Origin: an uncultured virus (IMG/VR IMGVR_UViG_3300002460_002270)
Lineage: Duplodnaviria; Heunggongvirae; Uroviricota; Caudoviricetes
IMG/VR virus record: IMGVR_UViG_3300002460_002270
Reading direction: 5' to 3' (one strand)
DNA: 64,000 nt
A model generated the notes under the pieces. That model searched no databases. It saw only the letters and a list, made by a program, of their open reading frames with translations, and was not told where the DNA came from. Positions 1-64,000 of the stretch are shown piece by piece. Both the position numbers and the translations under genes were made by a program. How positions within the stretch are numbered: position 1 is the first letter of the stretch; each line of letters starts with the position of its first letter.

Positions 1-195
1 AGGGGCGGAAGCGAGAAGGCGAGGTTCTCAGCGCTCTCTGTGCTAAGCTTGTAGTTCGCAGCTGTGTCCGCGAGCCATTGAGCGTCGCTTGATGTGCTCA
101 TTGTGCGGACATGCCCTATTTCCTATGTATTCGCGCTCGCGGAGGCGCTGCATGATGGCGGTGCAACAACATCATGCCGTGTTGTATGATGAAAC

Positions 196-465
196 ATGTC
201 ACATGATGCGAAAGCAGGCGACCTTTTTACGCACCCGCTTGCGGGTGCTTTGGTCGATGTCGTGCGGTTTCCGAGCAGATATGACCATTCAAGGGCGCAT
301 AAGGGCCGACATGATGTTGGGATGTTCATGGGACGCATAAAGAATGGCCTGCGAGGCGAGCATTATATCATAATGCTGTTGACGTTTGATGGGAGGCTCG
401 AGCAGCTCCTATTTGATGCGCGAGACGGTGATCGCATCGATGTGCTGCAGGGTGCCGCGCTGTGA
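196..465 (+). CDS. small paralogous-family protein (SH3/KOW-like barrel suspected)
   Basis: Shared pattern GALVDV...G(M)F...LTFDG...DGDRIDVL. Confidence 0.6.
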   Translation: MSHDAKAGDLFTHPLAGALVDVVRFPSRYDHSRAHKGRHDVGMFMGRIKNGLRGEHYIIMLLTFDGRLEQLLFDARDGDRIDVLQGAAL

Positions 466-704
466 CGATGCCGCTACCTGGGTCGTTGGTGCGCGTGTGC
501 ATCTTCCATTCAAGGCTCACATCCAAGAAAGGTGCCGTGTATATTGATGAATTTGGGCTGCTTCTGCGCGCCCGAAGGACCATGCCCTCCAGGTGTAGGG
601 TCACGTTTGTGACAGACAAGGGCGTGCTGCATGAGAACTGGCCCATCGATGAAGAGGATGGTGACTGTGTGAATGTGCTGTCAGACGCTGGTGAGATGCT
701 GTGA
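462..704 (+). CDS. small paralogous-family protein
   Basis: PGSLVRV...GLLL...TDKG...DGDCVNVLS; GTGA overlap with previous ORF. Confidence 0.6.
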   Translation: MTMPLPGSLVRVCIFHSRLTSKKGAVYIDEFGLLLRARRTMPSRCRVTFVTDKGVLHENWPIDEEDGDCVNVLSDAGEML

Positions 705-1298
705 TGCCCGCGCCGTCGTTCGGGTCGAGGACCCTCTCGAACCGTGCGCCAATAGCATGTGGGCAAACGTCTTCGGCCTCATCGCTCCCTGGCAATATGC
801 TGCAAATTGAAATGCTGCCCAGTTTTCGTCAGGCTTCTTCCACATGGGTCTTGATAGCTCATATGCTCTTATGATCTCTGCTCCTGGGACGATCCTAGTT
901 CCCTCAAAGTCCCGTGTGCCATCTTCAGCGTGTCTTACCATCCCAATAGCTGCAAACGAACCCTTCATGCGGAGAAAGCTCTCTTGCTCCCATTGGACTG
1001 AGTCGCCGGTGGTTGACTTGCAGCCTATCCTGGCGATTAGCATTCCGAATGGCTCATGCGTCTCATCAAAGATGTAGATGTCTCCAAACGCTGTGTCCAA
1101 TGTTGCCTGGTATGCAAACCCCTCACGTCTCTTGGCAACTGCTGTCAACACATCATCGATCCTGTGCAGCATTCTCAACGTGTATGCCCTCCAGCGCGCG
1201 GCGATAAGGACCGTGTTCAGCAACGCAACAAGCCAGTCCTCGAATGCCTCGCCCTGTCTGGCCTTCATGCTGCTTTCATCGTATCTCTCAATTGACAT
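681..1298 (-). CDS. hypothetical protein, possible PD-(D/E)xK nuclease fold
   Basis: Likely start ATG at 1298, 5 nt after a TACAAT box; GEAFEDW...GDIYIF...IGCKS spacing. Confidence 0.45.
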   Translation of the reverse strand: MSIERYDESSMKARQGEAFEDWLVALLNTVLIAARWRAYTLRMLHRIDDVLTAVAKRREGFAYQATLDTAFGDIYIFDETHEPFGMLIARIGCKSTTGDSVQWEQESFLRMKGSFAAIGMVRHAEDGTRDFEGTRIVPGAEIIRAYELSRPMWKKPDENWAAFQFAAYCQGAMRPKTFAHMLLAHGSRGSSTRTTARASQHLTSV

Positions 1299-1357
1299 GG
1301 TGAATTGTAACAACATAATGTCATATTGGAATGCGACATAAGAACAAATGCATGTTG

Positions 1358-1387
1358 GTGTAAAAGCAACAGCTGTGTTGTTATTAT
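1358..1387 (+). promoter_or_regulatory. class-A promoter GTGTAA-N18-TATTAT
   Basis: Same spacing recurs at 4729, 17256, 19751, 28157, 29635, 46595; ATG 7 nt downstream. Confidence 0.6.
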
Positions 1388-1394
1388 CTAGACC

Positions 1395-1658
1395 ATGGAT
1401 ACACCCTGGCCCGATGTGATGAAGTCCGGTGATCTCGTGCATGTGAGGTTGTTCTTTAACGTCCACGGACCAGCAGCAGGACAGCTCATGCAAGAGCACA
1501 TTGGGCTGTTGTTGGGACAAAGTCCTGATATTTCATCTGGGGGCCGAGCGAGGTCGAGCATTGTTGAGATCATTGGGTGCGATGGACGCTATAGGAAGCT
1601 GTTACTGGCCAGTGATGATGGAGACAGCATAAGCGTGCTCAATACGCTCAACGAATGA
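1395..1658 (+). CDS. small paralogous-family protein
   Basis: SGDLVHV...IGLLLG...GCDG...DDGDSISVLN. Confidence 0.6.
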   Translation: MDTPWPDVMKSGDLVHVRLFFNVHGPAAGQLMQEHIGLLLGQSPDISSGGRARSSIVEIIGCDGRYRKLLLASDDGDSISVLNTLNE

Positions 1659-1878
1659 TGTCCGTCGATATTTCTAGACGCCCGCAAGTGGGTGACATGA
1701 TACGTGTGTTATCGTATGACAGCTTCACAGAGGGCGTTGCCTTTGATGATGTTGGCATCCTCCTGGCGACGGGTTATCTATCACTGCAATTGCTTGACGT
1801 TGGGGCCGCGATATATTGTTCGATCAAGATGATAGTGATCGCCTCTATGTCATTAGCAGGCTGACAGATGCAGTGTAA
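1655..1878 (+). pseudogene. frameshifted small paralogous-family member
   Basis: N-half VGDMIRV...VGILL in one frame; family C-terminus GRDILFDQDDSDRLYVISR in the -1 frame from about 1804, stop 1876-1878. Confidence 0.55.
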
Positions 1879-2092
1879 TAAAGATGACCTACATACAGGC
1901 GACCTGGTGCGCGTCATGACGTTCACGAATTTCGAGGGCAGAGAGATCGTCGTGTGCGATGTCATGGGCATCTACATATCACATGAGCCCTGGCGGGTCA
2001 CAGTCCTCACATCCACGAGTGAGTTGTATGCTGCCTATTTCGTCGAGGCTGACGGTGATGTCATAGATGTGATCCAGCCTGCTGTGGGTTGA
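1868..2092 (+). CDS. small paralogous-family protein
   Basis: TGDLVRV...MGIYI...ADGDVIDVIQ. Confidence 0.6.
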   Translation: MQCNKDDLHTGDLVRVMTFTNFEGREIVVCDVMGIYISHEPWRVTVLTSTSELYAAYFVEADGDVIDVIQPAVG

Positions 2093-2130
2093 TCTGTCTG
2101 CTGGCTATCATATAGCAATAATTATGAGAC

Positions 2131-2814
2131 ATGCAACTTATAGCGTCATTCATAGAGCGCGTGCTCCAGGAAGGACGCTGGGAGCATGAGACGACACAAG
2201 CCTCACGTGTCATTATGGGTCGCATACGTCAAATGGTGGACGAAAGACGACTTGAGCCCATAGAGACCTCTATCGAAGGAATGCGTTACATCATGTCTGT
2301 CAAGCGAGGCCGGTCGCTTAATGTCTCAGGCACGTATGTGTTTGCATCAGATGATCGGCAGCCCAGGATCGAGCTCACTGTCCATATCCCTCGTGGCTGG
2401 AGCATCGATAGGTTTAAAGACAACCTAAGCGATATGCAGCATGACCTGAAGACAACGGTCAGGCATGAGCTTGAGCATGCCGCACAGGATCGTGCAGGAC
2501 GCATGACAAGCAGCTACGGCGATGTCGATCCCTCGTTACGAGGCTATAACTACATGAGAGCCATCATGCTATACTTTCTTGACCGTTCTGAGCTAGAGGC
2601 TGTAGCAGCACACCTGTATAAAGGCGCAAAAATGAAGAAGCAGCCTGTAGGGAATGAATTGGATGAGCTTTTGGACCTTGTTGAGAAGAGCATGCTACGA
2701 AGGGATGTTGACAACATGCTTGCACGTGCTGCAACAGCTAAGATAGAGAAAGCGCTTCGTGACGAGATGATGAAGAGATTCCCCAGGGCTGTGTTCGATG
2801 TCACTCGATCGTGA
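2131..2814 (+). CDS. putative Zn metallopeptidase-like (HExxH) protein
   Basis: RHELEH plus downstream ELEA; TAATTA 6 nt upstream. Confidence 0.55.
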   Translation: MQLIASFIERVLQEGRWEHETTQASRVIMGRIRQMVDERRLEPIETSIEGMRYIMSVKRGRSLNVSGTYVFASDDRQPRIELTVHIPRGWSIDRFKDNLSDMQHDLKTTVRHELEHAAQDRAGRMTSSYGDVDPSLRGYNYMRAIMLYFLDRSELEAVAAHLYKGAKMKKQPVGNELDELLDLVEKSMLRRDVDNMLARAATAKIEKALRDEMMKRFPRAVFDVTRS

Positions 2815-3043
2815 CGCAGCTATTGAACCTGCTAATGACAGCAACGTCATCCCTCTGCCTAAAGAGACTGATCTCTGTCGTTGTTCCATCACGCCGCAGT
2901 ATCTTAAACCAGCATGCAGCGGTCCTTAGCTTTGACCCCAGCATGATGCCCAACTCTGCTCCCTCAGGGAATAGCCTCAGCTCAATGAGGTCGCCCTGCT
3001 GACAAAGCGTGAACATTCGTTCACAATGGGCTTTGTGTGTCAC
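2801..3043 (-). CDS. small paralogous-family protein
   Basis: QGDLIEL...LGIMLG...RRDG...DDVAVIS. Confidence 0.55.
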   Translation of the reverse strand: MTHKAHCERMFTLCQQGDLIELRLFPEGAELGIMLGSKLRTAACWFKILRRDGTTTEISLFRQRDDVAVISRFNSCVTIE

Positions 3044-3300
3044 TCTACGTCCGCGAGCGATGACATAACGTCTAATGTATCACCATCATACGTCCTAAAC
3101 GCAATGTTCCTCTCATTTCCGTCGCCGTCCAGGATGATGAGATGCCCATACGCTGCGATGGAGCTCATTGTGATGTCATGGTGAAGCAGCAGGCCTGTGA
3201 TGTCATGCACAGTGGGCCCAAGCCACGCCACGCGCGTCACAACGTGCACAAGGTCACCAAGAGAGGGTAGCTTAAACTTATTCAAGCCTGTGATAATCAT
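3040..3300 (-). CDS. small paralogous-family protein
   Basis: LGDLVHV...TGLLLH...DGDG...YDGDTLDVMS. Confidence 0.6.
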   Translation of the reverse strand: MIITGLNKFKLPSLGDLVHVVTRVAWLGPTVHDITGLLLHHDITMSSIAAYGHLIILDGDGNERNIAFRTYDGDTLDVMSSLADVE

Positions 3301-3399
3301 ACACCCGTTTAATGGAAGAATACACAGGGTGCACGCGAGCGATTATCATTTGCAAACAGGTCGGTGCACATACAATGAGCTGTTGTTTATGATAGCATG

Positions 3400-3702
3400 A
3401 TGGACATGAAGCACAACAGGACAAGGCGTGTCCCAAGTTCCGTCATATCTGTCACTGACGCCCACGGGACGCTGATTGAGCCTGGTTCAATGCTAAGGCT
3501 ATCAGACCGCCATGGGTCCATCGTGCTATATCTGGGTCTCGTTGTCGCCGCATTCGAGAGGGTCAGGGCCAGGCATGGAAAGTCGAAGCTACACAAGCAT
3601 GGGCTAGCAGCCGCCTTGTTGTTTTGTGATGGAAGGCTTGAGACTGTCAATCGCTCAATGCTGTGCGGATGTGAGATCGTGTGCTATGGATTTAGGACAT
3701 AG
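3400..3702 (+). CDS. hypothetical protein (possible divergent family member)
   Basis: EPGSMLRL...LYLGL...FCDG; TATGAT 6 nt upstream. Confidence 0.45.
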   Translation: MDMKHNRTRRVPSSVISVTDAHGTLIEPGSMLRLSDRHGSIVLYLGLVVAAFERVRARHGKSKLHKHGLAAALLFCDGRLETVNRSMLCGCEIVCYGFRT

Positions 3703-3904
3703 GCTGCCAGTCGGTGCGCTCGTCAGGCTGTTTCTCTACGAGGACGTTGAGTTTCCGACTGAGCATGAGGGCATCATCCTTTCACAGCGTGGCAAACGAA
3801 ATGACGTCATTGAACTCTTAACGACTGACGGAGAATTCATCACGTTGCTGTGGTATCCTGACGACGGTGATTTCATTGAGGTGCTGTCCAACAGATCATG
3901 CTGA
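3686..3904 (+). CDS. small paralogous-family protein
   Basis: VGALVRL...EGIILS...TTDG...DDGDFIEVLS. Confidence 0.6.
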   Translation: MDLGHRLPVGALVRLFLYEDVEFPTEHEGIILSQRGKRNDVIELLTTDGEFITLLWYPDDGDFIEVLSNRSC

Positions 3905-4200
3905 AGCCGAAGCACACGAGGATGATATCGCTGCGATGCATCCGCAGGCTTGAGGCGTTTGAGAAGTATTTTCAGGATGAGATTGTCGGCCTTCCTGAGG
4001 GAGTGATGTGGTATACGGGTCACATTCGAGGATATCCTTCTCCAGGCAACCATGACACGCGTGATGCTGACAGCAGAGATGCCGCACATAGCAGACGCAT
4101 AAAGAGACAGATAGTTGGATCGATAAAGAGACCCGACATGCGACGATATTATGAGCTCATGTTTGAACGTGAGTTTGTCTACAACACACATCGGTATTGA
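3898..4200 (+). CDS. hypothetical protein
   Basis: 100-aa ORF tiling with neighbours. Confidence 0.5.
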   Translation: MLKPKHTRMISLRCIRRLEAFEKYFQDEIVGLPEGVMWYTGHIRGYPSPGNHDTRDADSRDAAHSRRIKRQIVGSIKRPDMRRYYELMFEREFVYNTHRY

Positions 4201-4236
4201 TGATACATTTGGTCACAGCCAGGTTATGATTGGACC

Positions 4237-4473
4237 ATGATTAACATCACAGATGAAGAGTTTGTTAGGCTTTGGGAAACGTCAGAGAGACGTGATGATG
4301 TAGCGCAAGCATGCGGCTGCACAGGACCTGTCGCTGGAATGCATGCATCGCGCCTTCGACGTGCCGGGGTCCAGCTCAAGCGTTTTGCGCGGGGCAGGAG
4401 CAAGGGCAAGGGCGCGCAGAGGATCGTGGATGTTGATGGGTTGAATGGCATCATTACGTCACTTAAGGCATAA
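4237..4473 (+). CDS. small HTH-like DNA-binding protein
   Basis: FVRLWE...DVAQACG...ASRLRRAGVQLKRFARG matches the repeat unit of 14688-15635. Confidence 0.6.
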   Translation: MINITDEEFVRLWETSERRDDVAQACGCTGPVAGMHASRLRRAGVQLKRFARGRSKGKGAQRIVDVDGLNGIITSLKA

Positions 4474-4728
4474 CGTCCTGTTGCATCCCCCGCATGCCAG
4501 TGCGATCAATCCGCTCACGTGCGGCTACGCTACGATCGCCCGTTGGCCCCAACGTCTGCAGCATCTCTGGTATAGGAAAGAGCATCTCTGGAACAGGCGC
4601 CGGGCAGCCCTACAAAGAGGTGATATATGGGCTGCAAACACATTCCTGAACATGATACTAGGCATCAGGCTTGAGATGCGGCGCGTATCATTGCAGGTGA
4701 ACGTCCGAGGCTTTAGGGTGTTATAGAT

Positions 4729-4758
4729 GTGCAATCATACGCTTGTCTGGTGTATGAT
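4729..4758 (+). promoter_or_regulatory. class-A promoter GTGCAA-N18-TATGAT (leaderless)
   Basis: ATG at 4764, 5 nt after the -10 box. Confidence 0.55.
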
Positions 4759-4763
4759 TGACC

Positions 4764-5780
4764 ATGCAACGAAAGCTTGCCTCTATCCAACGCATAGATG
4801 CACTCACACCAATAGACGGGGCTGACAGAATCGAGCGGGCCCACGTCCTGGGCTGGACCGTCGTGGTCAGGAAGGGAGAGTTCCAGGAGGGTGACCTCTG
4901 CGTCTTCTTTGAGATAGACTCGCACCTCCCATCTGACGCGCCTTGGACCCAGTTCATGGCACAGCATGGGTTTCGTGTGAGGACAGCAAAGCTCAGAGGA
5001 TGCCTGTCCCAGGGGCTTGCGTTGCCCATCAGCATCCTAGAGAGAGGCATCGACATACCAACCTGCGTGCCCGATCATGTGCTGATCGGAAATGACGTAA
5101 CATCAGCCCTAAGCGTGACAAAATATGAGCCTCCCCTGCCCATCGGTGGTGATGTTGCAGGACCCTTTCCAGGTGAGGTCCCCAAGACTGATGAGATGCG
5201 CGCCCAGAGCTTTCCAAGCGTCATCGATGAGATCAGACAGGATGCATTCTACGCGACTGTGAAACTTGATGGCACGTCTGCGACATTCCTGCGTCGTGAA
5301 GAGGGTCTCATCGTCTGCTCGAGGAACTGGGCACTCAAGGATGGAGACAACGCGTACTGGAGCGTCGCCAGGCGATACGGGCTTGAGCGCCTTCCTATCG
5401 GGATGTGCGTGCAGGGTGAGCTCTGCGGGCCCGGGATACAGAAGAACAGACTTGGATTGGGCTCACTGGACCTGTTCATCTTTGATGCGTTCGATACGCT
5501 GTCAGGCACCTACCTGCGTCGTGTGGAACTTGAGCAGCTCTGTAAACGTATGGATCTGAAGTGTGTCCCTCTTGCTGCATGCTTCGACAAGGATGAGGCC
5601 TCTGCGTTCACGCTTGACATGCTCCTCACGCTCGCTGAGGGCACCTACGAGGGCATAGAAAGTCCAAGGGAGGGCATCGTCATCAGGCCCGTAGAGGAAC
5701 GTCGATCTGCTACGCTGGGTGGAGGTAGGCTGAGCTTTAAGGTCATCTCAAACAGCTTCCTCCTTGCTGGTGGAGACTAA
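4764..5780 (+). CDS. ATP-dependent RNA ligase, DRB0094-like
   Basis: N-terminal RKLASIQRI...PIDGADRIE...LRGCLSQGL; motif I KLDGTS, GELCG, REGIVIR, SFKVIS. Confidence 0.9.
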   Translation: MQRKLASIQRIDALTPIDGADRIERAHVLGWTVVVRKGEFQEGDLCVFFEIDSHLPSDAPWTQFMAQHGFRVRTAKLRGCLSQGLALPISILERGIDIPTCVPDHVLIGNDVTSALSVTKYEPPLPIGGDVAGPFPGEVPKTDEMRAQSFPSVIDEIRQDAFYATVKLDGTSATFLRREEGLIVCSRNWALKDGDNAYWSVARRYGLERLPIGMCVQGELCGPGIQKNRLGLGSLDLFIFDAFDTLSGTYLRRVELEQLCKRMDLKCVPLAACFDKDEASAFTLDMLLTLAEGTYEGIESPREGIVIRPVEERRSATLGGGRLSFKVISNSFLLAGGD

Positions 5781-5785
5781 CGCTC

Positions 5786-5980
5786 ATGCACAGCCACTCG
5801 CAGATATGTAGACGTATGAAAGAGAGCTTCTACGTGATGGACTATGACGAAGCAATCGACGTGCTTGAACGCATGAGTGATGTTATCTGGTCTGATGACG
5901 GCTCCGACGCGATCGTAGATGCCCTTCGCAACCTGCTTGACTTGACCCTTTTAGACATTGACGAAGGGCCCAATGGATAA
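5786..5980 (+). CDS. hypothetical protein
   Basis: Short acidic ORF in operon context. Confidence 0.4.
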   Translation: MHSHSQICRRMKESFYVMDYDEAIDVLERMSDVIWSDDGSDAIVDALRNLLDLTLLDIDEGPNG

Positions 5981-6269
5981 GCTTCAGAAGAGGGCACTGT
6001 TGCGTGAGTTCATCAGGTCGCATCTCGGGTCCATGATGGGTCTGAATAGACAGGTCACAATGAATGCCCTGGTAGACGTTCATTCCATGCCGACGTTCAG
6101 CATGCCATGTGATACCGATGATACTGGGAACCAGCCTGACGACGTGTCCTGGAGCTCACCCATGAACCTGCAGGCCTCCGTTATTGACCGCCTAAGGGGT
6201 AACATGGTGCCACAGGATGATGGACCAGATGAGCCCCTAGAGAATGATATCGATGATGGTGCCGTGTAG
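5973..6269 (+). CDS. hypothetical protein
   Basis: N-terminal LLREFIR motif shared with other ORFs in the window. Confidence 0.5.
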   Translation: MDKLQKRALLREFIRSHLGSMMGLNRQVTMNALVDVHSMPTFSMPCDTDDTGNQPDDVSWSSPMNLQASVIDRLRGNMVPQDDGPDEPLENDIDDGAV

Positions 6270-6305
6270 CTTTACGTCTTCCTCTCTTTCGCGTATGGTT
6301 GCATC

Positions 6306-6884
6306 ATGGATGACATCAGGCTGATCGCGCTGCTCGACCGCATCTCTGCTGCTGCACGTGAGTTCGTGCTCGTCAGCGATAGTGTGCTGGCGTTAGAGGG
6401 TTCGTTGCAGGCACGTGACGGTGTGGTCACAGATGAGTGGCAGACGTGCTCTCTGTTGTCTGCGTTCATTAACTTCATCGGCGAACGAGAGCGCGTCCGC
6501 TACGGGCACTGGGCCCATGACCTCGAGCGCAAGAACAATGCGTCGAAGGCACGCGATGCAATGAGCGTCGCAAACAGGATGAGCGTCTGCTCGATCCAGC
6601 TCGACGATGCACCGGATGAGCTCAAGGCGCTGGTGGGGTCGTTCAATGAGAATGATAGGAAGCTCAAGGCGTTGGAGCTCAACAGACCCGATGCCTACTC
6701 CAGTGAGCAGGACGATGACGATGAGCGCCTCGAGAAGAAGCGGTCATGGATGCTGTCCCGGCGCGTCATGATAGAGGTAGAGGCAAAGCTGATCGATCGC
6801 ATCCTACAGCTAGAGCATGTAAGAGATGATGCAGGATACACAGAAGAACAACCAGCTGACACAACCAACAAGACCGACGCTTGA
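6306..6884 (+). CDS. hypothetical helical protein
   Basis: 192 aa; TTTACG-N17-TATGGT box ends 6 nt upstream. Confidence 0.6.
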   Translation: MDDIRLIALLDRISAAAREFVLVSDSVLALEGSLQARDGVVTDEWQTCSLLSAFINFIGERERVRYGHWAHDLERKNNASKARDAMSVANRMSVCSIQLDDAPDELKALVGSFNENDRKLKALELNRPDAYSSEQDDDDERLEKKRSWMLSRRVMIEVEAKLIDRILQLEHVRDDAGYTEEQPADTTNKTDA

Positions 6885-7422
6885 CATCGTCGCATTTCCT
6901 GATGCGCGTCTAAGGCAGGTCTCTGTTCCTGTCGTCTCAATAACGCCAGACGATCGGACGCTGATTGAGGCGATGCTCAATACGATGGAGCTGATGGAGG
7001 GCGTGGGCCTTGCGGCGCCACAGGTGGGCGTCAGCAGGAGGATAGTCGTTGTTGACGTGCCTGCGCTCGATGCCTATGAGGGAAGCGTTGGCAGCGTGAC
7101 GCATGGTAGGTTCGTCCTTGTGAACCCATCGATTGTGGCGCAGGAGGGAGAGATGACGTGGCGCGAAGGGTGCCTGTCCGTCTCCAGCGTTGAAGAGGAT
7201 GTAAAGAGACATGCAATTGTTGATGTGCTGGCCACCAATGAGGAGGGCAGGCAGGTGGAGTTCAGGGCGTCAGGGCTGCTTGCTGCATGCATCCAGCACG
7301 AGATCGACCATCTCGACGGCGTGCTGTTCATAGACAGGCTGTCGAGGTTACGGCGTGACATCGTGCTTCGCAGGTTGAAGAAGGAACAGAGGGCCAGCTT
7401 AAGGCTGGGCGGTGGCGGTTGA
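6826..7422 (+). CDS. def: peptide deformylase
   Basis: GVGLAAPQVG, EGCLS, QHEIDHLDG motifs; true start may lie further downstream. Confidence 0.95.
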   Translation: MMQDTQKNNQLTQPTRPTLDIVAFPDARLRQVSVPVVSITPDDRTLIEAMLNTMELMEGVGLAAPQVGVSRRIVVVDVPALDAYEGSVGSVTHGRFVLVNPSIVAQEGEMTWREGCLSVSSVEEDVKRHAIVDVLATNEEGRQVEFRASGLLAACIQHEIDHLDGVLFIDRLSRLRRDIVLRRLKKEQRASLRLGGGG

Positions 7423-8166
7423 TGAGACGATGTCTAGCACCTTTGCTGCGTCGACGAGGTCCCTCACGACTGTGATGCTGACGCCCCTAGACAACGACTC
7501 AAGGATGGGTTGTGTTCCTTCCTTATCATGCGTTGGGATTGAGCATAGCATGCTGACAAGGTCGCCGCTTGAGTCAAACACGCCTGAGCCTGAGGAGCCT
7601 GGGACAGTGGGTAACGTGAAGACATGCATGCCGCCCAGCATTCCTGAATACACACCTATGAACGTGGGCACCATCTCAGGTGCGTAGTATCCACCCGGGG
7701 CTGCAATGTTGTAGATGACCTGCCCGCGCTTGAGCGGGCTGTCCGATAGCTTGGCTGGGTTTATGTCATTGGGCATTCCTTTCACACTCAACAGGCATGC
7801 GTCATCCTCGTTTGACACAGCATGGAGGCGTGCCTTGTGCTGCCTTCCGTGAATGTCAAACGCATAGAAGACGTGGCCCACGGAGTTGGAGCTTGTGCTC
7901 GTCCTGTTGCAAAAGTGCCGCGCAGTCAGCACGAACCCAAGCCCTGGGTCCCTTGCTGACCTGTGGACGAACACGCCTGAGCCGGACAGTATCGATATGT
8001 CGTCACATGTCTCGCAGACATCACCGTGGACGATCACGCCCTTCAGCAGCATGAATGACTCATACGGGACGTTGATTACGTCGTTCCCCTGTGTGAGATG
8101 CCTGCAGCTTAACCCGCTGGAAAGCATGCAACAGATGAATATGAAGAACGCGAGCATGTGTCTCAT
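7399..8166 (-). CDS. trypsin-like serine protease with N-terminal signal/lipoprotein-like segment
   Basis: LTARHFC, DACLL, GSSGSGVF catalytic triad motifs. Confidence 0.8.
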   Translation of the reverse strand: MRHMLAFFIFICCMLSSGLSCRHLTQGNDVINVPYESFMLLKGVIVHGDVCETCDDISILSGSGVFVHRSARDPGLGFVLTARHFCNRTSTSSNSVGHVFYAFDIHGRQHKARLHAVSNEDDACLLSVKGMPNDINPAKLSDSPLKRGQVIYNIAAPGGYYAPEMVPTFIGVYSGMLGGMHVFTLPTVPGSSGSGVFDSSGDLVSMLCSIPTHDKEGTQPILESLSRGVSITVVRDLVDAAKVLDIVSSTATAQP

Positions 8167-8447
8167 GCACATAACTATGTCCCATCTCTTATGAGATTGT
8201 GGTGAACAAAGCCGAGGCTGCGGTATACTATATCAAGATAGGACAAGGGTCCAGAATGACTGCGTTATATCAAGCTAACAGATGCTATCCATCGTGGCAT
8301 AATAGCCCGAAACAGCCCTCCTTCATTGGGCACGATAGCACAAAGGAGCTGGCTCTAACGTAGGGCTCCCACCGTCTCAAGCAGCCATTGGCCGTCTTGG
8401 GGCGGCAAGGGTGGTTGTTTGAAAACCGAATAATCCACAGTTCCGAA

Positions 8448-8507
8448 GCGGAGTGTGTTGAGCAGACCCTAGCGGGTCATGGGTTTGAGCCCCATCTCCT
8501 CGCACCA
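8448..8507 (+). pseudogene. degenerate tRNA-like element
   Basis: T-arm ATGGG-TTTGAGC-CCCAT and 3' CTCCTCGC-ACCA; GACCC/GGGTC stem with 4-nt loop; no D-arm. Confidence 0.35.
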
Positions 8508-8535
8508 GCGCGAAAGCCCTGGCGGAACCCGATGC

Positions 8536-8607
8536 GCCCATGTAGCATAATGGTGATGCAGCTGATTTGTAATCAGCAGATTGCACGTTCGAGTCGTGTC
8601 ATGGGCT
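8536..8607 (+). tRNA. tRNA-Thr(TGT)
   Basis: GCCCATG/CATGGGC; GCTGA-TTTGTAA-TCAGC. Confidence 0.9.
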
Positions 8608-8612
8608 TGTAT

Positions 8613-8687
8613 GTCGTTTGGAGGCAGATTAGTAAGCCGCCTGGCTGTGAACCGGGTGCTAGCGGGGGCAGAACCCGTCAAACGACC
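8613..8687 (+). tRNA. tRNA-His(GTG)
   Basis: GTCGTTT/AAACGAC; CCTGG-CTGTGAA-CCGGG; T-loop GGCAGAA. Confidence 0.8.
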
Positions 8688-8691
8688 TCTT

Positions 8692-8766
8692 GCCTGTGCG
8701 GTCCAGCCCGGAGTGGACGCCTCCCTGTCACGGAGGAGACCATGGGTTCAAATCCCATCATGGGCG
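8692..8766 (+). tRNA. tRNA-Asp(GTC)
   Basis: CCTCC-CTGTCAC-GGAGG; TTCAAAT T-loop. Confidence 0.9.
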
Positions 8767-8775
8767 TGATGAATA

Positions 8776-8855
8776 TGGGTCGGTGGTGTAAAAAGAGTAA
8801 TGGTAGCACACCACCTTTGCGGTGGTGATGGAGGTTCGAATCCTTCCCGACCCAT
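8776..8855 (+). tRNA. tRNA-Gln(TTG), enlarged D-loop
   Basis: TGGGTCG/CGACCCA; CCAC-CTTTGCG-GTGG; TTCGAAT. Confidence 0.65.
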
Positions 8856-8858
8856 CAT

Positions 8859-8946
8859 GGAGAGTTGCTTGAGCATGGTAAGAGACCGGTTTGCTAAACC
8901 GAGGTCGGGCAACACGCCCGCGGGGGTTCAAATCCCTCACTCTCCG
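8859..8946 (+). tRNA. tRNA-Ser(GCT)
   Basis: GGAGAGT/ACTCTCC; loop TTGCTAA; long variable arm. Confidence 0.9.
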
Positions 8947-8996
8947 CTATGAAGTGTGAATACGGATAGGGATGCCGCGGAGACACGGTCTACTGC

Positions 8997-9269
8997 GTGG
9001 TCCATGAGGGCAGGGTCAAGAGGATAACGTTCAGCAGGTCCCTGGCCGAGCATGTTATAGAGCGTGCAGGTAAGGGACGCGTTGAGAGGTTTGACGTCGT
9101 CCTGGGACGGGCGTTGGACATGGGTGAGACAAGCAGCTCTGGGCTGTATGCGCTTATCAGAACAAAGAACGGGCGTGTCCTTCGTGTTGCAACGTCGTTT
9201 GAAGAGGCTGACCTCCTATGTGACTACGTGTCGCGGTGTCTTTATGAGGCACGTCTTGTTATGATATGA
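8997..9269 (+). CDS. hypothetical protein (start uncertain)
   Basis: In-frame ATG at 8949 is separated from this ORF by a single TAG at 8967-8969. Confidence 0.5.
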   Translation: MVHEGRVKRITFSRSLAEHVIERAGKGRVERFDVVLGRALDMGETSSSGLYALIRTKNGRVLRVATSFEEADLLCDYVSRCLYEARLVMI

Positions 9270-9276
9270 AAATGAC

Positions 9277-9350
9277 GCGGGCATGATGTTAACGGACTAG
9301 CATGTTAGCCTTCCAAGCTAAATGTGTGGGTTCAAATCCCACTGCCTGCT
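9277..9350 (+). tRNA. tRNA-Gly(TCC)
   Basis: TTAGC-CTTCCAA-GCTAA; U73; G3.U70 pair. Confidence 0.9.
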
Positions 9351-9376
9351 CTCTTTGAAAATTGAATACAACCCTT

Positions 9377-9464
9377 GGAGACGTAGACCGCTATGGATGC
9401 GGGCGAGGCTGTAACCCTCGCGGTGCTTTAAGCACCCATCTGGGTTCAATTCCCAGCGTCTCCT
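9377..9464 (+). tRNA. tRNA-Tyr(GTA)
   Basis: GGAGACG/CGTCTCC; CGAGG-CTGTAAC-CCTCG; long variable arm. Confidence 0.85.
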
Positions 9465-9466
9465 TT

Positions 9467-9540
9467 GCTGAGATCGTCCAATCAAGCAGGACGCATGCAT
9501 GTTGCTGCATGAAATGTGGGTGCAAGTCCCACCCAAGGCG
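9467..9540 (+). pseudogene. degenerate tRNA
   Basis: D and T arms present; 8-nt anticodon loop ATGTTGCT; poorly paired acceptor stem. Confidence 0.5.
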
Positions 9541-9546
9541 TCAATC

Positions 9547-9615
9547 GTAGCAGTGGTGAAAAGCATCACACAGGAGAACCAATCCTGGGTTGTAGTATCG
9601 AACCTACCTGCTACG
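9547..9615 (+). tRNA. atypical tRNA-like RNA (nominal anticodon ACC)
   Basis: GTAGCAG/CTGCTAC; GTGA-AAAGCA-TCAC; CAGGA-GAACCAA-TCCTG; A33. Confidence 0.5.
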
Positions 9616-9681
9616 TTAAGTCAGCCATGAGGGATGGCTGTGAGTGTCAGCTGTTAAAGAGGCTGACATATCCCTCACCAC

Positions 9682-9751
9682 CCGGGAGTGGTGTAAAGCA
9701 ACACGGCAGGCATTGGGCCTGCAGATGGAGGGTCGCATCCTTCCTCCTGGA
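9682..9751 (+). tRNA. atypical tRNA-like RNA (nominal anticodon TTG, G3.U70)
   Basis: CCGGGAG/CTCCTGG-A; GTGT-AAAGCA-ACAC; GCAGG-CATTGGG-CCTGC; A33. Confidence 0.55.
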
Positions 9752-9757
9752 CTCATT

Positions 9758-9829
9758 GCCTCCATGGCGTAACTAGAAGCGTTCCTGATTCTTATTCAGG
9801 GGGTGGGGGTGCGATTCCTCCTGGAGGCA
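9758..9829 (+). tRNA. tRNA-Lys(CTT)
   Basis: GCCTCCA/TGGAGGC; CCTGA-TTCTTAT-TCAGG. Confidence 0.8.
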
Positions 9830-9887
9830 TGGTTATCAAGCCGTCCCGACAAGGGAATGTAGAAGACCTGCTGTAAAGCAGGCAAAT

Positions 9888-9958
9888 GCGCTTTTCATAT
9901 AACGGGATTATGTCTAGTTGAAGCCTAGAACATCTCAGTTCGACTCTGAGGGAGCGCA
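9888..9958 (+). tRNA. tRNA-Phe(GAA)
   Basis: TCTAG-TTGAAGC-CTAGA; CTCAG-TTCGACT-CTGAG. Confidence 0.85.
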
Positions 9959-9963
9959 ATTAA

Positions 9964-10035
9964 CCCGTCGTAGCTAACTGGACAGCAAGACTCTTTTAAA
10001 GTCGAGAATGGTGAGTTCGATTCTCCCCGGCGGGA
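9964..10035 (+). tRNA. tRNA-Lys(TTT)
   Basis: CCCGTCG/CGGCGGG; GACT-CTTTTAA-AGTC. Confidence 0.75.
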
Positions 10036-10040
10036 CTTTT

Positions 10041-10113
10041 TCACTCCAAGTATTCCAGCTGAAACGAGCGGCTGTTAACCGCTAAGAGGTGGGGGCAGCA
10101 CCCACGGAGTGAG
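10041..10113 (+). tRNA. tRNA-Asn(GTT)
   Basis: TCACTCC/GGAGTGA; AGCGG-CTGTTAA-CCGCT; T-loop GGCAGCA. Confidence 0.75.
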
Positions 10114-10129
10114 CTTCTTATTTATGCAG

Positions 10130-10474
10130 ATGGAACCCTACGTCTACAAGGCACGCTGCACAAGGGTCATTGACGGAGACACGGTCAATCTTGAGGTTGA
10201 CCTTGGTTTTCACGTCTTTATCAAACAGAGGTTCCGTCTATCGAGGATCGATGCCCCTGAGACGTACGGTGTGAAGAAGGACAGCGATGAGCACGCTGCG
10301 GGAACACTGGCAAAGGAACGACTCACTGAGCTCATCCTTGATAAGGACGTAGTCATAAAGACAGATAGGGACAGAGGCGACAAGTACGGTCGCTACCTCG
10401 TCGAGGTCATCGTCGATGGGACGAATGTGAATGACCTCCTGCTTGAAGAAGGGCTCGTTAAGGTATATTCCTAG
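10130..10474 (+). CDS. thermonuclease (staphylococcal nuclease family)
   Basis: RVIDGDT, RLSRIDAPE, DKYGRYL, NDLLLEEG. Confidence 0.9.
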   Translation: MEPYVYKARCTRVIDGDTVNLEVDLGFHVFIKQRFRLSRIDAPETYGVKKDSDEHAAGTLAKERLTELILDKDVVIKTDRDRGDKYGRYLVEVIVDGTNVNDLLLEEGLVKVYS

Positions 10475-10544
10475 GTGTGGGCTAACGGTAAGCCACCTCG
10501 TTTGGGGCGAGGGTATCATGGAGGTTCGATCCCTCTCACCTAGA
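10471..10544 (+). tRNA. tRNA-Pro(TGG)
   Basis: CTAGGTG/CACCTAG; CCTCG-TTTGGGG-CGAGG; overlaps nuclease stop codon. Confidence 0.9.
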
Positions 10545-10546
10545 TT

Positions 10547-10661
10547 TCAATAGGCGGCCAGCTCCCATGACGAGCTGCGAACGCGTCGATGGCAGACGGG
10601 AAAACGTCATCGATGGTCAGGCTGTGTGAAACTCCGAAATCACACAGCGATCGCCTGTTGA
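10547..10661 (+). ncRNA. candidate four-way-junction structured RNA
   Basis: 11-bp closing stem TCAATAGGCGG/TCGCCTGTTGA enclosing three hairpins. Confidence 0.5.
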
Positions 10662-10665
10662 GCCT

Positions 10666-10738
10666 CTAGACGTGATGTTGGTAGTCAACGGCGGTTCGGA
10701 TCCGTCTGTCATCGGAGGTTCAATTCCTCTCGTCTAGA
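10666..10738 (+). tRNA. tRNA-Pro(CGG)
   Basis: CTAGACG/CGTCTAG; GGCGG-TTCGGAT-CCGTC. Confidence 0.75.
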
Positions 10739-10809
10739 TCGTGCATTGGAATGGCATCTTCCTAATGGGACGACCTTGGTGGTTGTCGGGTCAAACCACC
10801 AAAACTTTT

Positions 10810-10882
10810 GGGGACATAGCTTAGCTGGGAAAGCGCTTGCTCGGCATGCAAGAGAGTGTGGGTTCGACTCCCGCTGTCTCCA
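10810..10882 (+). tRNA. tRNA-Ala(GGC)
   Basis: G3.U70; CTTGC-TCGGCAT-GCAAG (C33). Confidence 0.9.
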
Positions 10883-11200
10883 TCGATTTACATAACATGA
10901 GAATAGAGCTTCATTGCTTAAACGCACATCTGCTTGCATGCAGACATGGGACAGGTCAGAACCGTGGGTGCGTTGTTGTAACGTGCATGATGCTAGCTCC
11001 TGGACGTTCACAGCGCATGTTTAAAGCATGTCAATGCGAGGGTGACCACGCGGACGTATGGGTCCTATGATGGGCGCGGGTGCCCGTCAGGGCCAAATCA
11101 TCTGGGACGATGACGAAGCATGTGATAGACGCGCTTGATAGACCAAAAGACATTGAACATAGACTTTAAGACAACGATGCGTCCAGCAGGGCGCATCATC

Positions 11201-11275
11201 GCCGACGTACACCAATCTGGTAGAGTGAACAGTTTGAGAGACTGTGTAGTGGTGGTTCGAGTCCACTCGTCGGCA
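11201..11275 (+). tRNA. tRNA-Leu(GAG), short variable loop
   Basis: GCCGACG/CGTCGGC-A; ACAGT-TTGAGAG-ACTGT. Confidence 0.85.
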
Positions 11276-11280
11276 TGAAC

Positions 11281-11353
11281 GCCCTTGTAGTCCAACAGTA
11301 GAGATAACTGATTCAAACCCAGTCCAGTGTGGGTGCAACTCCCTCCAGGGGCA
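11281..11353 (+). tRNA. tRNA-Leu(CAA), short variable loop
   Basis: GCCCTTG/CAGGGGC-A; ACTG(A)-TTCAAAC-(C)CAGT. Confidence 0.75.
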
Positions 11354-11354
11354 T
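11328..11354 (+). repeat. 27-bp direct repeat, copy 1
   Basis: TGTGGGTGCAACTCCCTCCAGGGGCAT identical to 13987-14013. Confidence 0.95.
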
Positions 11355-11387
11355 TAACAGTATATACATCTACTGGTATAGTAGATT

Positions 11388-12230
11388 ATGAAAGTTCCAG
11401 TTCAAATTCGAAAACAAATCCCCGTAAAATGTCAATATTGTGACAAACAATTCAAGAATTGTTATTCAGCAGGAGCACATAAACCACATTGCTTGGGAAG
11501 AGGTCACATTCCTACACCCTTAGGGTCAACTGGATGGGCAAAAAATCGGACATCATTTAGCGATGATCGAATTCGCGCCAAAATTAAATCTGATAAAGTT
11601 TTTATTAGAAATTCAAAAGCAAGCAGAGGATATGTTAAACATATCGCTTTAAAGGAAGATTTGTTAAAGAATATCTGCAGTGAATGTAATAATCAGGGAT
11701 ATTGGAATGATAAGACGTTAATACTTCAAATTGACCACATTAACGGTATTCGAGATGATCATCGTTTAGAAAATCTTAGAATGCTTTGCCCAAATTGTCA
11801 CTCTCAAACAGAAACATACTGCGGACGAAGTAAAAAGACCGGACGAATTTCTGACGAGAAAATAATAAAAGCGCTTCATTCTTCAATATCAATTTCAGAC
11901 TGTATAGGAAAATTACGAGGGCGTCACGCACATAGAGTTCAAGTGTTAATGATTCAGAATGGTATTACATTTCCCGAACAGGTTAAAAAGTCTAAAAGAA
12001 AATACGGAGATAGAAAAGCATATTCAAAACATACAAAAACAAAAACGAAAACAATCGATGGACAAAGACTTGAAAAGTTATTTCAATCTGCTATCGATTT
12101 TTCAAAATTTGGATGGTGTCAAAAAGCAAGTAAAATTATAAACATGACGCCTCAAGCTATTTCTCGTTTTATGAAACGTGCATGTCCTAAATTTTATGAA
12201 GAGAAATGTTTCCATCGAAAGTCAAAATGA
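11388..12230 (+). CDS. HNH homing endonuclease with N-terminal Zn finger
   Basis: CQYC...HKPHC; LQIDHINGIRDDHRLENLRMLCPNCHSQT; AT-rich relative to flanks. Confidence 0.9.
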   Translation: MKVPVQIRKQIPVKCQYCDKQFKNCYSAGAHKPHCLGRGHIPTPLGSTGWAKNRTSFSDDRIRAKIKSDKVFIRNSKASRGYVKHIALKEDLLKNICSECNNQGYWNDKTLILQIDHINGIRDDHRLENLRMLCPNCHSQTETYCGRSKKTGRISDEKIIKALHSSISISDCIGKLRGRHAHRVQVLMIQNGITFPEQVKKSKRKYGDRKAYSKHTKTKTKTIDGQRLEKLFQSAIDFSKFGWCQKASKIINMTPQAISRFMKRACPKFYEEKCFHRKSK

Positions 12231-12272
12231 TCAAGCAGAAGTCTGTTGTGGGTTCGACTCCCACCTCAGGCA
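12222..12272 (+). pseudogene. 3' half of a long-variable-arm tRNA-Leu(CAA)
   Basis: TCAAAA-TGATC-AAGCAGAAGTCTGTT-GTGGG-TTCGACT-CCCAC-CTCAGGC-A; no matching 5' half nearby. Confidence 0.7.
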
Positions 12273-12348
12273 TAGTGGCGTTGGCGGTTGTGCCCATTGT
12301 GGCTCCTTCGGAGACCCCGAGGGTGTCCACTTAAATCAACCGCCGTTC

Positions 12349-12424
12349 AGGTCAGGAGCTAGGTCGTAGGGAACGACACCGGCTTCCAACACCGGCGCAA
12401 GGGGTTCGACTCCTCCCTGGCCTG
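12349..12424 (+). tRNA. tRNA-Trp(CCA)
   Basis: AGGTCAG/CTGGCCT-G; CCGG(C)-TTCCAAC-(A)CCGG; atypical D region. Confidence 0.7.
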
Positions 12425-12836
12425 CTAATAGCTGGACACTCTGTTGACAACGCCCCGTTAAGGCGGACCTAACTCAAGGAAGTGATTACCCTAGAGCGGT
12501 CTAAACGTTTGTCTGGCGGCGCTTTGTGGAGACGAGCATAGTCGTCCCGTCAGGTGAGATGGCGATAGCACTTGACGTTAAACCAACAGAAACCGCCACC
12601 CGCAGGACAAAGCCTGCATGTGTCCTTCAGGAAATGAGTTGGACACACATGGGCCCTCGTATGGGACAGCAGCGCTTAAGGCCGACAAATGGAGCTGCGC
12701 TTGCGGATCGGTTCGAGTCCGATAGGGTCCATCCCGTCTCACCTATCATTATGAGCATTGCTCATCACTCAAAGGCGACTGTGAATCGTCGGAGAGCCAG
12801 GGTCAAACTGCGTTGAGGCTAAACGTGGGAGCGGGA
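12425..12836 (+). ncRNA. candidate large structured ncRNA
   Basis: About 410 nt without a credible ORF; many local hairpins and long-range complementarities. Confidence 0.45.
12651..12731 (+). ncRNA. tRNA-like domain lacking D-stem and anticodon loop
   Basis: GGGCCCT/AGGGTCC-A (G3.U70); T-arm ATCGG-TTCGAGT-CCGAT. Confidence 0.65.
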
Positions 12837-12840
12837 CCAA

Positions 12841-12917
12841 GCTACTGTAGACCAACTTGGTAGGAGTCGCTCGTTTCAGACGCGAGAATCGTGTGAGTTC
12901 GAATCTCACCAGCAGCA
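12841..12917 (+). tRNA. tRNA-Leu(CAG), short variable loop
   Basis: CTCGT-TTCAGAC-GCGAG; GTGAG-TTCGAAT-CTCAC. Confidence 0.85.
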
Positions 12918-12952
12918 TATGGGTGTGCCGCAGCCCTAAAATGCGGCATCAC

Positions 12953-13025
12953 GCTCTCGTAGACCAATAGCAGAGTCACATGTCTTAGAAGCATGGTGTT
13001 GGGGATGCAACTTCCTCCGAGAGCA
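12953..13025 (+). tRNA. tRNA-Leu(TAG), short variable loop
   Basis: GCTCTCG/CGAGAGC-A; CATGT-CTTAGAA-GCATG. Confidence 0.8.
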
Positions 13026-13028
13026 TAT

Positions 13029-13101
13029 GCCGTTGTAGACCAACAGTAGAGTCAGGACACTTAAAGCGTTCGTAGTGTGGGTGCAAATCCCTCCAACGGT
13101 A
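13029..13101 (+). tRNA. tRNA-Leu(TAA), short variable loop
   Basis: GCCGTTG/CAACGGT-A; GGAC(A)-CTTAAAG-(C)GTTC. Confidence 0.75.
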
Positions 13102-13137
13102 TTTACAGTAGGCGTGTAATCTGTTATTTTGAACTAT

Positions 13138-13983
13138 ATGAAGGTTCAAAATAGAAAGCAAACTCCTACAAAATGTAATCATTGTAATAGAGTGTTCAAA
13201 AATGCTTATTCTGCAGGAGCGCACAAACCTCATTGCTTAGGTACGGGCTACAAATTTTCTACGATAAACTGTGCATGGAGCAGTGGCAAAAACGCTTATA
13301 ACGACTGTAGAGTACGTTCACTTGTATCAAAAGATGAATTATTTGTCAAAAACTCTAAAGCTAAGAGAGGACATATAAAACGTATAGCATTGACAGAAGG
13401 GTTGTTGCAAAATGTATGTGCATTATGTGGTCTTAAAGATAGCTGGAATGAGAAAATGATAGTTCTTCAAATAGATCATGTTAACGGAATTAGCGATGAT
13501 CATAGATTAGAAAATCTTCGAATGTTATGCCCAAATTGTCATTCTCAAACAAAAACATATTGCCGTAAAAATAGAAAGAGAGAATATCTTACAGACGAAC
13601 AAATTTTAGATGTAATAAAAATTGCAAATAATATATTTCATGTCACACAAATACTTGGAATTTCACCAAATAACACGGGACGAATCAAAAGCTTAATGAT
13701 TGAAAATTGTCTTACATTTTCAAGCTATGAAATAGAAAGAACACAGTTAATTCAAAAACAAACGATTATAAAAGAAAAGAAGCTTCGAGGGCAAAAAAAG
13801 CAAATACTATTAGAAAAGTTAATCAAATCTGACATTCAATTTGAAAAATATGGATGGGCAGTTAAGGCATCAAAAATTTTAGAAATTACGCCACAAAATG
13901 TATCAAGATGGATGAAACGCATGGCACCTGAGTTTTATGAACAAAGATGCTTTAAGCGACGAAGTCAAGCACGTGCTGCTTAA
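13138..13983 (+). CDS. HNH homing endonuclease, paralogue of 11388-12230
   Basis: YSAGAHKPHCLG and LQIDHVNGISDDHRLENLRMLCPNCHSQT nearly identical to first copy; AT-rich. Confidence 0.9.
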   Translation: MKVQNRKQTPTKCNHCNRVFKNAYSAGAHKPHCLGTGYKFSTINCAWSSGKNAYNDCRVRSLVSKDELFVKNSKAKRGHIKRIALTEGLLQNVCALCGLKDSWNEKMIVLQIDHVNGISDDHRLENLRMLCPNCHSQTKTYCRKNRKREYLTDEQILDVIKIANNIFHVTQILGISPNNTGRIKSLMIENCLTFSSYEIERTQLIQKQTIIKEKKLRGQKKQILLEKLIKSDIQFEKYGWAVKASKILEITPQNVSRWMKRMAPEFYEQRCFKRRSQARAA

Positions 13984-14012
13984 GCATGTGGGTGCAACTC
14001 CCTCCAGGGGCA
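13965..14012 (+). pseudogene. 3' half of a long-variable-arm tRNA-Leu-like gene
   Basis: TCAAGC-ACGTG-C-TGCTTAAGCA-T-GTGGG-TGCAACT-CCCTC-CAGGGGC-A. Confidence 0.7.
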
Positions 14013-14013
14013 T
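13987..14013 (+). repeat. 27-bp direct repeat, copy 2
   Basis: Identical to 11328-11354. Confidence 0.95.
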
Positions 14014-14072
14014 CAAAATTTTCTCTTCAAAGCTAAGAAAGTTCTTGGCGTGGCTCGATACTTACAACTATC

Positions 14073-14561
14073 ATGGTGAAGGTTAGAATCACAAGCAAGG
14101 GAATCATCCAAGAGCCGGGCGAGGGCACAGACCTGGGTTCAGGATTGCTGACAATCGACAATGCTAATCACACGGGCGTGCTTCCATTCAAGCAGACTGT
14201 GCAGGCTAAGACAGCTGACTTCACCGTTACGAATGCGAATGCCGGCGTGATGACGATCTCAGGAAGCCTTGTCATCACGGGCACGATGCCTGCTGCTGCT
14301 GATGCTGCTGGTGCGATATTCACGTTCAGGAACCTCTCAGCGGGTCATGAGCACACGCTGACGGGTTCTGACGCTGGTGTCGAGATGTTCAGCGAGCGCA
14401 TCAACTCAATCGGTGCAGGTGGGACATCTGCAATAACAGGCTCTAAGGGGTCACGCTTGAGGCTTGACACGATCGTTGGTTCATCTGTCACGCTGCTAAG
14501 TGACGGCGTCAATTACCTCATCCTTGGCCGCTCGGGCTCAATTACTCTCGATCAGGCCTAA
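14073..14561 (+). CDS. putative virion structural/decoration protein
   Basis: Gly/Thr/Ala-rich beta composition (KTADFTVT...SSVTLLSDG); TACTTA upstream. Confidence 0.5.
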   Translation: MVKVRITSKGIIQEPGEGTDLGSGLLTIDNANHTGVLPFKQTVQAKTADFTVTNANAGVMTISGSLVITGTMPAAADAAGAIFTFRNLSAGHEHTLTGSDAGVEMFSERINSIGAGGTSAITGSKGSRLRLDTIVGSSVTLLSDGVNYLILGRSGSITLDQA

Positions 14562-14576
14562 GACAACCCTTCATAC

Positions 14577-14647
14577 ACTCCTGTGATGTAATGGAAGCAT
14601 GCGTGGCTTCGAACCACGTCATGGGGGTTCAAGTCCCTCCAGGGGTG
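14577..14647 (+). tRNA. tRNA-Arg(TCG)
   Basis: CGTGG-CTTCGAA-CCACG. Confidence 0.85.
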
Positions 14648-14687
14648 CTCTCTTGCAACATCCAGCGCGAGCGCGTATTTAGCTAGG

Positions 14688-15635
14688 ATGGACGTTATCA
14701 GGCAGTTCCTCGTCCTTGAGGCCCGTAAGTGGATCGATGACTTCATACGCTCCTGGAGGGAGATACACGCCACTGGTGGGAAGCTTGGCGACGTCGCAAA
14801 GGAGTTTGGTATAACGCCTGAGGCAGCTGCTGCCCGGGCAACGAAGCTCAGAAAGATGAGCAATGATGCGAGCTTAGAGCTGTCAAAGCAGCAGCGCGCT
14901 GACTACAAGCTTCCCAAGTTTGCGAGGGGTCCAAGCGTAGAGACAGGCATGCGTGACGATCCCCAGCTTGAGCTCATGCCAGCTGCGATGACGCGTCAGG
15001 CACCTGAACTCATCGACATCATCAGGACGCTCAATGCGGCCAGCGGCTACACTGACGCTGCAAAGAAGCTAGGGATGAACCCATCAACGCTGAGGGGCAT
15101 TGCAAGCGACCTTAGGGACAAGGGCTATCCCGTGAAGACATTCAAGCGTGGACGACCTCCAGTTGTCGCAGGCTCGGTCACAAAGAGAAAGTTCATTGAG
15201 CTGTGGAACTCCGCTGGTAGCCCGCAGCTCGCTGCAGAACTTCTCAACTCAGAGGGCGGAAGCTTCACTGCCCAGAGTGCCTCGGCATTTGCGACAAAGC
15301 TGAGGGAGAAGGGGTTTGACCTGCAGAGCTTCACGCACCTAAGGGGTCGCAAGCGTGCCGGTGAGAGGCCCACGCCTGATGACGTCCTAAGGGACCTCGA
15401 GGCTGAGATGATGATCGACGACGGGCCCGATGAGCTTGACGATGGGGCGGACATCGATGACGAGGCTCAGGACGAAGACGAGGATGATGACACAGAGCGT
15501 GAGGCAAGGAAGGCCATGTTCGGTGACCTCGATGACGAGCTCGATGATGACAGCCCAGACGAAGATGGGCCCGATGACCTGGATGATGAGCTCGATGATG
15601 ACTTCGATGAGCTTGATGACGATGACCTAGAGTAG
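14688..15635 (+). CDS. triple HTH-repeat protein with poly-Asp/Glu tail
   Basis: Three units F/I..W/L...A..LG....A..LR.KG...F.RG; very acidic C-terminal region of about 75 aa. Confidence 0.7.
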   Translation: MDVIRQFLVLEARKWIDDFIRSWREIHATGGKLGDVAKEFGITPEAAAARATKLRKMSNDASLELSKQQRADYKLPKFARGPSVETGMRDDPQLELMPAAMTRQAPELIDIIRTLNAASGYTDAAKKLGMNPSTLRGIASDLRDKGYPVKTFKRGRPPVVAGSVTKRKFIELWNSAGSPQLAAELLNSEGGSFTAQSASAFATKLREKGFDLQSFTHLRGRKRAGERPTPDDVLRDLEAEMMIDDGPDELDDGADIDDEAQDEDEDDDTEREARKAMFGDLDDELDDDSPDEDGPDDLDDELDDDFDELDDDDLE

Positions 15636-15637
15636 GG

Positions 15638-15709
15638 GTCTCTGTGGTCCAATGGATAAGACGCATGCCTGCGAAGCATGCAATGTGGGTTCAACTCCCG
15701 CCAGAGACA
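15638..15709 (+). tRNA. tRNA-Arg(GCG)
   Basis: GTCTCTG/CAGAGAC; CATGC-CTGCGAA-GCATG. Confidence 0.9.
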
Positions 15710-15712
15710 TTT

Positions 15713-15783
15713 GCAGCTGTGATGTAACGGTAGCATGTCACCGTGCCAAGGTGGACGTGTGGGTTCAAGTCCCGCCAGCTGCT
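15713..15783 (+). tRNA. tRNA-Gly(GCC)
   Basis: GCAGCTG/CAGCTGC-T; TCACC-GTGCCAA-GGTGG. Confidence 0.9.
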
Positions 15784-15818
15784 GCACAGTTATGCAGGCG
15801 GCCCAGGGCCTGCAATCT

Positions 15819-15891
15819 GCAGGCGTAACGTAAAGGCAGCGTGGCGGTCCTACACACCGCATCTGTGGGGGTTCGACTCCCTCCGCCTGCA
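15819..15891 (+). tRNA. tRNA-Val(TAC)
   Basis: GCGGT-CCTACAC-ACCGC (C33). Confidence 0.85.
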
Positions 15892-15903
15892 TGGAGGAGA
15901 TGC

Positions 15904-16113
15904 ATGATAACAAAGAGACACGTGGATGATGCAACGCAACCGTGGGAGGAACGATACAGGAGGCTTGAGGCACATCACATAGAGGAGACGTCAGAGCTAT
16001 ACGCTGAGATCAAGAGGCTCAGGAAGCTAGCACGCACTCCGGTGTCCCAGGCCCTTGATGCGGCCATCGTCATCACAGCATTCATCTTCGTGCTTGCAGC
16101 AATCTTTTTCTAA
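15904..16113 (+). CDS. small membrane-anchored protein
   Basis: GGAGGAG SD; C-terminal hydrophobic helix. Confidence 0.55.
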   Translation: MITKRHVDDATQPWEERYRRLEAHHIEETSELYAEIKRLRKLARTPVSQALDAAIVITAFIFVLAAIFF

Positions 16114-16115
16114 GA

Positions 16116-16184
16116 GGGGAAGCCATAGGGGTGGCGTCTGGTCTTGCACACCGGAACGGGCGGGATCGTTACCCGTCTTCTCCA
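16116..16184 (+). tRNA. tRNA-Ala(TGC), shortened D-arm
   Basis: GGGGAAG/CTTCTCC-A (G3.U70); CTGGT-CTTGCAC-ACCGG. Confidence 0.7.
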
Positions 16185-16187
16185 TCT

Positions 16188-16258
16188 GCGGTCCTAGCTC
16201 AACGGTAGAGCACCGGTTCGACACACCGGCGACGTGGGTCCAACTCCCTCGGTCCGCA
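16188..16258 (+). tRNA. tRNA-Val(GAC)
   Basis: CCGGT-TCGACAC-ACCGG (C33); canonical D-arm. Confidence 0.8.
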
Positions 16259-16261
16259 TGA

Positions 16262-16332
16262 TGCTCCTTAGGCTAATGGGAAACCACTCGGTTCTGACCC
16301 GAGCATTGTGTGTTCGAGTCACACAGGAGCAA
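16262..16332 (+). tRNA. tRNA-Gln(CTG)
   Basis: TGCTCCT/AGGAGCA; CTCGG-TTCTGAC-CCGAG. Confidence 0.85.
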
Positions 16333-16337
16333 TCTAT

Positions 16338-16410
16338 TGTCCCGAAGAGCAAACGGCTGCGCCGGCGCGCTTTGAACGCGCTGTAGTGGGTTCGACCCCC
16401 ACCGGGACCA
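16338..16410 (+). tRNA. tRNA-Gln(TTG)
   Basis: GCGCG-CTTTGAA-CGCGC; GTGGG-TTCGACC-CCCAC. Confidence 0.8.
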
Positions 16411-16414
16411 TCAC

Positions 16415-16486
16415 GCTCGCATCGTTCACTGGTTAGGACCGCACTCTTTCAAAGTGCAGAATGGGGTTCAATTCCCCATGCGAGCA
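16415..16486 (+). tRNA. tRNA-Glu(TTC)
   Basis: GCACT-CTTTCAA-AGTGC. Confidence 0.9.
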
Positions 16487-16492
16487 TGCTTT

Positions 16493-16564
16493 CTAGCTGT
16501 CGTCCAGTAGCAGGATGCCCGGTCGGGATCCGGGTGGTCGCAGGTGCAAATCCTGCCAGCTAGA
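16493..16564 (+). tRNA. tRNA-Pro(GGG)
   Basis: CTAGCTG/CAGCTAG-A; CCCGG-TCGGGAT-CCGGG (C33). Confidence 0.85.
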
Positions 16565-16568
16565 CCAC

Positions 16569-16642
16569 GCGAGCATGGTAGAGATAGTTCTGAACGTCGG
16601 TCTGATAAACCGAAGAGCCAGGGGCAGTGCCTGGTGCTCGCA
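16569..16642 (+). tRNA. tRNA-Ile(GAT)
   Basis: TCGGT-CTGATAA-ACCGA; T-loop GGCAGTG. Confidence 0.8.
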
Positions 16643-16670
16643 CTCAATGATAGTAGTTATAATCTAGTAA

Positions 16671-16743
16671 CCGACGTGCGCGGCTAGTTGCTCGGCAGAG
16701 TCTTATAAACTCTAGCGGTTGTGGGCAGAACACAGACGTCGGA
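16671..16743 (+). tRNA. tRNA-Ile(TAT)
   Basis: CCGACGT/ACGTCGG-A; AGAGT-CTTATAA-ACTCT; T-loop GGCAGAA. Confidence 0.7.
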
Positions 16744-16744
16744 T

Positions 16745-16823
16745 CGCGGGATCGACTGGAGTTGGTGCCAGCACTAGTCTCATAAGCTAGGTAATAACGT
16801 GGGTTCGAGTCCCACTCCCGCAA
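16745..16823 (+). tRNA. tRNA-Met(CAT), initiator-like
   Basis: CGCGGGA/TCCCGCA with C1xA72 mismatch; loop CTCATAA. Confidence 0.8.
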
Positions 16824-16825
16824 TC

Positions 16826-17089
16826 ATGCGACCCAAACGATACGCGGAAAGAGGTGAGATTACGTTACGTGTTGAACCGAATGACACACCATTTGTGGGT
16901 CCTCCCCTAAAGTCTTTCGGTGTCTACAACCCGTCATACAGCATAATCTATTACGAGGGTGAGTTCTACAACTCACTGATGCTGAGGCCCTCACATGCCG
17001 TCTTCGGCGTCGTGGCCTGGGAGCTCAATCCCAAGAAGAGGATCAGACGCAGGACGATACGCACACGGCCTCAGCATGATGATGATTGA
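16826..17089 (+). CDS. hypothetical protein
   Basis: 87-aa ORF between tRNAs. Confidence 0.45.
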   Translation: MRPKRYAERGEITLRVEPNDTPFVGPPLKSFGVYNPSYSIIYYEGEFYNSLMLRPSHAVFGVVAWELNPKKRIRRRTIRTRPQHDDD

Positions 17090-17154
17090 CGGTGTCTGTT
17101 GGATGACGGGTGTTCACATTGAGCATAACGTTCATTACGTCCGTCATCCGTCAT

Positions 17155-17242
17155 GGAGAGTTGACCGAACGGCAAGGTGGCGGCCTCGAAAGCCGATGCT
17201 GCGCCTAGCAGGCGCATGGGGGTTCAAGTCCCTCGCTCTCCG
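17155..17242 (+). tRNA. tRNA-Ser(CGA)
   Basis: CGGC-CTCGAAA-GCCG; long variable arm. Confidence 0.9.
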
Positions 17243-17255
17243 TTAGAATGATGTA

Positions 17256-17285
17256 GTGTAAAATGGATGATGCGTGTGTTATGAT
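17256..17285 (+). promoter_or_regulatory. class-A promoter GTGTAA-N18-TATGAT
   Basis: Recurrent motif and spacing. Confidence 0.6.
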
Positions 17286-17294
17286 GAAACCAGA

Positions 17295-17507
17295 ATGAGG
17301 TTTCTTGTTGCGATTGCTGCCATCTTCATGTTATTTAGCTGTGCAGATGATGTCACGCTTAAGCTATGGCAAAAGTGTGAAAGCATCTGCAGTATAGAGA
17401 GCAAGATTCAATCTGTCACATGCAGCCACTGGGATGAGCGTTGTCGATGTCAATGTGCCAGCGGCGAGAAGTTTGCATTTCCGCGTAAACAAGCTAGGAC
17501 GAACTGA
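17295..17507 (+). CDS. small Cys-rich lipoprotein
   Basis: Signal peptide with LFSC lipobox-like motif. Confidence 0.55.
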   Translation: MRFLVAIAAIFMLFSCADDVTLKLWQKCESICSIESKIQSVTCSHWDERCRCQCASGEKFAFPRKQARTN

Positions 17508-17509
17508 TC

Positions 17510-18337
17510 ATGCCTGAGGGACCAGAAGTCAGGGTCACGACCGACTCACTTCGAAAGAGGATGGTGGATCGCCTGCTCTGTGGCGCGACCGCTGCATCAG
17601 GCCGCTATGTCACGCATGGCCCACCCAAGGGTTGGGACGTTCTCCACAAGAGGCTTCCCATGTCAATCACACAGGTGGGCTGCAAGGGAAAGTTCATCTA
17701 CATCCTACTCGAAGACGGCTCAAGCGTCTGGAACACGCTGGGTATGACAGGGAGATGGGCGTTGAGACGCAGCGAGCATACACGCGTCACCTTCATCCTC
17801 CGTGATGATGAGGATGACGAGAAGGGGACATTGCTGCACTTCGAGGACGCACGGAACTTCGGCACGTTGCGATTTGTGACAACCCATGATAGGCTTGACA
17901 AGAGGCTCGCGCTGCTGGGCCCTGACCCATTGGAGGAGAATGTCAACAAGTACGTCTTCAAGAAGCTCCTCAAGGAGACCAGGAACGTCAAGAGGACGTT
18001 GGCTGAGGTGCTGATGGACCAGAGGGTGCTGTCGGGCGTAGGGAACTACATCAAGTCTGAGTCACTCTATCAGGCCCTCCTGAGCCCATTCAGGACCTGT
18101 GGGTCGCTCGATGATGACGACGCCTACAGGCTGCACAAGGCCGTAATGGATGTGATGCAGACGTCCTACAAGGCGCAGGGGATGACGTTCAAGGACTTTA
18201 GGAATGTGGACGGTGAGAAGGGCATGTTTCGCTGCGTTGTCTACGGGCGGAAGCATGACATCATGAAGAATGAGGTGGTCAGTGTTGAGACGCCCGATGG
18301 AAGAACGACGTGGTGGGTGCCGAGCGTGCAGAAGTGA
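17510..18337 (+). CDS. Fpg/Nei-family DNA glycosylase/AP lyase (zinc-less finger)
   Basis: MPEGPEV, KGK, LGMTG, DARNFG, LGPD, GVGNY; C-terminal GRTTWWVP without a four-Cys finger. Confidence 0.9.
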   Translation: MPEGPEVRVTTDSLRKRMVDRLLCGATAASGRYVTHGPPKGWDVLHKRLPMSITQVGCKGKFIYILLEDGSSVWNTLGMTGRWALRRSEHTRVTFILRDDEDDEKGTLLHFEDARNFGTLRFVTTHDRLDKRLALLGPDPLEENVNKYVFKKLLKETRNVKRTLAEVLMDQRVLSGVGNYIKSESLYQALLSPFRTCGSLDDDDAYRLHKAVMDVMQTSYKAQGMTFKDFRNVDGEKGMFRCVVYGRKHDIMKNEVVSVETPDGRTTWWVPSVQK

Positions 18338-18353
18338 TGATGTATGTGAATTT

Positions 18354-18439
18354 GGAGGGTGCCACTAAGTGGTAGGTAACGGGCCTTGAAAGCCCGGGGA
18401 ACGTGATGAGCGTTCGGGGTTCGACTCCTCCACCCTCCG
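18354..18439 (+). tRNA. tRNA-Ser(TGA)
   Basis: CGGGC-CTTGAAA-GCCCG; long variable arm. Confidence 0.9.
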
Positions 18440-18532
18440 TAAGACGTTTCGCACACTGCATGATATTGAGGGAACAAGATGACGTAGGTAGCAATTGATT
18501 GGAAGATGGGCCTGCCCATCTGTGAGAATGAC

Positions 18533-18883
18533 ATGGCAGAGAAGCAGTTGAAGATGTATATCTTAGTTCGAGAGTCGATCCCGTTAGGATTAGGCGTAAA
18601 CTCCGTGGGACACACGGCGTTGGCGACGTATCTCAGGTTCAAGGACGACCCTGAGACGCAAGCATGGGTGACCAGCAGGCACTTCAAGAAGGTGACATGC
18701 GTTGTCTCAGACGAAGAGTTTGAGAGAGCCAAGACGTTTGAAGACTGCGTCGTCATGACTGAGAACGCTATTGGAGACGCTGAGGTCGCTTTGGGGTTCA
18801 AGCCGCGAGAGAGGTGGCCAGGGTTCTTTCGGGCGCTGCGGCTGTTCGGAAGTCATCTAAGTTTACAGGAGAAGCATGACTAG
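18533..18883 (+). CDS. peptidyl-tRNA hydrolase II (Pth2)-like protein
   Basis: KMYILVR...GHTA...W...FKKVTC...ALGFKPR...LRL pattern. Confidence 0.7.
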   Translation: MAEKQLKMYILVRESIPLGLGVNSVGHTALATYLRFKDDPETQAWVTSRHFKKVTCVVSDEEFERAKTFEDCVVMTENAIGDAEVALGFKPRERWPGFFRALRLFGSHLSLQEKHD

Positions 18884-18938
18884 CACATGCGCCTCTCTCA
18901 TAAGGAGGAGAAAGCGGGGGCAGCACCCGCTCCAGGTA
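18864..18938 (+). tRNA. tRNA with CAT anticodon (Met/Ile2), defective acceptor stem
   Basis: CCTCT-CTCATAA-GGAGG; T-loop GGCAGCA; TACAGGA/TCCAGGT pairs only 4 of 7; overlaps Pth2 ORF end. Confidence 0.55.
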
Positions 18939-18950
18939 TGGTCTAATCAC

Positions 18951-19021
18951 GCCCGCATAGTTCAAGGGTAGAACAAGCGTCTCGTAAGCGCTAGATGCCA
19001 GCTCAAGTCTGGCTGTGGGCT
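18951..19021 (+). tRNA. tRNA-Thr(CGT)
   Basis: AGCGT-CTCGTAA-GCGCT. Confidence 0.85.
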
Positions 19022-19025
19022 CTAT

Positions 19026-19105
19026 GCTGCTGTGGTCTAATGGATGGGCACCCGGCTTCTAACCGGGTGATAAACATGTGGGTTCGATTCCTACCAGCAG
19101 CGCCA
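19026..19105 (+). tRNA. tRNA-Arg(TCT) with encoded CCA
   Basis: CCCGG-CTTCTAA-CCGGG; ends GCCA. Confidence 0.85.
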
Positions 19106-19135
19106 ACCCTAATTGAGTGGATGATAGTTATGAAC

Positions 19136-19669
19136 GTGGACAGCCTTCGAAGCTACATCCGTCTTGTGCTAGAGGATACTGACGGCTCATTCCTGTCAGA
19201 CGGTGTCATCCGCAAGCTCATCTCACTCTATGCAAGCAAACCCGGAGGACAGCCAGACTTGAACTGGCATCACGTCTCATTCTCAGCATCCTCAAAACGA
19301 GGTCCCTGGGGAAACGTGGGAGGCATGTACGTCCCTGAAGATGTCACGCTGCTGATAAATAGCGACACACGAGGTGACATGCGAAAGAAGGTCAGGGACG
19401 TTCTCCATGAGATAGCCCACTACAACCAGCACATGGCCTGGAATGAGGATGATAAGGCACGCTTTGCATGGGTCAAAGGCCGTGGACTGCCTCCTGGGCG
19501 GGATAGTTATGACGTCTACGACATCTCATACGAGGAGATAGCAAGGTTCTGGAGGTCAAAGTACGGCTATCGTGACGCGCCACATGAGGTTGAGGCCAGG
19601 ACATTTGCGGACGCAAACCTAAGAGCTGCGATGGATGCGATAGCAGATGTCATCCAGGTCGCAGCATAA
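19136..19669 (+). CDS. putative Zn metallopeptidase-like (HExxH) protein
   Basis: LHEIAHYNQH...PHEVEAR; N-terminal SLRSYIRLVLE; TAGTTA 5 nt upstream. Confidence 0.6.
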   Translation: MDSLRSYIRLVLEDTDGSFLSDGVIRKLISLYASKPGGQPDLNWHHVSFSASSKRGPWGNVGGMYVPEDVTLLINSDTRGDMRKKVRDVLHEIAHYNQHMAWNEDDKARFAWVKGRGLPPGRDSYDVYDISYEEIARFWRSKYGYRDAPHEVEARTFADANLRAAMDAIADVIQVAA

Positions 19670-19672
19670 TAC

Positions 19673-19744
19673 GCTATCATAGCTCAAAGGATAGAGCACT
19701 CCCCCGGTACGGGAGCGATATGGGTTCAATTCCCGTTGTTAGCT
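19673..19744 (+). tRNA. tRNA-Thr(GGT)
   Basis: CTCCC-CCGGTAC-GGGAG (C33). Confidence 0.85.
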
Positions 19745-19750
19745 CTTTCT

Positions 19751-19780
19751 GTGTAAAGGTCATCACCATATTGGTATGAT
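19751..19780 (+). promoter_or_regulatory. class-A promoter GTGTAA-N18-TATGAT
   Basis: tRNA-Arg starts 7 nt after the -10 box. Confidence 0.6.
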
Positions 19781-19787
19781 AGACCAT

Positions 19788-19860
19788 GCTCCTGTAGCCT
19801 AGTAGATGAGGCACACGCCTCCTAAGCGTGTTTACGTGGGTGCAATTCCTACCAGGAGCA
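19788..19860 (+). tRNA. tRNA-Arg(CCT)
   Basis: CACGC-CTCCTAA-GCGTG. Confidence 0.85.
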
Positions 19861-19863
19861 TTT

Positions 19864-19939
19864 GGCCCTGTGGTGTAAGTTGGCTAACACGTCGGTCCCT
19901 CAAACCGAAGACGTGCGGGTTCGAGTCCCGCCAGGGTCA
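19864..19939 (+). tRNA. tRNA-Glu(CTC)
   Basis: TCGGT-CCCTCAA-ACCGA (C33). Confidence 0.85.
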
Positions 19940-20157
19940 TGGAAGGAGAACTACAGATGGGTCTTGTTGAGGCAAAGAGGATGTTCATCTTGAGGTTCAG
20001 CGTAGACCGCCCTGGGCTTGCGGTCGGTGTGGGAGGAGACAGGACAAACCCGACGATCGAGGTCAGGGGCAGAAAGGAAGCTGACCTCATCGACATCCCG
20101 GATGAGTTCCAGGGGTTTGTCGTGAACAAGGCTGTCGTGAGAGCCAAGGCTCTCTAG
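19939..20157 (+). CDS. hypothetical protein
   Basis: Likely start at the second ATG after GGAGAA. Confidence 0.5.
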   Translation: MEGELQMGLVEAKRMFILRFSVDRPGLAVGVGGDRTNPTIEVRGRKEADLIDIPDEFQGFVVNKAVVRAKAL

Positions 20158-20164
20158 AGCTATA

Positions 20165-20237
20165 GATGCCGTGGCTCGAATAGTTAGGCGCGTGCCTGCA
20201 AAGCACGTCCATGCGGGTGCAAGTCCCGTCGGCATCT
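20165..20237 (+). tRNA. tRNA-Cys(GCA)
   Basis: GATGCCG/CGGCATC-T; CGTGC-CTGCAAA-GCACG. Confidence 0.85.
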
Positions 20238-20276
20238 TTGCGCAGATAGTCTGCGCAGCATCGGAGCTGTGGATTT

Positions 20277-21005
20277 ATGAGAAATGACATGAGACACGTC
20301 GCGATCGACAGGCCCCGCTATAGGGGCTTCGGTGAGCCGCGGCTCATGCGTGAGCACAACGTCCACGCGACTGTCAAGAAGGACCCAGACTCGCTTCCTA
20401 AGCAGGGGAAGATGAGCATGGGCTACGGATCGAAGGAGCTCAGCGACAACATCAAACCCCTTGAACGCTTCCTGAGGAAGCAGGTAGGTCGTCAATGGGA
20501 TGCCGTCTGGTCAGAGATAAGCAGGGAGTGCCCTGCGGACGGCGTCATGCAGCAACACATCAGGGACCACGTCGTCAGGATGGTTGAGACGAACGTGAGG
20601 CTCATCGACGGCATTCCCTGCGTCCTCAACTACATGACACGCGGGTGGAAGCCCGTCCAGAACAACTACTGGGACCAGCTCTACGTGTGCCCTAAGACAG
20701 GTCAGCTGCGCTCTGCAAAGAAGAAGACACATTCGAAGAGACAGAGGACGCGGCCCATCTGGATATGTAAGGACTCACAGGCGCACATGATCGATGGACA
20801 GTGGTATGAGGTCCGTGTGGCCAAGATATCAAAGACATATGATGGTGAGCTGAGAATGGTCATTGACGTCATCCATGGTAGCATGCTGCGAAACTACGAC
20901 ATAAAGCACAGGCTTGAGAAGACGTACGGTGACAGCGACCTGTTCGGTGTCTCAAAGCGTCAGCTGTCGAAGCGTGAACTGAAGAAGTTGGGATTGAAGC
21001 GATGA
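20277..21005 (+). CDS. basic hypothetical protein
   Basis: 242 aa, GGAG SD; DNIKPLERFLRKQVGRQWDAVWSEI segment. Confidence 0.7.
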   Translation: MRNDMRHVAIDRPRYRGFGEPRLMREHNVHATVKKDPDSLPKQGKMSMGYGSKELSDNIKPLERFLRKQVGRQWDAVWSEISRECPADGVMQQHIRDHVVRMVETNVRLIDGIPCVLNYMTRGWKPVQNNYWDQLYVCPKTGQLRSAKKKTHSKRQRTRPIWICKDSQAHMIDGQWYEVRVAKISKTYDGELRMVIDVIHGSMLRNYDIKHRLEKTYGDSDLFGVSKRQLSKRELKKLGLKR

Positions 21006-21586
21006 CATCGCCCTACAAGACGTGGTTTAGTGCGGATCTACACCTGGGACACAAGCGGATTATTGAGTTCTGTAAGCGTCCGTTCTCATCTGTCGAAGAG
21101 ATGGATGAGATGCTTGTGAAGAACTGGAATGACAGGGTCCAGCACGATGACAGCGTCTACATCCTGGGAGATGTATCATTCCACCGCCCACAAAAGACGC
21201 TATCACTGTTGAAGCGTCTCAACGGCATGCTACACCTCGTCACGGGCAACCATGATTGGAAAGGGCTGATGCGCTCTGACGAGTGCAGGAGTGAGTTTGA
21301 ATGGACCAAGGACGTCCATCGACTGGTGGTGCAGGACAAGGATGCACAGAGGGGCTCACAGGAGATTACACTGTGCCACTTTCCGTGGCTCGTCTGGAAC
21401 AAGTCACATCATGGGACGTGGATGCTGCATGGACACAGCCATGGAAACCTGCCTGATGACCCAAGAGCCCTGCGCATCGACGTGGGCGTAGACTGTCACA
21501 GCTACGCGCCCGTCTCATACTCCGACGTCAAGCGCTTGATGGCAAAGAAGACGTTTAAGCCCATTGACCACCATGGCGCTGATTAG
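21002..21586 (+). CDS. calcineurin-like metallophosphoesterase
   Basis: DLHLGH, LGD, GNHD, HGHSH, DVGVD. Confidence 0.9.
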   Translation: MTSPYKTWFSADLHLGHKRIIEFCKRPFSSVEEMDEMLVKNWNDRVQHDDSVYILGDVSFHRPQKTLSLLKRLNGMLHLVTGNHDWKGLMRSDECRSEFEWTKDVHRLVVQDKDAQRGSQEITLCHFPWLVWNKSHHGTWMLHGHSHGNLPDDPRALRIDVGVDCHSYAPVSYSDVKRLMAKKTFKPIDHHGAD

Positions 21587-21599
21587 ACTAAGGGGAAAG

Positions 21600-22256
21600 A
21601 TGATGGCTGAACATCTGATCACGGCAGCGACGCAGTTCGTAATCGAACACCACGGAGAGCAGAAGTACGGACGCAAGCCATATTACTCGCACCTCATGGA
21701 TGTTGTGGGCGCGTTGAAGCGCTTTGTCGATTGGGACGAGCTTGAGCAGGAGCTCATCGATGCCGCCTGGCTTCATGATGTCGTGGAGGACACGGACGTG
21801 TCGTCTGACGATGTATTCAGGACCTTCGGCACCCGTGTCGGCGCGCTCGTCAAGGCTGTCACGAATGAGCAGGGTGCCAACCGCAAGGAGCGTCATCTAA
21901 AGACGTATCCGAAGATCCGTGATACGTATCGTGCCATCGTTCTCAAGCTTGCCGATCGCATTGCCAACGTTGAGAACTGTGTGAGCCGCGATAGGTTCGG
22001 TAGGCCACCCAAGGGCCTCTTCTGGATGTATGTCAAGGACCATGACTTCTTTGTCGAGCAATTGCGGGGCAGGTGCAGTGGTGAGGATGAGACGACTGAG
22101 ATGATGTGGCGCTACCTCGATGAGCTTATGATCGAGGGGAAGCAGAAGGACCTCAAGATAAAGACGCAGCGCCAGAGCAATGAGAAGGAACGCGATCTAG
22201 CCAGGCGTCAGGCCCGCACTGAAAAGGAGATGGCATGGAGAGGAGAGGTTGAGTGA
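21600..22256 (+). CDS. HD-domain hydrolase, RelA/SpoT-hydrolase (MESH1-like) type
   Basis: PYYSHL, AAWLHDVVEDT, FG..V..LV..VT, KLADRIAN. Confidence 0.85.
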   Translation: MMAEHLITAATQFVIEHHGEQKYGRKPYYSHLMDVVGALKRFVDWDELEQELIDAAWLHDVVEDTDVSSDDVFRTFGTRVGALVKAVTNEQGANRKERHLKTYPKIRDTYRAIVLKLADRIANVENCVSRDRFGRPPKGLFWMYVKDHDFFVEQLRGRCSGEDETTEMMWRYLDELMIEGKQKDLKIKTQRQSNEKERDLARRQARTEKEMAWRGEVE

Positions 22257-22498
22257 TGAACATCAGATACGTAATGAGAGTAGTGACGCTGCCCATCTAC
22301 CTCATCGCACTCTGTCTGATCGTCCCAACACTTCTGCTAGTTGAGCGGCTATATGACATCATCCCTGAACGACACCATATCATACTCAGCGGCATCGAAG
22401 AGATAGTAGCAGCCCCAGGTATGCTGTTCCTCATGCTTGCCGCTGCCCTAGACTACACCGCAGGGCTCATTCCTCTCTTTGGGATATCAATAGCATGA
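22253..22498 (+). CDS. small membrane protein
   Basis: Two hydrophobic segments. Confidence 0.5.
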   Translation: MMNIRYVMRVVTLPIYLIALCLIVPTLLLVERLYDIIPERHHIILSGIEEIVAAPGMLFLMLAAALDYTAGLIPLFGISIA

Positions 22499-23109
22499 AG
22501 CAGTATCCCTCCATCAGCCCTGTCATCGATGGGTCTGTCCCGATCATAGCATTCGACAAGCTCGATGGTTCAAACATCCGCGCAGAATGGAGCAGAAAGC
22601 GAAAGTGCTTCTACAAGTTTGGGCGTCGTAACGGGCTGCTGGATGGGACGAACCCGTTGCTGCTGAGGGCTGAGCCGTTGATACGGGACTCATATGAGGA
22701 CAGCCTTAGGCGCATTCTGACGGATATGAAGTGTGAACGCGCCGTCTGCTTCTTTGAGTTCTACGGCCCACGGTCATTTGCGGGCAACCATCATGAAGAC
22801 GATGAGCACAAGGTGACGCTGTTCGATGTCAGCATCCATAAGCAAGGGATGCTGTCACCATCAGAGTTTATCAGGCTGTTCGGTGATGTGGGAATTCCGG
22901 GTGTCCTATACAAGGGCGTGGTGGACCATGAGATTAAGACGCTTGTTCACACCAGTCTGTTGCCCGGTGTGACGTTTGAGGGCGTTGTGTGCAAGTCGAA
23001 CGTTGTGCGAAAGGGCCAGCCCGTGATGTTCAAGGTCAAGAGCGACGCATGGCTTGAGCGTCTCAAGGGAACATGTATGAGCGACGAGGAGTTCCTTCAG
23101 AGGGCCTAA
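22495..23109 (+). CDS. RNA ligase-like nucleotidyltransferase
   Basis: FDKLDGSN, FEFYG, LFDV, EGVVCK, FKVKS. Confidence 0.75.
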   Translation: MKQYPSISPVIDGSVPIIAFDKLDGSNIRAEWSRKRKCFYKFGRRNGLLDGTNPLLLRAEPLIRDSYEDSLRRILTDMKCERAVCFFEFYGPRSFAGNHHEDDEHKVTLFDVSIHKQGMLSPSEFIRLFGDVGIPGVLYKGVVDHEIKTLVHTSLLPGVTFEGVVCKSNVVRKGQPVMFKVKSDAWLERLKGTCMSDEEFLQRA

Positions 23110-23121
23110 TTAGCTAGGACA

Positions 23122-23727
23122 GTGGCAGTCCTGCATAGACATACGCTAGGGAATGTCTTCCTGCTGCAAGTGGATGCTAATCCGAACGGATCGATCAATG
23201 CAGCTCTCGGATCGCTTGCGACAGACTCAACGAATGGAAAGCTCTACATCAACACAGACGGCGTCACGACGTGGGTGGAGCTAGGTGCTGCAAGCTCGTC
23301 TGGGGCCTCTGTGCTTGGAGATAATCATTACTACATTGATGCTGGCGCAAGCAGCGTCGTTACTGCTAATATATACACTGCTATTGGTATCATCACGACT
23401 GATCTGCTAGACCAGACTGAATCGGGAGCATACGCGTTGTTCATCTCGTGGAAGCTTTTATGCAACACTGGAACAGGTTTGCCGACAGTCAGAGTACGCG
23501 TGGTCAATAACGGTTCTGTAAATGCGACAACGATATACGCACTTGAGCTCAATAATCAATCGGGAACATCAGGCGCTAGCTATGCTGATTCATTCATTGT
23601 GCAGATCCAACTCAAACCTGGTAGCAACACAATCATATTAGAACATACTAACGCATCAACAACAAACCAAAAGACAATAGCGGTAGCTGCAATTGAGCTA
23701 TTCCAGATCGCTGGGGGTCCAGCATGA
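23122..23727 (+). CDS. putative virion/fibre protein
   Basis: GSLATDSTNGKLYINTDG..W motif; beta-rich composition. Confidence 0.5.
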   Translation: MAVLHRHTLGNVFLLQVDANPNGSINAALGSLATDSTNGKLYINTDGVTTWVELGAASSSGASVLGDNHYYIDAGASSVVTANIYTAIGIITTDLLDQTESGAYALFISWKLLCNTGTGLPTVRVRVVNNGSVNATTIYALELNNQSGTSGASYADSFIVQIQLKPGSNTIILEHTNASTTNQKTIAVAAIELFQIAGGPA

Positions 23728-24500
23728 CATATGGCAGCAGCTTTCACTATGCTGAGGACAACACTCAGTCAACTACTACATCATCTACATACCAAGAGAA
23801 ACTTAAGCTAACGACTGACTCAATCGCTGCAGGCAGCTACATCATCTTCTATATGGCTAGCTGGGGTGTCAATAGCACAACACAATCGATTCGCATGTTG
23901 TATCGCGTTCAGGTCGATGATACGACTGACCTCATAGAGCTCAGCATGCCAGGACATGCTGGAACGACTGACTCAGGTACGCCCAGGGCATTCGGCGGGT
24001 TTAAGACTGTCGAGCTAACAGCCGGTGTGCACACAATCGACATTGATTTCGCGAACACGAATGGCTCAACGACAGTTAGAATCAATAACGCAAGGTTAAT
24101 GTTATGGAGCGTAGATGGAGGGACATCAGTCTCACCATTCGGAGACTCGTTCAGGATGCTGGTGCGCGGAGAGTCTTCTGCAGGGTTTAGCACTGTCAAC
24201 ACAGACCTCATCGCTAACCTAGCAGCAACGGGTGATTATGTTGCGATGTGGTCATATCCCATCAGAAACACGGGCACATCTACGCTGCGCGTGAGACATG
24301 TGGAGTCTGTCACTGACCTCATACTAGATAGCACTCTTGCATCTGGAGGCGGTGTCGTGATAGGAAGATCAAAGCTAGGGTTCATAAAGCTAGATAGCCT
24401 CGTTTCAGGAACGCAAACAATTGCACTACAGGCAGCTACAGGTTCAATTACATTTGACCCTAATGACATTGTGTCAATGCAGATATTTAGGGTCGCGTAG
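23724..24500 (+). CDS. putative virion/fibre protein
   Basis: Thr/Ser-rich; LTAGVHTIDIDF beta-sandwich-like motif. Confidence 0.5.
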   Translation: MTYGSSFHYAEDNTQSTTTSSTYQEKLKLTTDSIAAGSYIIFYMASWGVNSTTQSIRMLYRVQVDDTTDLIELSMPGHAGTTDSGTPRAFGGFKTVELTAGVHTIDIDFANTNGSTTVRINNARLMLWSVDGGTSVSPFGDSFRMLVRGESSAGFSTVNTDLIANLAATGDYVAMWSYPIRNTGTSTLRVRHVESVTDLILDSTLASGGGVVIGRSKLGFIKLDSLVSGTQTIALQAATGSITFDPNDIVSMQIFRVA

Positions 24501-24509
24501 GATCGTCAC

Positions 24510-24791
24510 ATGAGCACGTACGATATATCATATGACACAAGGACGAGCTTTCAAGCTGTCACGAGGACCAGAGAGAACGTCCGCATCTCAACCATCCTTG
24601 ACATTGAAAAGCTTCACAATGAGATATCAAGCAGCAGAGATTTTTCAACGCAGTTCTTGGGTGTGACAAATCATGAGGGCCGTGATAGATGCTTGATATT
24701 ATTTGTGACAGACATATCTTCAAGTGAACGCACGGCCCTAGACATGATAGTCTCTTCCTACGAAGAACCTGAACCATCTGGTTCACGCTAA
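24510..24791 (+). CDS. hypothetical protein
   Basis: 93 aa; in frame after the TAG of the previous gene. Confidence 0.5.
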   Translation: MSTYDISYDTRTSFQAVTRTRENVRISTILDIEKLHNEISSSRDFSTQFLGVTNHEGRDRCLILFVTDISSSERTALDMIVSSYEEPEPSGSR

Positions 24792-24800
24792 AAAAATCGC

Positions 24801-25115
24801 ATGTCAAAAGCAAAACTCAAGAGATTGCGGCAGCAATTTAGGAATGATGTGTTTCAGCGCGATGAGAACAGGTGCGTCATCTGTTCTGCACCTGCCATCG
24901 ATGCACACCATATCACAAGTAGGAATGACATGCCCAACGGTGGCTACACCAATAAGAACGGTGCCAGCCTATGTTCCGCATGCCACATCAAGGCAGAGGG
25001 CTGGCTCAACGGTGAGAGATTGGATGAGAAGTATTCACCAGTGTCGTTGTATGCTGCCATCGGCTCATCTTATGATGATGCCCTTAGGGCTTCAGGGGCA
25101 CTAAGCAATGAATGA
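24801..25115 (+). CDS. small HNH endonuclease
   Basis: RD..RCVIC...DAHHI...NGASLCSACH. Confidence 0.8.
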   Translation: MSKAKLKRLRQQFRNDVFQRDENRCVICSAPAIDAHHITSRNDMPNGGYTNKNGASLCSACHIKAEGWLNGERLDEKYSPVSLYAAIGSSYDDALRASGALSNE

Positions 25116-25329
25116 CGTCAGCGACACAATGACATGGGCGTTCTCTTTAGGGCCCGTCTATAGAGCAAGCGTTTTATCTCATGTTAGAGCAGCAGCTATC
25201 ACGTTTGATGTTGAAATAGACATCACACCCACGGGCGGCTTCATAGTGAAGCACTACCAGATGACAGCTGTTGGCAGCCGCAGCTGTATCATATGTTTTA
25301 GAGATGCCTTCTTGAAGATGATGAACTGA
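25108..25329 (+). CDS. hypothetical protein
   Basis: 73 aa, overlaps previous stop. Confidence 0.4.
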   Translation: MNDVSDTMTWAFSLGPVYRASVLSHVRAAAITFDVEIDITPTGGFIVKHYQMTAVGSRSCIICFRDAFLKMMN

Positions 25330-25638
25330 GCTAGATGACAGCGTGATTAACTCAATGTGCCAGGTATGGTTACCATCATTCCAATGATTCAAGGGCATGA
25401 CGCTGTGACCTCGAGACTTGAAGAGCATGTCCTGTTGGTTACCCTGGATGCATGGTCTCCATGTGATGTAGAGTCATCGGCTTAAGGAGCAACTCATGGG
25501 TTGGACACCACGCGCGATAGAGCAATTTCAGGCTGGAAGTGACGTGACCACCAGGCCCTGTCTTTGGGAGGGTCAACAATTGAATGAAGAACGCTTTCAA
25601 CTTATATCAAGCATTCGCTTATGTACGCATGAGATGCT

Positions 25639-25839
25639 ATGACTCCCTTATTCATGATAGATGTCTTACGCGTCAATGACCTGTGTGAGGTAGATAACAT
25701 GCCATGTTTGTATATGGGTCGCGGTGACGTAGTGCTTACGGGTGCTGAACCACGTTATGAGCTGTTCTTAACACACAGAGGAGACATCATCTACTTTGAG
25801 CCTGACTTCATGGACCTTCGTGTGATACAGCGCGTATAG
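25639..25839 (+). CDS. small protein, possibly distant member of the paralogous family
   Basis: VNDLCEV...LYMG...LTHRG...DLRVIQ. Confidence 0.45.
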   Translation: MTPLFMIDVLRVNDLCEVDNMPCLYMGRGDVVLTGAEPRYELFLTHRGDIIYFEPDFMDLRVIQRV

Positions 25840-25843
25840 TCTC

Positions 25844-26089
25844 ATGTGGCACGTCTATGTCATCCAGTGTTTCGACGGGAGCCTCTACACGGGCATAACA
25901 ACAGATGTAGAACGTAGGGTCGGACAGCACAACGCGGGAACGGCATCCAAGTGCACCCGTGTAAGGAGGCCTGTTACATTATGTGCATCGGTGCCTGTCT
26001 CTGATCGGTCTCATGCCTTGAAGCTTGAGGCGCACGTGAAGAAGCAACCACGTGATGGGAAGCTGGATGCCCTAAAGAAGGGATTATGA
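25844..26089 (+). CDS. small GIY-YIG nuclease (YhbQ-like)
   Basis: VYVIQC.DGSLYTGITTDVERR..QHN.G...T..RRP...A...E..VK. Confidence 0.85.
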   Translation: MWHVYVIQCFDGSLYTGITTDVERRVGQHNAGTASKCTRVRRPVTLCASVPVSDRSHALKLEAHVKKQPRDGKLDALKKGL

Positions 26090-26877
26090 CATCTCATATC
26101 TTCAAATACCCACGGACAGCACATATCCAGGGTTCTAAGCTTCAAAAGGGTGACCACGACCTCTCACAAGTCCCGTTCTCTGAGCTTGAGGGAAGGCACC
26201 TCGTCATAGAGGAGAAGCTAGACGGCGCAAACTGTGGCATCTCGTTCGATGATGAGACGGGTGAAATGCTGCTTCAGAGCCGCGGACACTTTCTCACGGG
26301 CGGTCCGCGGGAGAGGCACTGGACGCTGTTCAAGCAGTGGGCTGCGACACACAGGGACGCGCTCTTTGACATCCTCGGCACGCGTTATGTGATGTACGCT
26401 GAGTGGATGTATGCCAAGCACACCATGTTCTATGACCTGCTCCCACACTACGTCATGGAGTTTGACATCTTAGACAGAGAGTCGGGCGATTTCCTATCAA
26501 CGTGTAGGCGAAGGGAGTTGCTAAAGGGTTCACCTGTGAGGTCTGTTCTCATCCTGCATGAGGGCACGCTGAGAAGCAAGGGACAACTCATCATGCTTGC
26601 AGAGCATCAATCGTACTTTCAGACGGGTCTCTGGACGCAGAGGCTCATAGAACAGGCAGCCTCTGCGGGCGTCGATGATGGGTTAGTGTTGAGGCAGACT
26701 GATGGCACGTGTCTGATGGAGGGGCTCTACATCAAGGTCGAAGATGATGAAAGAGTATTGAGTCGTTACAAACGGGTCAGGCATTCGTTCCTGAGTTCAA
26801 TCTCGGACTCAGAGACGCACTGGCTCGATAGGCCCATCATCCCTAACATCCTCGCTCCAGGCGTTGAGCTGTTCTAA
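26086..26877 (+). CDS. RNA ligase family protein
   Basis: KYPRTAH, EEKLDGAN, AEWMYAKH, EFDI, EGLYIKVE. Confidence 0.85.
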   Translation: MTSHIFKYPRTAHIQGSKLQKGDHDLSQVPFSELEGRHLVIEEKLDGANCGISFDDETGEMLLQSRGHFLTGGPRERHWTLFKQWAATHRDALFDILGTRYVMYAEWMYAKHTMFYDLLPHYVMEFDILDRESGDFLSTCRRRELLKGSPVRSVLILHEGTLRSKGQLIMLAEHQSYFQTGLWTQRLIEQAASAGVDDGLVLRQTDGTCLMEGLYIKVEDDERVLSRYKRVRHSFLSSISDSETHWLDRPIIPNILAPGVELF

Positions 26878-26878
26878 C

Positions 26879-27682
26879 ATGCGTATCCAGCTTCTTAGCG
26901 ACCTCCATCTCGAATTCGAGCGTGATGAGTCAGGCTCAAGCTTTATGATGTGGCTTGACCCGTCGAATGTCGATGTGCTTGTGCTGGCTGGTGACATCTG
27001 TTCACAGAGACAGCTTCATGATGTGCTTGCTGACTTCTGCAGGCTCTACCCACATGTCGTCTACGTCGTGGGAAACCATGAGTTCTATGGTTCGACACGC
27101 GACATCGTCTACCAGAAGCTAGGACGTGTAGCAGCAAAGCTTCCGAACCTCCACTGGCTCGACTGCTCATCAGTTGAGATAGAGGGTGTGCGGTTCCTGG
27201 GGGCGCCAATGTGGTTTAGGTGTCATCCCACGAACTTCGTGTGGGAGGGGATGATGAACGACTTCAACGTCATCCTTGACGACTTTCGAGCATGGGTCTA
27301 TCGCGACAACCAGCATGCGCTTGAGTTCTTTGATAGAGAGATGAGGGAGGGAGACATCGTCGTGACGCACCACCTTCCGACGTTCCAGAGCGTGTCGCCC
27401 AGGTTCAGGGGTTCAGCGTTGAATGCGTTCTTTGTGTGTGACGTGGAGCAGATGATGATGAACAAACGTCCAGCACTATGGATGCATGGGCACACGCACG
27501 ATTCATGTGACTACAACGTTCCAGTTGCTGGAAACAACACAGGTTCAACACATGTCGTGTGCAACCCACGAGGCTACTGGCCTGACAATCTCAATCCTGA
27601 GTTCAGGAATAACCTCATCATTGAGCTGCCGACGGTGCGCCAAGGTTCCGAGGAGCTGTTAGAGCCAACTGATAAGCCATGA
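26879..27682 (+). CDS. metallophosphoesterase
   Basis: SDLHLE, LAGDI, GNHEFY, THHLP, HGHTH, CNPRGY. Confidence 0.9.
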   Translation: MRIQLLSDLHLEFERDESGSSFMMWLDPSNVDVLVLAGDICSQRQLHDVLADFCRLYPHVVYVVGNHEFYGSTRDIVYQKLGRVAAKLPNLHWLDCSSVEIEGVRFLGAPMWFRCHPTNFVWEGMMNDFNVILDDFRAWVYRDNQHALEFFDREMREGDIVVTHHLPTFQSVSPRFRGSALNAFFVCDVEQMMMNKRPALWMHGHTHDSCDYNVPVAGNNTGSTHVVCNPRGYWPDNLNPEFRNNLIIELPTVRQGSEELLEPTDKP

Positions 27683-28137
27683 TGCACTACATTATGGGTG
27701 ATGCGACAGACCCAGTCAGGACAGGAAATGATATTTTGGTCCACTGTTGCAACAACAGGGGAGGCTGGGGCTCAGGGTTCACACGTGCGCTAAGCGCACG
27801 CTGGAAGGAACCTGAAAGGGCTTACAGGAGCTTGAGCAGCTTCATTCTAGGTTCCTGTGACGTAGTGGAGGTTGGGACCAACCTCTGGGTGGCGAACCTG
27901 ATAGGACAGGATGGCTATGGTCGTTCAGACAGTCCAGGCTACCCATTCATCAGATATGACGCCCTCAAAGAGGGCCTGATGAAGGTCAGGACCCATGCTC
28001 TGTGTCACAGTCCCATTGCTAGCATACACATGCCTAGGATGGGTTGTGGCCTCGCGGGTGGCACGTGGGAACGCGTGCGCTCGATAATAATAGACTGTCT
28101 ATCTGATATAGACATTTATGTCTATGACATTCACTAG
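27679..28137 (+). CDS. macro-domain ADP-ribose hydrolase (TARG1/DarG-like class)
   Basis: GDAT, HCCNNRGGWGSGF, MPRMGCGLAGG.W. Confidence 0.85.
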   Translation: MMHYIMGDATDPVRTGNDILVHCCNNRGGWGSGFTRALSARWKEPERAYRSLSSFILGSCDVVEVGTNLWVANLIGQDGYGRSDSPGYPFIRYDALKEGLMKVRTHALCHSPIASIHMPRMGCGLAGGTWERVRSIIIDCLSDIDIYVYDIH

Positions 28138-28156
28138 AAGGAAGTTTCATACAACA

Positions 28157-28186
28157 GTGAACATTTTTTCTGTTCCTGTGTATTCT
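28157..28186 (+). promoter_or_regulatory. class-A promoter GTGAAC-N18-TATTCT
   Basis: Recurrent motif and spacing. Confidence 0.5.
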
Positions 28187-28249
28187 AGTTAAGAGGCCAG
28201 ATGATGACAGATAAGTTCATTTAGGGAATAGAAACTATTATAGTAACTG

Positions 28250-28301
28250 AGAGGTTCTATTATCTACTAGAACCATGTCTAGTTATGATAATAGAACCTC
28301 T
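28250..28301. repeat. perfect 15-bp inverted repeat with inner stem
   Basis: AGAGGTTCTATTATC...GATAATAGAACCTCT; inner ACTAGA/TCTAGT. Confidence 0.9.
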
Positions 28302-28325
28302 TAATATAGCTAGAGGATGTGCGTG

Positions 28326-28871
28326 ATGGACACGCTTGTGTTGAATATGGGTTGGCAGCCTGTTGGAAGGATGTCATGGCAGCGTGCCATAACGCAGTGG
28401 TGCAAGGGCCGCGTAGAGATTATTGACTCATATGAGGACAGGGACATACGGTCTGTCACATTCAGCATGAAGATGCCCGCTGTCGTTAGGGAGCTGACAA
28501 GCTACAAGCGGAAGAAGGCAGTCAAGTTCTCACGTGAGAACGTCTACAGCCGAGACGGAGGAAAGTGCCAGTATTGCCAGGAGCGTGTTCCACGTCCCAA
28601 GGCAACGTACGACCACGTCGTGCCCCGTGACCAGGGCGGAAAGACGACATGGGACAACATCGTGATAGCATGCTTTGACTGCAACCAGAAGAAGAGGAAC
28701 AGGACGCCTGAGCAGTCTGGCATGCTTCTCAAGAAGAGGCCTGTGAAGCCCAAGACGATATCACACGATATGAGCTTTACGTTCACGTGGAAGAAGGGAA
28801 TGCCCATGGAGTGGCAAGCGTTCCTGCGTGACAATGCATACTGGAACGGGGAGCTTGATGAGGATGAGTAG
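28326..28871 (+). CDS. HNH endonuclease (McrA-like)
   Basis: TLVLN, FSRENVYSRD..CQYC, DHVVPR..GG...WDN...C..CN..K..RTPEQ. Confidence 0.9.
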   Translation: MDTLVLNMGWQPVGRMSWQRAITQWCKGRVEIIDSYEDRDIRSVTFSMKMPAVVRELTSYKRKKAVKFSRENVYSRDGGKCQYCQERVPRPKATYDHVVPRDQGGKTTWDNIVIACFDCNQKKRNRTPEQSGMLLKKRPVKPKTISHDMSFTFTWKKGMPMEWQAFLRDNAYWNGELDEDE

Positions 28872-28882
28872 GGCGTGATACC

Positions 28883-29203
28883 ATGAGATTGGGCTACACG
28901 GTCGTCGCCAGCGTCTTTATGCTAGCGTGTGTCGTGAACTCTCACGCCCTGACGAGAGAGGGCTGGATGTTGGGCTTCGATCTTGTCGAACACTGCGAAA
29001 GGGCAAAGTCATGCGTCGACAGTGAGTATCAGGGCCTTGCAGCCTCAGAGGTTGAGTTCCGCCTGTGTCTTGATGCATTCAGGCACGATGCCGATAGTTC
29101 GATCGCACAAGACGTATTCTACAACGACTGCCTAGGGTTCAGTGATGGCTGCGCATACATGCGCTGCATGTCAATGCATGATGCAGCATCGACCCTGCAA
29201 TAA
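28883..29203 (+). CDS. secreted or lipoprotein-like Cys-rich protein
   Basis: Signal peptide ending MLAC. Confidence 0.5.
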   Translation: MRLGYTVVASVFMLACVVNSHALTREGWMLGFDLVEHCERAKSCVDSEYQGLAASEVEFRLCLDAFRHDADSSIAQDVFYNDCLGFSDGCAYMRCMSMHDAASTLQ

Positions 29204-29235
29204 TAACATCTTCACTGTCATTATTACGATGAAGC

Positions 29236-29640
29236 ATGGTTGAGCTGATCGCAACGCTTACGTTGGCTGCTGTCGTGTGCCTCGTCGTGCTGGTGCTGTT
29301 CCTCGTCAGGAAGGCATCAGACCCGCTCAGTGCCTTCTATCCCATAGACGATAATGAGGCTAGGCTGCTCGCGCTGGTGGATGAGAGCTTCTACGCTTCG
29401 TTCCTGCTATACCTCAGGACGCTTGAGATGTCAGCTGGGCTACAGGACCACCTGTCAGAGGACAAGCGACGTCTCGAGGCCCTGAGCTACTATATGCTTC
29501 TTAGAAGTTCGCAGGAGGAGGAGATGAAGAAGCAGGCATGGAAGGGTGAGACGACGAACCTGGGTTCTACGAATGAGCATGTCAGGAGGCTCATCTCCCA
29601 GAGGCTTAAACACAATCGCATGTCGGGAAATGATGTGTAA
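29236..29640 (+). CDS. membrane-anchored hypothetical protein
   Basis: N-terminal transmembrane helix. Confidence 0.55.
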   Translation: MVELIATLTLAAVVCLVVLVLFLVRKASDPLSAFYPIDDNEARLLALVDESFYASFLLYLRTLEMSAGLQDHLSEDKRRLEALSYYMLLRSSQEEEMKKQAWKGETTNLGSTNEHVRRLISQRLKHNRMSGNDV

Positions 29641-29664
29641 CCAAACCAGACGCTGTGTTACAAT
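29635..29664 (+). promoter_or_regulatory. class-A promoter GTGTAA-N18-TACAAT (leaderless)
   Basis: ATG 6 nt after the -10 box. Confidence 0.6.
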
Positions 29665-29670
29665 GTATCC

Positions 29671-30072
29671 ATGATTATGCCACAGAGCCCTCATTCTATT
29701 GAGACGCTTCTTGATCGTGTCGTAAAGCGCTCAGAGCACAGACTCAAGCATGATGCAGCGCAGCTGTTGGTCAGACACTCTAGGTTCGAGGCATTCGTCC
29801 AGGATAACTTTGTGATAGCTGTGCTGACGGTGACGATGCCTGCACGCTACGGGGGCATGCAGCACACATTCCCTGGTGTGGCGAAGCGTGAGCCCGGCGA
29901 TGTGTATGACTTCGTTGTGGGACGGAACATCGCGCTCCGGCGGGCGTTAAAGTGTGCGCAGACGTTCATGGAGTTCTTCCTTGAGGACCCTGCCATCGAC
30001 TCTCCTGTGCGTTCAACACCCGGTGGCTTGAGAGAGATGTCAGGGGCCCGCATGACGCTTGACATGTTTTGA
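29671..30072 (+). CDS. hypothetical protein
   Basis: GVAKREPGDVYDFVVGRNIALRRAL motif. Confidence 0.6.
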   Translation: MIMPQSPHSIETLLDRVVKRSEHRLKHDAAQLLVRHSRFEAFVQDNFVIAVLTVTMPARYGGMQHTFPGVAKREPGDVYDFVVGRNIALRRALKCAQTFMEFFLEDPAIDSPVRSTPGGLREMSGARMTLDMF

Positions 30073-30093
30073 TCGTTGGTAAGCAGAGGTAGA

Positions 30094-31377
30094 ATGAGCG
30101 ACCTACAACAACCCTTCCCTCGTCCAGACTTCTCAGTAGACTTCGTCTGTCGCTATGAGAGTGAGATAGACCGTGCGGTCGTACTCTATGCGATGGGACA
30201 CTACATTGAGGCTGTCATTGGGACACGTGACATCCTCTTCGTCAAGGTCCCGATGGAGGCGATTAACAAGTCGTTTGCGTTGAACCCTCTGTATCCAGGG
30301 GATGAGATTGAGTTCAGGATAGACCACAGGAAGAACAACATCGTCCAGAACGAGGAGCTGACGGGCGATGACCTACCTCCCATCTGGTCTGTGCTGACAA
30401 GCGCGACGGGTGTGAACATAATCACGACGATTGAACCCTGTAAGTTCATTGTTGCACGTGATAGCTTCGATGCGTTCAAGGAGCTGATGTCACACGTCGA
30501 GATCGCTCCCAAGGAATACAACTACGTTGCGCTTGAGTCTGTTCACTGGAACGACACGACACGTGTCCTCCGGCGTGATATTGAGTTCTTCGTCAAGGGA
30601 AAGAAGCTATTCGATGACAGGGGACTACCCTACAACAGGTCATACCTCTTGCATGGGCCGCCTGGGAACGGAAAGACAACGACGATCAAGGCCATCGCGA
30701 GGTTTCTGAACACAAAGCCCAAGACGTTCGATTTCTCAGCTGCGAGGAACGCGCCTGACAGCGACTTTCTTGCCTGGGTGTTGGGTGACTCAGAGCGCAT
30801 TGCCCGTAATGAGGACTCAGACGAAGATGACGAAGGAACAGCGCGCCGTGGGAAGAGAGGGCGTCAGTCTGATGATGATGCAAAGACGCCCATCAGGCTC
30901 CTTATCCTTGAGGACATCGATAGACTGTTTCCCAAGGACGAACCCAAGCAGACGGCAGTGAGCCTGCAGGCTGTGCTTCAAGCCCTTGACGGCGCTGTTG
31001 AGCGCAGGAACACAGTCATCATCGCCACGGCGAACCACCCAAAGAGCTTGGACCAGCAGGTGCTAGCGCGTCCGGGACGCTTTGACAAGCAGGTTTTCTA
31101 TGAGCAGCCGACGATAGAGCTTGCCTTTGAATTCCTAAAGAGGCTATTCGAGGGTGAGTCAGCCGTCTCAGACGGCGTGCTCCGGGGCGCGTGCGATGAG
31201 CTAAAGGGACACTCATATGCCTTCCACAAGGAGCTGTTTGCATCAGCAGCGTCATACGCGATAGAGGACTCGAGAACGTTGCTGGAGGATGCAGACGTCG
31301 AGAAGGGCCTCTCTGACCTTGTCACACATATTGACAGCGTCTTGATAAAGTCTGAAAGACTATCACTGGGATTTTGA
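30094..31377 (+). CDS. AAA+ ATPase
   Basis: Walker A GPPGNGKT, Walker B LILEDID, ATAN, RPGRFD. Confidence 0.9.
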   Translation: MSDLQQPFPRPDFSVDFVCRYESEIDRAVVLYAMGHYIEAVIGTRDILFVKVPMEAINKSFALNPLYPGDEIEFRIDHRKNNIVQNEELTGDDLPPIWSVLTSATGVNIITTIEPCKFIVARDSFDAFKELMSHVEIAPKEYNYVALESVHWNDTTRVLRRDIEFFVKGKKLFDDRGLPYNRSYLLHGPPGNGKTTTIKAIARFLNTKPKTFDFSAARNAPDSDFLAWVLGDSERIARNEDSDEDDEGTARRGKRGRQSDDDAKTPIRLLILEDIDRLFPKDEPKQTAVSLQAVLQALDGAVERRNTVIIATANHPKSLDQQVLARPGRFDKQVFYEQPTIELAFEFLKRLFEGESAVSDGVLRGACDELKGHSYAFHKELFASAASYAIEDSRTLLEDADVEKGLSDLVTHIDSVLIKSERLSLGF

Positions 31378-31447
31378 GAGTTTATAGCTTGTCGTAATAA
31401 TCGTGGGTTTTTGTCATATTTCGCACATTGTTCCATAGCTATGATAT

Positions 31448-32389
31448 GTGAGTCAAAAGAATGCTTCACGTAAGAAGTATCACATCCTCTATAAAACAAC
31501 GTGTATTGTAACACGTAGATATTACATTGGTATGCATTCAACAGACGATCTAGATGACGGCTATCTAGGCTCAGGATATGTTTTACAACGCTCAATTAAG
31601 AAGTATGGTAAGAAAGCGCATCAACGTGTAATTCTTGAAGATTGCTCTAAGCAGGGCAGGTCGTATCTTCGCGAGCGTGAAAAAGAGCTTGTAACACAGG
31701 AAATAGTAAATGATCCTATGAGCTTGAACATTGCATTGGAAGGTGGCGGCACGCTTGAGACGCCTAGCGATGAGACAAGAAAGATGATGCAGCAATTTGC
31801 GAAAGGACGCACTTGGACAGCAGCGATGAGGATGAGCTTTACTCAGACAATGCAGCGTAAGGCTGATGAGCGATTCGCAAGATATGCTGCCAATCCGAAG
31901 CTTTGTGTTGTTTGTCACGAGCCTAATCCGTATGAACGTCAGTTTCGAAAGACATGTTCTGAAGAACACAGACGTTTATTACTTAGTGAAATTGTAAAAT
32001 GTCGAACGATGCCGCAGCATGCACGTGATGCGATTGGTAGGGCTAATAAGGGAAGAATAAAGACTCCAGAAGAGTGTGCGAAGATTTCAGCAGGAAATAA
32101 GGGGAAGAAGCATTCTGAAGAATTAAAGAGAAAGATAAGCCTGGGAAATAAGGGTAAACGACACACGGAAGAGTCTAAAAAGCTAATGTCGGAAGTACTA
32201 AAACAACGAATTGCTGAAAGGGGCGGGTTTTCTGATGAACATCGTAGAAAGTTATCTGAATCTCATCGTGGACAACCTTCACCCATGAAAGGTAAAAAGT
32301 TTAGCGATGAACATCGTAAAAATTTAGCGATTAGTCAACGACGTAGGTACGCTAGATTAAGAGCTTTGAAGCAATCAAAATCAAGTTGA
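31448..32389 (+). CDS. GIY-YIG homing endonuclease with NUMOD3-like repeats
   Basis: ILYKTT...YYIGMHST...YLGSG; repeated GKKHSEE.K.KIS; AT-rich. Confidence 0.85.
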   Translation: MSQKNASRKKYHILYKTTCIVTRRYYIGMHSTDDLDDGYLGSGYVLQRSIKKYGKKAHQRVILEDCSKQGRSYLREREKELVTQEIVNDPMSLNIALEGGGTLETPSDETRKMMQQFAKGRTWTAAMRMSFTQTMQRKADERFARYAANPKLCVVCHEPNPYERQFRKTCSEEHRRLLLSEIVKCRTMPQHARDAIGRANKGRIKTPEECAKISAGNKGKKHSEELKRKISLGNKGKRHTEESKKLMSEVLKQRIAERGGFSDEHRRKLSESHRGQPSPMKGKKFSDEHRKNLAISQRRRYARLRALKQSKSS

Positions 32390-32404
32390 GTACGTGAAGA
32401 ATTT

Positions 32405-32830
32405 ATGCGCACGCCGCTGACGACATCACCCTATGGGCTCATACAGGAGGAGCTTCGAGGTCAGCCATGGAGGTTGCTGGTCGCCTGTGTCATGCTGAAC
32501 ATGACGAGCATAAAGCAGGTCAGGCCTGTCATTGAGCAGTTCTTCCTGATGTTTCCCACGGCACAGGATGCGGCTGTTGCTGACCAAACGACGTTAGCAG
32601 AGTTGTTGCAGCCGCTCGGTCTGCACAACAGACGTGCAAAGTCACTCATTGCGCTCTCACGTGCGTTTGACGGATGCTGGCATGATGTGGTTGAGCTTCC
32701 GGGTGTGGGACGTTACGCAGCCGATAGCTACAGAATATTTGTCCAGGGCTTGATCGATGTTGAGCCCTCTGACAAGAAGCTACAGAAGTATATCATATGG
32801 GCAAGGGAACAGGCAACAAGGACACAGTAG
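32405..32830 (+). CDS. HhH-GPD DNA glycosylase, MBD4-like
   Basis: LIQEEL...PWRLLVAC.MLN.T, LGL..RRAK, LPGVGRYAADSYRIF, DKKL. Confidence 0.85.
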   Translation: MRTPLTTSPYGLIQEELRGQPWRLLVACVMLNMTSIKQVRPVIEQFFLMFPTAQDAAVADQTTLAELLQPLGLHNRRAKSLIALSRAFDGCWHDVVELPGVGRYAADSYRIFVQGLIDVEPSDKKLQKYIIWAREQATRTQ

Positions 32831-33144
32831 AGACAGTCAGGGCGCTAGACATAGCGACGGGAACCATCTACAGCTTTCCTGTCACGTATCGCTTTGGAGC
32901 ATTTCCAAAGCATATGTTTGCGCCACCGTTCTTCACTGATGCGAAGGCATTTGCACTAAGCAGGCAGCTGTCTGATGCCAGTGTGGGACAGACTGTGTTC
33001 ATAGAATGGGCGCTTGATAGGTTCTACGTGAAAGATGACCAGACGGGTGAGTTTGTCTTGGGCTCGACTGTCTGGAGGAAGTCCAAGATGCTTGGACCTG
33101 ATGAAGGAGATGAAGGATGCAAGTCAAATACACAGGAATCCTGA
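32797..33144 (+). CDS. hypothetical protein
   Basis: 115 aa in operon. Confidence 0.45.
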   Translation: MGKGTGNKDTVETVRALDIATGTIYSFPVTYRFGAFPKHMFAPPFFTDAKAFALSRQLSDASVGQTVFIEWALDRFYVKDDQTGEFVLGSTVWRKSKMLGPDEGDEGCKSNTQES

Positions 33145-33548
33145 AGCTAGCGCTTGATGACGCTGCGCTAAAGCGTGTCCTTCGGTTGCAGAATGATGCC
33201 CTGCCTGAGCAGGCAATCCCACTGTCTGAGAATGACCTGCATGTCACGCTCGTGCATCAGAACATCCTGAAGCCGCATAAGAAAGTGTTGCGGTCGATCG
33301 AGTTTCCTCAGGGTCCTGATGTAGATGTTGATGACGCAGTGTTCAGGATCGATCGCGGCGATAGGACGTCATGGATAGCACTCGTGAAGAACTGGAATGA
33401 GATGCAGGAGTATGTCAATGCTCTCATGTTACGCTTGGGAGAGCCTCCTAACCCAGAGAAGCGCGTCTTCCATGTGTCATTGGCTAACCTGATAGGCAGT
33501 CCATACGCGTCTGTGGGCGACGTGAAGCACTCTGACATCTGGAAATAG
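33117..33548 (+). CDS. 2H phosphoesterase
   Basis: Two Hx(T/S) motifs: LHVTLV and FHVSLA. Confidence 0.75.
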   Translation: MQVKYTGILKLALDDAALKRVLRLQNDALPEQAIPLSENDLHVTLVHQNILKPHKKVLRSIEFPQGPDVDVDDAVFRIDRGDRTSWIALVKNWNEMQEYVNALMLRLGEPPNPEKRVFHVSLANLIGSPYASVGDVKHSDIWK

Positions 33549-33556
33549 GTCATCGC

Positions 33557-35017
33557 ATGAAGCTCAACACGGATGACTTTGTGGCCCTGCTAAGGGAGCT
33601 GAACGATGAGTTTGAGCCCAGGAGGCAGGAGCTTGTCGCGATGACAGCCTCTTGGATGCGCACCAAGCGTGATAGCGGTGTCTCTAGCTATGGCCAGTGC
33701 GCATTCACGCCTCCAGTCGCTAGGAGCGATGGTTGGAGCGTGAGGCTACCATCATGGTGCGCTGACCAGAGGAACCAGATGACGGGTCCAGCCGATGACA
33801 CAAAGATAGTGTCAAAGCTGATGAACTCGGGCTCTCCGGGTGTGATGCTCGACCTCGAGGACAGCATCGTCCCTGAGAACATGATGGCGGGCCTGCTGAA
33901 CTCGCTGTCAGCGATCCACGGTTGCTCTGGCTTTTCTGAAGGCCAAGTGACCTTCATCAGGCCTCCTGGCATACGTGTGTCGAACGGGTCCATTAACGTG
34001 TATGAGCTGTCAGATGTGTCTGCGAGCCTCTATGCGACAGCATTCATCGCATTAAGCGTTAACGTTTCCCGCCTGCAGCATCCTCCCTGTTTCTACATCC
34101 CAAAGTCTGAGTCTGCTGCTGAAGCGCTATGGTGGAGGGACCTCTTTCATGCGCTAGCAGACATCAGGGGTTGGCCATCTGACTACATAAAGTGTATGGC
34201 CCTCGTTGAGTCGTTCTCGCTTGCGTATGAGATGGAGGAGTTTGCGTTCAACCTTAGGGACCACCTGCTGGGACTGACGTTCGGCCGGTGGGATTACATC
34301 GCCTCTATCGCGCATTGGAACATGGCTGACCCAGGCTGGTGCATCCCTGATCGCGACACGCTGTCACAGAGCGCGCTCTGCATAGAGTCAGTCTCACGAC
34401 GGCTCGTGGACGTCTGTCACAGGCATGGGCTCTTGGCCATCGGCGGGATGACAGCGCTCTTTCCATCGAGGAAGGATGCTGCTATGAATGAGCGTGCACT
34501 CGATGCCCTGCGCGTTGATAAGCAGCGTGAGGCGTCGCTCGGCTTCGACGGCGCATGGACAGGACACCCTGATCAGAATGACATTGCCATAACGCAGTTT
34601 CCCAGCCCGAACCAGCTTGACAGGCCCAGCGACGGCAGGAACTATCAAATGAGCTTCAGCGTCCCTCTCGCCGGGGTGTATACGCTGAAAGGAACAAGCG
34701 CCGCCATCAGGACTGCGATAGCGTATGCGTATGGTCGCGTCAATGGTAAGGGAGCTAGCCTTCTAGACGGTTACATGGAGGACCTAGCAACGTACAGGAT
34801 GTGCTGTGTGATGCTCGCCGCGAGGATGAAGCACTGGGAGACGATCTCATGGGACCAGCCCGTAGCGCTATCATTTGGAGCGCTGTGCGATATGTTTAGG
34901 GATGAGGCTGAGTTCCTTATCACACGTCTTGGACTGTGGAATGAGCCTGCCGAGGTGATAGCGATCAAGAGGGTTGCCCTCGACGTGCTTGAGGCAGTGA
35001 CACTGGAGGACTTCTAG
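33557..35017 (+). CDS. aceB: malate synthase
   Basis: TGP, DLEDS, YIPK.E...[32 protein letters not shown]. Confidence 0.9.
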
Positions 35018-35018
35018 C

Positions 35019-36248
35019 TTGAGCGATCCGTTTGAGAAGATGAGACCCTACACACATGACGACGTCGTGCGTCTGCAGAGCTCTGTCGTCATCCAGCACA
35101 CGCTTGCGACGAAGGGTGCCCTTACGCTGAGGAAGTTGCTCCAGGATGAGGGCTATACGCATGCGCTGGGAGCAGTGACAGGCAACCAGGCAGTCCAGAT
35201 GGTGAAGGCGGGACTGCCCGCGATATATGTCAGCGGCTGGCAGACGGCAGCAGATGCAAACGTCTCAGGTGAGACGTTTCCTGATCAGAGCCTATATCCC
35301 TCAGACAGCGTCCCGCAGCTCGTCAGGAGGATAAATAGGGCCCTTGCCAGGGCCGACAACATCGAGCGCGTCGAGGGACAGGCATCACGTGATTGGTTCG
35401 TTCCCATCATCGCCGACGCTGAGGCGGGCTTCGGGGGTCACCTGAATGCCTTTGAGCTGATGCGTTGGATGATCGAGGCAGGCGCTGCTGCTGTGCACTT
35501 TGAGGACCAGCTCTCCTCAGAGAAGAAGTGTGGTCACCTCGGGGGAAAGTGTCTAGTTCCCACGTCGCAGTTCATAAGGACGCTTGTCGCTGCGAGGTTA
35601 GCATCAGACGTTGAGGGTGTGCCCACGGTGCTCATAGCGCGCACCGACGCGGATGCAGCTAGGCTCTTGACGACAGACATCGATCCTGTAGATGCTCCAT
35701 TCATCACGGGTGAGAGGACCATCGAGGGCTTTTATCGTGTCACGGGCGGGCTTGAGATGGCGATCGCCCGGGCGAAGGCCTACGCTCCCTATGCTGATGT
35801 CATCTGGTGTGAGATGTCATATCCAGATATAGAGGCAGCTAAGAAGTTTGCCGAGGCTGTGAAGAAGGACTTTCCTGATCAGATACTTGCGATGAACTGT
35901 TCACCGTCATTCCACTGGAAGAAGAAGCTTGATGATGCGTCCATAGCGAGGTTCCAGCGTGAGCTCAATGCCCTCGGCTACAAGTTTCAATTCATCACAC
36001 TTGCAGGGTTCCATTCGCTCAACCATGGGATGTTTGAGCTAGCGTTGGACTATCAGCAGAGAGACATGTCAGCTTACGTAGAGCTTCAGGAGCGTGAGTT
36101 CATGTCAGAGAGTGACGGTTATGCTGCTGTCAGGCACCAGAGAGAAGTAGGAACATCTTACTTCGACGCTGTGTCAAGCACAATCTCAAGTGAGTCATCT
36201 ACGCTAGCGATGATCGATAGCACAGAGAGCGAGCAGTTCTCGAGGTGA
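35019..36248 (+). CDS. aceA: isocitrate lyase
   Basis: [49 protein letters not shown]. Confidence 0.97.
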
Positions 36249-36251
36249 ACG

Positions 36252-36479
36252 ATGCTTCGTAAGACGGTGATAGAGACGAAAGAGTGGATGGATGCTAGCA
36301 CACTTGATGACCTAGGAAGGGAACTTCTTGTGCTGCTGAAGGAAACAGAGAGGAACGAGGCTCCAGCCCTCAGACGCTGCTTACGTAAGTTGAATGATTT
36401 GGGTGATGCGTTGATAGACCTGAAGCGTGAGCTTAATGGGATGGTGAGGGTCTTTGGGCCCGATGAGGTGATGCGATGA
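36252..36479 (+). CDS. hypothetical protein
   Basis: GAGGT SD; helical 75 aa. Confidence 0.5.
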   Translation: MLRKTVIETKEWMDASTLDDLGRELLVLLKETERNEAPALRRCLRKLNDLGDALIDLKRELNGMVRVFGPDEVMR

Positions 36480-36871
36480 TCGAAGCGTTGAAGCAGCAGA
36501 ACGACAGCGAGAAGCATGAGACCATCATCATAGGACCAGATGAGGACGGGCCGTTTGTCTTCACCGACGCAGCGCTTGTCGCTGCGAAGGAGATAAGGGA
36601 GCAGATGCAACCTGATGGAGATGGGCTCAGGATCGCAGTCAGGGGTGGTGGTTGCGCGGGCATGCAGTATGCGCTTGACTTCACGGACGCACGCGATGGA
36701 GACATCGTGATGGAGCTTGATGGACTGAGGGTCTACTGTGACGCTATCTCGGCGATGCATCTCGAAGGGACGACGGTTGATTATCTGACTACACTGACTG
36801 AGTCGGGTTTCAAGTTCATGAATGAACAGGCCACCACGACGTGTGGGTGCGGAAAGAGCTTCGCGACGTAG
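36476..36871 (+). CDS. iscA: A-type Fe-S carrier (HesB/IscA family)
   Basis: LRIAVRGGGCAGMQY, GFKF.N, CGCGKSF. Confidence 0.9.
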   Translation: MIEALKQQNDSEKHETIIIGPDEDGPFVFTDAALVAAKEIREQMQPDGDGLRIAVRGGGCAGMQYALDFTDARDGDIVMELDGLRVYCDAISAMHLEGTTVDYLTTLTESGFKFMNEQATTTCGCGKSFAT

Positions 36872-36903
36872 GAACAATCGCCTCGAGCGTCTGTATGATG
36901 TAA

Positions 36904-36975
36904 CCGTGCGTAGCTCAGTGGTAGAGCAGTCCTCTCTAAAAGGACGCGTCGTGGGTTCGAGTCCCTCCGCATGGA
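36904..36975 (+). tRNA. amber suppressor tRNA (CTA)
   Basis: CCGTGCG/CGCATGG-A; TAGCTCAGTGGTAGAGC; GTCCT-CTCTAAA-AGGAC; TTCGAGT. Confidence 0.9.
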
Positions 36976-36981
36976 TGTAGT

Positions 36982-38337
36982 GTGCACCCCGTCTCAATAA
37001 TCGACGGTGATGCTGTCCGCCACAGCATGAAGGAGCTGCTTGGGTCTGTGACATCGATCACTGGGCCTGGGATGAAGCTGGCCAGGATGCCTGACGGCTC
37101 GTTGCTTCCTACGAGCGATGTGGTCGCAAGTCTCAGGCTAGGAGATAGCAGCGACGGGCTATCAACAGCAGCATCAGCCCTGATAAAGCACGTCGTTGTG
37201 AGCGCAGAGAGCGTGGGCCCTGGTTGCACGTCATTGCTTCTGGGTGTGATTGATGTTGCCTATTCTAAGGGTCTGTCGTTGCTGGATGCTGGTCAGACGC
37301 TCCATGACGTGTGCTCAGGCCTTGATGCTTCACTCCTTTCTGCGATGGACGCGCTCTCAGCTGCATCCACACCCATGACGCAGGCCTCTGTCCGCGACGT
37401 GATAGACGCCTGTGCCAGCAGCGTTAGGCTTCGTGCAACGCTCCATGAGGCGTTATGTTTAGCTGGCAGTGAGTCGAGGCTGTTCGTCGAAGCTTGTCCA
37501 TCGTTGAGATGCTCAGTTGAGCGCGTTGACGGTCACACGTTCAGTTGCCTTCCAGACCACACTGTCATGGGTTCTGGGTGGTGGAGGGGTCACGACGTAC
37601 GTTGCCTGCTCATAGATGGCATGATTGAGCGTGTGGCAGAGATAGACGCATTGTTGCAGCAGTGCCACACATCGAATGGGTCCATGGTCATCTTTGCGCG
37701 TGAGTTCAGTGATGATGTTGTGAACACGCTGCATGTGAACAGGCTTAGGAACACGTTAGATGTCATACCCGTCCGCGTGATGTTCGACGTTGAGACAGCG
37801 AACGTGCTAAGTGACATCGCAGCTGTTGCGGGCTGTGACGTCATATCATCGTTGAAGGGTGAGCTGATATCAACAGTAAAGCTTGATGATGTCGCTGTCG
37901 TCCCCAGGGTGACACTGACAGGACTGAATGCGACTGTTGTGAACCCAGCGACCGCACGCAGCGTGAGGAACCACCTCAACATGTTGCAGAAGAAGCATGA
38001 TGAAGAGGAGCTCACGGGCAGCCGACAGCTGATAGACCAGAGGATGCGGTCGATGGCTGCCACGAGCGTTGTCATACGCGTTCCTGCGGGACCTGAGTGC
38101 AGTAATGAGATGCAGACGATCGACTTCACGCTTCGTTCAATCAAGTCAGCCCTAGCAAGAGGTGTCATCAGGCCCACATCACTCAGTGATGGTAGCGGAC
38201 TGTTGGCTGACTGCAGGGAGATGTTGCAGCAACGCAGCATCATTCCGACGCTGTCACTAGCGGCTGCGTTACACTACGGTGTGTCGCTGGTAAAGAGTCT
38301 GTTATCTGTGGGTGCAGCAGTTGTCATTCAACGTTGA
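36982..38337 (+). CDS. degenerate GroEL/Cpn60-like chaperonin
   Basis: Apical-domain pattern VIFAREFSDDVVNTL.VN.LR, LSDIAAVAGCDVIS; GDGTT replaced by GPGCT. Confidence 0.75.
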   Translation: MHPVSIIDGDAVRHSMKELLGSVTSITGPGMKLARMPDGSLLPTSDVVASLRLGDSSDGLSTAASALIKHVVVSAESVGPGCTSLLLGVIDVAYSKGLSLLDAGQTLHDVCSGLDASLLSAMDALSAASTPMTQASVRDVIDACASSVRLRATLHEALCLAGSESRLFVEACPSLRCSVERVDGHTFSCLPDHTVMGSGWWRGHDVRCLLIDGMIERVAEIDALLQQCHTSNGSMVIFAREFSDDVVNTLHVNRLRNTLDVIPVRVMFDVETANVLSDIAAVAGCDVISSLKGELISTVKLDDVAVVPRVTLTGLNATVVNPATARSVRNHLNMLQKKHDEEELTGSRQLIDQRMRSMAATSVVIRVPAGPECSNEMQTIDFTLRSIKSALARGVIRPTSLSDGSGLLADCREMLQQRSIIPTLSLAAALHYGVSLVKSLLSVGAAVVIQR

Positions 38338-39259
38338 TGCCGTGCTGTTCTACGTAGCGGCGGATGACGTCTGCTATCTGCTTTGAGACCTCATCCCTGT
38401 GCAGCAGCTCACGTGGCGTCGTGCGCTGCTTCTCATTGGGAAACTCATGCCTGTTGAAGATGTCCTTCCACGTCTCTTCGTAGATGCTGCCTATCTTGCG
38501 CTCAAGCTTCGCGAGGCTTAATGTCGGTTTAGCAGTCCCCTGTTGCTTCTGCTGTGTAGCTGCAGCGGGTGCCTTGGGCTGTCCCACCTTGAGCACCTTG
38601 CTTAGCGTAGCACGTTGCGGGTCCCTCGTTGCCTGTTGTATCTGTGACATCTCCTTGTCACTGACAGCCTTCCTGACGTTTAGTTTACCCGCAGCGAGGC
38701 CCAGCCTGTTGAGCTCATCGGGCGACAGTGACAGGAACTGCCTGGCCACATCCTCGCTGTTTACGTATGGGAGGTCTCTGAAGCCTTCCGGCTTGAGCGC
38801 CTTCGTGAAGAGGCTGGCTGCACGCTCGTATGTAGCAGAGCTCTTTATCTGCTCATCGATCGGAAGCCCAATTTCTAACTTCGTGTCAAGCGCGGTATCA
38901 AGCACCTTGACGAGCCTGGGAAGCTGCTTCAATGCTCGTGTTAGTGAGTCCTTGAGTGCTGATGCCTTACCCACATTCTCAAGGCTCTTCACAAGGAACA
39001 GCGTCTGCCAGCGTCTCTGGGGTCCCTTTTCAAGGGCTGAAAACAGCTCCTCGGCGGCCTGTGATAGCGCCCGTTGCAACAACGTCAGCTTCTTGAACGC
39101 AGGATCGCTCCCAAGCAACGTCGTGAGCGCCTCGAGGTCATTCTCGACCGTCTCAATATCGTGGCTGTCTATGACCTCCCTGATGAGCTCAGGCCTAGAT
39201 AGGGCCTCGAGGATGCTTTGTCTTGTCTCAAGCTCGTAGATTTCATTGAGCGTAGGCAT
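38324..39259 (-). CDS. hypothetical helical protein
   Basis: 311 aa; TAGTTA 9 nt upstream on the minus strand. Confidence 0.7.
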   Translation of the reverse strand: MPTLNEIYELETRQSILEALSRPELIREVIDSHDIETVENDLEALTTLLGSDPAFKKLTLLQRALSQAAEELFSALEKGPQRRWQTLFLVKSLENVGKASALKDSLTRALKQLPRLVKVLDTALDTKLEIGLPIDEQIKSSATYERAASLFTKALKPEGFRDLPYVNSEDVARQFLSLSPDELNRLGLAAGKLNVRKAVSDKEMSQIQQATRDPQRATLSKVLKVGQPKAPAAATQQKQQGTAKPTLSLAKLERKIGSIYEETWKDIFNRHEFPNEKQRTTPRELLHRDEVSKQIADVIRRYVEQHGINVE

Positions 39260-39327
39260 TTGTCATGATAACTATCCCATCGTTTCTAGATGTTTACAAA
39301 GCTGTCGCTGCTGTTTAGTGTCCAGGC

Positions 39328-39561
39328 ATGAGCTTTGAACGCGAGTTGAATTTGGCCGTGCAGCTGATGTTTAAGCATGCGAAGGCTGTGGTCTCACGCA
39401 ACCTCACGAATGCTGTTAGGCAAGGGAAGATAACGATCGACGAGGCACGCATCCCTGGGCTTGAGCTGATCGTGAATAGGTCGATAGACGCAGGTTATCA
39501 GCAGAGTGCGAAGCAGCTGTCTGAGGTCATCAAGAAGCATGAAAAGTCGCAGAAGCGATGA
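39328..39561 (+). CDS. hypothetical protein
   Basis: 77 aa, ATGA-coupled to next gene. Confidence 0.55.
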   Translation: MSFERELNLAVQLMFKHAKAVVSRNLTNAVRQGKITIDEARIPGLELIVNRSIDAGYQQSAKQLSEVIKKHEKSQKR

Positions 39562-40025
39562 AATCGGGCCTGAAACATCTGGTAGAGTGTCACTGTGTGC
39601 TTCCTCAGTTCAGGGACAGGCGTGACCCTCCCTATCACAGGTTTGTTGTCTTCTCTGTCATTGATGACGATGTCGTTGTCCCAAAGAGCGTAGCCTGCAA
39701 CAACTGTGGCGTCGTTCATGTCGTGTTCGATGTGTCAAAGTCACGCATCGCGCTCGGAGATGATGACACGTCAGCGGTCATGTCGATCGCTGACATTACC
39801 CATTCGCTCCCGCAGAACGTAGTAGAACTACTGAGGGCATACAATGCTGGGCTTCCAACATGGGAGGAGGCAGCGTTCATACATGAGACCGCTGCATGGG
39901 GGAGCCACGTGCTTCTCACGACGAAGGACGACGGAACCAGGGTAGAGGGAAAGATGCTTGTCTTTGTCTCCCAGGGCGCCGTAAAGATTGAGCCTTACTT
40001 CATGTCGCACTCTTTGGTCACTTGA
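39558..40025 (+). CDS. Zn-ribbon-like hypothetical protein
   Basis: HLVECHC...CNNCG.VH. Confidence 0.6.
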   Translation: MKSGLKHLVECHCVLPQFRDRRDPPYHRFVVFSVIDDDVVVPKSVACNNCGVVHVVFDVSKSRIALGDDDTSAVMSIADITHSLPQNVVELLRAYNAGLPTWEEAAFIHETAAWGSHVLLTTKDDGTRVEGKMLVFVSQGAVKIEPYFMSHSLVT

Positions 40026-40309
40026 AGTTGCACAAGGCGGATGATGCCTTGTATGATTGGAACGTGGCCACGGAAGATGTAAAGAGATATGGTAAGACAG
40101 ACGTTGAGCATGCCACCGAGGACACGCTGCGCTGTCGTCAGATCATCCGTGAGGTGGTGAGCTTCGGTGTAAATGAGCAGCAGAAGCTTAAGCTGATATA
40201 CCTGCTGGCATTAGAGCTTGAGAACCGTGACCACATGCAGCAGCTGGCTGACCTCGTGAAGAGAATCGAGCAGGGAAGTGCAAAGAAGAGCTCCCTCATC
40301 CTAAAGTGA
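40022..40309 (+). CDS. hypothetical protein
   Basis: 95 aa in operon. Confidence 0.55.
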   Translation: MKLHKADDALYDWNVATEDVKRYGKTDVEHATEDTLRCRQIIREVVSFGVNEQQKLKLIYLLALELENRDHMQQLADLVKRIEQGSAKKSSLILK

Positions 40310-40310
40310 T

Positions 40311-40895
40311 ATGGCACGTAAGAACATGAAGACACGCTTAAGCGTCAATGAGGACAGTGAGCACTACAGCCTGAGTGATGATGAGACACGGACGGTGTAT
40401 CTCATGGGAGACATCGATGAGGAGAGCGTGAAGTCTGTCACCGAGAAGGTCATCACGCTTTCTGAGCGGAACATAAAAGCACCCATCCAGCTCGTGATAA
40501 ACACGCTTGGGGGTGAGATCGACGAGGCCTTGATGCTATATGACCTGATGAAGTTCATCAGGACGCCTATCCACACTGTGGGCCTCGGAAAGGTCATGTC
40601 TGCGGGATGTTTGCTCCTGGCTGCGGGGTTCAAGGGCAAGAGAAGGATGGGCAAGAATGCCCGTCTGATGTATCACATGGGCTGGTATAGCGCGTGTGGA
40701 ACAATCTTTGAGATAGAGAACGTGCTCAACGAGTCCAAGAAGCAGGAGACGCAGTACGACAGGCTGTTTGCGTTTGAGACTGGGATGAACATCGAGGACG
40801 TTGAGAGGCTATACAACAAGAACGGCCCCACTGTCGATCGCTATTTGAGCGCTGATGAGTGCCTCTCTCGCGGCGTGATCGACGCGCTGATCTAG
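40311..40895 (+). CDS. clpP: ClpP-like protease
   Basis: INTLGG, GLGKVMSAG (Ser), MYH (His), DRYLSADE...GVID. Confidence 0.85.
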   Translation: MARKNMKTRLSVNEDSEHYSLSDDETRTVYLMGDIDEESVKSVTEKVITLSERNIKAPIQLVINTLGGEIDEALMLYDLMKFIRTPIHTVGLGKVMSAGCLLLAAGFKGKRRMGKNARLMYHMGWYSACGTIFEIENVLNESKKQETQYDRLFAFETGMNIEDVERLYNKNGPTVDRYLSADECLSRGVIDALI

Positions 40896-40913
40896 CGCGT
40901 AGGACGAGAAAAG

Positions 40914-42536
40914 ATGAAGTTCGACTACCAGCGGTTCTTTCCGTATCCATCTGTGCGTGCTGAACAGGACGTCTCAATAGCGTTCACACTCGATGCGTTC
41001 ATAAACTGCCAGAAGAAGTTTGTCGTGTTGGAGCTTGGGACGGGTGTGGGAAAGAGCGCCGTGGGCATGACTGTGGGAAGGTATCTCGATGCTGAGCCCA
41101 GGACGGATGATGCATTCAAGCCCGGGATGTATGCGCTCACAACGCAGAAGGTGCTACAGGAGCAGTACGTCAATGACTTCGGTCCTCCCTCAGGCAACCT
41201 CATCTCCATAAAGTCAGCCGCAAACTTCCAGTGTGAGTTCTACCCGAACAACACGTGCTCTGAGAGCCTGGGCATCCTGAAGAATGAGAAGAAGGGAACG
41301 CAGTTTTGGAGGAAGTGTACGCTTGATTGCTGCTACAAGAGGCAGAAGGCACGCTTCCTTGAGTCGCATGAGGGGATAACAAACTTCTCATACTTCTTGG
41401 CTGAGACGATGTATGGGGGCAAGATAACGCCGCGTGAGCTCCTGGTCGTGGATGAGGCCCACTGTGTAGAGGAGGAGTTGTCGAAATTCGTCGAGGTCGT
41501 CGTGTCTGAGCGGTTCATGTCGGACGTGCTCAAGCTGTCGTGGCCCGACGTCTCAACAGAACGAGGCGTCTTTGAGTGGCTGCGTGACGTATATTGCCCC
41601 ACGCTGGGCATGCACATCGCTCGCGTCGAGTCGATGATCGCGAAGTTCAAGCTCGAGGAGAAGATAAAGGAGTTCGAGTCGATAGCGAAGCAGTATGACA
41701 TGCTCGATAAGCACTCATGCAAGCTGCATCGCTTCCTTGAGATGTGGTCTGACGAGAACTGGATAATGAACGTCATACCAGCGTTCGGTCGCTCAAAGCG
41801 AAAGATAGAGTTTAAGCCCGTGGATGTGGGACCGTACTCACATGACCTACTATTCAGGTTCGGAAGGCGTGTGCTGATGATGTCGGCGACGATAATCAAC
41901 AGGGACGTGTTCTGTGATAGCCTGGGCATAGACAGGCATGATGTCGCGTTCTTGTCTATCGACTCACCCTTTCCTGTCCAGAACAGGCCGATACTATACG
42001 CGCCCGTCGGTAACATGTCGATGGCTAGTGCCGACCAGACGCTTCCAGCCCTTGTTGAGATGATAAAGCTCATCCTGCAGCAGCACAAGGGTGAGAAGGG
42101 GATAATCCACGCACGCTCATTCAAGATCGCGAACTACATCAAGAAGAACATCAGGAGCAGCAGGCTCATCATCCATGACAGCACGAACAGGGAGGAGGTG
42201 ATAAGGAAGCACTTCGAGTCGTCGAATGACACGGTCATCATATCTCCGTCGCTGACAGAGGGGATAGACCTGAAGGACGACCTGAGCAGGTTCCAGGTGT
42301 TGTGTAAGGTCCCGTACCCATACTTGGGTGACAAGCTATCACAGCGCAGGATGAAGAAGAGGAAGCTCTGGTATCCCTATCAGACGGCACGCAGCATCGT
42401 CCAGGCAGTGGGAAGGAGCGTGAGGAACGAGCACGATCATGCTGTCACATACATCCTTGACAGCAGTTGGGAGAGGTTCTACCGCCAACACTCAGACATG
42501 TTCCCTGGCTCATTCAAGAGGGCCCTGCAGGGTTGA
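40914..42536 (+). CDS. DinG/XPD-like SF2 helicase
   Basis: GTGVGKS, VVDEAH, MSAT, SPF, EGIDL, QAVGRSVR...D. Confidence 0.9.
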   Translation: MKFDYQRFFPYPSVRAEQDVSIAFTLDAFINCQKKFVVLELGTGVGKSAVGMTVGRYLDAEPRTDDAFKPGMYALTTQKVLQEQYVNDFGPPSGNLISIKSAANFQCEFYPNNTCSESLGILKNEKKGTQFWRKCTLDCCYKRQKARFLESHEGITNFSYFLAETMYGGKITPRELLVVDEAHCVEEELSKFVEVVVSERFMSDVLKLSWPDVSTERGVFEWLRDVYCPTLGMHIARVESMIAKFKLEEKIKEFESIAKQYDMLDKHSCKLHRFLEMWSDENWIMNVIPAFGRSKRKIEFKPVDVGPYSHDLLFRFGRRVLMMSATIINRDVFCDSLGIDRHDVAFLSIDSPFPVQNRPILYAPVGNMSMASADQTLPALVEMIKLILQQHKGEKGIIHARSFKIANYIKKNIRSSRLIIHDSTNREEVIRKHFESSNDTVIISPSLTEGIDLKDDLSRFQVLCKVPYPYLGDKLSQRRMKKRKLWYPYQTARSIVQAVGRSVRNEHDHAVTYILDSSWERFYRQHSDMFPGSFKRALQG

Positions 42537-42622
42537 GAATGCTTGTGAGAGCATGATACAAGCGTTGGACTGTGCTGTAATCGTATGGTTGCGATGCCCT
42601 TTAGGGGTCGTAGGAGATTTGT

Positions 42623-42823
42623 ATGGCTAAGGAAACAAACACAAGCATCGTTGAGCAGTGGGAGCGTCTCAAGACGATCATCGTATCGACTGAGGCTGAC
42701 GTCCTCAAGAACGCGCAGGGCAATGCGTCGGCGGGTGTTAGGGCTCGAAAGGGGCTCAGGGCGCTGAAGAAGGAGGCCCATGACCTCGTGAAGCTGACTG
42801 TCACTGCTGGGAAGGACGGCTGA
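42623..42823 (+). CDS. histone H1-like nucleoid protein (Hc1 family)
   Basis: D..K...GNASAGVRARKGLR.LK motif. Confidence 0.75.
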   Translation: MAKETNTSIVEQWERLKTIIVSTEADVLKNAQGNASAGVRARKGLRALKKEAHDLVKLTVTAGKDG

Positions 42824-42833
42824 TAGTTATAGA

Positions 42834-43185
42834 GGGGCAGAAATAGGTTTCGACGTTGTCAAGGCTCCACGCATTGCAGGCGGGCTGGACGCACCCTTTG
42901 CGCCCAAGACAGTTAGACGGCGAATATAGCATTGAGAATGAGTTGCCGCTAGCGGCATGATTTCCGGAGTCGATGCGCACTCCGTCAAAGAAGCGTGTCA
43001 AGGCCCGTGGCTGGGCATAAAGCGCCAGAATGGTTACCCCGCTTGTAGCGGGTGGAGCATCGTTCTCGATCGATGCAGGCGGAGACCATCGAGATAGTCT
43101 GCGCGTCTAGAAAGACGCGACAAGCCTGTGGATGAGTGTGTGGATGCTACGACGGCGGACGCGAGGGCAGTACTCGCCTGCTCCA
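42834..43185 (+). ncRNA. ssrA: tmRNA
   Basis: 5' GGGGCAG-AAATAGGTTTCGAC; 3' GCGAG-GGCAGTA-CTCGC-CTGCTCC-A (G3.U70); tag ORF 42919-42960 GEYSIENELPLAA*. Confidence 0.9.
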
Positions 43186-43400
43186 CTGTCTGATGAGCTA
43201 GGATAAGGCCTGGGACCCTTTGTAACCTGGCCTTAGGTAACCATTGGAATACCCATGTAGTGGCACACGTGAGTTTCTAGAGACCCAGGATATGGTTCCT
43301 GGCCCGGACCCGGGATATGGCCTGTCACAGATTGCATGATGCGTAATGTCCCAGCGTGCTCTGAACCCTACGGGCAGGATAGTTAGGTAGAGGAGGACAG

Positions 43401-43853
43401 ATGGGAAGAAGACAGATCCTGCATCAGGTTGAAGAGAAGGGGCTCAGGGTCGATAGGCCCTACAGCAGACTGCTTAAGACTGAGCTCATTGGTGATGACC
43501 ACGATGCTCCTGATGCTGTGCATGACGTCGTTGTAGACGTTGGCGTGCAGTCTGCGCCTGTCGATGTCGTGACCCCAACCTCTAGCATTGAGAAGGTTGA
43601 TGTTGTTGCAGCACCCATCGACGTCACACCCGTGGTTGACACTGCGGGTCATGTTGACGTTGTGGGCGTCGATCAAGCCGCTAGCTCGGCTGTGCAATCC
43701 AGTGACGTAGCGACTGTCGCGATTGAGCCTGAGAAGAAGCAGGTCAGGAATGCATTGAAGGAGCTCACCGACAGCAAGCAACCCAAGGCCAGGGTGGGTG
43801 CTCGGAAGGCTAAGGTCCCACCTGCGTCCTCGGATCCCTCCCAAGAAGCATAG
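43401..43853 (+). CDS. low-complexity Val/Asp-rich hypothetical protein
   Basis: GAGGAGG SD; repeated VDVV-like motifs. Confidence 0.55.
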   Translation: MGRRQILHQVEEKGLRVDRPYSRLLKTELIGDDHDAPDAVHDVVVDVGVQSAPVDVVTPTSSIEKVDVVAAPIDVTPVVDTAGHVDVVGVDQAASSAVQSSDVATVAIEPEKKQVRNALKELTDSKQPKARVGARKAKVPPASSDPSQEA

Positions 43854-44091
43854 AGAGCTTCTTATGGATGCTCTTCTCTATCTGGCACACACGCATTCGC
43901 GTGAGTCCGAAGATGTCACCTATCTGTTCCAGCGTCATGCCTCCGTGGTTCGCTGCGACTATGGAGCAGTTTGAGAAGCCTGAGGCGTCTATCCAATGAG
44001 GGCACTGTGTCCTCGGACATTCTACGTTGTAATGCTGCCTGACCGCAAAGCAGGCGACATCCTTGATGATGACGTTATCTTTTACATCCAT
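43810..44091 (-). CDS. sigma-70 region-4-like HTH protein with Cys-rich N-terminus
   Basis: MTLEQIGDIFGLTRMRVCQIEK; CTGAAC-N18-TATAGT 7 nt upstream. Confidence 0.75.
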   Translation of the reverse strand: MDVKDNVIIKDVACFAVRQHYNVECPRTQCPHWIDASGFSNCSIVAANHGGMTLEQIGDIFGLTRMRVCQIEKSIHKKLSMLLGRDPRTQVGP

Positions 44092-44146
44092 GTGGTAGAC
44101 TATACAAGGCTGCTGGACTCGGGTTCAGTGAAGGAGATGCTATAGC

Positions 44147-45457
44147 TTGAAGAAGACATTTTGCCTCGACACGAACGTGTTCCTGTACGACCCAAGGGCC
44201 GTCTTTTCGTTTGAGGACAATGACGTCGTCATACCTTTAGCCGTCCTGGAGGAGATCGACAAGCAGAAGCAGCGATGCGATGACGCTGGAAAGAACGCGC
44301 GCGCGACCAACAGGCTGCTTGATGAGCTGCGACAGAGGGGGAACATCGTCACGGGCGTTGAGCTTCCCGGCGGTGGGATGCTTCGCATTCTCAAGAGCCG
44401 CTACAACGCGGGCCTGATGCCGGCTGAGCTCGATCCAGACAAGGTCGATAACTTCATAATCTCATCGGTCATAGAGCTTCAGCAGGAGCTTGAGATGCCT
44501 GTCATGCTGGTGACGAAGGACATCAGCATGCGCATAAAGTGTGACACGCTGGGCGTGCCATGCGATGACTATCTGAAGCATCGCGTTGCCGGTGCCGCTG
44601 AGTCGATATACGGAGGCGTCCAGGTCACGTCCATCCCGCGGCAGACGATGGACGCATTCTACCGTGAGAAGTTGCTGTCAGCCACGGGGCTCGACCTATC
44701 ACACGAGCCCTTCCCTAATGAGTTCGTTGTGTTGAAGTGTGATGAGTCACCATCGGGCTCAGCGCTTGCGAGGTTCATCGGTGGTGTGCTTCGACCTATC
44801 CACGTGCGTGATGAGGTCTGGGGCCTGCGACCTCGAAACAAGGAACAGAAGCTTGCGTTTGATGCGTTGTTGGATGATGATATCAAGCTCGTGTCGCTCA
44901 TCGGCATGGCTGGGTGTGGAAAGAGCCTTCTAGCTCTTGCAGCAGGCGTGAAGCAGGTCCTTGAGGACAAGAAGTATAGCAAGATGATTGTCACACGCCC
45001 CATCCAGCCCATGGGCCGTGACATAGGCTATCTTCCGGGAACGAAGGAGGAGAAGATGGAGCCCTGGATACAGCCCATCATGGACAATCTCGAGTTCCTG
45101 TTCGGTCCCAACAAGAACAAGAGCACGCTTGAGATGTATTTCAGCTCTGGTGTGTTTGAGGTTGAGGCCCTAACATACATCAGGGGGCGCTCGATCCCGA
45201 ACGCATACCTGCTCGTAGATGAGGCTCAAAACCTTACGGTGCATGAGCTTAAGACGATAATCACACGTGTGGGTGAGGGGACAAAGCTGGTCCTTACAGG
45301 CGACATAGAGCAGATAGACAACGACCAGATAGATGCTGTGTCGAACGGATTGACATATGCAGTTGAGAAATTTAAGAATGTAGAGTTGGCTGCGCATATA
45401 ACTCTCATCAAGGGAGAGCGGAGCGCGCTAGCCTCGCTAGCGGCTGAAATTTTATGA
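44147..45457 (+). CDS. phoH: PIN-PhoH (PhoH2/YlaK-like) ATPase
   Basis: LDTNV, VLEEID, GMAGCGKS, GYLPG, YIRGRSI, DEAQN, GDIEQID. Confidence 0.92.
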   Translation: MKKTFCLDTNVFLYDPRAVFSFEDNDVVIPLAVLEEIDKQKQRCDDAGKNARATNRLLDELRQRGNIVTGVELPGGGMLRILKSRYNAGLMPAELDPDKVDNFIISSVIELQQELEMPVMLVTKDISMRIKCDTLGVPCDDYLKHRVAGAAESIYGGVQVTSIPRQTMDAFYREKLLSATGLDLSHEPFPNEFVVLKCDESPSGSALARFIGGVLRPIHVRDEVWGLRPRNKEQKLAFDALLDDDIKLVSLIGMAGCGKSLLALAAGVKQVLEDKKYSKMIVTRPIQPMGRDIGYLPGTKEEKMEPWIQPIMDNLEFLFGPNKNKSTLEMYFSSGVFEVEALTYIRGRSIPNAYLLVDEAQNLTVHELKTIITRVGEGTKLVLTGDIEQIDNDQIDAVSNGLTYAVEKFKNVELAAHITLIKGERSALASLAAEIL

Positions 45458-46560
45458 TGTTTGTTTGTGATATATGTGGTAGACAGGCTTTGACTCACCG
45501 CGGAAACATGATACATCGTAGTAGTCACGACCCAGAAAATCAGAAACGTAGATCAGAAGCTGCAAGAAAATCATTAAATCGTCCTAAAACCAGAGAAAAG
45601 TTAAGAAAATCTCAAAAGGAAGCACAGAATCGTCCTGAAGTTAAGGCACGTCATAAAGCAACAAGTGCTCGTCCTGATGTTAAAGAACGTAGAAGCAGAG
45701 CACAGAAGGAAGCCCAGAATCGTCCTGAGACAAAAGAACGACACAGAGCAGTAGCAAAGGAAGCACAGAATCGTCCTGAAGTCAAAGCACGACGTAAAGT
45801 GACGGATTTACACCCTGAGACAAAAGAGCGTAGAAGTAGAGCAGCAAAGAAAGCTTCGAATCGTCCTGAAGTCAAAGAAAGACAGCGCAAGTCAGCTTTA
45901 ATTGCAGGCTCCCGTCCTGATGTTAAAGAACGTAGAAGCAGAGCACAGAAGGAAGCACAGAATCGACCTGAAACTAAAGAGCGACACAGAGTAGCAGCTG
46001 AAAAGCTGTGGCGCCGTGTTGACATCAGAGAACGCGTAAAGGAAACAAACGCTCGTCCTGAAACAAAAGAACGCAGAAACAGAGGTTTAAAGAAACGATG
46101 GGCTAAGCCTGGAGCTAAAGAACATCAAAGTAAAATTCAAAAAGAGATTCAGAAACGTCCTGGCGTTCGTAAAAAATGTCATGAGACGATGAAACGCAAT
46201 GGGTCGTATAGAAAAAAGACTAAACCTGAAGCTATTCTTGAACAGCATCTTACGTCATTATTCGGTGAACATGATGTTGTGTATCAAAAATTTGTAAATC
46301 GTTGGCCCATTGATTTTTATATCAAAAGTACGAATGTTTATATCCAGATGGATGGCATGCATTGGCATGGGTTAGATCGTCCTTTGGAAGAAATTATGAA
46401 GTGTAAAACTCGACATGATGAATCAATCTTAAAAAAGATAAAGATAGACGCTGAACAGAATCAGTGGTTTCAAAAGAATCAGATGAAGCTATTTCGTATT
46501 TGTGAAGACGACGTGCTGTCATCAAATTACACTGAATTAGACGCTTGGTTATGCGCTTAA
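45454..46560 (+). CDS. putative homing endonuclease: C2H2 finger, 13/17-aa helical repeats, Vsr/DUF559-like nuclease
   Basis: CDIC...H...H; about 14 RP(E/D)xK repeats; TKPE...IDFY...IQMDGMHWHG; AT-rich. Confidence 0.75.
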   Translation: MMFVCDICGRQALTHRGNMIHRSSHDPENQKRRSEAARKSLNRPKTREKLRKSQKEAQNRPEVKARHKATSARPDVKERRSRAQKEAQNRPETKERHRAVAKEAQNRPEVKARRKVTDLHPETKERRSRAAKKASNRPEVKERQRKSALIAGSRPDVKERRSRAQKEAQNRPETKERHRVAAEKLWRRVDIRERVKETNARPETKERRNRGLKKRWAKPGAKEHQSKIQKEIQKRPGVRKKCHETMKRNGSYRKKTKPEAILEQHLTSLFGEHDVVYQKFVNRWPIDFYIKSTNVYIQMDGMHWHGLDRPLEEIMKCKTRHDESILKKIKIDAEQNQWFQKNQMKLFRICEDDVLSSNYTELDAWLCA

Positions 46561-46594
46561 CATCGGCGCTTACCTCACTCGCTGCAGAGATACT

Positions 46595-46624
46595 GTGAAC
46601 ACGCAGACGATGATGCGTTAAAAT
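46595..46624 (+). promoter_or_regulatory. class-A promoter GTGAAC-N18-TAAAAT (leaderless)
   Basis: GTG start 5 nt after the -10 box; heads the glycosylation cluster. Confidence 0.55.
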
Positions 46625-46629
46625 CTGAC

Positions 46630-48564
46630 GTGTCATTCTTCAACCTAGAACAGAAGCTGTTTGAGAGGGATGTGTCAATCCCTGATGGGACAGATGTGGT
46701 CTTCGTCTCAGACATGTTCGTCGAGGACTATATCGGGGGGGCTGAGCTGACGTTCGAGGCGCTGATCGAGTCGTGTCCGTTGGCTGTCTTTAAGCTGCAC
46801 TCAAAGGATGTGACGATGGAGCTTCTCGAGAAGGGCTTCCAGAAGCACTGGATATTCGGGAACTTCGCGCAGATGGACTATAAGCTGATACCATCGATAT
46901 GCGCGAACCTGAACTACTCGATTATAGAATGTGACTATAAGCTCTGCAAATATCGTTCAATTGCAAAGCATGAGGACGCTGAACGCGCGTCCTGCAACTG
47001 TCACAATGAGCAGAACGGAAAGCTTGTCTCAGCATTCATGTATGCCGCAAAGAGCCTCTGGTGGATGTCTGAAGGCCAGATGTCGATCTACCATAGCCTC
47101 TTTCCGTTTTTGGCTGAGAAGAAGAACACTGTTCTTTCGTCAGTCTTCAACGATGAGACGTTCGCCTACATCAAGGTCCTACGTGAGCGATACAAGGATG
47201 TTGAGCGAAAGGAATACATTGTCTGCGGGTCTAGCTCTTGGATAAAGGGGACAGCAGATGCCGTCAGGTGGTGCGAGGAGAATGGAAAGGAGTATGAGGT
47301 CGTCTGGAACCTGCCCTACCATGAGCTGCTTGAGAAGCTTGCAAAAGCTGAGGGCCTCGTCTTTCTTCCAAAGGGCGATGACACGTGCCCCAGGCTCGTT
47401 ATTGAGGCGCGTCTGCTCGGTTGCAAGCTGCAGCTGAATGAGCATGTCCAGCATAGGGACGAGATATGGTTCGACACTGATGATATGTTCGACACGGAGG
47501 CCTACCTCTATCTCTCACGTGACAGGTTCTGGAACGGCATCAAGGCTGACATGTCATATCAACCCACGGTCTCTGGATACACGACAACATTCAACTGCAT
47601 CTCACAGGACTACCCGTTCGAGGAGTGCATCGCATCGATGCTCGGGTTCTGTGATGAGGTCGTCGTCGTGGATGGCGGTTCGACAGACGGGACATGGGAG
47701 AGGCTCTCTGATATCGCTGCGAACGAGCCCAGGCTTGTGATACACAGGCAGGCCCGTGATTGGAGCCATCCAAGGTCCGCTGTGTTCGATGGGAGGCAGA
47801 AGGCGTTGGCACGCTCGCTGTGCACGAAGGACTTCTGCTGGCAGATGGACAGCGACGAGGTCGTGCATGAGGACGATGGAAAGAGGGTTAGGGATCTCAC
47901 AAGGCAGCTTCCCAAGGGTGTCCAGCTGCTTGCGTTACCCGTCGTTGAGTATTGGGGCTCGACAGAGAAGGTGCGGTTCGATGTGAACCTCTGGAAGTGG
48001 CGGTTGAGCAGGAACATGCCAGGCATCACGCATGGCATCCCAAGGGAGCTGAGGAGGTTCGATACTGATGGAGAGTTGTTCTCAACCCAGGGCTCCGATG
48101 GATGTGACTACATTAGGAGCGACACGTATGAGCGTGTCCAGTTCGTAACATTCTATACGGCAGACGTGGAGCAGCTGAGACAGAGGGCCTTCACGCAGCC
48201 AGCAGCAAGGGAGCAGCTTGAGGCATGGTTCAATGACGTCCTGAAGCAGCTCCCAGTCGTACAGCACTTCTCATGGTTCAATATCACAAGGAAGGTGAGG
48301 ACCTATCGCGACTTCTGGAGCAGGCACTGGTGCAGCCTGTTCAACATCAAGCTGGATGATACAGCTGAGAATAACATGTTCTTCGACAGACGCTGGAGTG
48401 ATGTGTCTGACGATGAGATAGATGCACTCGCCCTCAGGCTTAAGGATGAGACGGGAGGATGGGTGTTCCATCGAAGGATCGACTTCAATAGGCCTACGCC
48501 ACATCTCAGGTGCGGCATCAAGCAGCCTGCTATGATGGAACAGTGGATGAGGAGGAATTCATGA
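46630..48564 (+). CDS. fused glycosyltransferase (GT-B-like N-half, GT2 C-half)
   Basis: GGAE, PRLVIEA..LGC; DEVVVVDGGSTDGT, QMDSDE. Confidence 0.8.
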   Translation: MSFFNLEQKLFERDVSIPDGTDVVFVSDMFVEDYIGGAELTFEALIESCPLAVFKLHSKDVTMELLEKGFQKHWIFGNFAQMDYKLIPSICANLNYSIIECDYKLCKYRSIAKHEDAERASCNCHNEQNGKLVSAFMYAAKSLWWMSEGQMSIYHSLFPFLAEKKNTVLSSVFNDETFAYIKVLRERYKDVERKEYIVCGSSSWIKGTADAVRWCEENGKEYEVVWNLPYHELLEKLAKAEGLVFLPKGDDTCPRLVIEARLLGCKLQLNEHVQHRDEIWFDTDDMFDTEAYLYLSRDRFWNGIKADMSYQPTVSGYTTTFNCISQDYPFEECIASMLGFCDEVVVVDGGSTDGTWERLSDIAANEPRLVIHRQARDWSHPRSAVFDGRQKALARSLCTKDFCWQMDSDEVVHEDDGKRVRDLTRQLPKGVQLLALPVVEYWGSTEKVRFDVNLWKWRLSRNMPGITHGIPRELRRFDTDGELFSTQGSDGCDYIRSDTYERVQFVTFYTADVEQLRQRAFTQPAAREQLEAWFNDVLKQLPVVQHFSWFNITRKVRTYRDFWSRHWCSLFNIKLDDTAENNMFFDRRWSDVSDDEIDALALRLKDETGGWVFHRRIDFNRPTPHLRCGIKQPAMMEQWMRRNS

Positions 48565-49298
48565 GACGCGTAGACATCAGGCAGAAGCTTGAAGAGATAG
48601 AGTGCCCCGTCAGCGGCATCTCGTTGGGTGACTTTGATACGATAGGCGAGTTCACAGCGAAGAAGGAACGCAGCGCGTCAGACCCGCTCTACAGGCGTGT
48701 AGGGAGGTTTTTTAGGCCGAACTACGAGCGCGGCATATTAGTCTACCACCTGGTAAAGCGCTTTGAGGTCAAGCGCTTCCTAGAGGTGGGGTTCGGTAGG
48801 GGCTACGTCTCATTCTGCGCTGCCAAGGCAATGCATGACATGGGATGGCGTGAAGGTAAGGTCTGGAGCGTTGACCCTGTCCTAGATGAGCAGCACCTCA
48901 AGAACCTCACACAGGTCTTTCCCAAGGAGTGGTTTAGTCATCTGAACCTGCTAAAGGGCACCATCGATGGAGCATTGCAGGCCCTGGGTCCTGAAGTAAG
49001 CTTTGATATGGTGTATGTTGACGGAGACCACAGAGCTGACGCTGTGCGACATGACTGGGAGAGCGTGAGAAACAGGTTCACGCGTTTCGTCCTGTTTGAT
49101 AACTACAATGAAGAGAAGGCTGGCATCGAGGTGAAGGGTGTTATTGATGCGATAGAGGGCTATGAGAAGGAGCTGGTCGTGATGGACAGGAGGATGTTCT
49201 TGGATGATAGAGGAGTTCCTGATGCATCTATTGACTACGGCCAGGTCCTAGTGAAGCATCCCAGCCTTGATATCTCACAGTTCTTGAGTGACTGGTGA
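48561..49298 (+). CDS. class I SAM methyltransferase
   Basis: LEVGFGRG, FDMVYVDGDH. Confidence 0.8.
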   Translation: MRRVDIRQKLEEIECPVSGISLGDFDTIGEFTAKKERSASDPLYRRVGRFFRPNYERGILVYHLVKRFEVKRFLEVGFGRGYVSFCAAKAMHDMGWREGKVWSVDPVLDEQHLKNLTQVFPKEWFSHLNLLKGTIDGALQALGPEVSFDMVYVDGDHRADAVRHDWESVRNRFTRFVLFDNYNEEKAGIEVKGVIDAIEGYEKELVVMDRRMFLDDRGVPDASIDYGQVLVKHPSLDISQFLSDW

Positions 49299-49304
49299 CA
49301 CGCG

Positions 49305-50126
49305 ATGCAGCTGATAGACCTAGGCTACTACAAACACATCTGCGAGCGATACGGTGTCACAGTCGATGCTGCTATAGCACTTGGAACACGTGCCAACGGT
49401 CGCAGGCCTGACCTGCCCGGTTCATCGACGTGTGCTCCTGTCGTTGGGATGACGCATGAAGAGATATGGGACATGCGTGACAGGAGCACGGAAGAAAGTG
49501 TGTTTCAGTTCTATGAGGATCAGGGTGCGTGGAGCACATTTCGACAGGTCGTTAGACATAGCGCGCTGACGCAGCTGCATCTCAACCTGCTTGGACCTTT
49601 GTTGAGAGGAGGCAGCCATGTGTGTGAGTATGGCTGCGGCGTAGCACCGTTCTCTGCATCATTGCTTCAGAACATCACAGGTAGCGACGGAATGGGCCTG
49701 ATGGTCTCTTTGAGTGATGTCCAGTCTGAACATTTCAGGTTCGGTGCGTGGAGACTGGAGAGGATAATCAACGATCGACAGCTTCATGATGTTACGCTAA
49801 GCGTGAAGCCTGTGACAGTCGATGCGTTGCCCAAGTACGATGCTCCCATCGATGTTGCTATCATCTTTGAGGTCCTTGAGCACGTCCCAAGCCCGATTGC
49901 GACAGCGCTGAACATGCTGGAACAGATGGTGCCAGGAGGCTACATCATCGAGAACTTCATAAAGCATGAGAGTCATGAGAATGATGCGTCTGGTCCAAAT
50001 CTTGACTCGGCTGCAAATGAGCGCGATGCATTCTATGCTATCCTCGATGAGAGGATGGAGCTAGCGCTGGGCGGCCCACCTGTCGAGCATCCTAACATGA
50101 CCAGGGTGTGGAGGATGAGACAATGA
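49305..50126 (+). CDS. class I SAM methyltransferase
   Basis: CEYGCGVAP, EVLEHVPSP. Confidence 0.8.
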   Translation: MQLIDLGYYKHICERYGVTVDAAIALGTRANGRRPDLPGSSTCAPVVGMTHEEIWDMRDRSTEESVFQFYEDQGAWSTFRQVVRHSALTQLHLNLLGPLLRGGSHVCEYGCGVAPFSASLLQNITGSDGMGLMVSLSDVQSEHFRFGAWRLERIINDRQLHDVTLSVKPVTVDALPKYDAPIDVAIIFEVLEHVPSPIATALNMLEQMVPGGYIIENFIKHESHENDASGPNLDSAANERDAFYAILDERMELALGGPPVEHPNMTRVWRMRQ

Positions 50127-50851
50127 GCGTCGTCTTCGTCGTTCCGTGCTTCAATGCATCCAAGAACCTCGGGAAGCTGATGTCGTCGTTGGTATCACAG
50201 GATCGCGATCTCTGGCGTGCTGTGTTCATCGATGACGTTAGCGCTGATGACACGCGCCTTGAGCTGGATCGCATCTATGAGTGGGAGAAGTGTCTCGTTC
50301 GCACGGTCTATAACGCTGAGAGGAGGTTTGCGCTCAGGAACATCATTGAGACGGTGCTTGATCCGCTCCAGGAGATCGATGATGATGACATCATTGCAGT
50401 GATAGACGGTGATGACAGCCTATGCAATGATGCCACCGTGGGCCTGCTCATCGACGCGTACGCTGGTGGGAATGTTGAGGTTGCTTGGACAGCCCATAGG
50501 TGGGACGTGAACGGGATGAACATCTCCAAGGAGATGCCACAGAATGTGGACCCATACCAGTTTCCGTGGTGCAGCAGTCACCTGAAGACATTCAGGGCAG
50601 GGCTGCTACGATGTATCGCGATTGAGAACTTCAAGGACCATACGGGATGCTGGTTCAGGCGAGGTTATGACCAGGCGCTCATGCTTCCGCTGCTAAGCAT
50701 CGCCAAGGGTAGGAGAAAGTTCATTCCAGACGTCTGCTACCAATACAACATCAATAGCGTCTCAATGCCCAATAGGGACTGGGCCGAGAGAGAGCAGCTG
50801 CAGACGATAAACTTCGTTCGAGCTAGAGGGCTTGTTTCGTTTGAGTTGTAA
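50123..50851 (+). CDS. GT2 glycosyltransferase
   Basis: VVPCFN, FIDDVSAD, IDGDD. Confidence 0.85.
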   Translation: MSVVFVVPCFNASKNLGKLMSSLVSQDRDLWRAVFIDDVSADDTRLELDRIYEWEKCLVRTVYNAERRFALRNIIETVLDPLQEIDDDDIIAVIDGDDSLCNDATVGLLIDAYAGGNVEVAWTAHRWDVNGMNISKEMPQNVDPYQFPWCSSHLKTFRAGLLRCIAIENFKDHTGCWFRRGYDQALMLPLLSIAKGRRKFIPDVCYQYNINSVSMPNRDWAEREQLQTINFVRARGLVSFEL

Positions 50852-50860
50852 TAGTAGCAT

Positions 50861-51754
50861 ATGCGTCTCCTCTTAGACAACATTGACCTCTCATCACGCT
50901 CCGGCCCAAATGGCTTCGGTCTGAAGCTGGCTCGAGCCCTATCATATCGAGGGCACCAGCTCGTGGACAGGGATGAACGACCAGACATCCAGCTGTCATT
51001 CATTCAGCAGCTATGTGATGCAGCACCAATGGTCCTTAGGCTCGATGGCATCTGGTTCAACTTAATGCACGACTGGCGCGCACAGAATGAGCCCATCCGT
51101 AGAGCGTATGACGCTGCTGAGGCTGTCATCGTCCAGTCAGAGTTTGATAGGAGGCTTGTGCAGCATTATTTCGGAGCCAGGGACGACACGTATGTCATCC
51201 ACAATGGGACTGACATAGAGCTCATCGAGTCGATCGATGCCATGAGTGCCCCGTCGTTGCATGATGTTGAGCATGTCTGGAGCTGTGCAGCGTCATGGAG
51301 GCCCCACAAGAGGCTGTCAGAGAACGTCAGGTATTTCAGGGAGCACTCAGGTCAGAGGGATTGTCTCGTTATTGCGGGTGCGAACCCGGATGTGACAATC
51401 TCTGATCCACGCATCTTCTATGCAGGAGACCTAGATTATGAGACGCTGGCATCACTGTATAGGGCATCAAACTACTTCCTCCACCTTGGGTGGCTTGACC
51501 ACTGCCCTAACACGGTCGTAGATGCTAGGGCAGCGGGGTGCCACATAATCTGTTCATCATCAGGTGGGACTGAGGAGATAGCTGGTCTGAACTCAACTGT
51601 GATAGAGGAAGATGAGTGGGACTTTCGACCCTGCAGGCTCTATGAGCCCCCACAGTTAGACTTCTCTAGGAAGAGACAGGGCAGGTTTGAGTCAGAGATT
51701 GACATCAGCGCTGTCGCTAAGATGTATGAGAGCGTGCTTATGGGTGTCCTATGA
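50861..51754 (+). CDS. GT4-like glycosyltransferase
   Basis: IHNG, HKR, DHCPNTVVDA.AAGC..I.S.SGG..E. Confidence 0.8.
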   Translation: MRLLLDNIDLSSRSGPNGFGLKLARALSYRGHQLVDRDERPDIQLSFIQQLCDAAPMVLRLDGIWFNLMHDWRAQNEPIRRAYDAAEAVIVQSEFDRRLVQHYFGARDDTYVIHNGTDIELIESIDAMSAPSLHDVEHVWSCAASWRPHKRLSENVRYFREHSGQRDCLVIAGANPDVTISDPRIFYAGDLDYETLASLYRASNYFLHLGWLDHCPNTVVDARAAGCHIICSSSGGTEEIAGLNSTVIEEDEWDFRPCRLYEPPQLDFSRKRQGRFESEIDISAVAKMYESVLMGVL

Positions 51755-52716
51755 GGGTCTTTTGCCACATCCCGAGAGAGGGGTGGATAGTCGATAGGAT
51801 CGGCGAAGAGTTCAAGGTAAGCTCATGCCATGATGTGTCATTCACTGATCTTAACTGTGATGTCATCTGGTTGCTTGGGGGTTGGTGCTGGAAGCAGGTC
51901 CCACCTGATGTTCTAGTGACCAGGCCTGTCGTCTGTATGCTCCACCATGAGGTTCCCTTAAAGTTTGTGGGTCAGAGGCTGCATGATTTCAGGGAGCGTG
52001 ATGCATACGTTGATGCCTATAACGTGCCCTGTGAGCAGACACGTGCATTCATCGCTCAGCATACAGATAAGCCCATCCACGTCGTGGGTTACTGGTTGAA
52101 CGCTGGGTTGTGGGATGGATCGACGTTTGATAGGGCACAGTGCAGGCATGAGCTAGGCGTTGCAGACGATGAGTTTGTCATCGGTTCATTCCAGCGTGAC
52201 ACAGAGGGAACAGGAGATCGTGTTCCGAAGCTTGAAAAGGGACCTGACGTCTTCTGTGATGTAGTCGAGGCGTGCACTGGGAGACGTGACAGTTGGTCAG
52301 GACCAGCGCTCAAGAATGTGCATGTGCTATTAAACGCGTGGAGACGAGATTATGTCATCGGAAGGTTGTCTAGGGCTGGTATCAGACACACATACATCGA
52401 GCTTCCTCCGATTGACGTCGTCAAACGCATGTACGCTGCATTAGACCTGTATGTTGTGAGCTCAAGGTATGAGGGAGGCCCTCAGGCCCTTCTTGAGGCT
52501 GCAGCCCTTAGGGTCCCCATCATCTCAACTAGCTGTGGCATGGCAAGTGATGTCCTTCCTGCTAGCTGTGTATACAATAATCTGATGGATGGGTTTTCAT
52601 TGCCCACGTCTGACGATATTGAGCAGGCGCACACAAGAGCAATGTCATTCTCTATGACGACGCATGTCAAGCTGTTCGATGAGATGCTTGAGAACGTTGT
52701 CTCGAGGTTTGCATGA
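51751..52716 (+). CDS. GT4-like glycosyltransferase
   Basis: EKG.D, SRYEGGPQALLEA. Confidence 0.8.
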   Translation: MRVFCHIPREGWIVDRIGEEFKVSSCHDVSFTDLNCDVIWLLGGWCWKQVPPDVLVTRPVVCMLHHEVPLKFVGQRLHDFRERDAYVDAYNVPCEQTRAFIAQHTDKPIHVVGYWLNAGLWDGSTFDRAQCRHELGVADDEFVIGSFQRDTEGTGDRVPKLEKGPDVFCDVVEACTGRRDSWSGPALKNVHVLLNAWRRDYVIGRLSRAGIRHTYIELPPIDVVKRMYAALDLYVVSSRYEGGPQALLEAAALRVPIISTSCGMASDVLPASCVYNNLMDGFSLPTSDDIEQAHTRAMSFSMTTHVKLFDEMLENVVSRFA

Positions 52717-53768
52717 GGGTCTTAATCACGGGTGGAGCTGGATTCATCGGAGGAAACCTTGCTATGCATCTGGCCCGTAGAGGAGATGAGGTCGTCTGCT
52801 TTGATAACCTAGTCCGCCGCGGAAGTGAGCTGAACCTGCAGCGATTTAAGGACGAGAAGAATGTGACGTTCGTCCACGGCGATATTCGAAACGTGGATGA
52901 CTTTCAGAACATGTGCTTCGTTCCCGATGTCGTGCTTGAGTGCGCCGCCCAGCCTACGGCTGTTGATGGTTACAACAACCCATACTACGACTTCTCAAAC
53001 AATACGTTAGGTGTCGTGAATGTCCTTGAGTTTGCCCGTCGAGCATCTGCTGGCGTCGTGTTCTGGAGTACGAACAAGGTCTACGGGGGCGAAGCATGTA
53101 ACAGCATTCCTGTGATAGAGAGCCAGACGCGCTTTGTCTGGGATGCAGGCATGCATACGACTGGCTGGACATCGAGTGGGTTCAATGAGTTAATGAGAGT
53201 CGATGGTGGAGACCACACAATATACGGCGTGACAAAGCTGGCTGCCGACCTGCTCTGTCAGGAGTGGTCTAGGGCGTTTGACATACCCGTCGTAATAAAC
53301 AGGCTGAGTTGCGTGTACGGCCCTCATCAGTTCGGAAAGGCGACACAGGGATGGGTCATGTGGTTCATTCTGGCTAGGTTGTTAGGGGTTGATGATATCA
53401 CATACTGCGGCTTCAAGGGTAAGCAGGTACGTGATTGCCTGTACATAGACGACCTATGCGACCTGATTGAAAAGCAGATAGATGACATAGGGTCACATCG
53501 AGGTTCCTGCTACAATGTTGGAGGCGGGATGAAGAACGCCGTCTCGTTGGTTGAGTTGAACTATCTGTTGGATGGGTTGATGCATGAGGCTAGACCCAAA
53601 GTGAATCATCTAGAACCTAGAAAGAATGATCAGCTCATGTATGTCTCAGATTGTTTTAAGGTCTCACAGAGGTTTAGGTGGAAGCCCACGACGGCATTAA
53701 GAGTGGGGCTTGAGCAGACGATAACATGGGCACGTGAGAACATTGACCAGCTTAGGAAGGTCTTGTAG
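52713..53768 (+). CDS. NAD-dependent sugar epimerase (CDP-paratose 2-epimerase-like SDR)
   Basis: TGGAGFIG, STNKVYG, YGVTK, QGWV, GKQVRD. Confidence 0.85.
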   Translation: MRVLITGGAGFIGGNLAMHLARRGDEVVCFDNLVRRGSELNLQRFKDEKNVTFVHGDIRNVDDFQNMCFVPDVVLECAAQPTAVDGYNNPYYDFSNNTLGVVNVLEFARRASAGVVFWSTNKVYGGEACNSIPVIESQTRFVWDAGMHTTGWTSSGFNELMRVDGGDHTIYGVTKLAADLLCQEWSRAFDIPVVINRLSCVYGPHQFGKATQGWVMWFILARLLGVDDITYCGFKGKQVRDCLYIDDLCDLIEKQIDDIGSHRGSCYNVGGGMKNAVSLVELNYLLDGLMHEARPKVNHLEPRKNDQLMYVSDCFKVSQRFRWKPTTALRVGLEQTITWARENIDQLRKVL

Positions 53769-53792
53769 CAGTCAGCATTATACTTGGGTGAG

Positions 53793-54707
53793 ATGAGAAT
53801 CCTTCTGAACAGAGTGCCGGTGTATGATAGACCATGGGGAGGAGGGAATCTGTTTTTACAGGCATTTTGTGCCGAAGCGCAAATGAGAGGTCACCACATT
53901 GTTTACTCATTTGATGGGATGATAGACGTAGCCTTCGTGCAAGACCCTAGACCATCTTCTGATGTCGGCATATCAATCGATGACATCATCGATTACAAGA
54001 TATCACATCCTAGTATGAAAATCGTGCACCGTGTGAATGAGTGTGATGCTCGTAAAGGGACGAGTATGATGGATGCGTTGTTGCGACAAGTGAGTGAGGT
54101 CTCCGACGTCTCAATCTTTGTCTCAGAGTGGATGAGGGAGTACCACACATCATCGCCAGCCTACCTCGGGGGAAGACATCATGTAATCTACAACGGTGTA
54201 AATCATGACCATTTCAAGCCGTTTGACGGGATTCGAGAGTGCGATAGACCTGTTCGGCTTATCACGCATCATTGGTCTGATAACGTGATGAAAGGAAAAG
54301 ACGTGTATGAGGCGCTTGATCGGTTTATCGGTAGGAGTCCTGGCAGGTTTGAGTTTACGTATGTCGGTAGGCATCAGTGTGATTTCAAGCATACTCGTGT
54401 GTTGTCGTCGCTATACGGACAGAGGTTGGGTGATGAACTGCGTCAACATGATGTGTATGTGAGCGGCAGTCGTTTTGATCCAGGACCTAACCACATCATT
54501 GAAAGCATTTCATGCGGGTTACCCACCTATGTACACAGAAACGGTGGAGGATGTGTAGAGTTTGTGGGTGAAGACCATGTTTTCAATTCTGTGGATGAAC
54601 TGTTTGAATTATTGACGTTGGGACAGTTCGTTAAGAATACGTTCGTTCCTACCACTTGGGAGCAGTGCATGAGCCAGTACTTCAGAGTGATAGAGGAGTT
54701 GATGTGA
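53793..54707 (+). CDS. GT4-like glycosyltransferase
   Basis: PWGGGN, IYNGV, KG, DPGPNHIIE.ISCGLP. Confidence 0.75.
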   Translation: MRILLNRVPVYDRPWGGGNLFLQAFCAEAQMRGHHIVYSFDGMIDVAFVQDPRPSSDVGISIDDIIDYKISHPSMKIVHRVNECDARKGTSMMDALLRQVSEVSDVSIFVSEWMREYHTSSPAYLGGRHHVIYNGVNHDHFKPFDGIRECDRPVRLITHHWSDNVMKGKDVYEALDRFIGRSPGRFEFTYVGRHQCDFKHTRVLSSLYGQRLGDELRQHDVYVSGSRFDPGPNHIIESISCGLPTYVHRNGGGCVEFVGEDHVFNSVDELFELLTLGQFVKNTFVPTTWEQCMSQYFRVIEELM

Positions 54708-55189
54708 ATAAGCTGTTTCAGTTTATTGCCCATCGAGGGAATACAGCAGGAAAGAATGTAGCACTTGAGAACTCTCCTGAGTACATTCTGGATGCTCTAT
54801 CCTTAGGATTTGACGTTGAGGTAGATGTCTGGTATCATGAAGGAGCACTTCATCTAGGGCATGATGGCCCTCAGCATCATATTGGTTTAACTCCCACGAC
54901 GTTAGACTTTCTATCCGACAGAAGGGTCTGGTGTCATGCAAAGTCTATCGAGACATTGCATGTGCTACTTGAGCTTAAGACTGTTCACTGTTTCTTTCAC
55001 AAAGATGATGATGTTACATTGACATCGCGAGGATATGTTTGGACGTGCCCGGGTCGTGAACTTGGGGTTAGATCAATCTGTGTGATGCCTGAGCTGGTAT
55101 GCAACAAAGACACTTCACTTTTACGCTGCGCAGGGATCTGTAGCGATACAATCGAAGAATATAGACGATTGTATCATGATGTGATATGA
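54704..55189 (+). CDS. glycerophosphodiester phosphodiesterase-like protein
   Basis: IAHRGN, EN, VEVDVW, LGHD, GICSD. Confidence 0.75.
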   Translation: MNKLFQFIAHRGNTAGKNVALENSPEYILDALSLGFDVEVDVWYHEGALHLGHDGPQHHIGLTPTTLDFLSDRRVWCHAKSIETLHVLLELKTVHCFFHKDDDVTLTSRGYVWTCPGRELGVRSICVMPELVCNKDTSLLRCAGICSDTIEEYRRLYHDVI

Positions 55190-55812
55190 TACGAGCGATT
55201 CTGTATGATCTTGATGGCGTCCTAGTTGATGCGTGTGATTGGCACTATGAAGCTCTAAACCGTGCGTTGCGTGAATTGTTAGGTATACAGATTGATCGTG
55301 AAGAGCATAAGACGACATTTAACGGTCTTCCGACGATGAAGAAATTGCAGAAGCTTGTTATGTTAGGGCGGATTTTAGAGTCAGACATAGATGCAATTTC
55401 TAACTTAAAGCAGAAATACACGACTAAGACGATTGATGAGTTTGCTGGACTTGACAAGACGAAGGTTGAGTTGCATGAACACATGACTAGATCTGTAGGG
55501 ATTCCTATAGCGTGTGTGACGAACAGCGTCAGATCGACAGCAGAGTTGATGCTTGAACGTACGGGTCAGCTGAAATACATGAGCTTTATCGTGTCGAATG
55601 AGGACGTCACGTATCCTAAGCCTTCAGCAGAAGGGTACATCCAGTCCATGGTGAGGTTATCATCGCAGCCCCATCAAACTCTCATCGTTGAGGATAGTGA
55701 CGTGGGAATTGCTGCTGCGACTGCATCATGCGCTAGGGTCTTACATGTTGATAATGCATCAAATGTTACGCTTGATAGAATCACGGCATGTGTAAGAGAG
55801 TTCACCCGATGA
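55186..55812 (+). CDS. HAD-family phosphatase
   Basis: DLDGVLVD, TNS, KP, VEDS..G. Confidence 0.85.
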   Translation: MIRAILYDLDGVLVDACDWHYEALNRALRELLGIQIDREEHKTTFNGLPTMKKLQKLVMLGRILESDIDAISNLKQKYTTKTIDEFAGLDKTKVELHEHMTRSVGIPIACVTNSVRSTAELMLERTGQLKYMSFIVSNEDVTYPKPSAEGYIQSMVRLSSQPHQTLIVEDSDVGIAAATASCARVLHVDNASNVTLDRITACVREFTR

Positions 55813-56519
55813 AAGTCTTGATTCCGATGGCAGGTGAGGGCAGCAGGTTCGTCCAAGCTGGATACACGTTTCCCAAGCCGTTGATCGATGTGAACGGTAA
55901 ACCGATGATCCAGCGTGTCATTGAAAACCTCGATTTTGATGCTGAATACATCTTTCTTGTCAGGAAAGAGCATCTTGAAGAGTATGAGATTGAAGCAACG
56001 TTACAGCAGATCACACATGATAACTGCAATATTGTTGTCGTTGATTCATTGACTGAGGGCGCAGCATGCACAGCTCTACTAGCACGGAAGCTTATTGATA
56101 ATTGTGAAGAGCTGCTTATCGCTAATTCTGATCAGGTCATTGAGTATTCAAGAGAAAACTTTGAGACGCTTCGGAGGTTCACAGACCTTGATGGGATTGT
56201 CTTTGCGTTCAGGGCTGTCCATCCAAAATGGAGCTTTGTCAGAACAAACGCTAGAGGATTGGTCGTTGAGGTTGCAGAGAAGAAACCCATCTCTGATATC
56301 GCTACATGTGGAATCTACTACTATCGTCGAGGAGCTGACTTCGTTAGCTGTGCACTTAAGATGATTGCGAAAGACGTTCGTGTAAACAATGAGTTTTACA
56401 TCGCTCCCGTTTATAATGAGATGCTTAGTGATAAAAAGACACTGGTGCCGTTCTTTGTCCACAGGATGCATGGGCTCGGCACGCCAGAGGACCTTGAGAA
56501 GTATAGGGGCGAAAGATGA
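55809..56519 (+). CDS. sugar-phosphate nucleotidyltransferase
   Basis: IPMAGEGSRF...PKPLI, TEGAA, NSDQ, AEK, EFYIAPVYN, LGTPEDL. Confidence 0.85.
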   Translation: MKVLIPMAGEGSRFVQAGYTFPKPLIDVNGKPMIQRVIENLDFDAEYIFLVRKEHLEEYEIEATLQQITHDNCNIVVVDSLTEGAACTALLARKLIDNCEELLIANSDQVIEYSRENFETLRRFTDLDGIVFAFRAVHPKWSFVRTNARGLVVEVAEKKPISDIATCGIYYYRRGADFVSCALKMIAKDVRVNNEFYIAPVYNEMLSDKKTLVPFFVHRMHGLGTPEDLEKYRGER

Positions 56520-57373
56520 CACTCACACATGAGAACTTAGGCATTTGGATTATCACGTACAATCGCTCAAATGAACTAAATGAAAACATCAGATCGCTGC
56601 GAGAGTCTGCGGGTGATCTGTTTAAGATTACTGTCATCTCAAATCATAGTGTTGTCGAGCTTAAAGAAGACTATGGCAACATCAACATCATCATGAACCC
56701 GCTCCGACCCGATCATAGCTGGGGTTATCTGGCTCGAAGCTGGAATCAATGCTATTATTTGGGCCTTGAACTACATGAGAACATACTCGTCTCCCAGGAT
56801 GATATGTTGTTTCGGACTGGATGGCTTGAACTAATCAATGACGCACGCTCATATTCATTCTATTCTGCTCCTGTGGGCGATGTAGCCCACTTGACAAGCA
56901 GGGATGCATTCCTGAAGGTAGGTTGGTGGGATGAGAGGTTCGTTGCGATGGACTATCATGACTATGACTATCTCAGTCGCGTCTATCAGCAGATGAAGGA
57001 AGACTCTTCCGTTGTTGACCGCGGGCTTGGTGTCTCATGGAATGATATCGGTTTGTCACAGTTTTGGTCAGGTAAAGGGTTTGAGGGCGATGGCACTGAT
57101 CGCCCTCGAGGAGCAGAGACGTATCAGAATAGGGTTAATAGGCTATGGTATGCACAGAAGCGCGCCCTGGGTTTTGATATCACGTCAAATCCGATGTGTC
57201 ATAAGGATAAGCGCTGGCGTGATATTAGCAGTCCGGTCATTATTCCAGAGATTGATTGGTATCCCTGGTTTACAGCTCGAATGCAACGCTTGACTGATAA
57301 GCGGCAGCAGTTTCATCATGTGCCGTACGTTGAAGCGTACGGAAATGACGGGTATGACTGTGATAAGCTGTAG
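56516..57373 (+). CDS. GT2-like glycosyltransferase
   Basis: ITYNR, SQDD, VGWWDERF...D.DY. Confidence 0.75.
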   Translation: MTLTHENLGIWIITYNRSNELNENIRSLRESAGDLFKITVISNHSVVELKEDYGNINIIMNPLRPDHSWGYLARSWNQCYYLGLELHENILVSQDDMLFRTGWLELINDARSYSFYSAPVGDVAHLTSRDAFLKVGWWDERFVAMDYHDYDYLSRVYQQMKEDSSVVDRGLGVSWNDIGLSQFWSGKGFEGDGTDRPRGAETYQNRVNRLWYAQKRALGFDITSNPMCHKDKRWRDISSPVIIPEIDWYPWFTARMQRLTDKRQQFHHVPYVEAYGNDGYDCDKL

Positions 57374-57396
57374 TAGCAGAAAGCTAGAGAAGCTCT

Positions 57397-57777
57397 ATGT
57401 TTGAGGTCAAGATTGTCAAAAAACCGTGGGGTGAAGAGCATTGGCTTGAACTCAATGAAAGATATTGCTACAAGCGGATCTACATCAATGCTGGTACTCG
57501 AACGAGCTTTCAATATCACGAACAAAAGCTTGAGACGAATTTTATCATCTCTGGTGAAGCAGATGTCTGGCTTGAGGATGATGAAGGAGTTGTTCAGAAG
57601 ATAAAGATGTGTGCTGGTGAGTATTTCACAGTAAAGCCTCCTCGAAAGCATCGTGTTATTGCCCTGACAGATCTAGTTCTTATGGAAGTTTCAACGCCCG
57701 AAGTGGACGACGTTATTCGGATTCAAGATGATGCTACTAGACCTGACGGTAGGATTGAGTCGGAGCATGGAGTATAG
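57397..57777 (+). CDS. cupin (mannose-6-phosphate isomerase type II-like)
   Basis: KPWGEE, SFQYHEQKLET, HR, EVSTPE.DD..R..D. Confidence 0.8.
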   Translation: MFEVKIVKKPWGEEHWLELNERYCYKRIYINAGTRTSFQYHEQKLETNFIISGEADVWLEDDEGVVQKIKMCAGEYFTVKPPRKHRVIALTDLVLMEVSTPEVDDVIRIQDDATRPDGRIESEHGV

Positions 57778-59356
57778 GGTTTGCATTCTATCAGCAGGCC
57801 GCGGCATGCGCCTGGGTCCGTTAACTGATGACATCAACAAGTCTCTTTTGCCGATAGACGGTAGGGCTATAATCTCGCACATTATTGAGAAGTTTCCTAG
57901 GGATGTTGAGATTGTGGTGGCTGTTGGTTACCAGGCAGACAAGGTCTGCGAGTATCTGAGCCATGCCCATGATGATCGAAAGATAGTCTGTGTTGAGGTG
58001 CCAGATTGGGATGCTCCGGGAGCAGGTCCTGGTGCGTCATTGCTTCGTTGCAAGGGACATCTACCTGGCAGCTTTGTCATCTATGCAGCTGACACGTTGC
58101 TGATGGAGCACGTCCCACCGCCCGATAGGAATTGGTTGGGAGTTGCTCCTGTGACTGAGACCGAGCGGTTCTGTACTGTCCAGATTAAGGGTGAGCTCAT
58201 CTCAAAGCTCACAGATAAACGGAAATGTGACAACCGGCTCGCCTTCGTCGGTGTTGCAGGGATCAGGGACTATGAAGAGTTCTGGGNAGCCTTGGAGGCC
58301 GATGATACACTAATCGAAAATGAGAAGCAGTTGTCGAACGGTTTGGCGACGATGATTCTCCATCGGCTCCATCCTGAGGAATTTACTTGGTTCGATACTG
58401 GGACGATCGAGAGCTTTGAGGCGACAAGGAAGCACTTTGAGGGGGATGACAATTTCGTCTTTGACAAGGTGAATGAGTTCACCTACCAGATCAATGGGTT
58501 GTTGGTGAAGTACTTTGGCGACCCGAATGTCGTCAAGAACAGGTTGGCACGTGCTGAGAAACTCGAAGACCTGTGTCCGACGATCAGGAAGTCATCCCAG
58601 CGGTTCTACTCGTACGAGATGGTCAAGGGGAAGACAGTCTATGAGTGTCTGACACCGAAGTTGACGTCTGACTTTATCACGTGGGCCATGAACAACCTAT
58701 GGATTGAGGTAGAGGGTATCAACAAGGATGCCTATAACAAGTCGTGTGACAAGTTCTACAGGACGAAGACCCTTGAGAGGGTCGCAATGTTCTACAAGAA
58801 GTACCCAGAGCTTAGGGAATTGCCTGCCAACGTCAATGGTGAGCCGCTCCCTCCACTTTCTTCAGTCTTTGAGGACGTCAATTGGTCTGGGTTGTCATTC
58901 GGTTTGCCGACAAACTTCCACGGAGACCTCCAGTTCGACAACGTCCTCAGGTCAGGTTGGCTTTCGACGGGTCGGGATGCATTCAAACTGATCGATTGGC
59001 GTCAGGATTTCGATGGTAGGACCGATGTCGGTGACATGAGGTATGATCTGGCTAAGCTCTATGGTGGCCTGACGATCCCTTACAACCTGATTAAGCAGAA
59101 CAAGTTCAAGTATGATGAGTCAGCTGACGGTGTCACGTATGACATTGATACGACTCTAACTTTGAATGAGTCACAGGTTGTTCTCAGGAAGTACATCAAC
59201 GATCTATTCGGTGCTGTGATTATGCAGGATGTTGAGACAATCAGGGCTTTGATTTTCTTGAACATGGCTCCGCTGCACGCTTATCCTTTTGACAAGCTCC
59301 TCTACTACATGGGATGGAGTTACTTGCATCGGGCGGTACACAGAGATGATCTGTAA
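57767..59356 (+). CDS. nucleotidyltransferase fused to APH/choline-kinase-like phosphotransferase
   Basis: LSAGRGMRL...NKSLL; HGDLQFDN, IDWR, YDLAKL; one ambiguous N at 58287. Confidence 0.8.
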   Translation: MEYRVCILSAGRGMRLGPLTDDINKSLLPIDGRAIISHIIEKFPRDVEIVVAVGYQADKVCEYLSHAHDDRKIVCVEVPDWDAPGAGPGASLLRCKGHLPGSFVIYAADTLLMEHVPPPDRNWLGVAPVTETERFCTVQIKGELISKLTDKRKCDNRLAFVGVAGIRDYEEFWXALEADDTLIENEKQLSNGLATMILHRLHPEEFTWFDTGTIESFEATRKHFEGDDNFVFDKVNEFTYQINGLLVKYFGDPNVVKNRLARAEKLEDLCPTIRKSSQRFYSYEMVKGKTVYECLTPKLTSDFITWAMNNLWIEVEGINKDAYNKSCDKFYRTKTLERVAMFYKKYPELRELPANVNGEPLPPLSSVFEDVNWSGLSFGLPTNFHGDLQFDNVLRSGWLSTGRDAFKLIDWRQDFDGRTDVGDMRYDLAKLYGGLTIPYNLIKQNKFKYDESADGVTYDIDTTLTLNESQVVLRKYINDLFGAVIMQDVETIRALIFLNMAPLHAYPFDKLLYYMGWSYLHRAVHRDDL

Positions 59357-60167
59357 GGACACCAAAGTCTGTATTTCGATCTCGTCTAATCCAGGAAGCA
59401 CAGGCGCTCTGATCCACAATTCTTTGTATGAACGTTATGGGTTAGACTACATTTATGTTCCTCGAGCATTGGCTGATCATCAGTTAAATGATAGCATTAC
59501 AGCAGTTCGTGCCCTTGGGATAGTTGGTTGCAGTGTTTCCATGCCCTTCAAGCGACGTGTGATATCGTTGCTTGATCAGACAGACGGACATGCTAGCTTT
59601 GTTCCTACTGTTAACACCATCAAGCACCTGGACGGACGTCTTATTGGTTATAACACTGATGTTGATGGCGTGATGATGGCATTAGGTGACCTTGTTTCAT
59701 CGTATGAATGTCATATGACGCCCACTGTCGTCGGCTCGGGTGCGACTGCGTATTCAACCGTCTATGCTCTATCAATAATGGGATTCAAGGAGATGTATCT
59801 CTGGAATAGGACAGAATCTAAAGCTGATGCTTTAGCAGGATTTGTTAGCGCTTTGGGAATTAGAGCGTGTGTTTTGAAGGACCTCAATGCTTTGAGCGCC
59901 GATGTTCTTATAAATGCGTCAGCACTCGGTTTGGATGATGAGTCTTTTCCGATGTCAGATGATGTCCTTGGGATGTATAGATTTGTCTTTGACGTTGTCA
60001 ACAGTCCGAAACAGACAGACTTAATTATTCGAGCAGAAGCATTGGGTTTAAAGAACTCTACGGGTAAACAGATGGCATTGTATCAGGCCTTAAAGCAGTT
60101 TGAGATATACACAGACATCACACTTGACATTCCGCGTGAGATAGAGTTCTTAAGGTGTATCATATGA
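59346..60167 (+). CDS. aroE: shikimate dehydrogenase-like oxidoreductase
   Basis: SVSMPFK, VNTI, GYNTD, GSGATA, NRT, INAS, G..M..YQA..QF. Confidence 0.8.
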   Translation: MICKDTKVCISISSNPGSTGALIHNSLYERYGLDYIYVPRALADHQLNDSITAVRALGIVGCSVSMPFKRRVISLLDQTDGHASFVPTVNTIKHLDGRLIGYNTDVDGVMMALGDLVSSYECHMTPTVVGSGATAYSTVYALSIMGFKEMYLWNRTESKADALAGFVSALGIRACVLKDLNALSADVLINASALGLDDESFPMSDDVLGMYRFVFDVVNSPKQTDLIIRAEALGLKNSTGKQMALYQALKQFEIYTDITLDIPREIEFLRCII

Positions 60168-61174
60168 AGCTATTCATTGGACCCATGAGCAAGAATGTTG
60201 TCGATGCAGCCATTGAGTTTGAACAGGAGAATAGACCATCTGATCTAGCTGGGTTTATTCCATCACGAAGGCAGGTTGAGGCTAGCATTTTGGGGTGTGG
60301 GTACGTCTGTAACTGGACGACTGAAAAGTTTATCGATTATGTTGTGTCTCATGATACCAGTCTTCGTATCATACGTGATCATGGGGGTCCAGGACAGGGG
60401 TCTGTAGAGGATGATGGGTTAGACTCATTGACATGTGATGTTAAATCTGGTATAAAGTGTATCCATATTGATCCATGGAAGATGTATAGGACGATCGAGG
60501 GGGCTGCGATGTGCACGATCAGTCTCTTGAATCACTGTCATCTGATTGATTCAACATGCATGTTTGAGATTGGGACTGAGGAGGGTATTAGAAGGTACAC
60601 TCCAGAAGAGCTGGATGAGTTTATCACGCTTGTTGAGGCAGGTGCTGATCCGTCTGTATTCGATTGCATCATCTATGCTGTGGTCCAGTCTGGAACGAAT
60701 GTCAATGGTATGGCCAACACAGGTCATTTTGATGCGAATAGGTCGGCAGAGATGGCTGCTGTCTGTCATAAGCACGGGCTGGAGGCTAAGGAACACAATT
60801 CTGATTACCTAACATCAGAAGAGCTTAAAGCCCGTGCTGACTGTGGTGTTGATGCATTCAACATCGCACCTGAGTTTGGAGTGTTAGAGACAGAGATTTT
60901 GATTGACATGCTTCGTAGCGCTGGACTATATGATGAACTGAATGAATTTATTCGTACATGCATCAAGTCAGGAAAGTGGGAGCGCTGGGCATCATTCAAC
61001 AGAGATTTCATATCTGATGAGCTTGGGTACTTAACAACGCTATGCGGTCATTATAACTTTGAGACTGACTCGTACCGAAATGCCCGACGCCATCTCATTA
61101 AGGACGGTCTTGACTTCGATACGATCGTCAAGGATGCAATCAAACAACGGATTGGGGAGATTGTTAAGGGATGA
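60164..61174 (+). CDS. GatZ/KbaZ-like TIM-barrel sugar-phosphate epimerase/aldolase
   Basis: DHGGP, IHIDP, EIGTEE, VVQSGT, KEHNSDYL, NIAPEFG. Confidence 0.65.
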   Translation: MKLFIGPMSKNVVDAAIEFEQENRPSDLAGFIPSRRQVEASILGCGYVCNWTTEKFIDYVVSHDTSLRIIRDHGGPGQGSVEDDGLDSLTCDVKSGIKCIHIDPWKMYRTIEGAAMCTISLLNHCHLIDSTCMFEIGTEEGIRRYTPEELDEFITLVEAGADPSVFDCIIYAVVQSGTNVNGMANTGHFDANRSAEMAAVCHKHGLEAKEHNSDYLTSEELKARADCGVDAFNIAPEFGVLETEILIDMLRSAGLYDELNEFIRTCIKSGKWERWASFNRDFISDELGYLTTLCGHYNFETDSYRNARRHLIKDGLDFDTIVKDAIKQRIGEIVKG

Positions 61175-61551
61175 AACGAGTTGCCTTCGATATGGATGAT
61201 GTCATCTGCACACGCAGGTCAGAGGAGGGTGGCGTTCTAAAGTATCACACATGTGAGCCCATTCTGAAGGGAGTTAGGCTTGTCAATGAATGTTTTGATG
61301 CTGGCTATTATATCGTCATATTCACAGCACGTGGGATGATAAGCTGCGAAGGAGACATTGAGAGGATCAATGCAGAGATTAGGCCTCTAACGCTGTGTCA
61401 GCTTAAACAGTGGGGTGTTAAACATCATGAGCTTGTCATGGGAAAGTATCCGTATGATGTTTTGATCTGTGATAAGGCCGTAGATTCTCGTGACATAGCA
61501 ACATTGGCTGACATCGAGAGAGCCTTAGCACGCTCTATCTCGAATGAGTGA
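61171..61551 (+). CDS. minimal HAD phosphatase (capsule-biosynthesis type)
   Basis: FDMDDVIC, FTARG, MGK, DKA. Confidence 0.75.
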   Translation: MKRVAFDMDDVICTRRSEEGGVLKYHTCEPILKGVRLVNECFDAGYYIVIFTARGMISCEGDIERINAEIRPLTLCQLKQWGVKHHELVMGKYPYDVLICDKAVDSRDIATLADIERALARSISNE

Positions 61552-62273
61552 TGTATACGATGAAACGCGTAGCTGTATGTGTGTCAGGACATCTTCGAGC
61601 ACCCAAGCTTGGATATGAGTTGCTTAAGCGACATGTGATTGATCCTAATCCAGGCTATCAATTTGACTTTTTCATCGATACGTGGTCAACTAGAGACTGG
61701 CGAAAGAATGGTGATATTGATAGGACGGGCGAATCTCTTGGACATGTGATCAGTGACGTCATATCATTTTACAAGCCGATAGTTCTAAATGTTCAGCGTG
61801 ATCGTGAGTGGAACACTGATGCGTATATAAGACATGCTAGGGCTGGTGACGTTAAAAAGAAGACTAACGGCGAGCACATACTGGGAATGTATTATAAGAT
61901 CATGAAATGTGATGAGATTCGCAGGAATCATGAAAATGAACTACATTTTCAATATGATTTAGTATTTAGACATAGGACTGACGTTTCATTTAAGAATGAT
62001 CTAGTATTGTCAGATACGGTAATCGAACAGGCACAGGCTACGATCTTTGTTGCGAAGAATCATTCTGAGCAACAAGTCTGGTGCTCTGATGTATCAGCAT
62101 TTTCTTCATCTAAGGGTATGACATTCTATTCACGTTTGTTTAAAGTGCTTCATACGCTTGTAGAAAGTCATAGCGTATTCAGGCCTGAACCATTACTATA
62201 TCATCATCTCATGTCATCAAGTGAGTTTAAGTTTGATGAATTCTTTCCAGATTGGTATGTGATAAATGAATAG
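61548..62273 (+). CDS. putative glycosyltransferase
   Basis: VAVCVSGHLR, FIDTW, YDLVFRHRTD. Confidence 0.6.
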   Translation: MMYTMKRVAVCVSGHLRAPKLGYELLKRHVIDPNPGYQFDFFIDTWSTRDWRKNGDIDRTGESLGHVISDVISFYKPIVLNVQRDREWNTDAYIRHARAGDVKKKTNGEHILGMYYKIMKCDEIRRNHENELHFQYDLVFRHRTDVSFKNDLVLSDTVIEQAQATIFVAKNHSEQQVWCSDVSAFSSSKGMTFYSRLFKVLHTLVESHSVFRPEPLLYHHLMSSSEFKFDEFFPDWYVINE

Positions 62274-62290
62274 ATTGAGTGGAGTAGCTT

Positions 62291-63151
62291 ATGTCATTTT
62301 CTAATGAGCTTGAAAGATACGTAACAGATATCGAGAATGCAGTAGCATACAAAGGAATAGGGAAGAAGCAAAGAAAATACACAGGGATAATGTTTCATGC
62401 TAGACGTATGGCTGAATTGATTGTAGGAGCAGAAGCAAGGAAAGCAGTAGAGCTTGGAACATGCACGGGAGAGGGTCTATGTCTGCTAGGCGCCGCATGT
62501 TCAGTAGAGGGAAATGTTACAAGCATTGATATAAAACGAAAAAATGACATTTATAAGAATGAAATATTAAAAAGATATCCGCCATTGGCTAATGTTAGAT
62601 GTTTAACGGGTGATAGTGTTGATAACACTATTATATCTAAAGTAATGGCAGATGATCAGTTGATAGATGTGCTGTTTATTGATTCATCTCATCTTCGTAA
62701 TCGTGTTCTTAAAGAGATAAATGCTTGGTTTCCGTTTCTTTCGAATGATGCTATTGTATTTTTTCATGACGCTGTCTTATGTCATGATACTGTAAGAGTT
62801 AGTGTAGATGATGTGTTAGATGGGCTGTCGGTGTTAAGGTGGTGTTCTGATCTTAACTTTGAGAAGCTTAGGCTTTATGATGTTCCAGATCACGCCGTAG
62901 CAGGAATAGATGATTCAGGTAGACCCTTTTCTCAGGCCGAGATAGATGATCGACGTGAGGGAGCAGAAGACGTGAGATTCAATTCTGATGAATTCTTTAC
63001 GACAGATGCATCATTTAACGATGAAAATTTTGACGTGAAATATGAGCTAATAGCTCATTGGCCTGGGCTGATAGTGTTGTCAAATATCTCAGAGAGCGCG
63101 CGTGAATCAATCATAGAGAAAACAAGAAGAATTTTAGATAAAGAAGCGTAA
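62291..63151 (+). CDS. class I SAM methyltransferase
   Basis: VELGTCTG, SIDI, GDS, IDVLFIDSSH, FHD. Confidence 0.8.
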   Translation: MSFSNELERYVTDIENAVAYKGIGKKQRKYTGIMFHARRMAELIVGAEARKAVELGTCTGEGLCLLGAACSVEGNVTSIDIKRKNDIYKNEILKRYPPLANVRCLTGDSVDNTIISKVMADDQLIDVLFIDSSHLRNRVLKEINAWFPFLSNDAIVFFHDAVLCHDTVRVSVDDVLDGLSVLRWCSDLNFEKLRLYDVPDHAVAGIDDSGRPFSQAEIDDRREGAEDVRFNSDEFFTTDASFNDENFDVKYELIAHWPGLIVLSNISESARESIIEKTRRILDKEA

Positions 63152-63155
63152 ACTT

Positions 63156-63908
63156 ATGACATTGAAGTTAGGGATAGCAATTTCAGTCTTTAATAAGGTT
63201 TCTGAAGTTTTAACTAACGTAAATATCATTCGTAAACACTGGATCGACTTTAATAATGCATTTATTAGTGTATGTTGTAATGATCAGAATAGCATAAAGT
63301 TAATAGAGAAGCTTGACATTGATGAGCTGACAATGGGCGCTAATATTCCGTCAGAGCCCAAGGTAAACTTAAGGCGTAGACAATTTAACTGCATTAAAGG
63401 GTCGATGGAAGCATGTCGCGCTGACTATGTTGTCCATTGGCATGCAGATGCATTTGCGGTCAACGTAGACTCTTTGTTAAAGATTGTTGAACAGATGGAA
63501 AAAATGACGTATGTTGCTGCTTTTCGAGGCAGAGGGCTTGACTACAGAAATCCAAAGACGATATACGGCGACTGTGATGACCATTTTTTGTTTTTGTCAA
63601 GAGCTATATTGGATGCTGGCTTGCTTGATGTCGATCCTGAAGAGCATGTGCGAACGTGTAACGTAGAGAGTTTTCTTAGCTTACAGCTAGCAAAACATCG
63701 CGACAGAGTCTGGCATTATTCAACAATGCGTCAGAACATTGTTGGAACAGCCCTTAACGATCCATTCTACGATGACGGGATTCAGCATCGAGCGATGAAT
63801 CCGTATAATATCGATCATGAACGAGGATTTATCCATGCTCAAACGCGTGAGCTTCTTAGAGAAAAATTATTGATGTATGATGTGCCACAGGAACTGATCA
63901 GTCTGTGA
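63156..63908 (+). CDS. putative GT-A glycosyltransferase
   Basis: IAISVFNK, HWHAD; cluster context. Confidence 0.5.
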   Translation: MTLKLGIAISVFNKVSEVLTNVNIIRKHWIDFNNAFISVCCNDQNSIKLIEKLDIDELTMGANIPSEPKVNLRRRQFNCIKGSMEACRADYVVHWHADAFAVNVDSLLKIVEQMEKMTYVAAFRGRGLDYRNPKTIYGDCDDHFLFLSRAILDAGLLDVDPEEHVRTCNVESFLSLQLAKHRDRVWHYSTMRQNIVGTALNDPFYDDGIQHRAMNPYNIDHERGFIHAQTRELLREKLLMYDVPQELISL

Positions 63909-64000
63909 AGAAGTTCATCGTCACTACATCAATTAATAGCCCCACTAAGGCTATTGAGAAGTTTGATGCGATGGAAGACTGGCATCTGATTGTGGTCGGT
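63905..64000 (+). CDS. partial ORF, STELLO/DUF288-like glycosyltransferase N-terminus
   Basis: GTGA-coupled start; MKKFIVTTSINSPT...WHLIVVG; truncated by window edge. Confidence 0.6.
   Translation, partial: MKKFIVTTSINSPTKAIEKFDAMEDWHLIVVG

Follow-up and report, generated by a model that had tools for sequence, protein, structure and literature searches.

Two HNH nuclease genes that run into orphan 3' halves of class II tRNA-Leu in a viral tRNA array: candidate free-standing homing modules

The leucine tRNA block of this uncultured virus raises the question of why two HNH nuclease genes each run directly into the 3' half of a tRNA gene whose 5' half is missing. In the window (the whole analysed stretch of 64,000 nt), the same layout of about 1 kb is seen twice: an intact tRNA-Leu of about 73 nt, a spacer of 34-35 nt, an AT-rich zinc-finger/HNH gene, the motif AAGTCAA and the tRNA 3' half. 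The original prediction interpreted these units as mobile elements that break a tRNA-Leu at the anticodon and bring a replacement copy, and every element that it described was found at or near its expected place. The features are collected in Table 1.

Table 1. Features of the two units and of the neighbouring tRNA-Leu genes (positions in the window).
Feature	Position	Strand	Basis or remark
tRNA-Leu(GAG), 75 nt, short variable region	11201..11275	+	ARAGORN; Rfam tRNA 48.1 bits
tRNA-Leu(CAA), intact short-arm, 73 nt	11281..11353	+	ARAGORN; Rfam tRNA 40.3 bits
Spacer 1, 34 nt	11354..11387	+	consensus promoter scan
HEG1, 280 aa	11388..12230	+	GC 0.34; HNH profile matches
H1, orphan class II tRNA 3' half, read as Leu(CAA)	12222..12272	+	class II Leu model 18.2 bits
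tRNA-Leu(CAG), short-arm, 77 nt	12841..12917	+	ARAGORN; Rfam
tRNA-Leu(TAG), short-arm, 73 nt	12953..13025	+	Rfam tRNA 46.1 bits; missed by ARAGORN
tRNA-Leu(TAA), intact short-arm	13028..13102	+	ARAGORN; Rfam tRNA 13029-13101, 37 bits
Spacer 2, about 35 nt	13102..13137	+	consensus promoter scan
HEG2, 281 aa, paralogue of HEG1	13138..13983	+	GC 0.33; HNH profile matches
H2, orphan class II tRNA-Leu(CAA)-type 3' half	13965..14012	+	class II Leu model 23.3 bits
27-nt stretch equal to the 3' end of tRNA-Leu(CAA), 11328-11354	13987..14013	+	27/27 identical

The two nucleases HEG1 and HEG2 share 46% protein identity and both open reading frames are intact. In HEG1, an HNH core lies between a C2HC zinc finger at the N-terminus and a C-terminal domain ending in CFHRKSK. 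Both proteins match Pfam HNH/HNH_3 (HEG2 obtains 25.8 bits with PF01844, over the cut-off of 21.4, and HEG1 is below the Pfam cut-offs, 23.5 and 18.5 bits) and the HNH families of PHROG, with E-values of 1e-29 to 2e-30. The residues D116, H117, N119, H125, N129, C134, N136, C137 and H138 are invariant, and both proteins possess the paired CxxC zinc ligands of the HNH (beta-beta-alpha-Me) endonucleases. Their matches are to HNH families only and not to the GIY-YIG Seg family, and a PDB sequence search with the nucleases detected just weak matches to McrA (E-values of 0.17 and 0.4). The two genes are AT-rich, as had been claimed, and their base composition is foreign to that of the window (GC 0.51). 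They are located between genes, outside any intron or intein, and tRNA sequence directly flanks the ORFs. The foreign composition, an apparent promoter of their own and the absence of an intron core agree with the earlier claim of free-standing homing-type genes. HEG1 and HEG2 are therefore treated here as predicted free-standing HNH homing-type endonucleases, and we infer their activity and target from sequence. A protein identical to HEG2 is encoded on a separate public contig.

An intact short-arm tRNA-Leu, detected by ARAGORN and Rfam, precedes each nuclease gene as originally predicted, and the D-arm sequence TAG(T/A)CCAACAGTAGAG is present in both. The tRNA-Leu(CAA) of unit 1, separated by 5 nt from its upstream neighbour tRNA-Leu(GAG), contains the T-loop TGCAACT and a D-loop without GG; its closest paralogue is tRNA-Leu(TAA) (73% identity). 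For tRNA-Leu(TAG), the anticodon loop was read directly from the sequence. All five intact tRNA-Leu of the window (GAG, CAA, CAG, TAG and TAA) are short-arm, and clear remnants of class II Leu are limited to H1 and H2, both beside nuclease genes. The loss of a class II tRNA-Leu(CAA) would be tolerated because these five genes cover all the leucine codons.

The spacers, expected at about 35 nt and measured at 34 and 35 nt, look like promoters set flush against the tRNA 3' ends. Spacer 1 contains a sigma-70-like promoter (TTAACA, 17 nt, TG-TATAGT) whose -10 element ends 5 nt ahead of the HEG1 ATG, a distance which suggests that the nuclease mRNA may be leaderless. Spacer 2 contains the promoter-like sequence TTTACA, 17 nt, TATTTT. 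The same layout, with TATAAT in the equivalent place, is found in L005, one of the loci of the related nucleases.

On the other side of each nuclease gene, the predicted motif AAGTCAA (12219-12225 in unit 1 and 13962-13968 in unit 2) runs into the tRNA half, and the stop codons TGA (12228-12230) and TAA (13981-13983) do lie inside H1 and H2, respectively. H1 is composed, in order, of T33, CAA, the 3' anticodon-stem strand, a V-arm of 15 nt, the T-arm (12248-12264), the 3' acceptor strand and A73, a reading that is further based on a T-arm scan and on comparison with the class II Leu geometry in other phages. H2 contains the V-arm TGCTTAAGCA and a T-arm at 13988-14004; its best matches are long-arm Leu genes, and its V-arm matches those of the long-arm Leu genes in the loci L134, L151 and L087. 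The covariance model R1, trained on 50 class II tRNA-Leu genes, aligns the V-arm, the T-arm, the 3' acceptor strand and A73 in both halves, and its E-values in a search of 13 kb (3.9e-5 for H2 and 1.2e-3 for H1) support these parts and not the leucine identity, as the model scores all tRNAs. The 5' acceptor strand, the D-arm and the 5' anticodon-stem strand are absent and the sequence upstream codes for a conserved protein tail; H1 and H2 are therefore gene fragments and not genes. In agreement with the claim that the 5' halves are missing, none was detected in the window by ARAGORN, Rfam or the class II Leu model. A loose acceptor-plus-stem pattern gave many chance-like matches over the whole window, none with a D-arm. 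A 5' alignment of H2 to GCACCTG at 13924, forced by the model, is at chance level and falls inside conserved coding sequence.

Members of the HNH family natively end in CF(K/H)RK and 2-3 further residues, which means that DNA belonging to the nuclease gene extends to CGAAAGT. AAG(T) is the conserved 3' coding end of the nuclease gene, and the tRNA-derived part begins at about position 33. As AAG(T) belongs to the nuclease coding sequence and TCAAGC (12231-12236) provides H1 with a second possible register, CAA is a probable anticodon, deduced from geometry. HEG1 and HEG2 read the motif AAGTCAA in different frames, so that its conservation is at the DNA level and speaks for a single common junction.

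The anticodon loop is the classical place of tRNA introns, and the position of the break in this loop could recall introns or split tRNAs, the 3' halves being exons joined at the RNA level to distant 5' halves. Such an explanation is extremely improbable. Besides the lack of any 5' half in the window, no group I or group II intron was matched with Rfam in the region 8000-21000 (E up to 1) or in the region 12200-12860 (E up to 10). A group I intron has here neither a 5' exon nor room for its catalytic core, because only 34-35 nt precede the ORF and none follow it, and the sequence upstream of the junction is coding. This result supports free-standing genes against the spliced intron that the original prediction had named as its alternative. 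The junctions are not an assembly artefact: the stretch is contained in 15 sequencing runs, and contigs from four other metagenome runs (three studies) cover both junctions unchanged. The contigs of these four runs, which share the stretch in part, are fragmented and of low depth; they cover the nuclease genes in all four runs and display no joints, rare variants being beyond their reach.

The homology between units 1 and 2 spans their full length, with identities of 73% for the tRNA, 58% for the spacer, 65% for the nuclease DNA and 63% for the 3' halves. The divergence is roughly even from the tRNA to the 3' half. In a tree of 132 HNH proteins, HEG1 and HEG2 are sisters (SH-aLRT of 97) and the protein of L005 is the next nearest among the matches listed. 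Because the nucleases are sisters, both junctions would most simply correspond to one inherited junction and not to two independent anticodon cuts. The claim of a mobile unit is sustained in so far as tRNA, spacer, nuclease gene and 3' half repeat together. The identity of 27 nt between H2 and tRNA-Leu(CAA) does not extend beyond either side, and the 3' end of H2 appears to have been homogenised with this tRNA gene by gene conversion.

The relatives recovered by profile scans of contigs (viral, metagenome and genome) have a best identity of 36-46% among the matches listed, and closer ones may exist. With blastn, the phage collection gave just 5 weak matches, to the HNH core, and a single-sequence scan of viral contigs gave no match. 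A scan with the D-arm motif gave 4 matches, due to chance and without tRNAs. Among the matches listed from the phage, viral-contig and metagenome sets, neither a nuclease-free allele nor a closely related genome was present. Among the matches listed, tRNAs are found at 76 of the 80 viral loci, 145 of the 159 viral and metagenome loci and 74 of the 80 loci from bacterial genomes, the last including arrays of Nostoc, Calothrix and Phormidium; the pairs L006/L085 and L014/L093 each represent the same contig in two collections. For the 146 HNH ORFs complete within their locus, a tRNA start lies between -60 and +60 nt from the stop codon in 63 cases, a tRNA end lies at most 150 nt upstream of the ATG in 61, and both sides are occupied in 34. 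The tRNA association proposed for the homologues is thus strong. Directly after the HNH stop, the majority of relatives carry either a complete tRNA or nothing. The family abuts many tRNA types, including both short and long Leu genes. On the tree of 132 proteins, we counted 23 changes of the downstream tRNA type (mean 32.2 and minimum 28 with shuffled labels) and 35 of the upstream type (mean 40.7 and minimum 36), numbers that overstate independence since related sequences share labels.

Around some relatives, a tRNA gene is interrupted and an intact copy is kept through a partial duplication (L079, L086 and L100). The flanking repeat is perfect over 27 nt in L086, comprises 33 nt with one mismatch in L100, and reaches 35 nt in L079, where an orphan 5' piece is also present and a class II tRNA-Leu(TAG) is broken at position 29/30. 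Orphan 3' tRNA pieces are found beside the HNH genes of L054, L056, L061 and L069. The 95th percentile of the flank-repeat scores is 19.4 for the observed loci and 12 for the control (maximum 19). The breakpoints in other loci are comprised between about position 26 and position 49. The claim of anticodon cutting consequently fits the start of H1 and H2 but does not extend to a rule for the family.

The original prediction can be formulated as a self-complementing drive, in which the HNH nuclease cuts a class II tRNA-Leu near the anticodon and the linked short-arm tRNA-Leu, devoid of the site, replaces its function, so that, through the element, class I-like Leu genes take the place of class II ones. 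We consider this model as tentative and rather unlikely. In its favour, the closest relatives among the matches listed each follow a short tRNA-Leu: HEG1, HEG2 and the L005 nuclease are located 34-37 nt after one (CAA, TAA and GAG, respectively), and that of L006 follows a tRNA-Leu(TAG)-like sequence, read by eye and without ARAGORN call. This conserved neighbour fits a linked tRNA-plus-nuclease unit equally well as co-conversion. The shared starting point of H1 and H2 (position 33 in a Leu(CAA)-type gene of class II), the break of a class II gene in L079, the exclusively short intact Leu genes of the window with class II remnants only beside nucleases, and an HNH tree that follows the type of the downstream tRNA (the broken one in these units) also go in this direction. 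Against the model stand the probable single inheritance of the junctions, the breakpoints away from the anticodon at other loci and the diversity of the tRNA types abutted. Moreover, a simple insertion would leave the resident 5' half upstream, and neither unit has one. In unit 2 the intact neighbour is tRNA-Leu(TAA) and no CAA replacement. Nor do short Leu genes, frequent away from HNH genes, concentrate beside them: among Leu genes adjacent to HNH, 16 are short and 15 long (16/31), against 28 short and 39 long elsewhere (28/67; P 0.39). The more explicit version, a gene drive that removes long-arm tRNA-Leu, with a nuclease recognising the anticodon/V-arm region and a linked class I-like tRNA-Leu, devoid of that site, to which the decoding passes, is quite doubtful. 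If it were true, the spread of the module would help to explain the share of short-arm genes among the Leu genes of the sampled nuclease-bearing phage arrays (44/98), as well as the short Leu calls also present in cyanobacterial arrays.

The state of the two halves raises a further alternative. The T-arm and V-arm helices are clean in H1 and in H2 despite the divergence of the nucleases, which counts against a long-neutral scar, since such a scar should have decayed; their integrity needs recent separate acquisitions, gene conversion (as seen for H2) or a function. The halves could serve as a right-hand homology arm whose conserved T-arm would give the module access, by recombination, to any tRNA gene, or as a 3'-end or processing structure of the nuclease mRNA. 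H1 forms an extended hairpin (z-score of -2.2), and since SegB recognises a T-arm motif (PMC2330249), T-arm DNA could plausibly act as a shared handle. Directly after the HNH stops, the density of orphan T-arm motifs is about double that of the rest of the loci (21 in 19.4 kb, against 333 in 649 kb; Poisson P 0.0015), although this count was made with a loose motif. The fold of H2 is, however, ordinary (z-score of -0.88), no U-tract terminator is present, most relatives lack such a half, and gene conversion by itself explains the conservation of H2. A functional role is accordingly very unlikely in our estimation.

We favour, with a probability of roughly 0.55, the reading in which the units are free-standing HNH homing-endonuclease modules and the halves are scars of one ancestral class II tRNA-Leu(CAA) junction. 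The anatomy of the units, their homology over the whole length, the link of the family with tRNA genes and the partial tRNA duplications around relatives are observations; from them we infer the activity and the target of the nucleases, how the breaks were repaired and in which order the events took place. The module would comprise a promoter, the nuclease ORF (probably with a leaderless mRNA) and flanks that travel along by co-conversion, as the whole-unit homology suggests. The family normally resides between two tRNA genes, with its stop codon abutting the 5' end of the downstream tRNA, and in the ancestor of the HEG1 and HEG2 modules this downstream gene would have been a class II tRNA-Leu(CAA). 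Its positions 1-32 may have been lost either by an illegitimate right-hand join during double-strand-break repair of the cut tRNA gene, or by a small later deletion, and the last conserved codons of the nuclease would thereby have been fused to position 33 of the tRNA. The unit of about 1 kb (short tRNA-Leu, promoter, nuclease gene and 3' half) would then have been copied to another site of the Leu block, and homogenisation of the H2 3' end with tRNA-Leu(CAA) would have followed this copying.

A narrow literature search found no report of orphan tRNA halves beside phage HNH genes or of short-arm tRNA-Leu in phages. Among known systems, integrase-borne islands and prophages duplicate the 3' end of a tRNA gene, so that the inserted element is bordered by an intact tRNA on one side and by an orphan 3' fragment on the opposite side. 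Unlike these islands, the units contain no integrase, the mobile gene being an HNH nuclease, and their repeats are imperfect (21/27 and 23/27 identical). In fungal mitochondria, free-standing homing endonuclease ORFs are located between a gene, such as cob or atp6, and its own partial C-terminal duplicate, according to the sections consulted of PMC6279837. The arrangement is alike, the nuclease ORF being preceded by an intact gene and followed by an orphan 3' fragment of a like gene. The fungal hosts are, however, organelle protein-coding genes with LAGLIDADG or GIY-YIG nucleases, whereas phage tRNA genes and HNH nucleases are concerned here, and the orphan piece is long-arm beside a short-arm intact neighbour, thus of a different structural class.

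HNH genes linked to tRNA arrays have been described in mycobacteriophages and in the long arrays of cyanobacteria (e.g. all8564), and these homing-type genes have been proposed to spread tRNA arrays (PMC6409571, PMC8421152). The units of the window resemble them by the array context, with an HNH homing-type gene beside or inside a tRNA array, and differ by broken halves and duplicated tRNA pieces, which do not figure in the consulted parts of these two descriptions. SegB of T4 is a free-standing GIY-YIG homing endonuclease of the T4 tRNA gene cluster that recognises the T-arm motif GGTTCRANTCC and cuts within tRNA genes of relatives devoid of SegB, flanking tRNA genes being co-inherited and recipient markers lost (PMC2330249, sections consulted). 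Like SegB, HEG1 and HEG2 are encoded by free-standing genes inside a phage tRNA array. They differ by their HNH domain and zinc finger, so that the likeness is one of lifestyle and not of family, and by the orphan half and fused junction, which are absent from the same sections on SegB (PMC2330249). The target of SegB is the T-arm motif, that of HEG1 and HEG2 being putative. Homing endonucleases in phage tRNA clusters, with T4 SegB as model, were already known. To this the locus and its relatives add one widespread HNH family with a link to tRNA genes both in phages and on bacterial chromosomes. The family inserts at tRNA gene ends with base-level precision, and in some cases it interrupts a tRNA gene, so that an intact copy remains on one flank and a dead piece on the opposite flank. 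Such dead pieces mark sites where DNA was broken and rejoined, and so provide testable guesses for the cut sites of the enzymes. The locus illustrates how selfish nuclease genes remodel tRNA arrays, and it draws attention to the short-arm tRNA-Leu genes that are common in nuclease-bearing arrays.

The original prediction of a tRNA-Leu/HNH cassette present twice is borne out, as the same order of tRNA, spacer, ORF and tRNA 3' half was located on the + strand in both units (see the table). The intact tRNA-Leu of each unit has a class I length and scores above the Rfam tRNA threshold. The two nuclease ORFs (HEG1 and HEG2) are 46% identical and encode an HNH core with a C2HC zinc finger at the N-terminus and, at the C-terminus, a domain that is found in a subset of the homologues. 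They have a GC content of 33-34%, lower than in the whole window (51%) and in the flanking array (about 55%). Identity between the units is fairly even (tRNA 73%, spacer 58%, nuclease DNA 65%, halves 63%), and no other two of the five Leu genes in the window are as close to each other as tRNA-Leu(CAA) and tRNA-Leu(TAA), which share these 73%. Groundwater and soil metagenomes are the source of the runs carrying this stretch. In contigs from four more runs, of three studies, the junctions of both units are covered and unchanged, and the arrangement is therefore not an assembly artefact. The anatomy of the units is real and non-random. Directly 3' of the half of unit 1 (H1), we observe a 72-nt hairpin structure (12276-12347; -33.4 kcal/mol, z-score -3.6) that was equalled in stability by 0 of 200 shuffles and has no match among Rfam families.

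Coordinates of the two units and of related sequence features in the window
Feature	Coordinates	Strand	Basis
Unit 1 tRNA-Leu(CAA)	11281-11353	+	ARAGORN, Rfam
Unit 1 spacer, 34 nt	between 11353 and 11388	+	
Unit 1 ORF (HEG1)	11388-12230	+	
Unit 1 tRNA 3' half (H1)	end 12272	+	
Unit 2 tRNA-Leu(TAA)	13028-13102	+	ARAGORN, Rfam
Unit 2 spacer, 35 nt	between 13102 and 13138	+	
Unit 2 ORF (HEG2)	13138-13983	+	
Unit 2 tRNA 3' half (H2)	end 14012	+	
AAGTCAA	12219-12225 and 13962-13968	+	
TGC(A/G)A T-loop tRNAs	9757-9830, 11281-11353, 12953-13025, 13028-13102, 16493-16567, 19787-19861, 20164-20238		

In both spacers, a consensus scan detected sigma-70-like hexamers that start at the first base past the tRNA, with 5-7 nt between the end of the -10 element and the ATG, and the related locus L005 displays TATAAT at the equivalent place. 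This suggests that the module may carry its own promoter and make a leaderless mRNA; these promoters are consensus matches only, in an AT-rich region where 15 such matches were found and 6.5 are expected.

The window nucleases end in CFHRKSK and CFKRRSQARAA, and homologues with the same domain in CFKRKLS (locus L006), CFKRKFRR (L012), CFKR (protein P0012) and CFKRVK (P0007). From these shared C-termini, the nuclease gene's own DNA extends to CGAAAGT; the tRNA-derived part would begin at about position 33. The reading frame of AAGTCAA differs between HEG1 and HEG2, so this motif is conserved as DNA. The comparison points to one inherited junction behind both copies, rather than two independent events. 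A tree of 132 family members (excluding identical copies, ORFs below 130 aa and those lacking a clear ATG or stop) agrees with a single junction, as the HEG1 and HEG2 proteins are sisters (SH-aLRT 97), with L005 next.

The orphan halves H1 and H2 are real tRNA sequence. A covariance model of 50 long-arm tRNA-Leu genes from other phage contigs, searched over 13 kb, recovered H2 with 23.3 bits (E 3.9e-5) and H1 with 18.2 bits (E 1.2e-3), aligning the V-arm hairpin, the T-arm, the 3' acceptor strand and A73. The V-arm of H2 is close to long-arm Leu V-arms in three other loci (L134, L151 and L087). In both halves T-CAA falls exactly at the class II anticodon position; because a second register can be read in H1 and the model is not Leu-specific, giving scores to all tRNAs, the Leu(CAA) identity is only inferred from geometry and A73. 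As had been predicted, no 5' half matching H1 or H2 was found with ARAGORN, Rfam, the covariance model or a loose pattern search. At its 3' terminus, H2 together with one flanking base shares 27 identical nt with the end of tRNA-Leu(CAA) (11328-11354), which may reflect gene conversion or a common origin.

Profile scans gave at least 80 viral, 79 metagenomic and 80 bacterial loci. The expected association of HNH homologues with tRNAs was found: among the matches listed, tRNAs are present in 76 of 80 viral, 145 of 159 viral plus metagenomic and 74 of 80 bacterial loci, these counts not being all independent since some loci are one contig present in two collections. In the bacterial loci listed, the HNH gene is mostly located just 5' of tRNA-Gln(CTG)-tRNA-Glu(CTC) in Eremiobacterota-type genomes, or within cyanobacterial tRNA arrays. 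Considering the 146 HNH ORFs fully inside listed loci, a tRNA starts between -60 and +60 nt from the stop in 63, a tRNA ends at most 150 nt before the ATG in 61, and 34 have both neighbours. The downstream tRNA type changes 23 times on the tree (200 shuffles: mean 32.2, minimum 28) and the upstream type 35 times (shuffles: mean 40.7, minimum 36), which suggests that the downstream tRNA is kept more consistently within HNH lineages than the upstream one; these counts are a hint and not a proof, as related sequences share labels. At L027 (3005-3040), the HNH ORF extends 36 nt into the downstream tRNA-Leu(TAA), whose TAA anticodon, by coordinates, serves as the ORF's stop codon. At L014 (2903-3000; a 455-kb phage contig, the same as for L093), the HNH stop is followed by an apparent 5' part of a tRNA-Leu that breaks off after CTT of the anticodon loop, possibly at an intron.

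Broken or duplicated tRNA pieces also occur in the relatives. L086 displays a perfect 27-nt direct repeat (T-arm and acceptor) that flanks the nuclease gene, and L100 an intact upstream tRNA-Gln whose 3' end recurs past the stop as a 33-nt copy with a single mismatch. L079 is a mirror image, where a 35-nt upstream copy comprises the leader and positions 1-29 of a long-arm tRNA-Leu(TAG) whose intact gene lies downstream. Orphan 3' pieces are found at L054, L056, L061 and L069. Both L079 and the bacterial loci linked to tRNA-Gln display the layout of an HNH gene coupled to a tRNA of its own and set into a resident tRNA gene. The 95th percentile of flank-repeat scores was 19.4, against 12 in the mismatched-pair control (control maximum 19). 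The tRNA breakpoints spread from about position 26 to 49, and a break at the anticodon, proposed as the target, is consequently not a family rule. That the nuclease cuts long-arm Leu genes there and supplies a resistant short-arm replacement is possible but unproven. In favour of this, a short tRNA-Leu precedes HEG1, HEG2 and the L005 nuclease gene, the L006 gene follows a tRNA-Leu(TAG)-like sequence (read by eye, without ARAGORN call), the five intact Leu genes of the window are all short, and H1 and H2 are its only clear long-arm Leu remnants. However, unit 2 has TAA as its intact neighbour, the sequence upstream of the units contains no resident 5' half, short Leu genes occur widely (79 nt or less in 44 of 98 Leu calls from listed loci) without enrichment beside HNH genes (P 0.39), and no empty site was found among the matches listed in the phage, viral-contig and metagenome sets. 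Short Leu calls are present also in cyanobacterial tRNA arrays.

The window appears to belong to a large phage. ARAGORN detects 36 tRNA genes, 35 of them clustered at 8536-20238, to which Rfam adds others; none was called by ARAGORN for Trp, His, Asn or Ile. All five tRNA-Leu (GAG, CAA, CAG, TAG and TAA; 11201-13102) have a short variable region (73-77 nt), unlike the Ser and Tyr tRNA genes, which retain long arms. Seven tRNAs have a T-loop starting with TGC(A/G)A (G for U55) and a D-loop AG instead of the usual GG, a pattern suggestive of covariation at the 18:55 elbow pair. The tRNA-like element 12348-12424 (9-bp acceptor, 4-bp T-stem, anticodon loop UUCCAAC with a Trp-like CCA) has only weak tRNA-Sec and model matches. 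The element 12651-12731, to which the class II Leu model gives 24 bits, combines a good acceptor stem and a good T-arm with a reduced D-arm; its anticodon loop is about 12 nt larger than normal and contains CUUAAG. This element may be a tRNA-Leu(UAA) that is odd or decayed. Two more tRNA-like genes without ARAGORN call are 8777-8854, which has a large D-loop and looks like a Gln(TTG)-type tRNA (40.9 bits with R1, the model from 50 class II tRNA-Leu genes), and 9467-9540, which is weak. Outside the main array, a tRNA with anticodon CTA (36904-36975) would read the TAG stop codon; long ORFs of the window are open under the standard bacterial code. PhoH and a helicase are encoded, with three RNA-ligase-like and several phosphoesterase/phosphatase genes (4758-5780, 21002-22256, 22495-23109, 26086-28137) reminiscent of tRNA repair modules. 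Outside the array lie two homing-type nuclease genes from other families: 28317-28871, an HNH gene of phrog_16726, and 31448-32389, a homing endonuclease gene of phrog_314. At 33557-36248, a malate synthase-like gene (Pfam E 1.5e-45) adjoins an isocitrate lyase gene (Pfam E 1.2e-92); the pair makes up both enzymes of the glyoxylate shunt, in a phage-like context.

Intronless homing would be the simplest account of the units. Homologous repair on one side and an illegitimate join on the other would leave an orphan piece beside an intact copy; such one-sided repair has reportedly been seen in T4 intron homing with limited homology. Alternatively, a small later deletion could give the same result. 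The units represent homing endonucleases of tRNA arrays, an already-known kind, in a new form. The model for the proposed intronless homing is T4 SegB, which cuts tRNA genes and takes neighbouring tRNA genes along (PMC2330249). The pattern of a gene, a nuclease ORF and a partial 3' duplicate is shared with fungal mitochondria (PMC6279837).

Follow-up and report, generated by a model that had tools for sequence, protein, structure and literature searches.

The window, by which we mean the whole 64,000-nt stretch of DNA analysed here, comes from an uncultured virus of the Caudoviricetes (IMG/VR IMGVR_UViG_3300002460_002270). It encodes three RNA-ligase-family proteins, PhoH, a helicase, ClpP, peptide deformylase, isocitrate lyase and malate synthase, and its nearest GenBank relatives are huge phages, with ~33% identity in the helicase. 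A tRNA array occupies positions 8536–20238, with 35 of the 36 genes that ARAGORN calls, two more found by Rfam only, and several non-canonical ones found by script. Inside this array, on the + strand, we read from the sequence an 81-base element at 12651–12731. It is flanked by two AT-rich HNH endonuclease genes (11388–12230 and 13129–13983), and a displaced tRNA 3′ fragment follows each of them (12246–12272 and 13985–14012).

The element opens with the acceptor 5′ strand GGGCCCU (12651–12657), all seven bases of which pair with 12724–12730. The resulting stem (GGGCCCT/AGGGTCC in the DNA) comprises G1-C72, G2-C71, G3.U70 and four further Watson–Crick pairs. Its 3′ strand, AGGGUCC, and the discriminator base A73, at 12731, together span 12724–12731; CCA is not encoded, the next base being T. 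T follows A73 in 17/27 tRNAs of the window, and C does so in 27/28 members of the phage family described below. The T arm, AUCGG-UUCGAGU-CCGAU (12707–12723), is the same as that of tRNA-Ala genes elsewhere. Between these arms lies the core CGTATGGGACAG, in which no D stem can be drawn and from which an anticodon arm of the 5-bp/7-nt kind is absent.

Alignment of the core to the family covariance model R1 (see below) resolves it into a series of + strand segments. First comes an unpaired, 12-nt analogue of the D loop, CGUAUGGGACAG (12658–12669), which contains GG and lacks the tmRNA signature UUCGAC; the GG is invariant in the sub-family alignment (G13 and G14 in alignment A7). A helix, P2, then forms from the 5′ strand CAGCGC (12670–12675) and the 3′ strand GCGCUUG (12697–12703), which make six standard pairs and leave one U bulged. 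P2 encloses a 5′ internal loop UUAAGG (12676–12681; family consensus gugAAAG), an apical hairpin CCG-ACAAA-UGG (12682–12692), and a 3′ internal loop AGCU (12693–12696). The hairpin is near-identical to the CCGACAAUGG of 12 unique elements in 18 viral contigs, the closest relative, G001, among them. Finally, the junction CGG (12704–12706) departs from the family consensus gAC. The original prediction had listed the acceptor stem with G1-C72, G2-C71, G3.U70 and A73, the intact T arm and the unpaired D region, and all of these are confirmed in the sequence. It had also drawn an irregular GCAGC...GCTGC arm in the core. That arm is one possible register, but it is the CAGCGC/GCGC(U)UG register that fits the relatives.

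Standard annotation tools pass over this locus. The element is uncalled by ARAGORN at default settings, by Rfam at the gathering threshold, and by Rfam at E<=10 over 3.3 kb. No cloverleaf with a D arm and a 7-nt-loop anticodon arm was found in the element, and there was no match to RF00005. In a 121-nt search, the Rfam tmRNA, tRNA and mt-tmRNA models gave no match at E<=10, the best clan score being 12.0 bits, for tRNA-Sec; mascRNA followed with a weak match of 11.5 bits to the T-arm half of the element. ARAGORN does report the element once its threshold is lowered to 80%, but as an unusual tRNA whose anticodon has four bases. No tag reading frame was detected by ARAGORN at default, and the 80% threshold gave just an implausible permuted call; lack of a tag frame is expected for a tmRNA reduced to its tRNA-like domain (TLD-only). 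A loose scan for acceptor plus T arm on both strands outside the tRNA array gave 16 matches, none with a TTCRANY T loop. Two further identities were considered and set aside. An intron-containing tRNA was rejected because the ARAGORN -i calls are low-threshold and inconsistent and a 21-nt loop is impossible as a group I intron, and an attP-like tRNA fragment was ruled out because both acceptor strands are there and no integrase lies nearby.

The arms of the element are those of tRNA-Ala. The 22 nt comprising the T arm and the acceptor 3′ strand recur exactly in all seven tRNA-Ala(TGC) genes found in viral contigs, and the full 7+25 nt of both arms recur exactly in all three tRNA-Ala genes found in genome contigs. 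Such exact identity indicates that the likeness is more than chance. Ordinary tRNA-Ala genes (Rfam RF00005; the same 7 viral and 3 genome contigs) thus share the acceptor stem and T arm with the element but differ from it in having a D stem and an anticodon arm. Because of the identical arms, a decayed tRNA-Ala was the reading favoured first. The similarity between the core and a tRNA-Ala core is not significant, however, with 503/2000 shuffles scoring as high, so that the arms are the sole footing of the decay idea. This reading was demoted after a recurrent family of phage elements was found and the candidate proved to fit it.

This family emerged when viral contigs were scanned for an over-long core in a pattern whose only fixed parts were GGGC, the T loop and GTCCA. 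The scan returned at least 116 stretches, and 80 loci were examined. Among at least 94 pattern matches, 49 have 7/7 acceptor pairs and at least 4/5 T-stem pairs, 45 of the 49 being unique; ARAGORN calls a tRNA in just five of these 45. In all, viral contigs hold at least 40 unique anticodon-less elements of alanine identity, 75–103 nt long, and the TLD-only tmRNA of mycobacteriophage DS6A is included. Many members carry the tmRNA signature GGUUUCGAC...GGAC, and several sit between tRNA genes. For 14 members including DS6A, which served as the training set, RNAalifold gives an acceptor, a 6-bp P2, a 3-bp apical stem and a T arm, with compensatory changes in 16/21 pairs; the UUCGAC plus GGAC signature is kept in 8/14. 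An alignment of 23 sequences to the model had 94.7% of its cells paired, with changes on both sides in each of the six P2 pairs, although it was fitted to the model and so leans toward structure. In the controls, 0/500 shuffles reached the observed values and slid alignments were 29–51% paired. A family of phage TLD-only, alanine-identity RNAs therefore exists, and its P2 helix covaries. The scans also point to such RNAs being a common component of phage tRNA arrays.

To place the candidate relative to this family, we used R1, a covariance model of phage TLD-only mini-tmRNA-like RNAs built without the candidate. Under R1 the candidate is the top match in 122,666 bases, with 47.5 bits (E 6.4e-8), and all 21 modelled pairs are standard in the alignment. 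Part of the 47.5 bits arises by construction, as the training-set pattern fixes 19 nt that the candidate has in common. The ten tRNA-Ala genes that share both arms with the candidate score 34.0–39.8 bits, so its margin over them is modest (7.7–13.5 bits). On the same scale, independent anticodon-less members score 41.2–56.1 bits, ordinary tRNAs at most 39.6 bits, and training members 58.9–91.3 bits.

The candidate's core also has exactly the R1 element lengths, from the 12-nt D analogue through P2, the loops and the hairpin to the junction, and it shows the D-stem-less trait of the family, an unpaired loop of 10–14 nt with GG. We wrote a descriptor of these features (a P2 with six or more base pairs and, inside it, a 6-nt loop carrying AAAG/AAGG, an apical hairpin of the form CC...GG and a loop of 4 nt), all of which the candidate has, and applied it to 200,000 shuffles of the core. 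Lengths and pairs were matched by 247 shuffles, and none of the 200,000 also had the AA[AG] and CC motif; the candidate shows the layout and the motif. The candidate was already known when we drew up the descriptor, which recovers 7/14 training members in its strict form and 11/14 in its relaxed form. At the level of primary sequence, a family-core HMM run over the window at E<=100 missed the candidate's core. When cores alone were aligned with MAFFT and folded with RNAalifold, the register of P2 was lost.

These results bear on two ways of explaining the element away. One is that it is a chance resemblance, or a piece of a protein-coding gene. A 96-aa ORF (12526–12816) does span it, but none of the four overlapping ORFs matches Pfam or PHROG, and the exact 32-nt identity with tRNA-Ala arms and the R1 E-value of 6.4e-8 speak against chance; this explanation is effectively refuted. 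The other is that the element is a tRNA-Ala pseudogene unrelated to tmRNA: a rearrangement would have put other sequence where a redundant gene once had its D and anticodon arms, and the element would resemble the family by coincidence. Several observations would fit such a history. The 32 nt of the arms are identical in 10/10 tRNA-Ala genes by exact search, and the window already has a tRNA-Ala(ggc) (10810–10882) and a tRNA with a UGC anticodon (16113–16184). HNH-associated tRNA fragments lie close by, the core holds a 10-nt internal repeat, AGCAGCGCTT/AGCTGCGCTT, at a score reached by 15/2000 shuffles, and the core folds no better than shuffles. Against coincidence, the family layout together with the motif arose in 0/200,000 shuffled cores, each of the 10 matched tRNA-Ala genes scores below the candidate under R1, the closest relative's element has an apical hairpin of the same type, and the core itself bears no significant likeness to that of tRNA-Ala. 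We consider an unrelated pseudogene improbable.

The closest relative seen, G001, is a 145-kb contig whose helicase is 51% identical to that encoded at 40914–42536 of the window. Its element, of 77 nt, lies between its tRNA-Ala(tgc) and tRNA-Ala(ggc) genes. The apical hairpins of the two are alike (CCGACAAUGG in the relative, CCGACAAAUGG in the candidate), and the P2 of the relative, unrelated in sequence, is nevertheless paired. We scanned for this hairpin together with the T loop and obtained the 18 viral contigs and 12 unique elements mentioned above. Although the acceptor was not in the pattern, all 12 have 7/7 acceptor pairs, G3:U70, A73 and C74. Twelve of the 18 contigs are ~131–136 kb in length, and the one that was compared (L136) matches cultured Streptomyces phages of cluster BE; of 83 matching records, the 15 listed all span the element. 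In Streptomyces phage Wofford (NC_048722), it lies at 87748–87825, in an unannotated gap of the tRNA array.

The elements of Wofford and other BE phages and of three large uncultured phages (G001, G006 and G008) resemble the candidate in their location in a tRNA array, their alanine identity, a P2 that covaries, and the hairpin CCGACAAUGG, to which that of the candidate is near-identical. They differ from it in length (77–78 nt), in a P2 of 7–8 bp, in an internal loop of GAAAG, and in the C after A73. They also score 34–40 bits with the Rfam tmRNA model (G001, 14.9 bits), and their predicted folding probability is 0.44–0.98, versus 0.031 for the candidate.

Among known RNAs, the DS6A element is the closest in kind. 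The accessible text of two papers describes a 'TLD only' tmRNA in this mycobacteriophage, and a similar molecule that strongly inhibits tmRNA in E. coli, perhaps via SmpB titration (PMC4131195, Hudson et al. 2014; PMC11915505). We located the element, which has an entry in the tmRNA Website and is unannotated in the genome record, at 28478–28557 of JN698994. It is 80 nt long with a 48-nt core, the candidate being 81 nt with a 49-nt core. In both, the acceptor has G3:U70 and A73, the T arm is canonical, the D-loop analogue is unpaired and contains GG, and there is one closed helix with a small apical hairpin; both lack a tag frame and an encoded CCA. Both also fit R1, at 61.2 bits for DS6A, a training member, versus 47.5 bits for the candidate. 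The two differ in setting. DS6A is a 60-kb temperate phage with its element outside any tRNA array, whereas the candidate lies within an array of roughly at least 40 tRNA genes, in a large phage that appears also to carry a full tmRNA.

They differ, too, in what remains of tmRNA. DS6A keeps the signature GGUCGAC and has CAC/GAC before the T arm; the candidate does not. In a tmRNA, the D-loop analogue reads GGNUUCGAC and the T arm is preceded by GGAC; the corresponding stretches of the candidate are UGGGACAG and CGG. The Rfam tmRNA model matches the DS6A element over its full span at 43.2 bits (E 3.5e-15) and other family members at 14.9–39.8 bits. That DS6A is matched and the candidate is unmatched in a search of equal size is evidence against the candidate's membership in tmRNA as Rfam models it. 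The original prediction of an architecture like that of the tmRNA TLD accordingly stands in part. It is borne out by a phage family of such RNAs that includes DS6A and by a fit to R1 better than that of any tRNA tested, but the D-loop signature (GGNUUCGAC, GGAC) is lost, the Rfam tmRNA model finds no match, and the candidate is the weakest predicted folder of the family.

The last of these points deserves attention. For the candidate, the acceptor and T arm are predicted to form with a probability of 0.031, the lowest among 29 elements; across the family the range is 0.041–0.977 (median 0.868). The candidate's value is no better than that of shuffled cores, the MFE z-score is –0.70, and 16 tRNAs of the window give 0.07–0.93. 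A stable predicted fold, which the candidate does not have, is a trait that is typical of the family, not defining. It is conceivable, then, that the element belongs to the mini-tmRNA family by descent but is dead or decaying, and has stopped folding or working. The low folding probability is what such a copy would show, as are a P2 reduced to 6 bp with a bulge (7–8 bp in the sub-family), CGG in place of gAC at the junction, the vanished D-loop signature, the missing Rfam tmRNA match, and a neighbourhood reshaped by two HNH genes and containing displaced tRNA 3′ fragments. Yet none of the 21 modelled pairs is non-standard, and neither the acceptor nor the T arm has a flaw. Tertiary contacts are left out of account in thermodynamic prediction, and two other family members also fall at 0.041–0.109. 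In addition, a strain variant contig (depth ~3.5) has five transitions in 12572–12628 and is unchanged over the 59 bases of the element that it covers (12651–12709), a difference that carries little weight, coming as it does from one contig at that depth. On balance we regard decay as unlikely, though less so than an unrelated pseudogene.

The surroundings of the element offer one further reading. The 225-nt spacer just upstream (12426–12650) is itself predicted to be structured (z = –3.35; 1/200 shuffles fold as well), and the element sits directly at its 3′ end. RNase P recognises acceptor/T-arm minihelices. The element could in principle be a processing handle, that is, an RNase P or 3′-end site that releases or stabilises the spacer RNA and has no role in translation. 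In the relatives G001 and Wofford, however, the elements lie directly between tRNAs with no such spacer, and a mere cleavage site would have no need of the conserved P2 and apical hairpin. We judge this role very unlikely.

Searches seeded from this neighbourhood returned little. Blastn of 12231–12840 against GenBank phages and tblastn of the neighbouring 261-aa protein gave no match; in metagenome contigs, a pattern for this protein picked out 430 stretches, none of which was confirmed. An RNA ligase of the window matched one distant viral contig (39% identity). No viral matches were found for a 25-mer of the core, for the 3′ end of tRNA-Trp, or for an enlarged-core pattern with the candidate's own arms, and the 5′ 17-mer of the element gave one chance match in a coding region of an unrelated phage. 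In metagenomes the enlarged-core pattern had one match, on a 2147-bp contig of the same phage that differs by one base over 1701 bases; being near-identical, this contig is uninformative on conservation. Blastn-short of the core against the window revealed no duplicate from which the core could have come. Among the sequencing runs listed for this phage none was of RNA, and contigs from DNA runs showed it at low depth, with the single variant contig noted above.

A complete tmRNA, separate from the element, had been placed at 42834. By eye, a full-length phage tmRNA at 42834–43185 (+ strand) is probable. It begins with GGGGCAG-AAAUAGGUUUCGACG and ends with GGAC, a T arm GCGAG-GGCAGUA-CUCGC, and CUGCUCC-A, giving 7/7 acceptor pairs with G3.U70 and A73; its D-loop analogue is GGUUUCGAC and its tag frame lies at 42919–42960. 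ARAGORN at lowered thresholds reports the tag GEYSIENELPLAA* at this locus and calls the gene permuted, but ARAGORN at default and Rfam at E<=10 are silent there.

We also looked for a full tmRNA alongside the mini element in related records by running the Rfam tmRNA model over whole records. Wofford has both, with 98.7 bits for the full tmRNA and 38.4 bits for the mini element; in the accessible text on BE phages, these are described as carrying one tmRNA (PMC5764925). A 340-kb contig that is 99% complete (G006) likewise has both, at 87.8 and 39.8 bits, respectively. In two fragmentary contigs just the mini element was found, and in five others the mini element scored 14.9–38.9 bits with no full tmRNA over the cut-off, one of the five being rated 100% complete. 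SmpB (PF01668) was found in 0/9 related records, nor was SmpB found in 54 scanned ORFs of the window. Lacking SmpB of their own in these nine records, such RNAs would depend on that of the host.

Taken together, these observations make it somewhat better than an even bet that the element is a diverged version of a gene that recurs in phages and encodes a message-less tmRNA tRNA-like domain, of the kind published for DS6A. The candidate is best read as a member with arms of the tRNA-Ala type and without the D-loop signature of tmRNA. Even on their own, an acceptor and a T arm can undergo processing and CCA addition and, where G3:U70 is present, can be charged with alanine. Alanine minihelices and mascRNA-type RNAs (RF01684) provide simple parallels of this sort, but they are synthetic or eukaryotic and have no kinship to the element.

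A natural parallel comes from organelles. Jakobid mitochondria and some plastids have tag-less tmRNAs, whose presumed function, in the portions of the literature available to us, is just to free stalled ribosomes (PMC3590771; PMC11915505). Like the candidate, these CDS-less tmRNAs (RF02544) lack a tag frame and are reduced to a domain resembling tRNA-Ala, in which G3:U70 and A73 are present. They differ in being mostly two-piece, permuted genes in organelles, and RF02544 gave no match to the candidate at E<=10.

If the element is a working member of the phage family, its RNA would be transcribed with the tRNA array, from the + strand, and released by RNase P and 3′ nuclease in the manner of its tRNA neighbours. 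CCA would then be added, and the host AlaRS would charge the RNA with alanine. Together with host SmpB and EF-Tu, the charged RNA might draw these factors, or stalled ribosomes, away from tmRNA, and such competition would damp tagging and rescue by host tmRNA; alternatively, the RNA might donate its alanine without adding a tag. We infer these two modes, competition with tmRNA for SmpB or stalled ribosomes and tag-free rescue, from the precedent of related RNAs and from the anatomy of the element.

A broader hypothesis, which we put forward tentatively and hold to be less likely true than not, is that large phages commonly carry a kit of two rescue RNAs, their own tagged tmRNA and an array-embedded TLD-only RNA of ~80 nt, both of which would depend on host SmpB. 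The mini RNA would block host tmRNA or rescue ribosomes tag-free, and phage proteins made on stalled ribosomes would thereby escape marking for degradation. In the lineage of the window, the arms would have become like those of tRNA-Ala and the D-loop signature would have been lost, perhaps with a shift of partner away from SmpB.

Beyond DS6A, this family is undescribed in the open literature that we searched. In the accessible text, DS6A has the only published phage TLD-only tmRNA, where it is treated as a curiosity. Such elements occur in cultured Streptomyces phages of cluster BE, and the gene is unannotated in the Wofford record. For annotation, the result means that a whole gene class is being missed by the tRNA and tmRNA finders. 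For the window itself, an odd tRNA-like stretch now has a gene assignment that can be tested. Should these RNAs prove to be expressed and charged, phages would have a dedicated small RNA aimed at trans-translation. Such an RNA would be relevant to the way infecting phages deal with proteolytic tagging and with ribosomes that stall, and it would offer a natural inhibitor or variant of the tmRNA–SmpB system for study.

Elements of the same TLD-only type, that is, the tRNA-like domain of tmRNA without a tag frame, occur in cultured cluster BE Streptomyces phages, where a 77–78-nt copy lies unannotated within the tRNA array, alongside an annotated full tmRNA. In phage Wofford, this copy occupies NC_048722 87748–87825. 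Eighty-three Streptomyces phage records matched, and the element is spanned among the matches listed. Two further viral loci (L037:151–239 and L030:151–233) contain tRNA-Ala-like genes in which the D arm is intact and an insertion adjoins or lies within the UGC anticodon loop. These may be further disabled or altered tRNA-Ala variants.

The original prediction also placed a complete tmRNA at 42834. Neither ARAGORN at default settings nor Rfam (E ≤ 10) called this locus, but its anatomy makes a full-length tmRNA at 42834–43185 probable. The 5′ end reads GGGGCAG-AAAUAGGUUUCGACG, a tag frame at 42919–42960 encodes GEYSIENELPLAA followed by a stop, and the 3′ part consists of GGAC, then GCGAG-GGCAGUA-CUCGC as a T arm with a non-canonical loop, and finally CUGCUCC-A. 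The same unusual T loop, GGCAGNN, defines a class of tRNAs in the window (8614–8686, 10041–10113, 16569–16642, 16671–16743 and about 18870–18940), whose anticodons are GUG, GUU, GAU, UAU and CAU. Most of these were not called by ARAGORN and Rfam. It is from this class that the His, Asn and Ile tRNAs, absent from the annotated set, come.

Upstream of the element, the 225-nt spacer at 12426–12650 has a much stronger fold than shuffled sequences (z = –3.35) and matched no Rfam family; in one strain variant, five transitions are clustered at 12572–12628. The spacer follows a non-canonical tRNA-Trp(CCA) (12356–12425) whose T stem is weak and in which C31.A39 is mismatched. This tRNA was called solely at the ARAGORN 80% threshold and is the Trp tRNA otherwise missing from the set. 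Two related HNH endonuclease genes (11388–12230 and 13129–13983), AT-rich at about 33% GC compared to about 55% in their surroundings, are each inserted directly 3′ of a tRNA-Leu gene. Behind each lies the displaced 3′ fragment of a tRNA (12246–12272 and 13985–14012), the second being an exact copy, over 24 nt, of the tRNA-Leu(CAA) 3′ end.

In a 78-nt tRNA-like element at 8777–8854, called by no default tool, the acceptor stem and T arm are perfect and the D region is long; where an anticodon loop would normally be, UUUGC caps a stem of 7 bp. The element scores 27.1 bits against R1, the covariance model of phage TLD-only RNAs. The UGC-anticodon tRNA at 16113–16184, not among the Rfam gathering matches, can form its acceptor stem in two registers: ARAGORN's gives A1.C72 and A3-U70, and in the other, shifted downstream by 3 nt (16116), the stem is perfect and contains G3:U70, but there is no D stem. 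G3.U70, the main alanine identity pair, is present together with U73 in tRNA-Gly(UCC) (9277–9350).

Elsewhere in the phage genome, malate synthase and isocitrate lyase, the two glyoxylate-shunt enzymes, are encoded by adjacent genes (33557–36248). The CUA-anticodon tRNA at 36904–36975, which scores well (Rfam tRNA, 60.8 bits; labeled 'Pyl' by ARAGORN), is an amber suppressor, and its presence may mean that TAG is recoded in some part of the phage.
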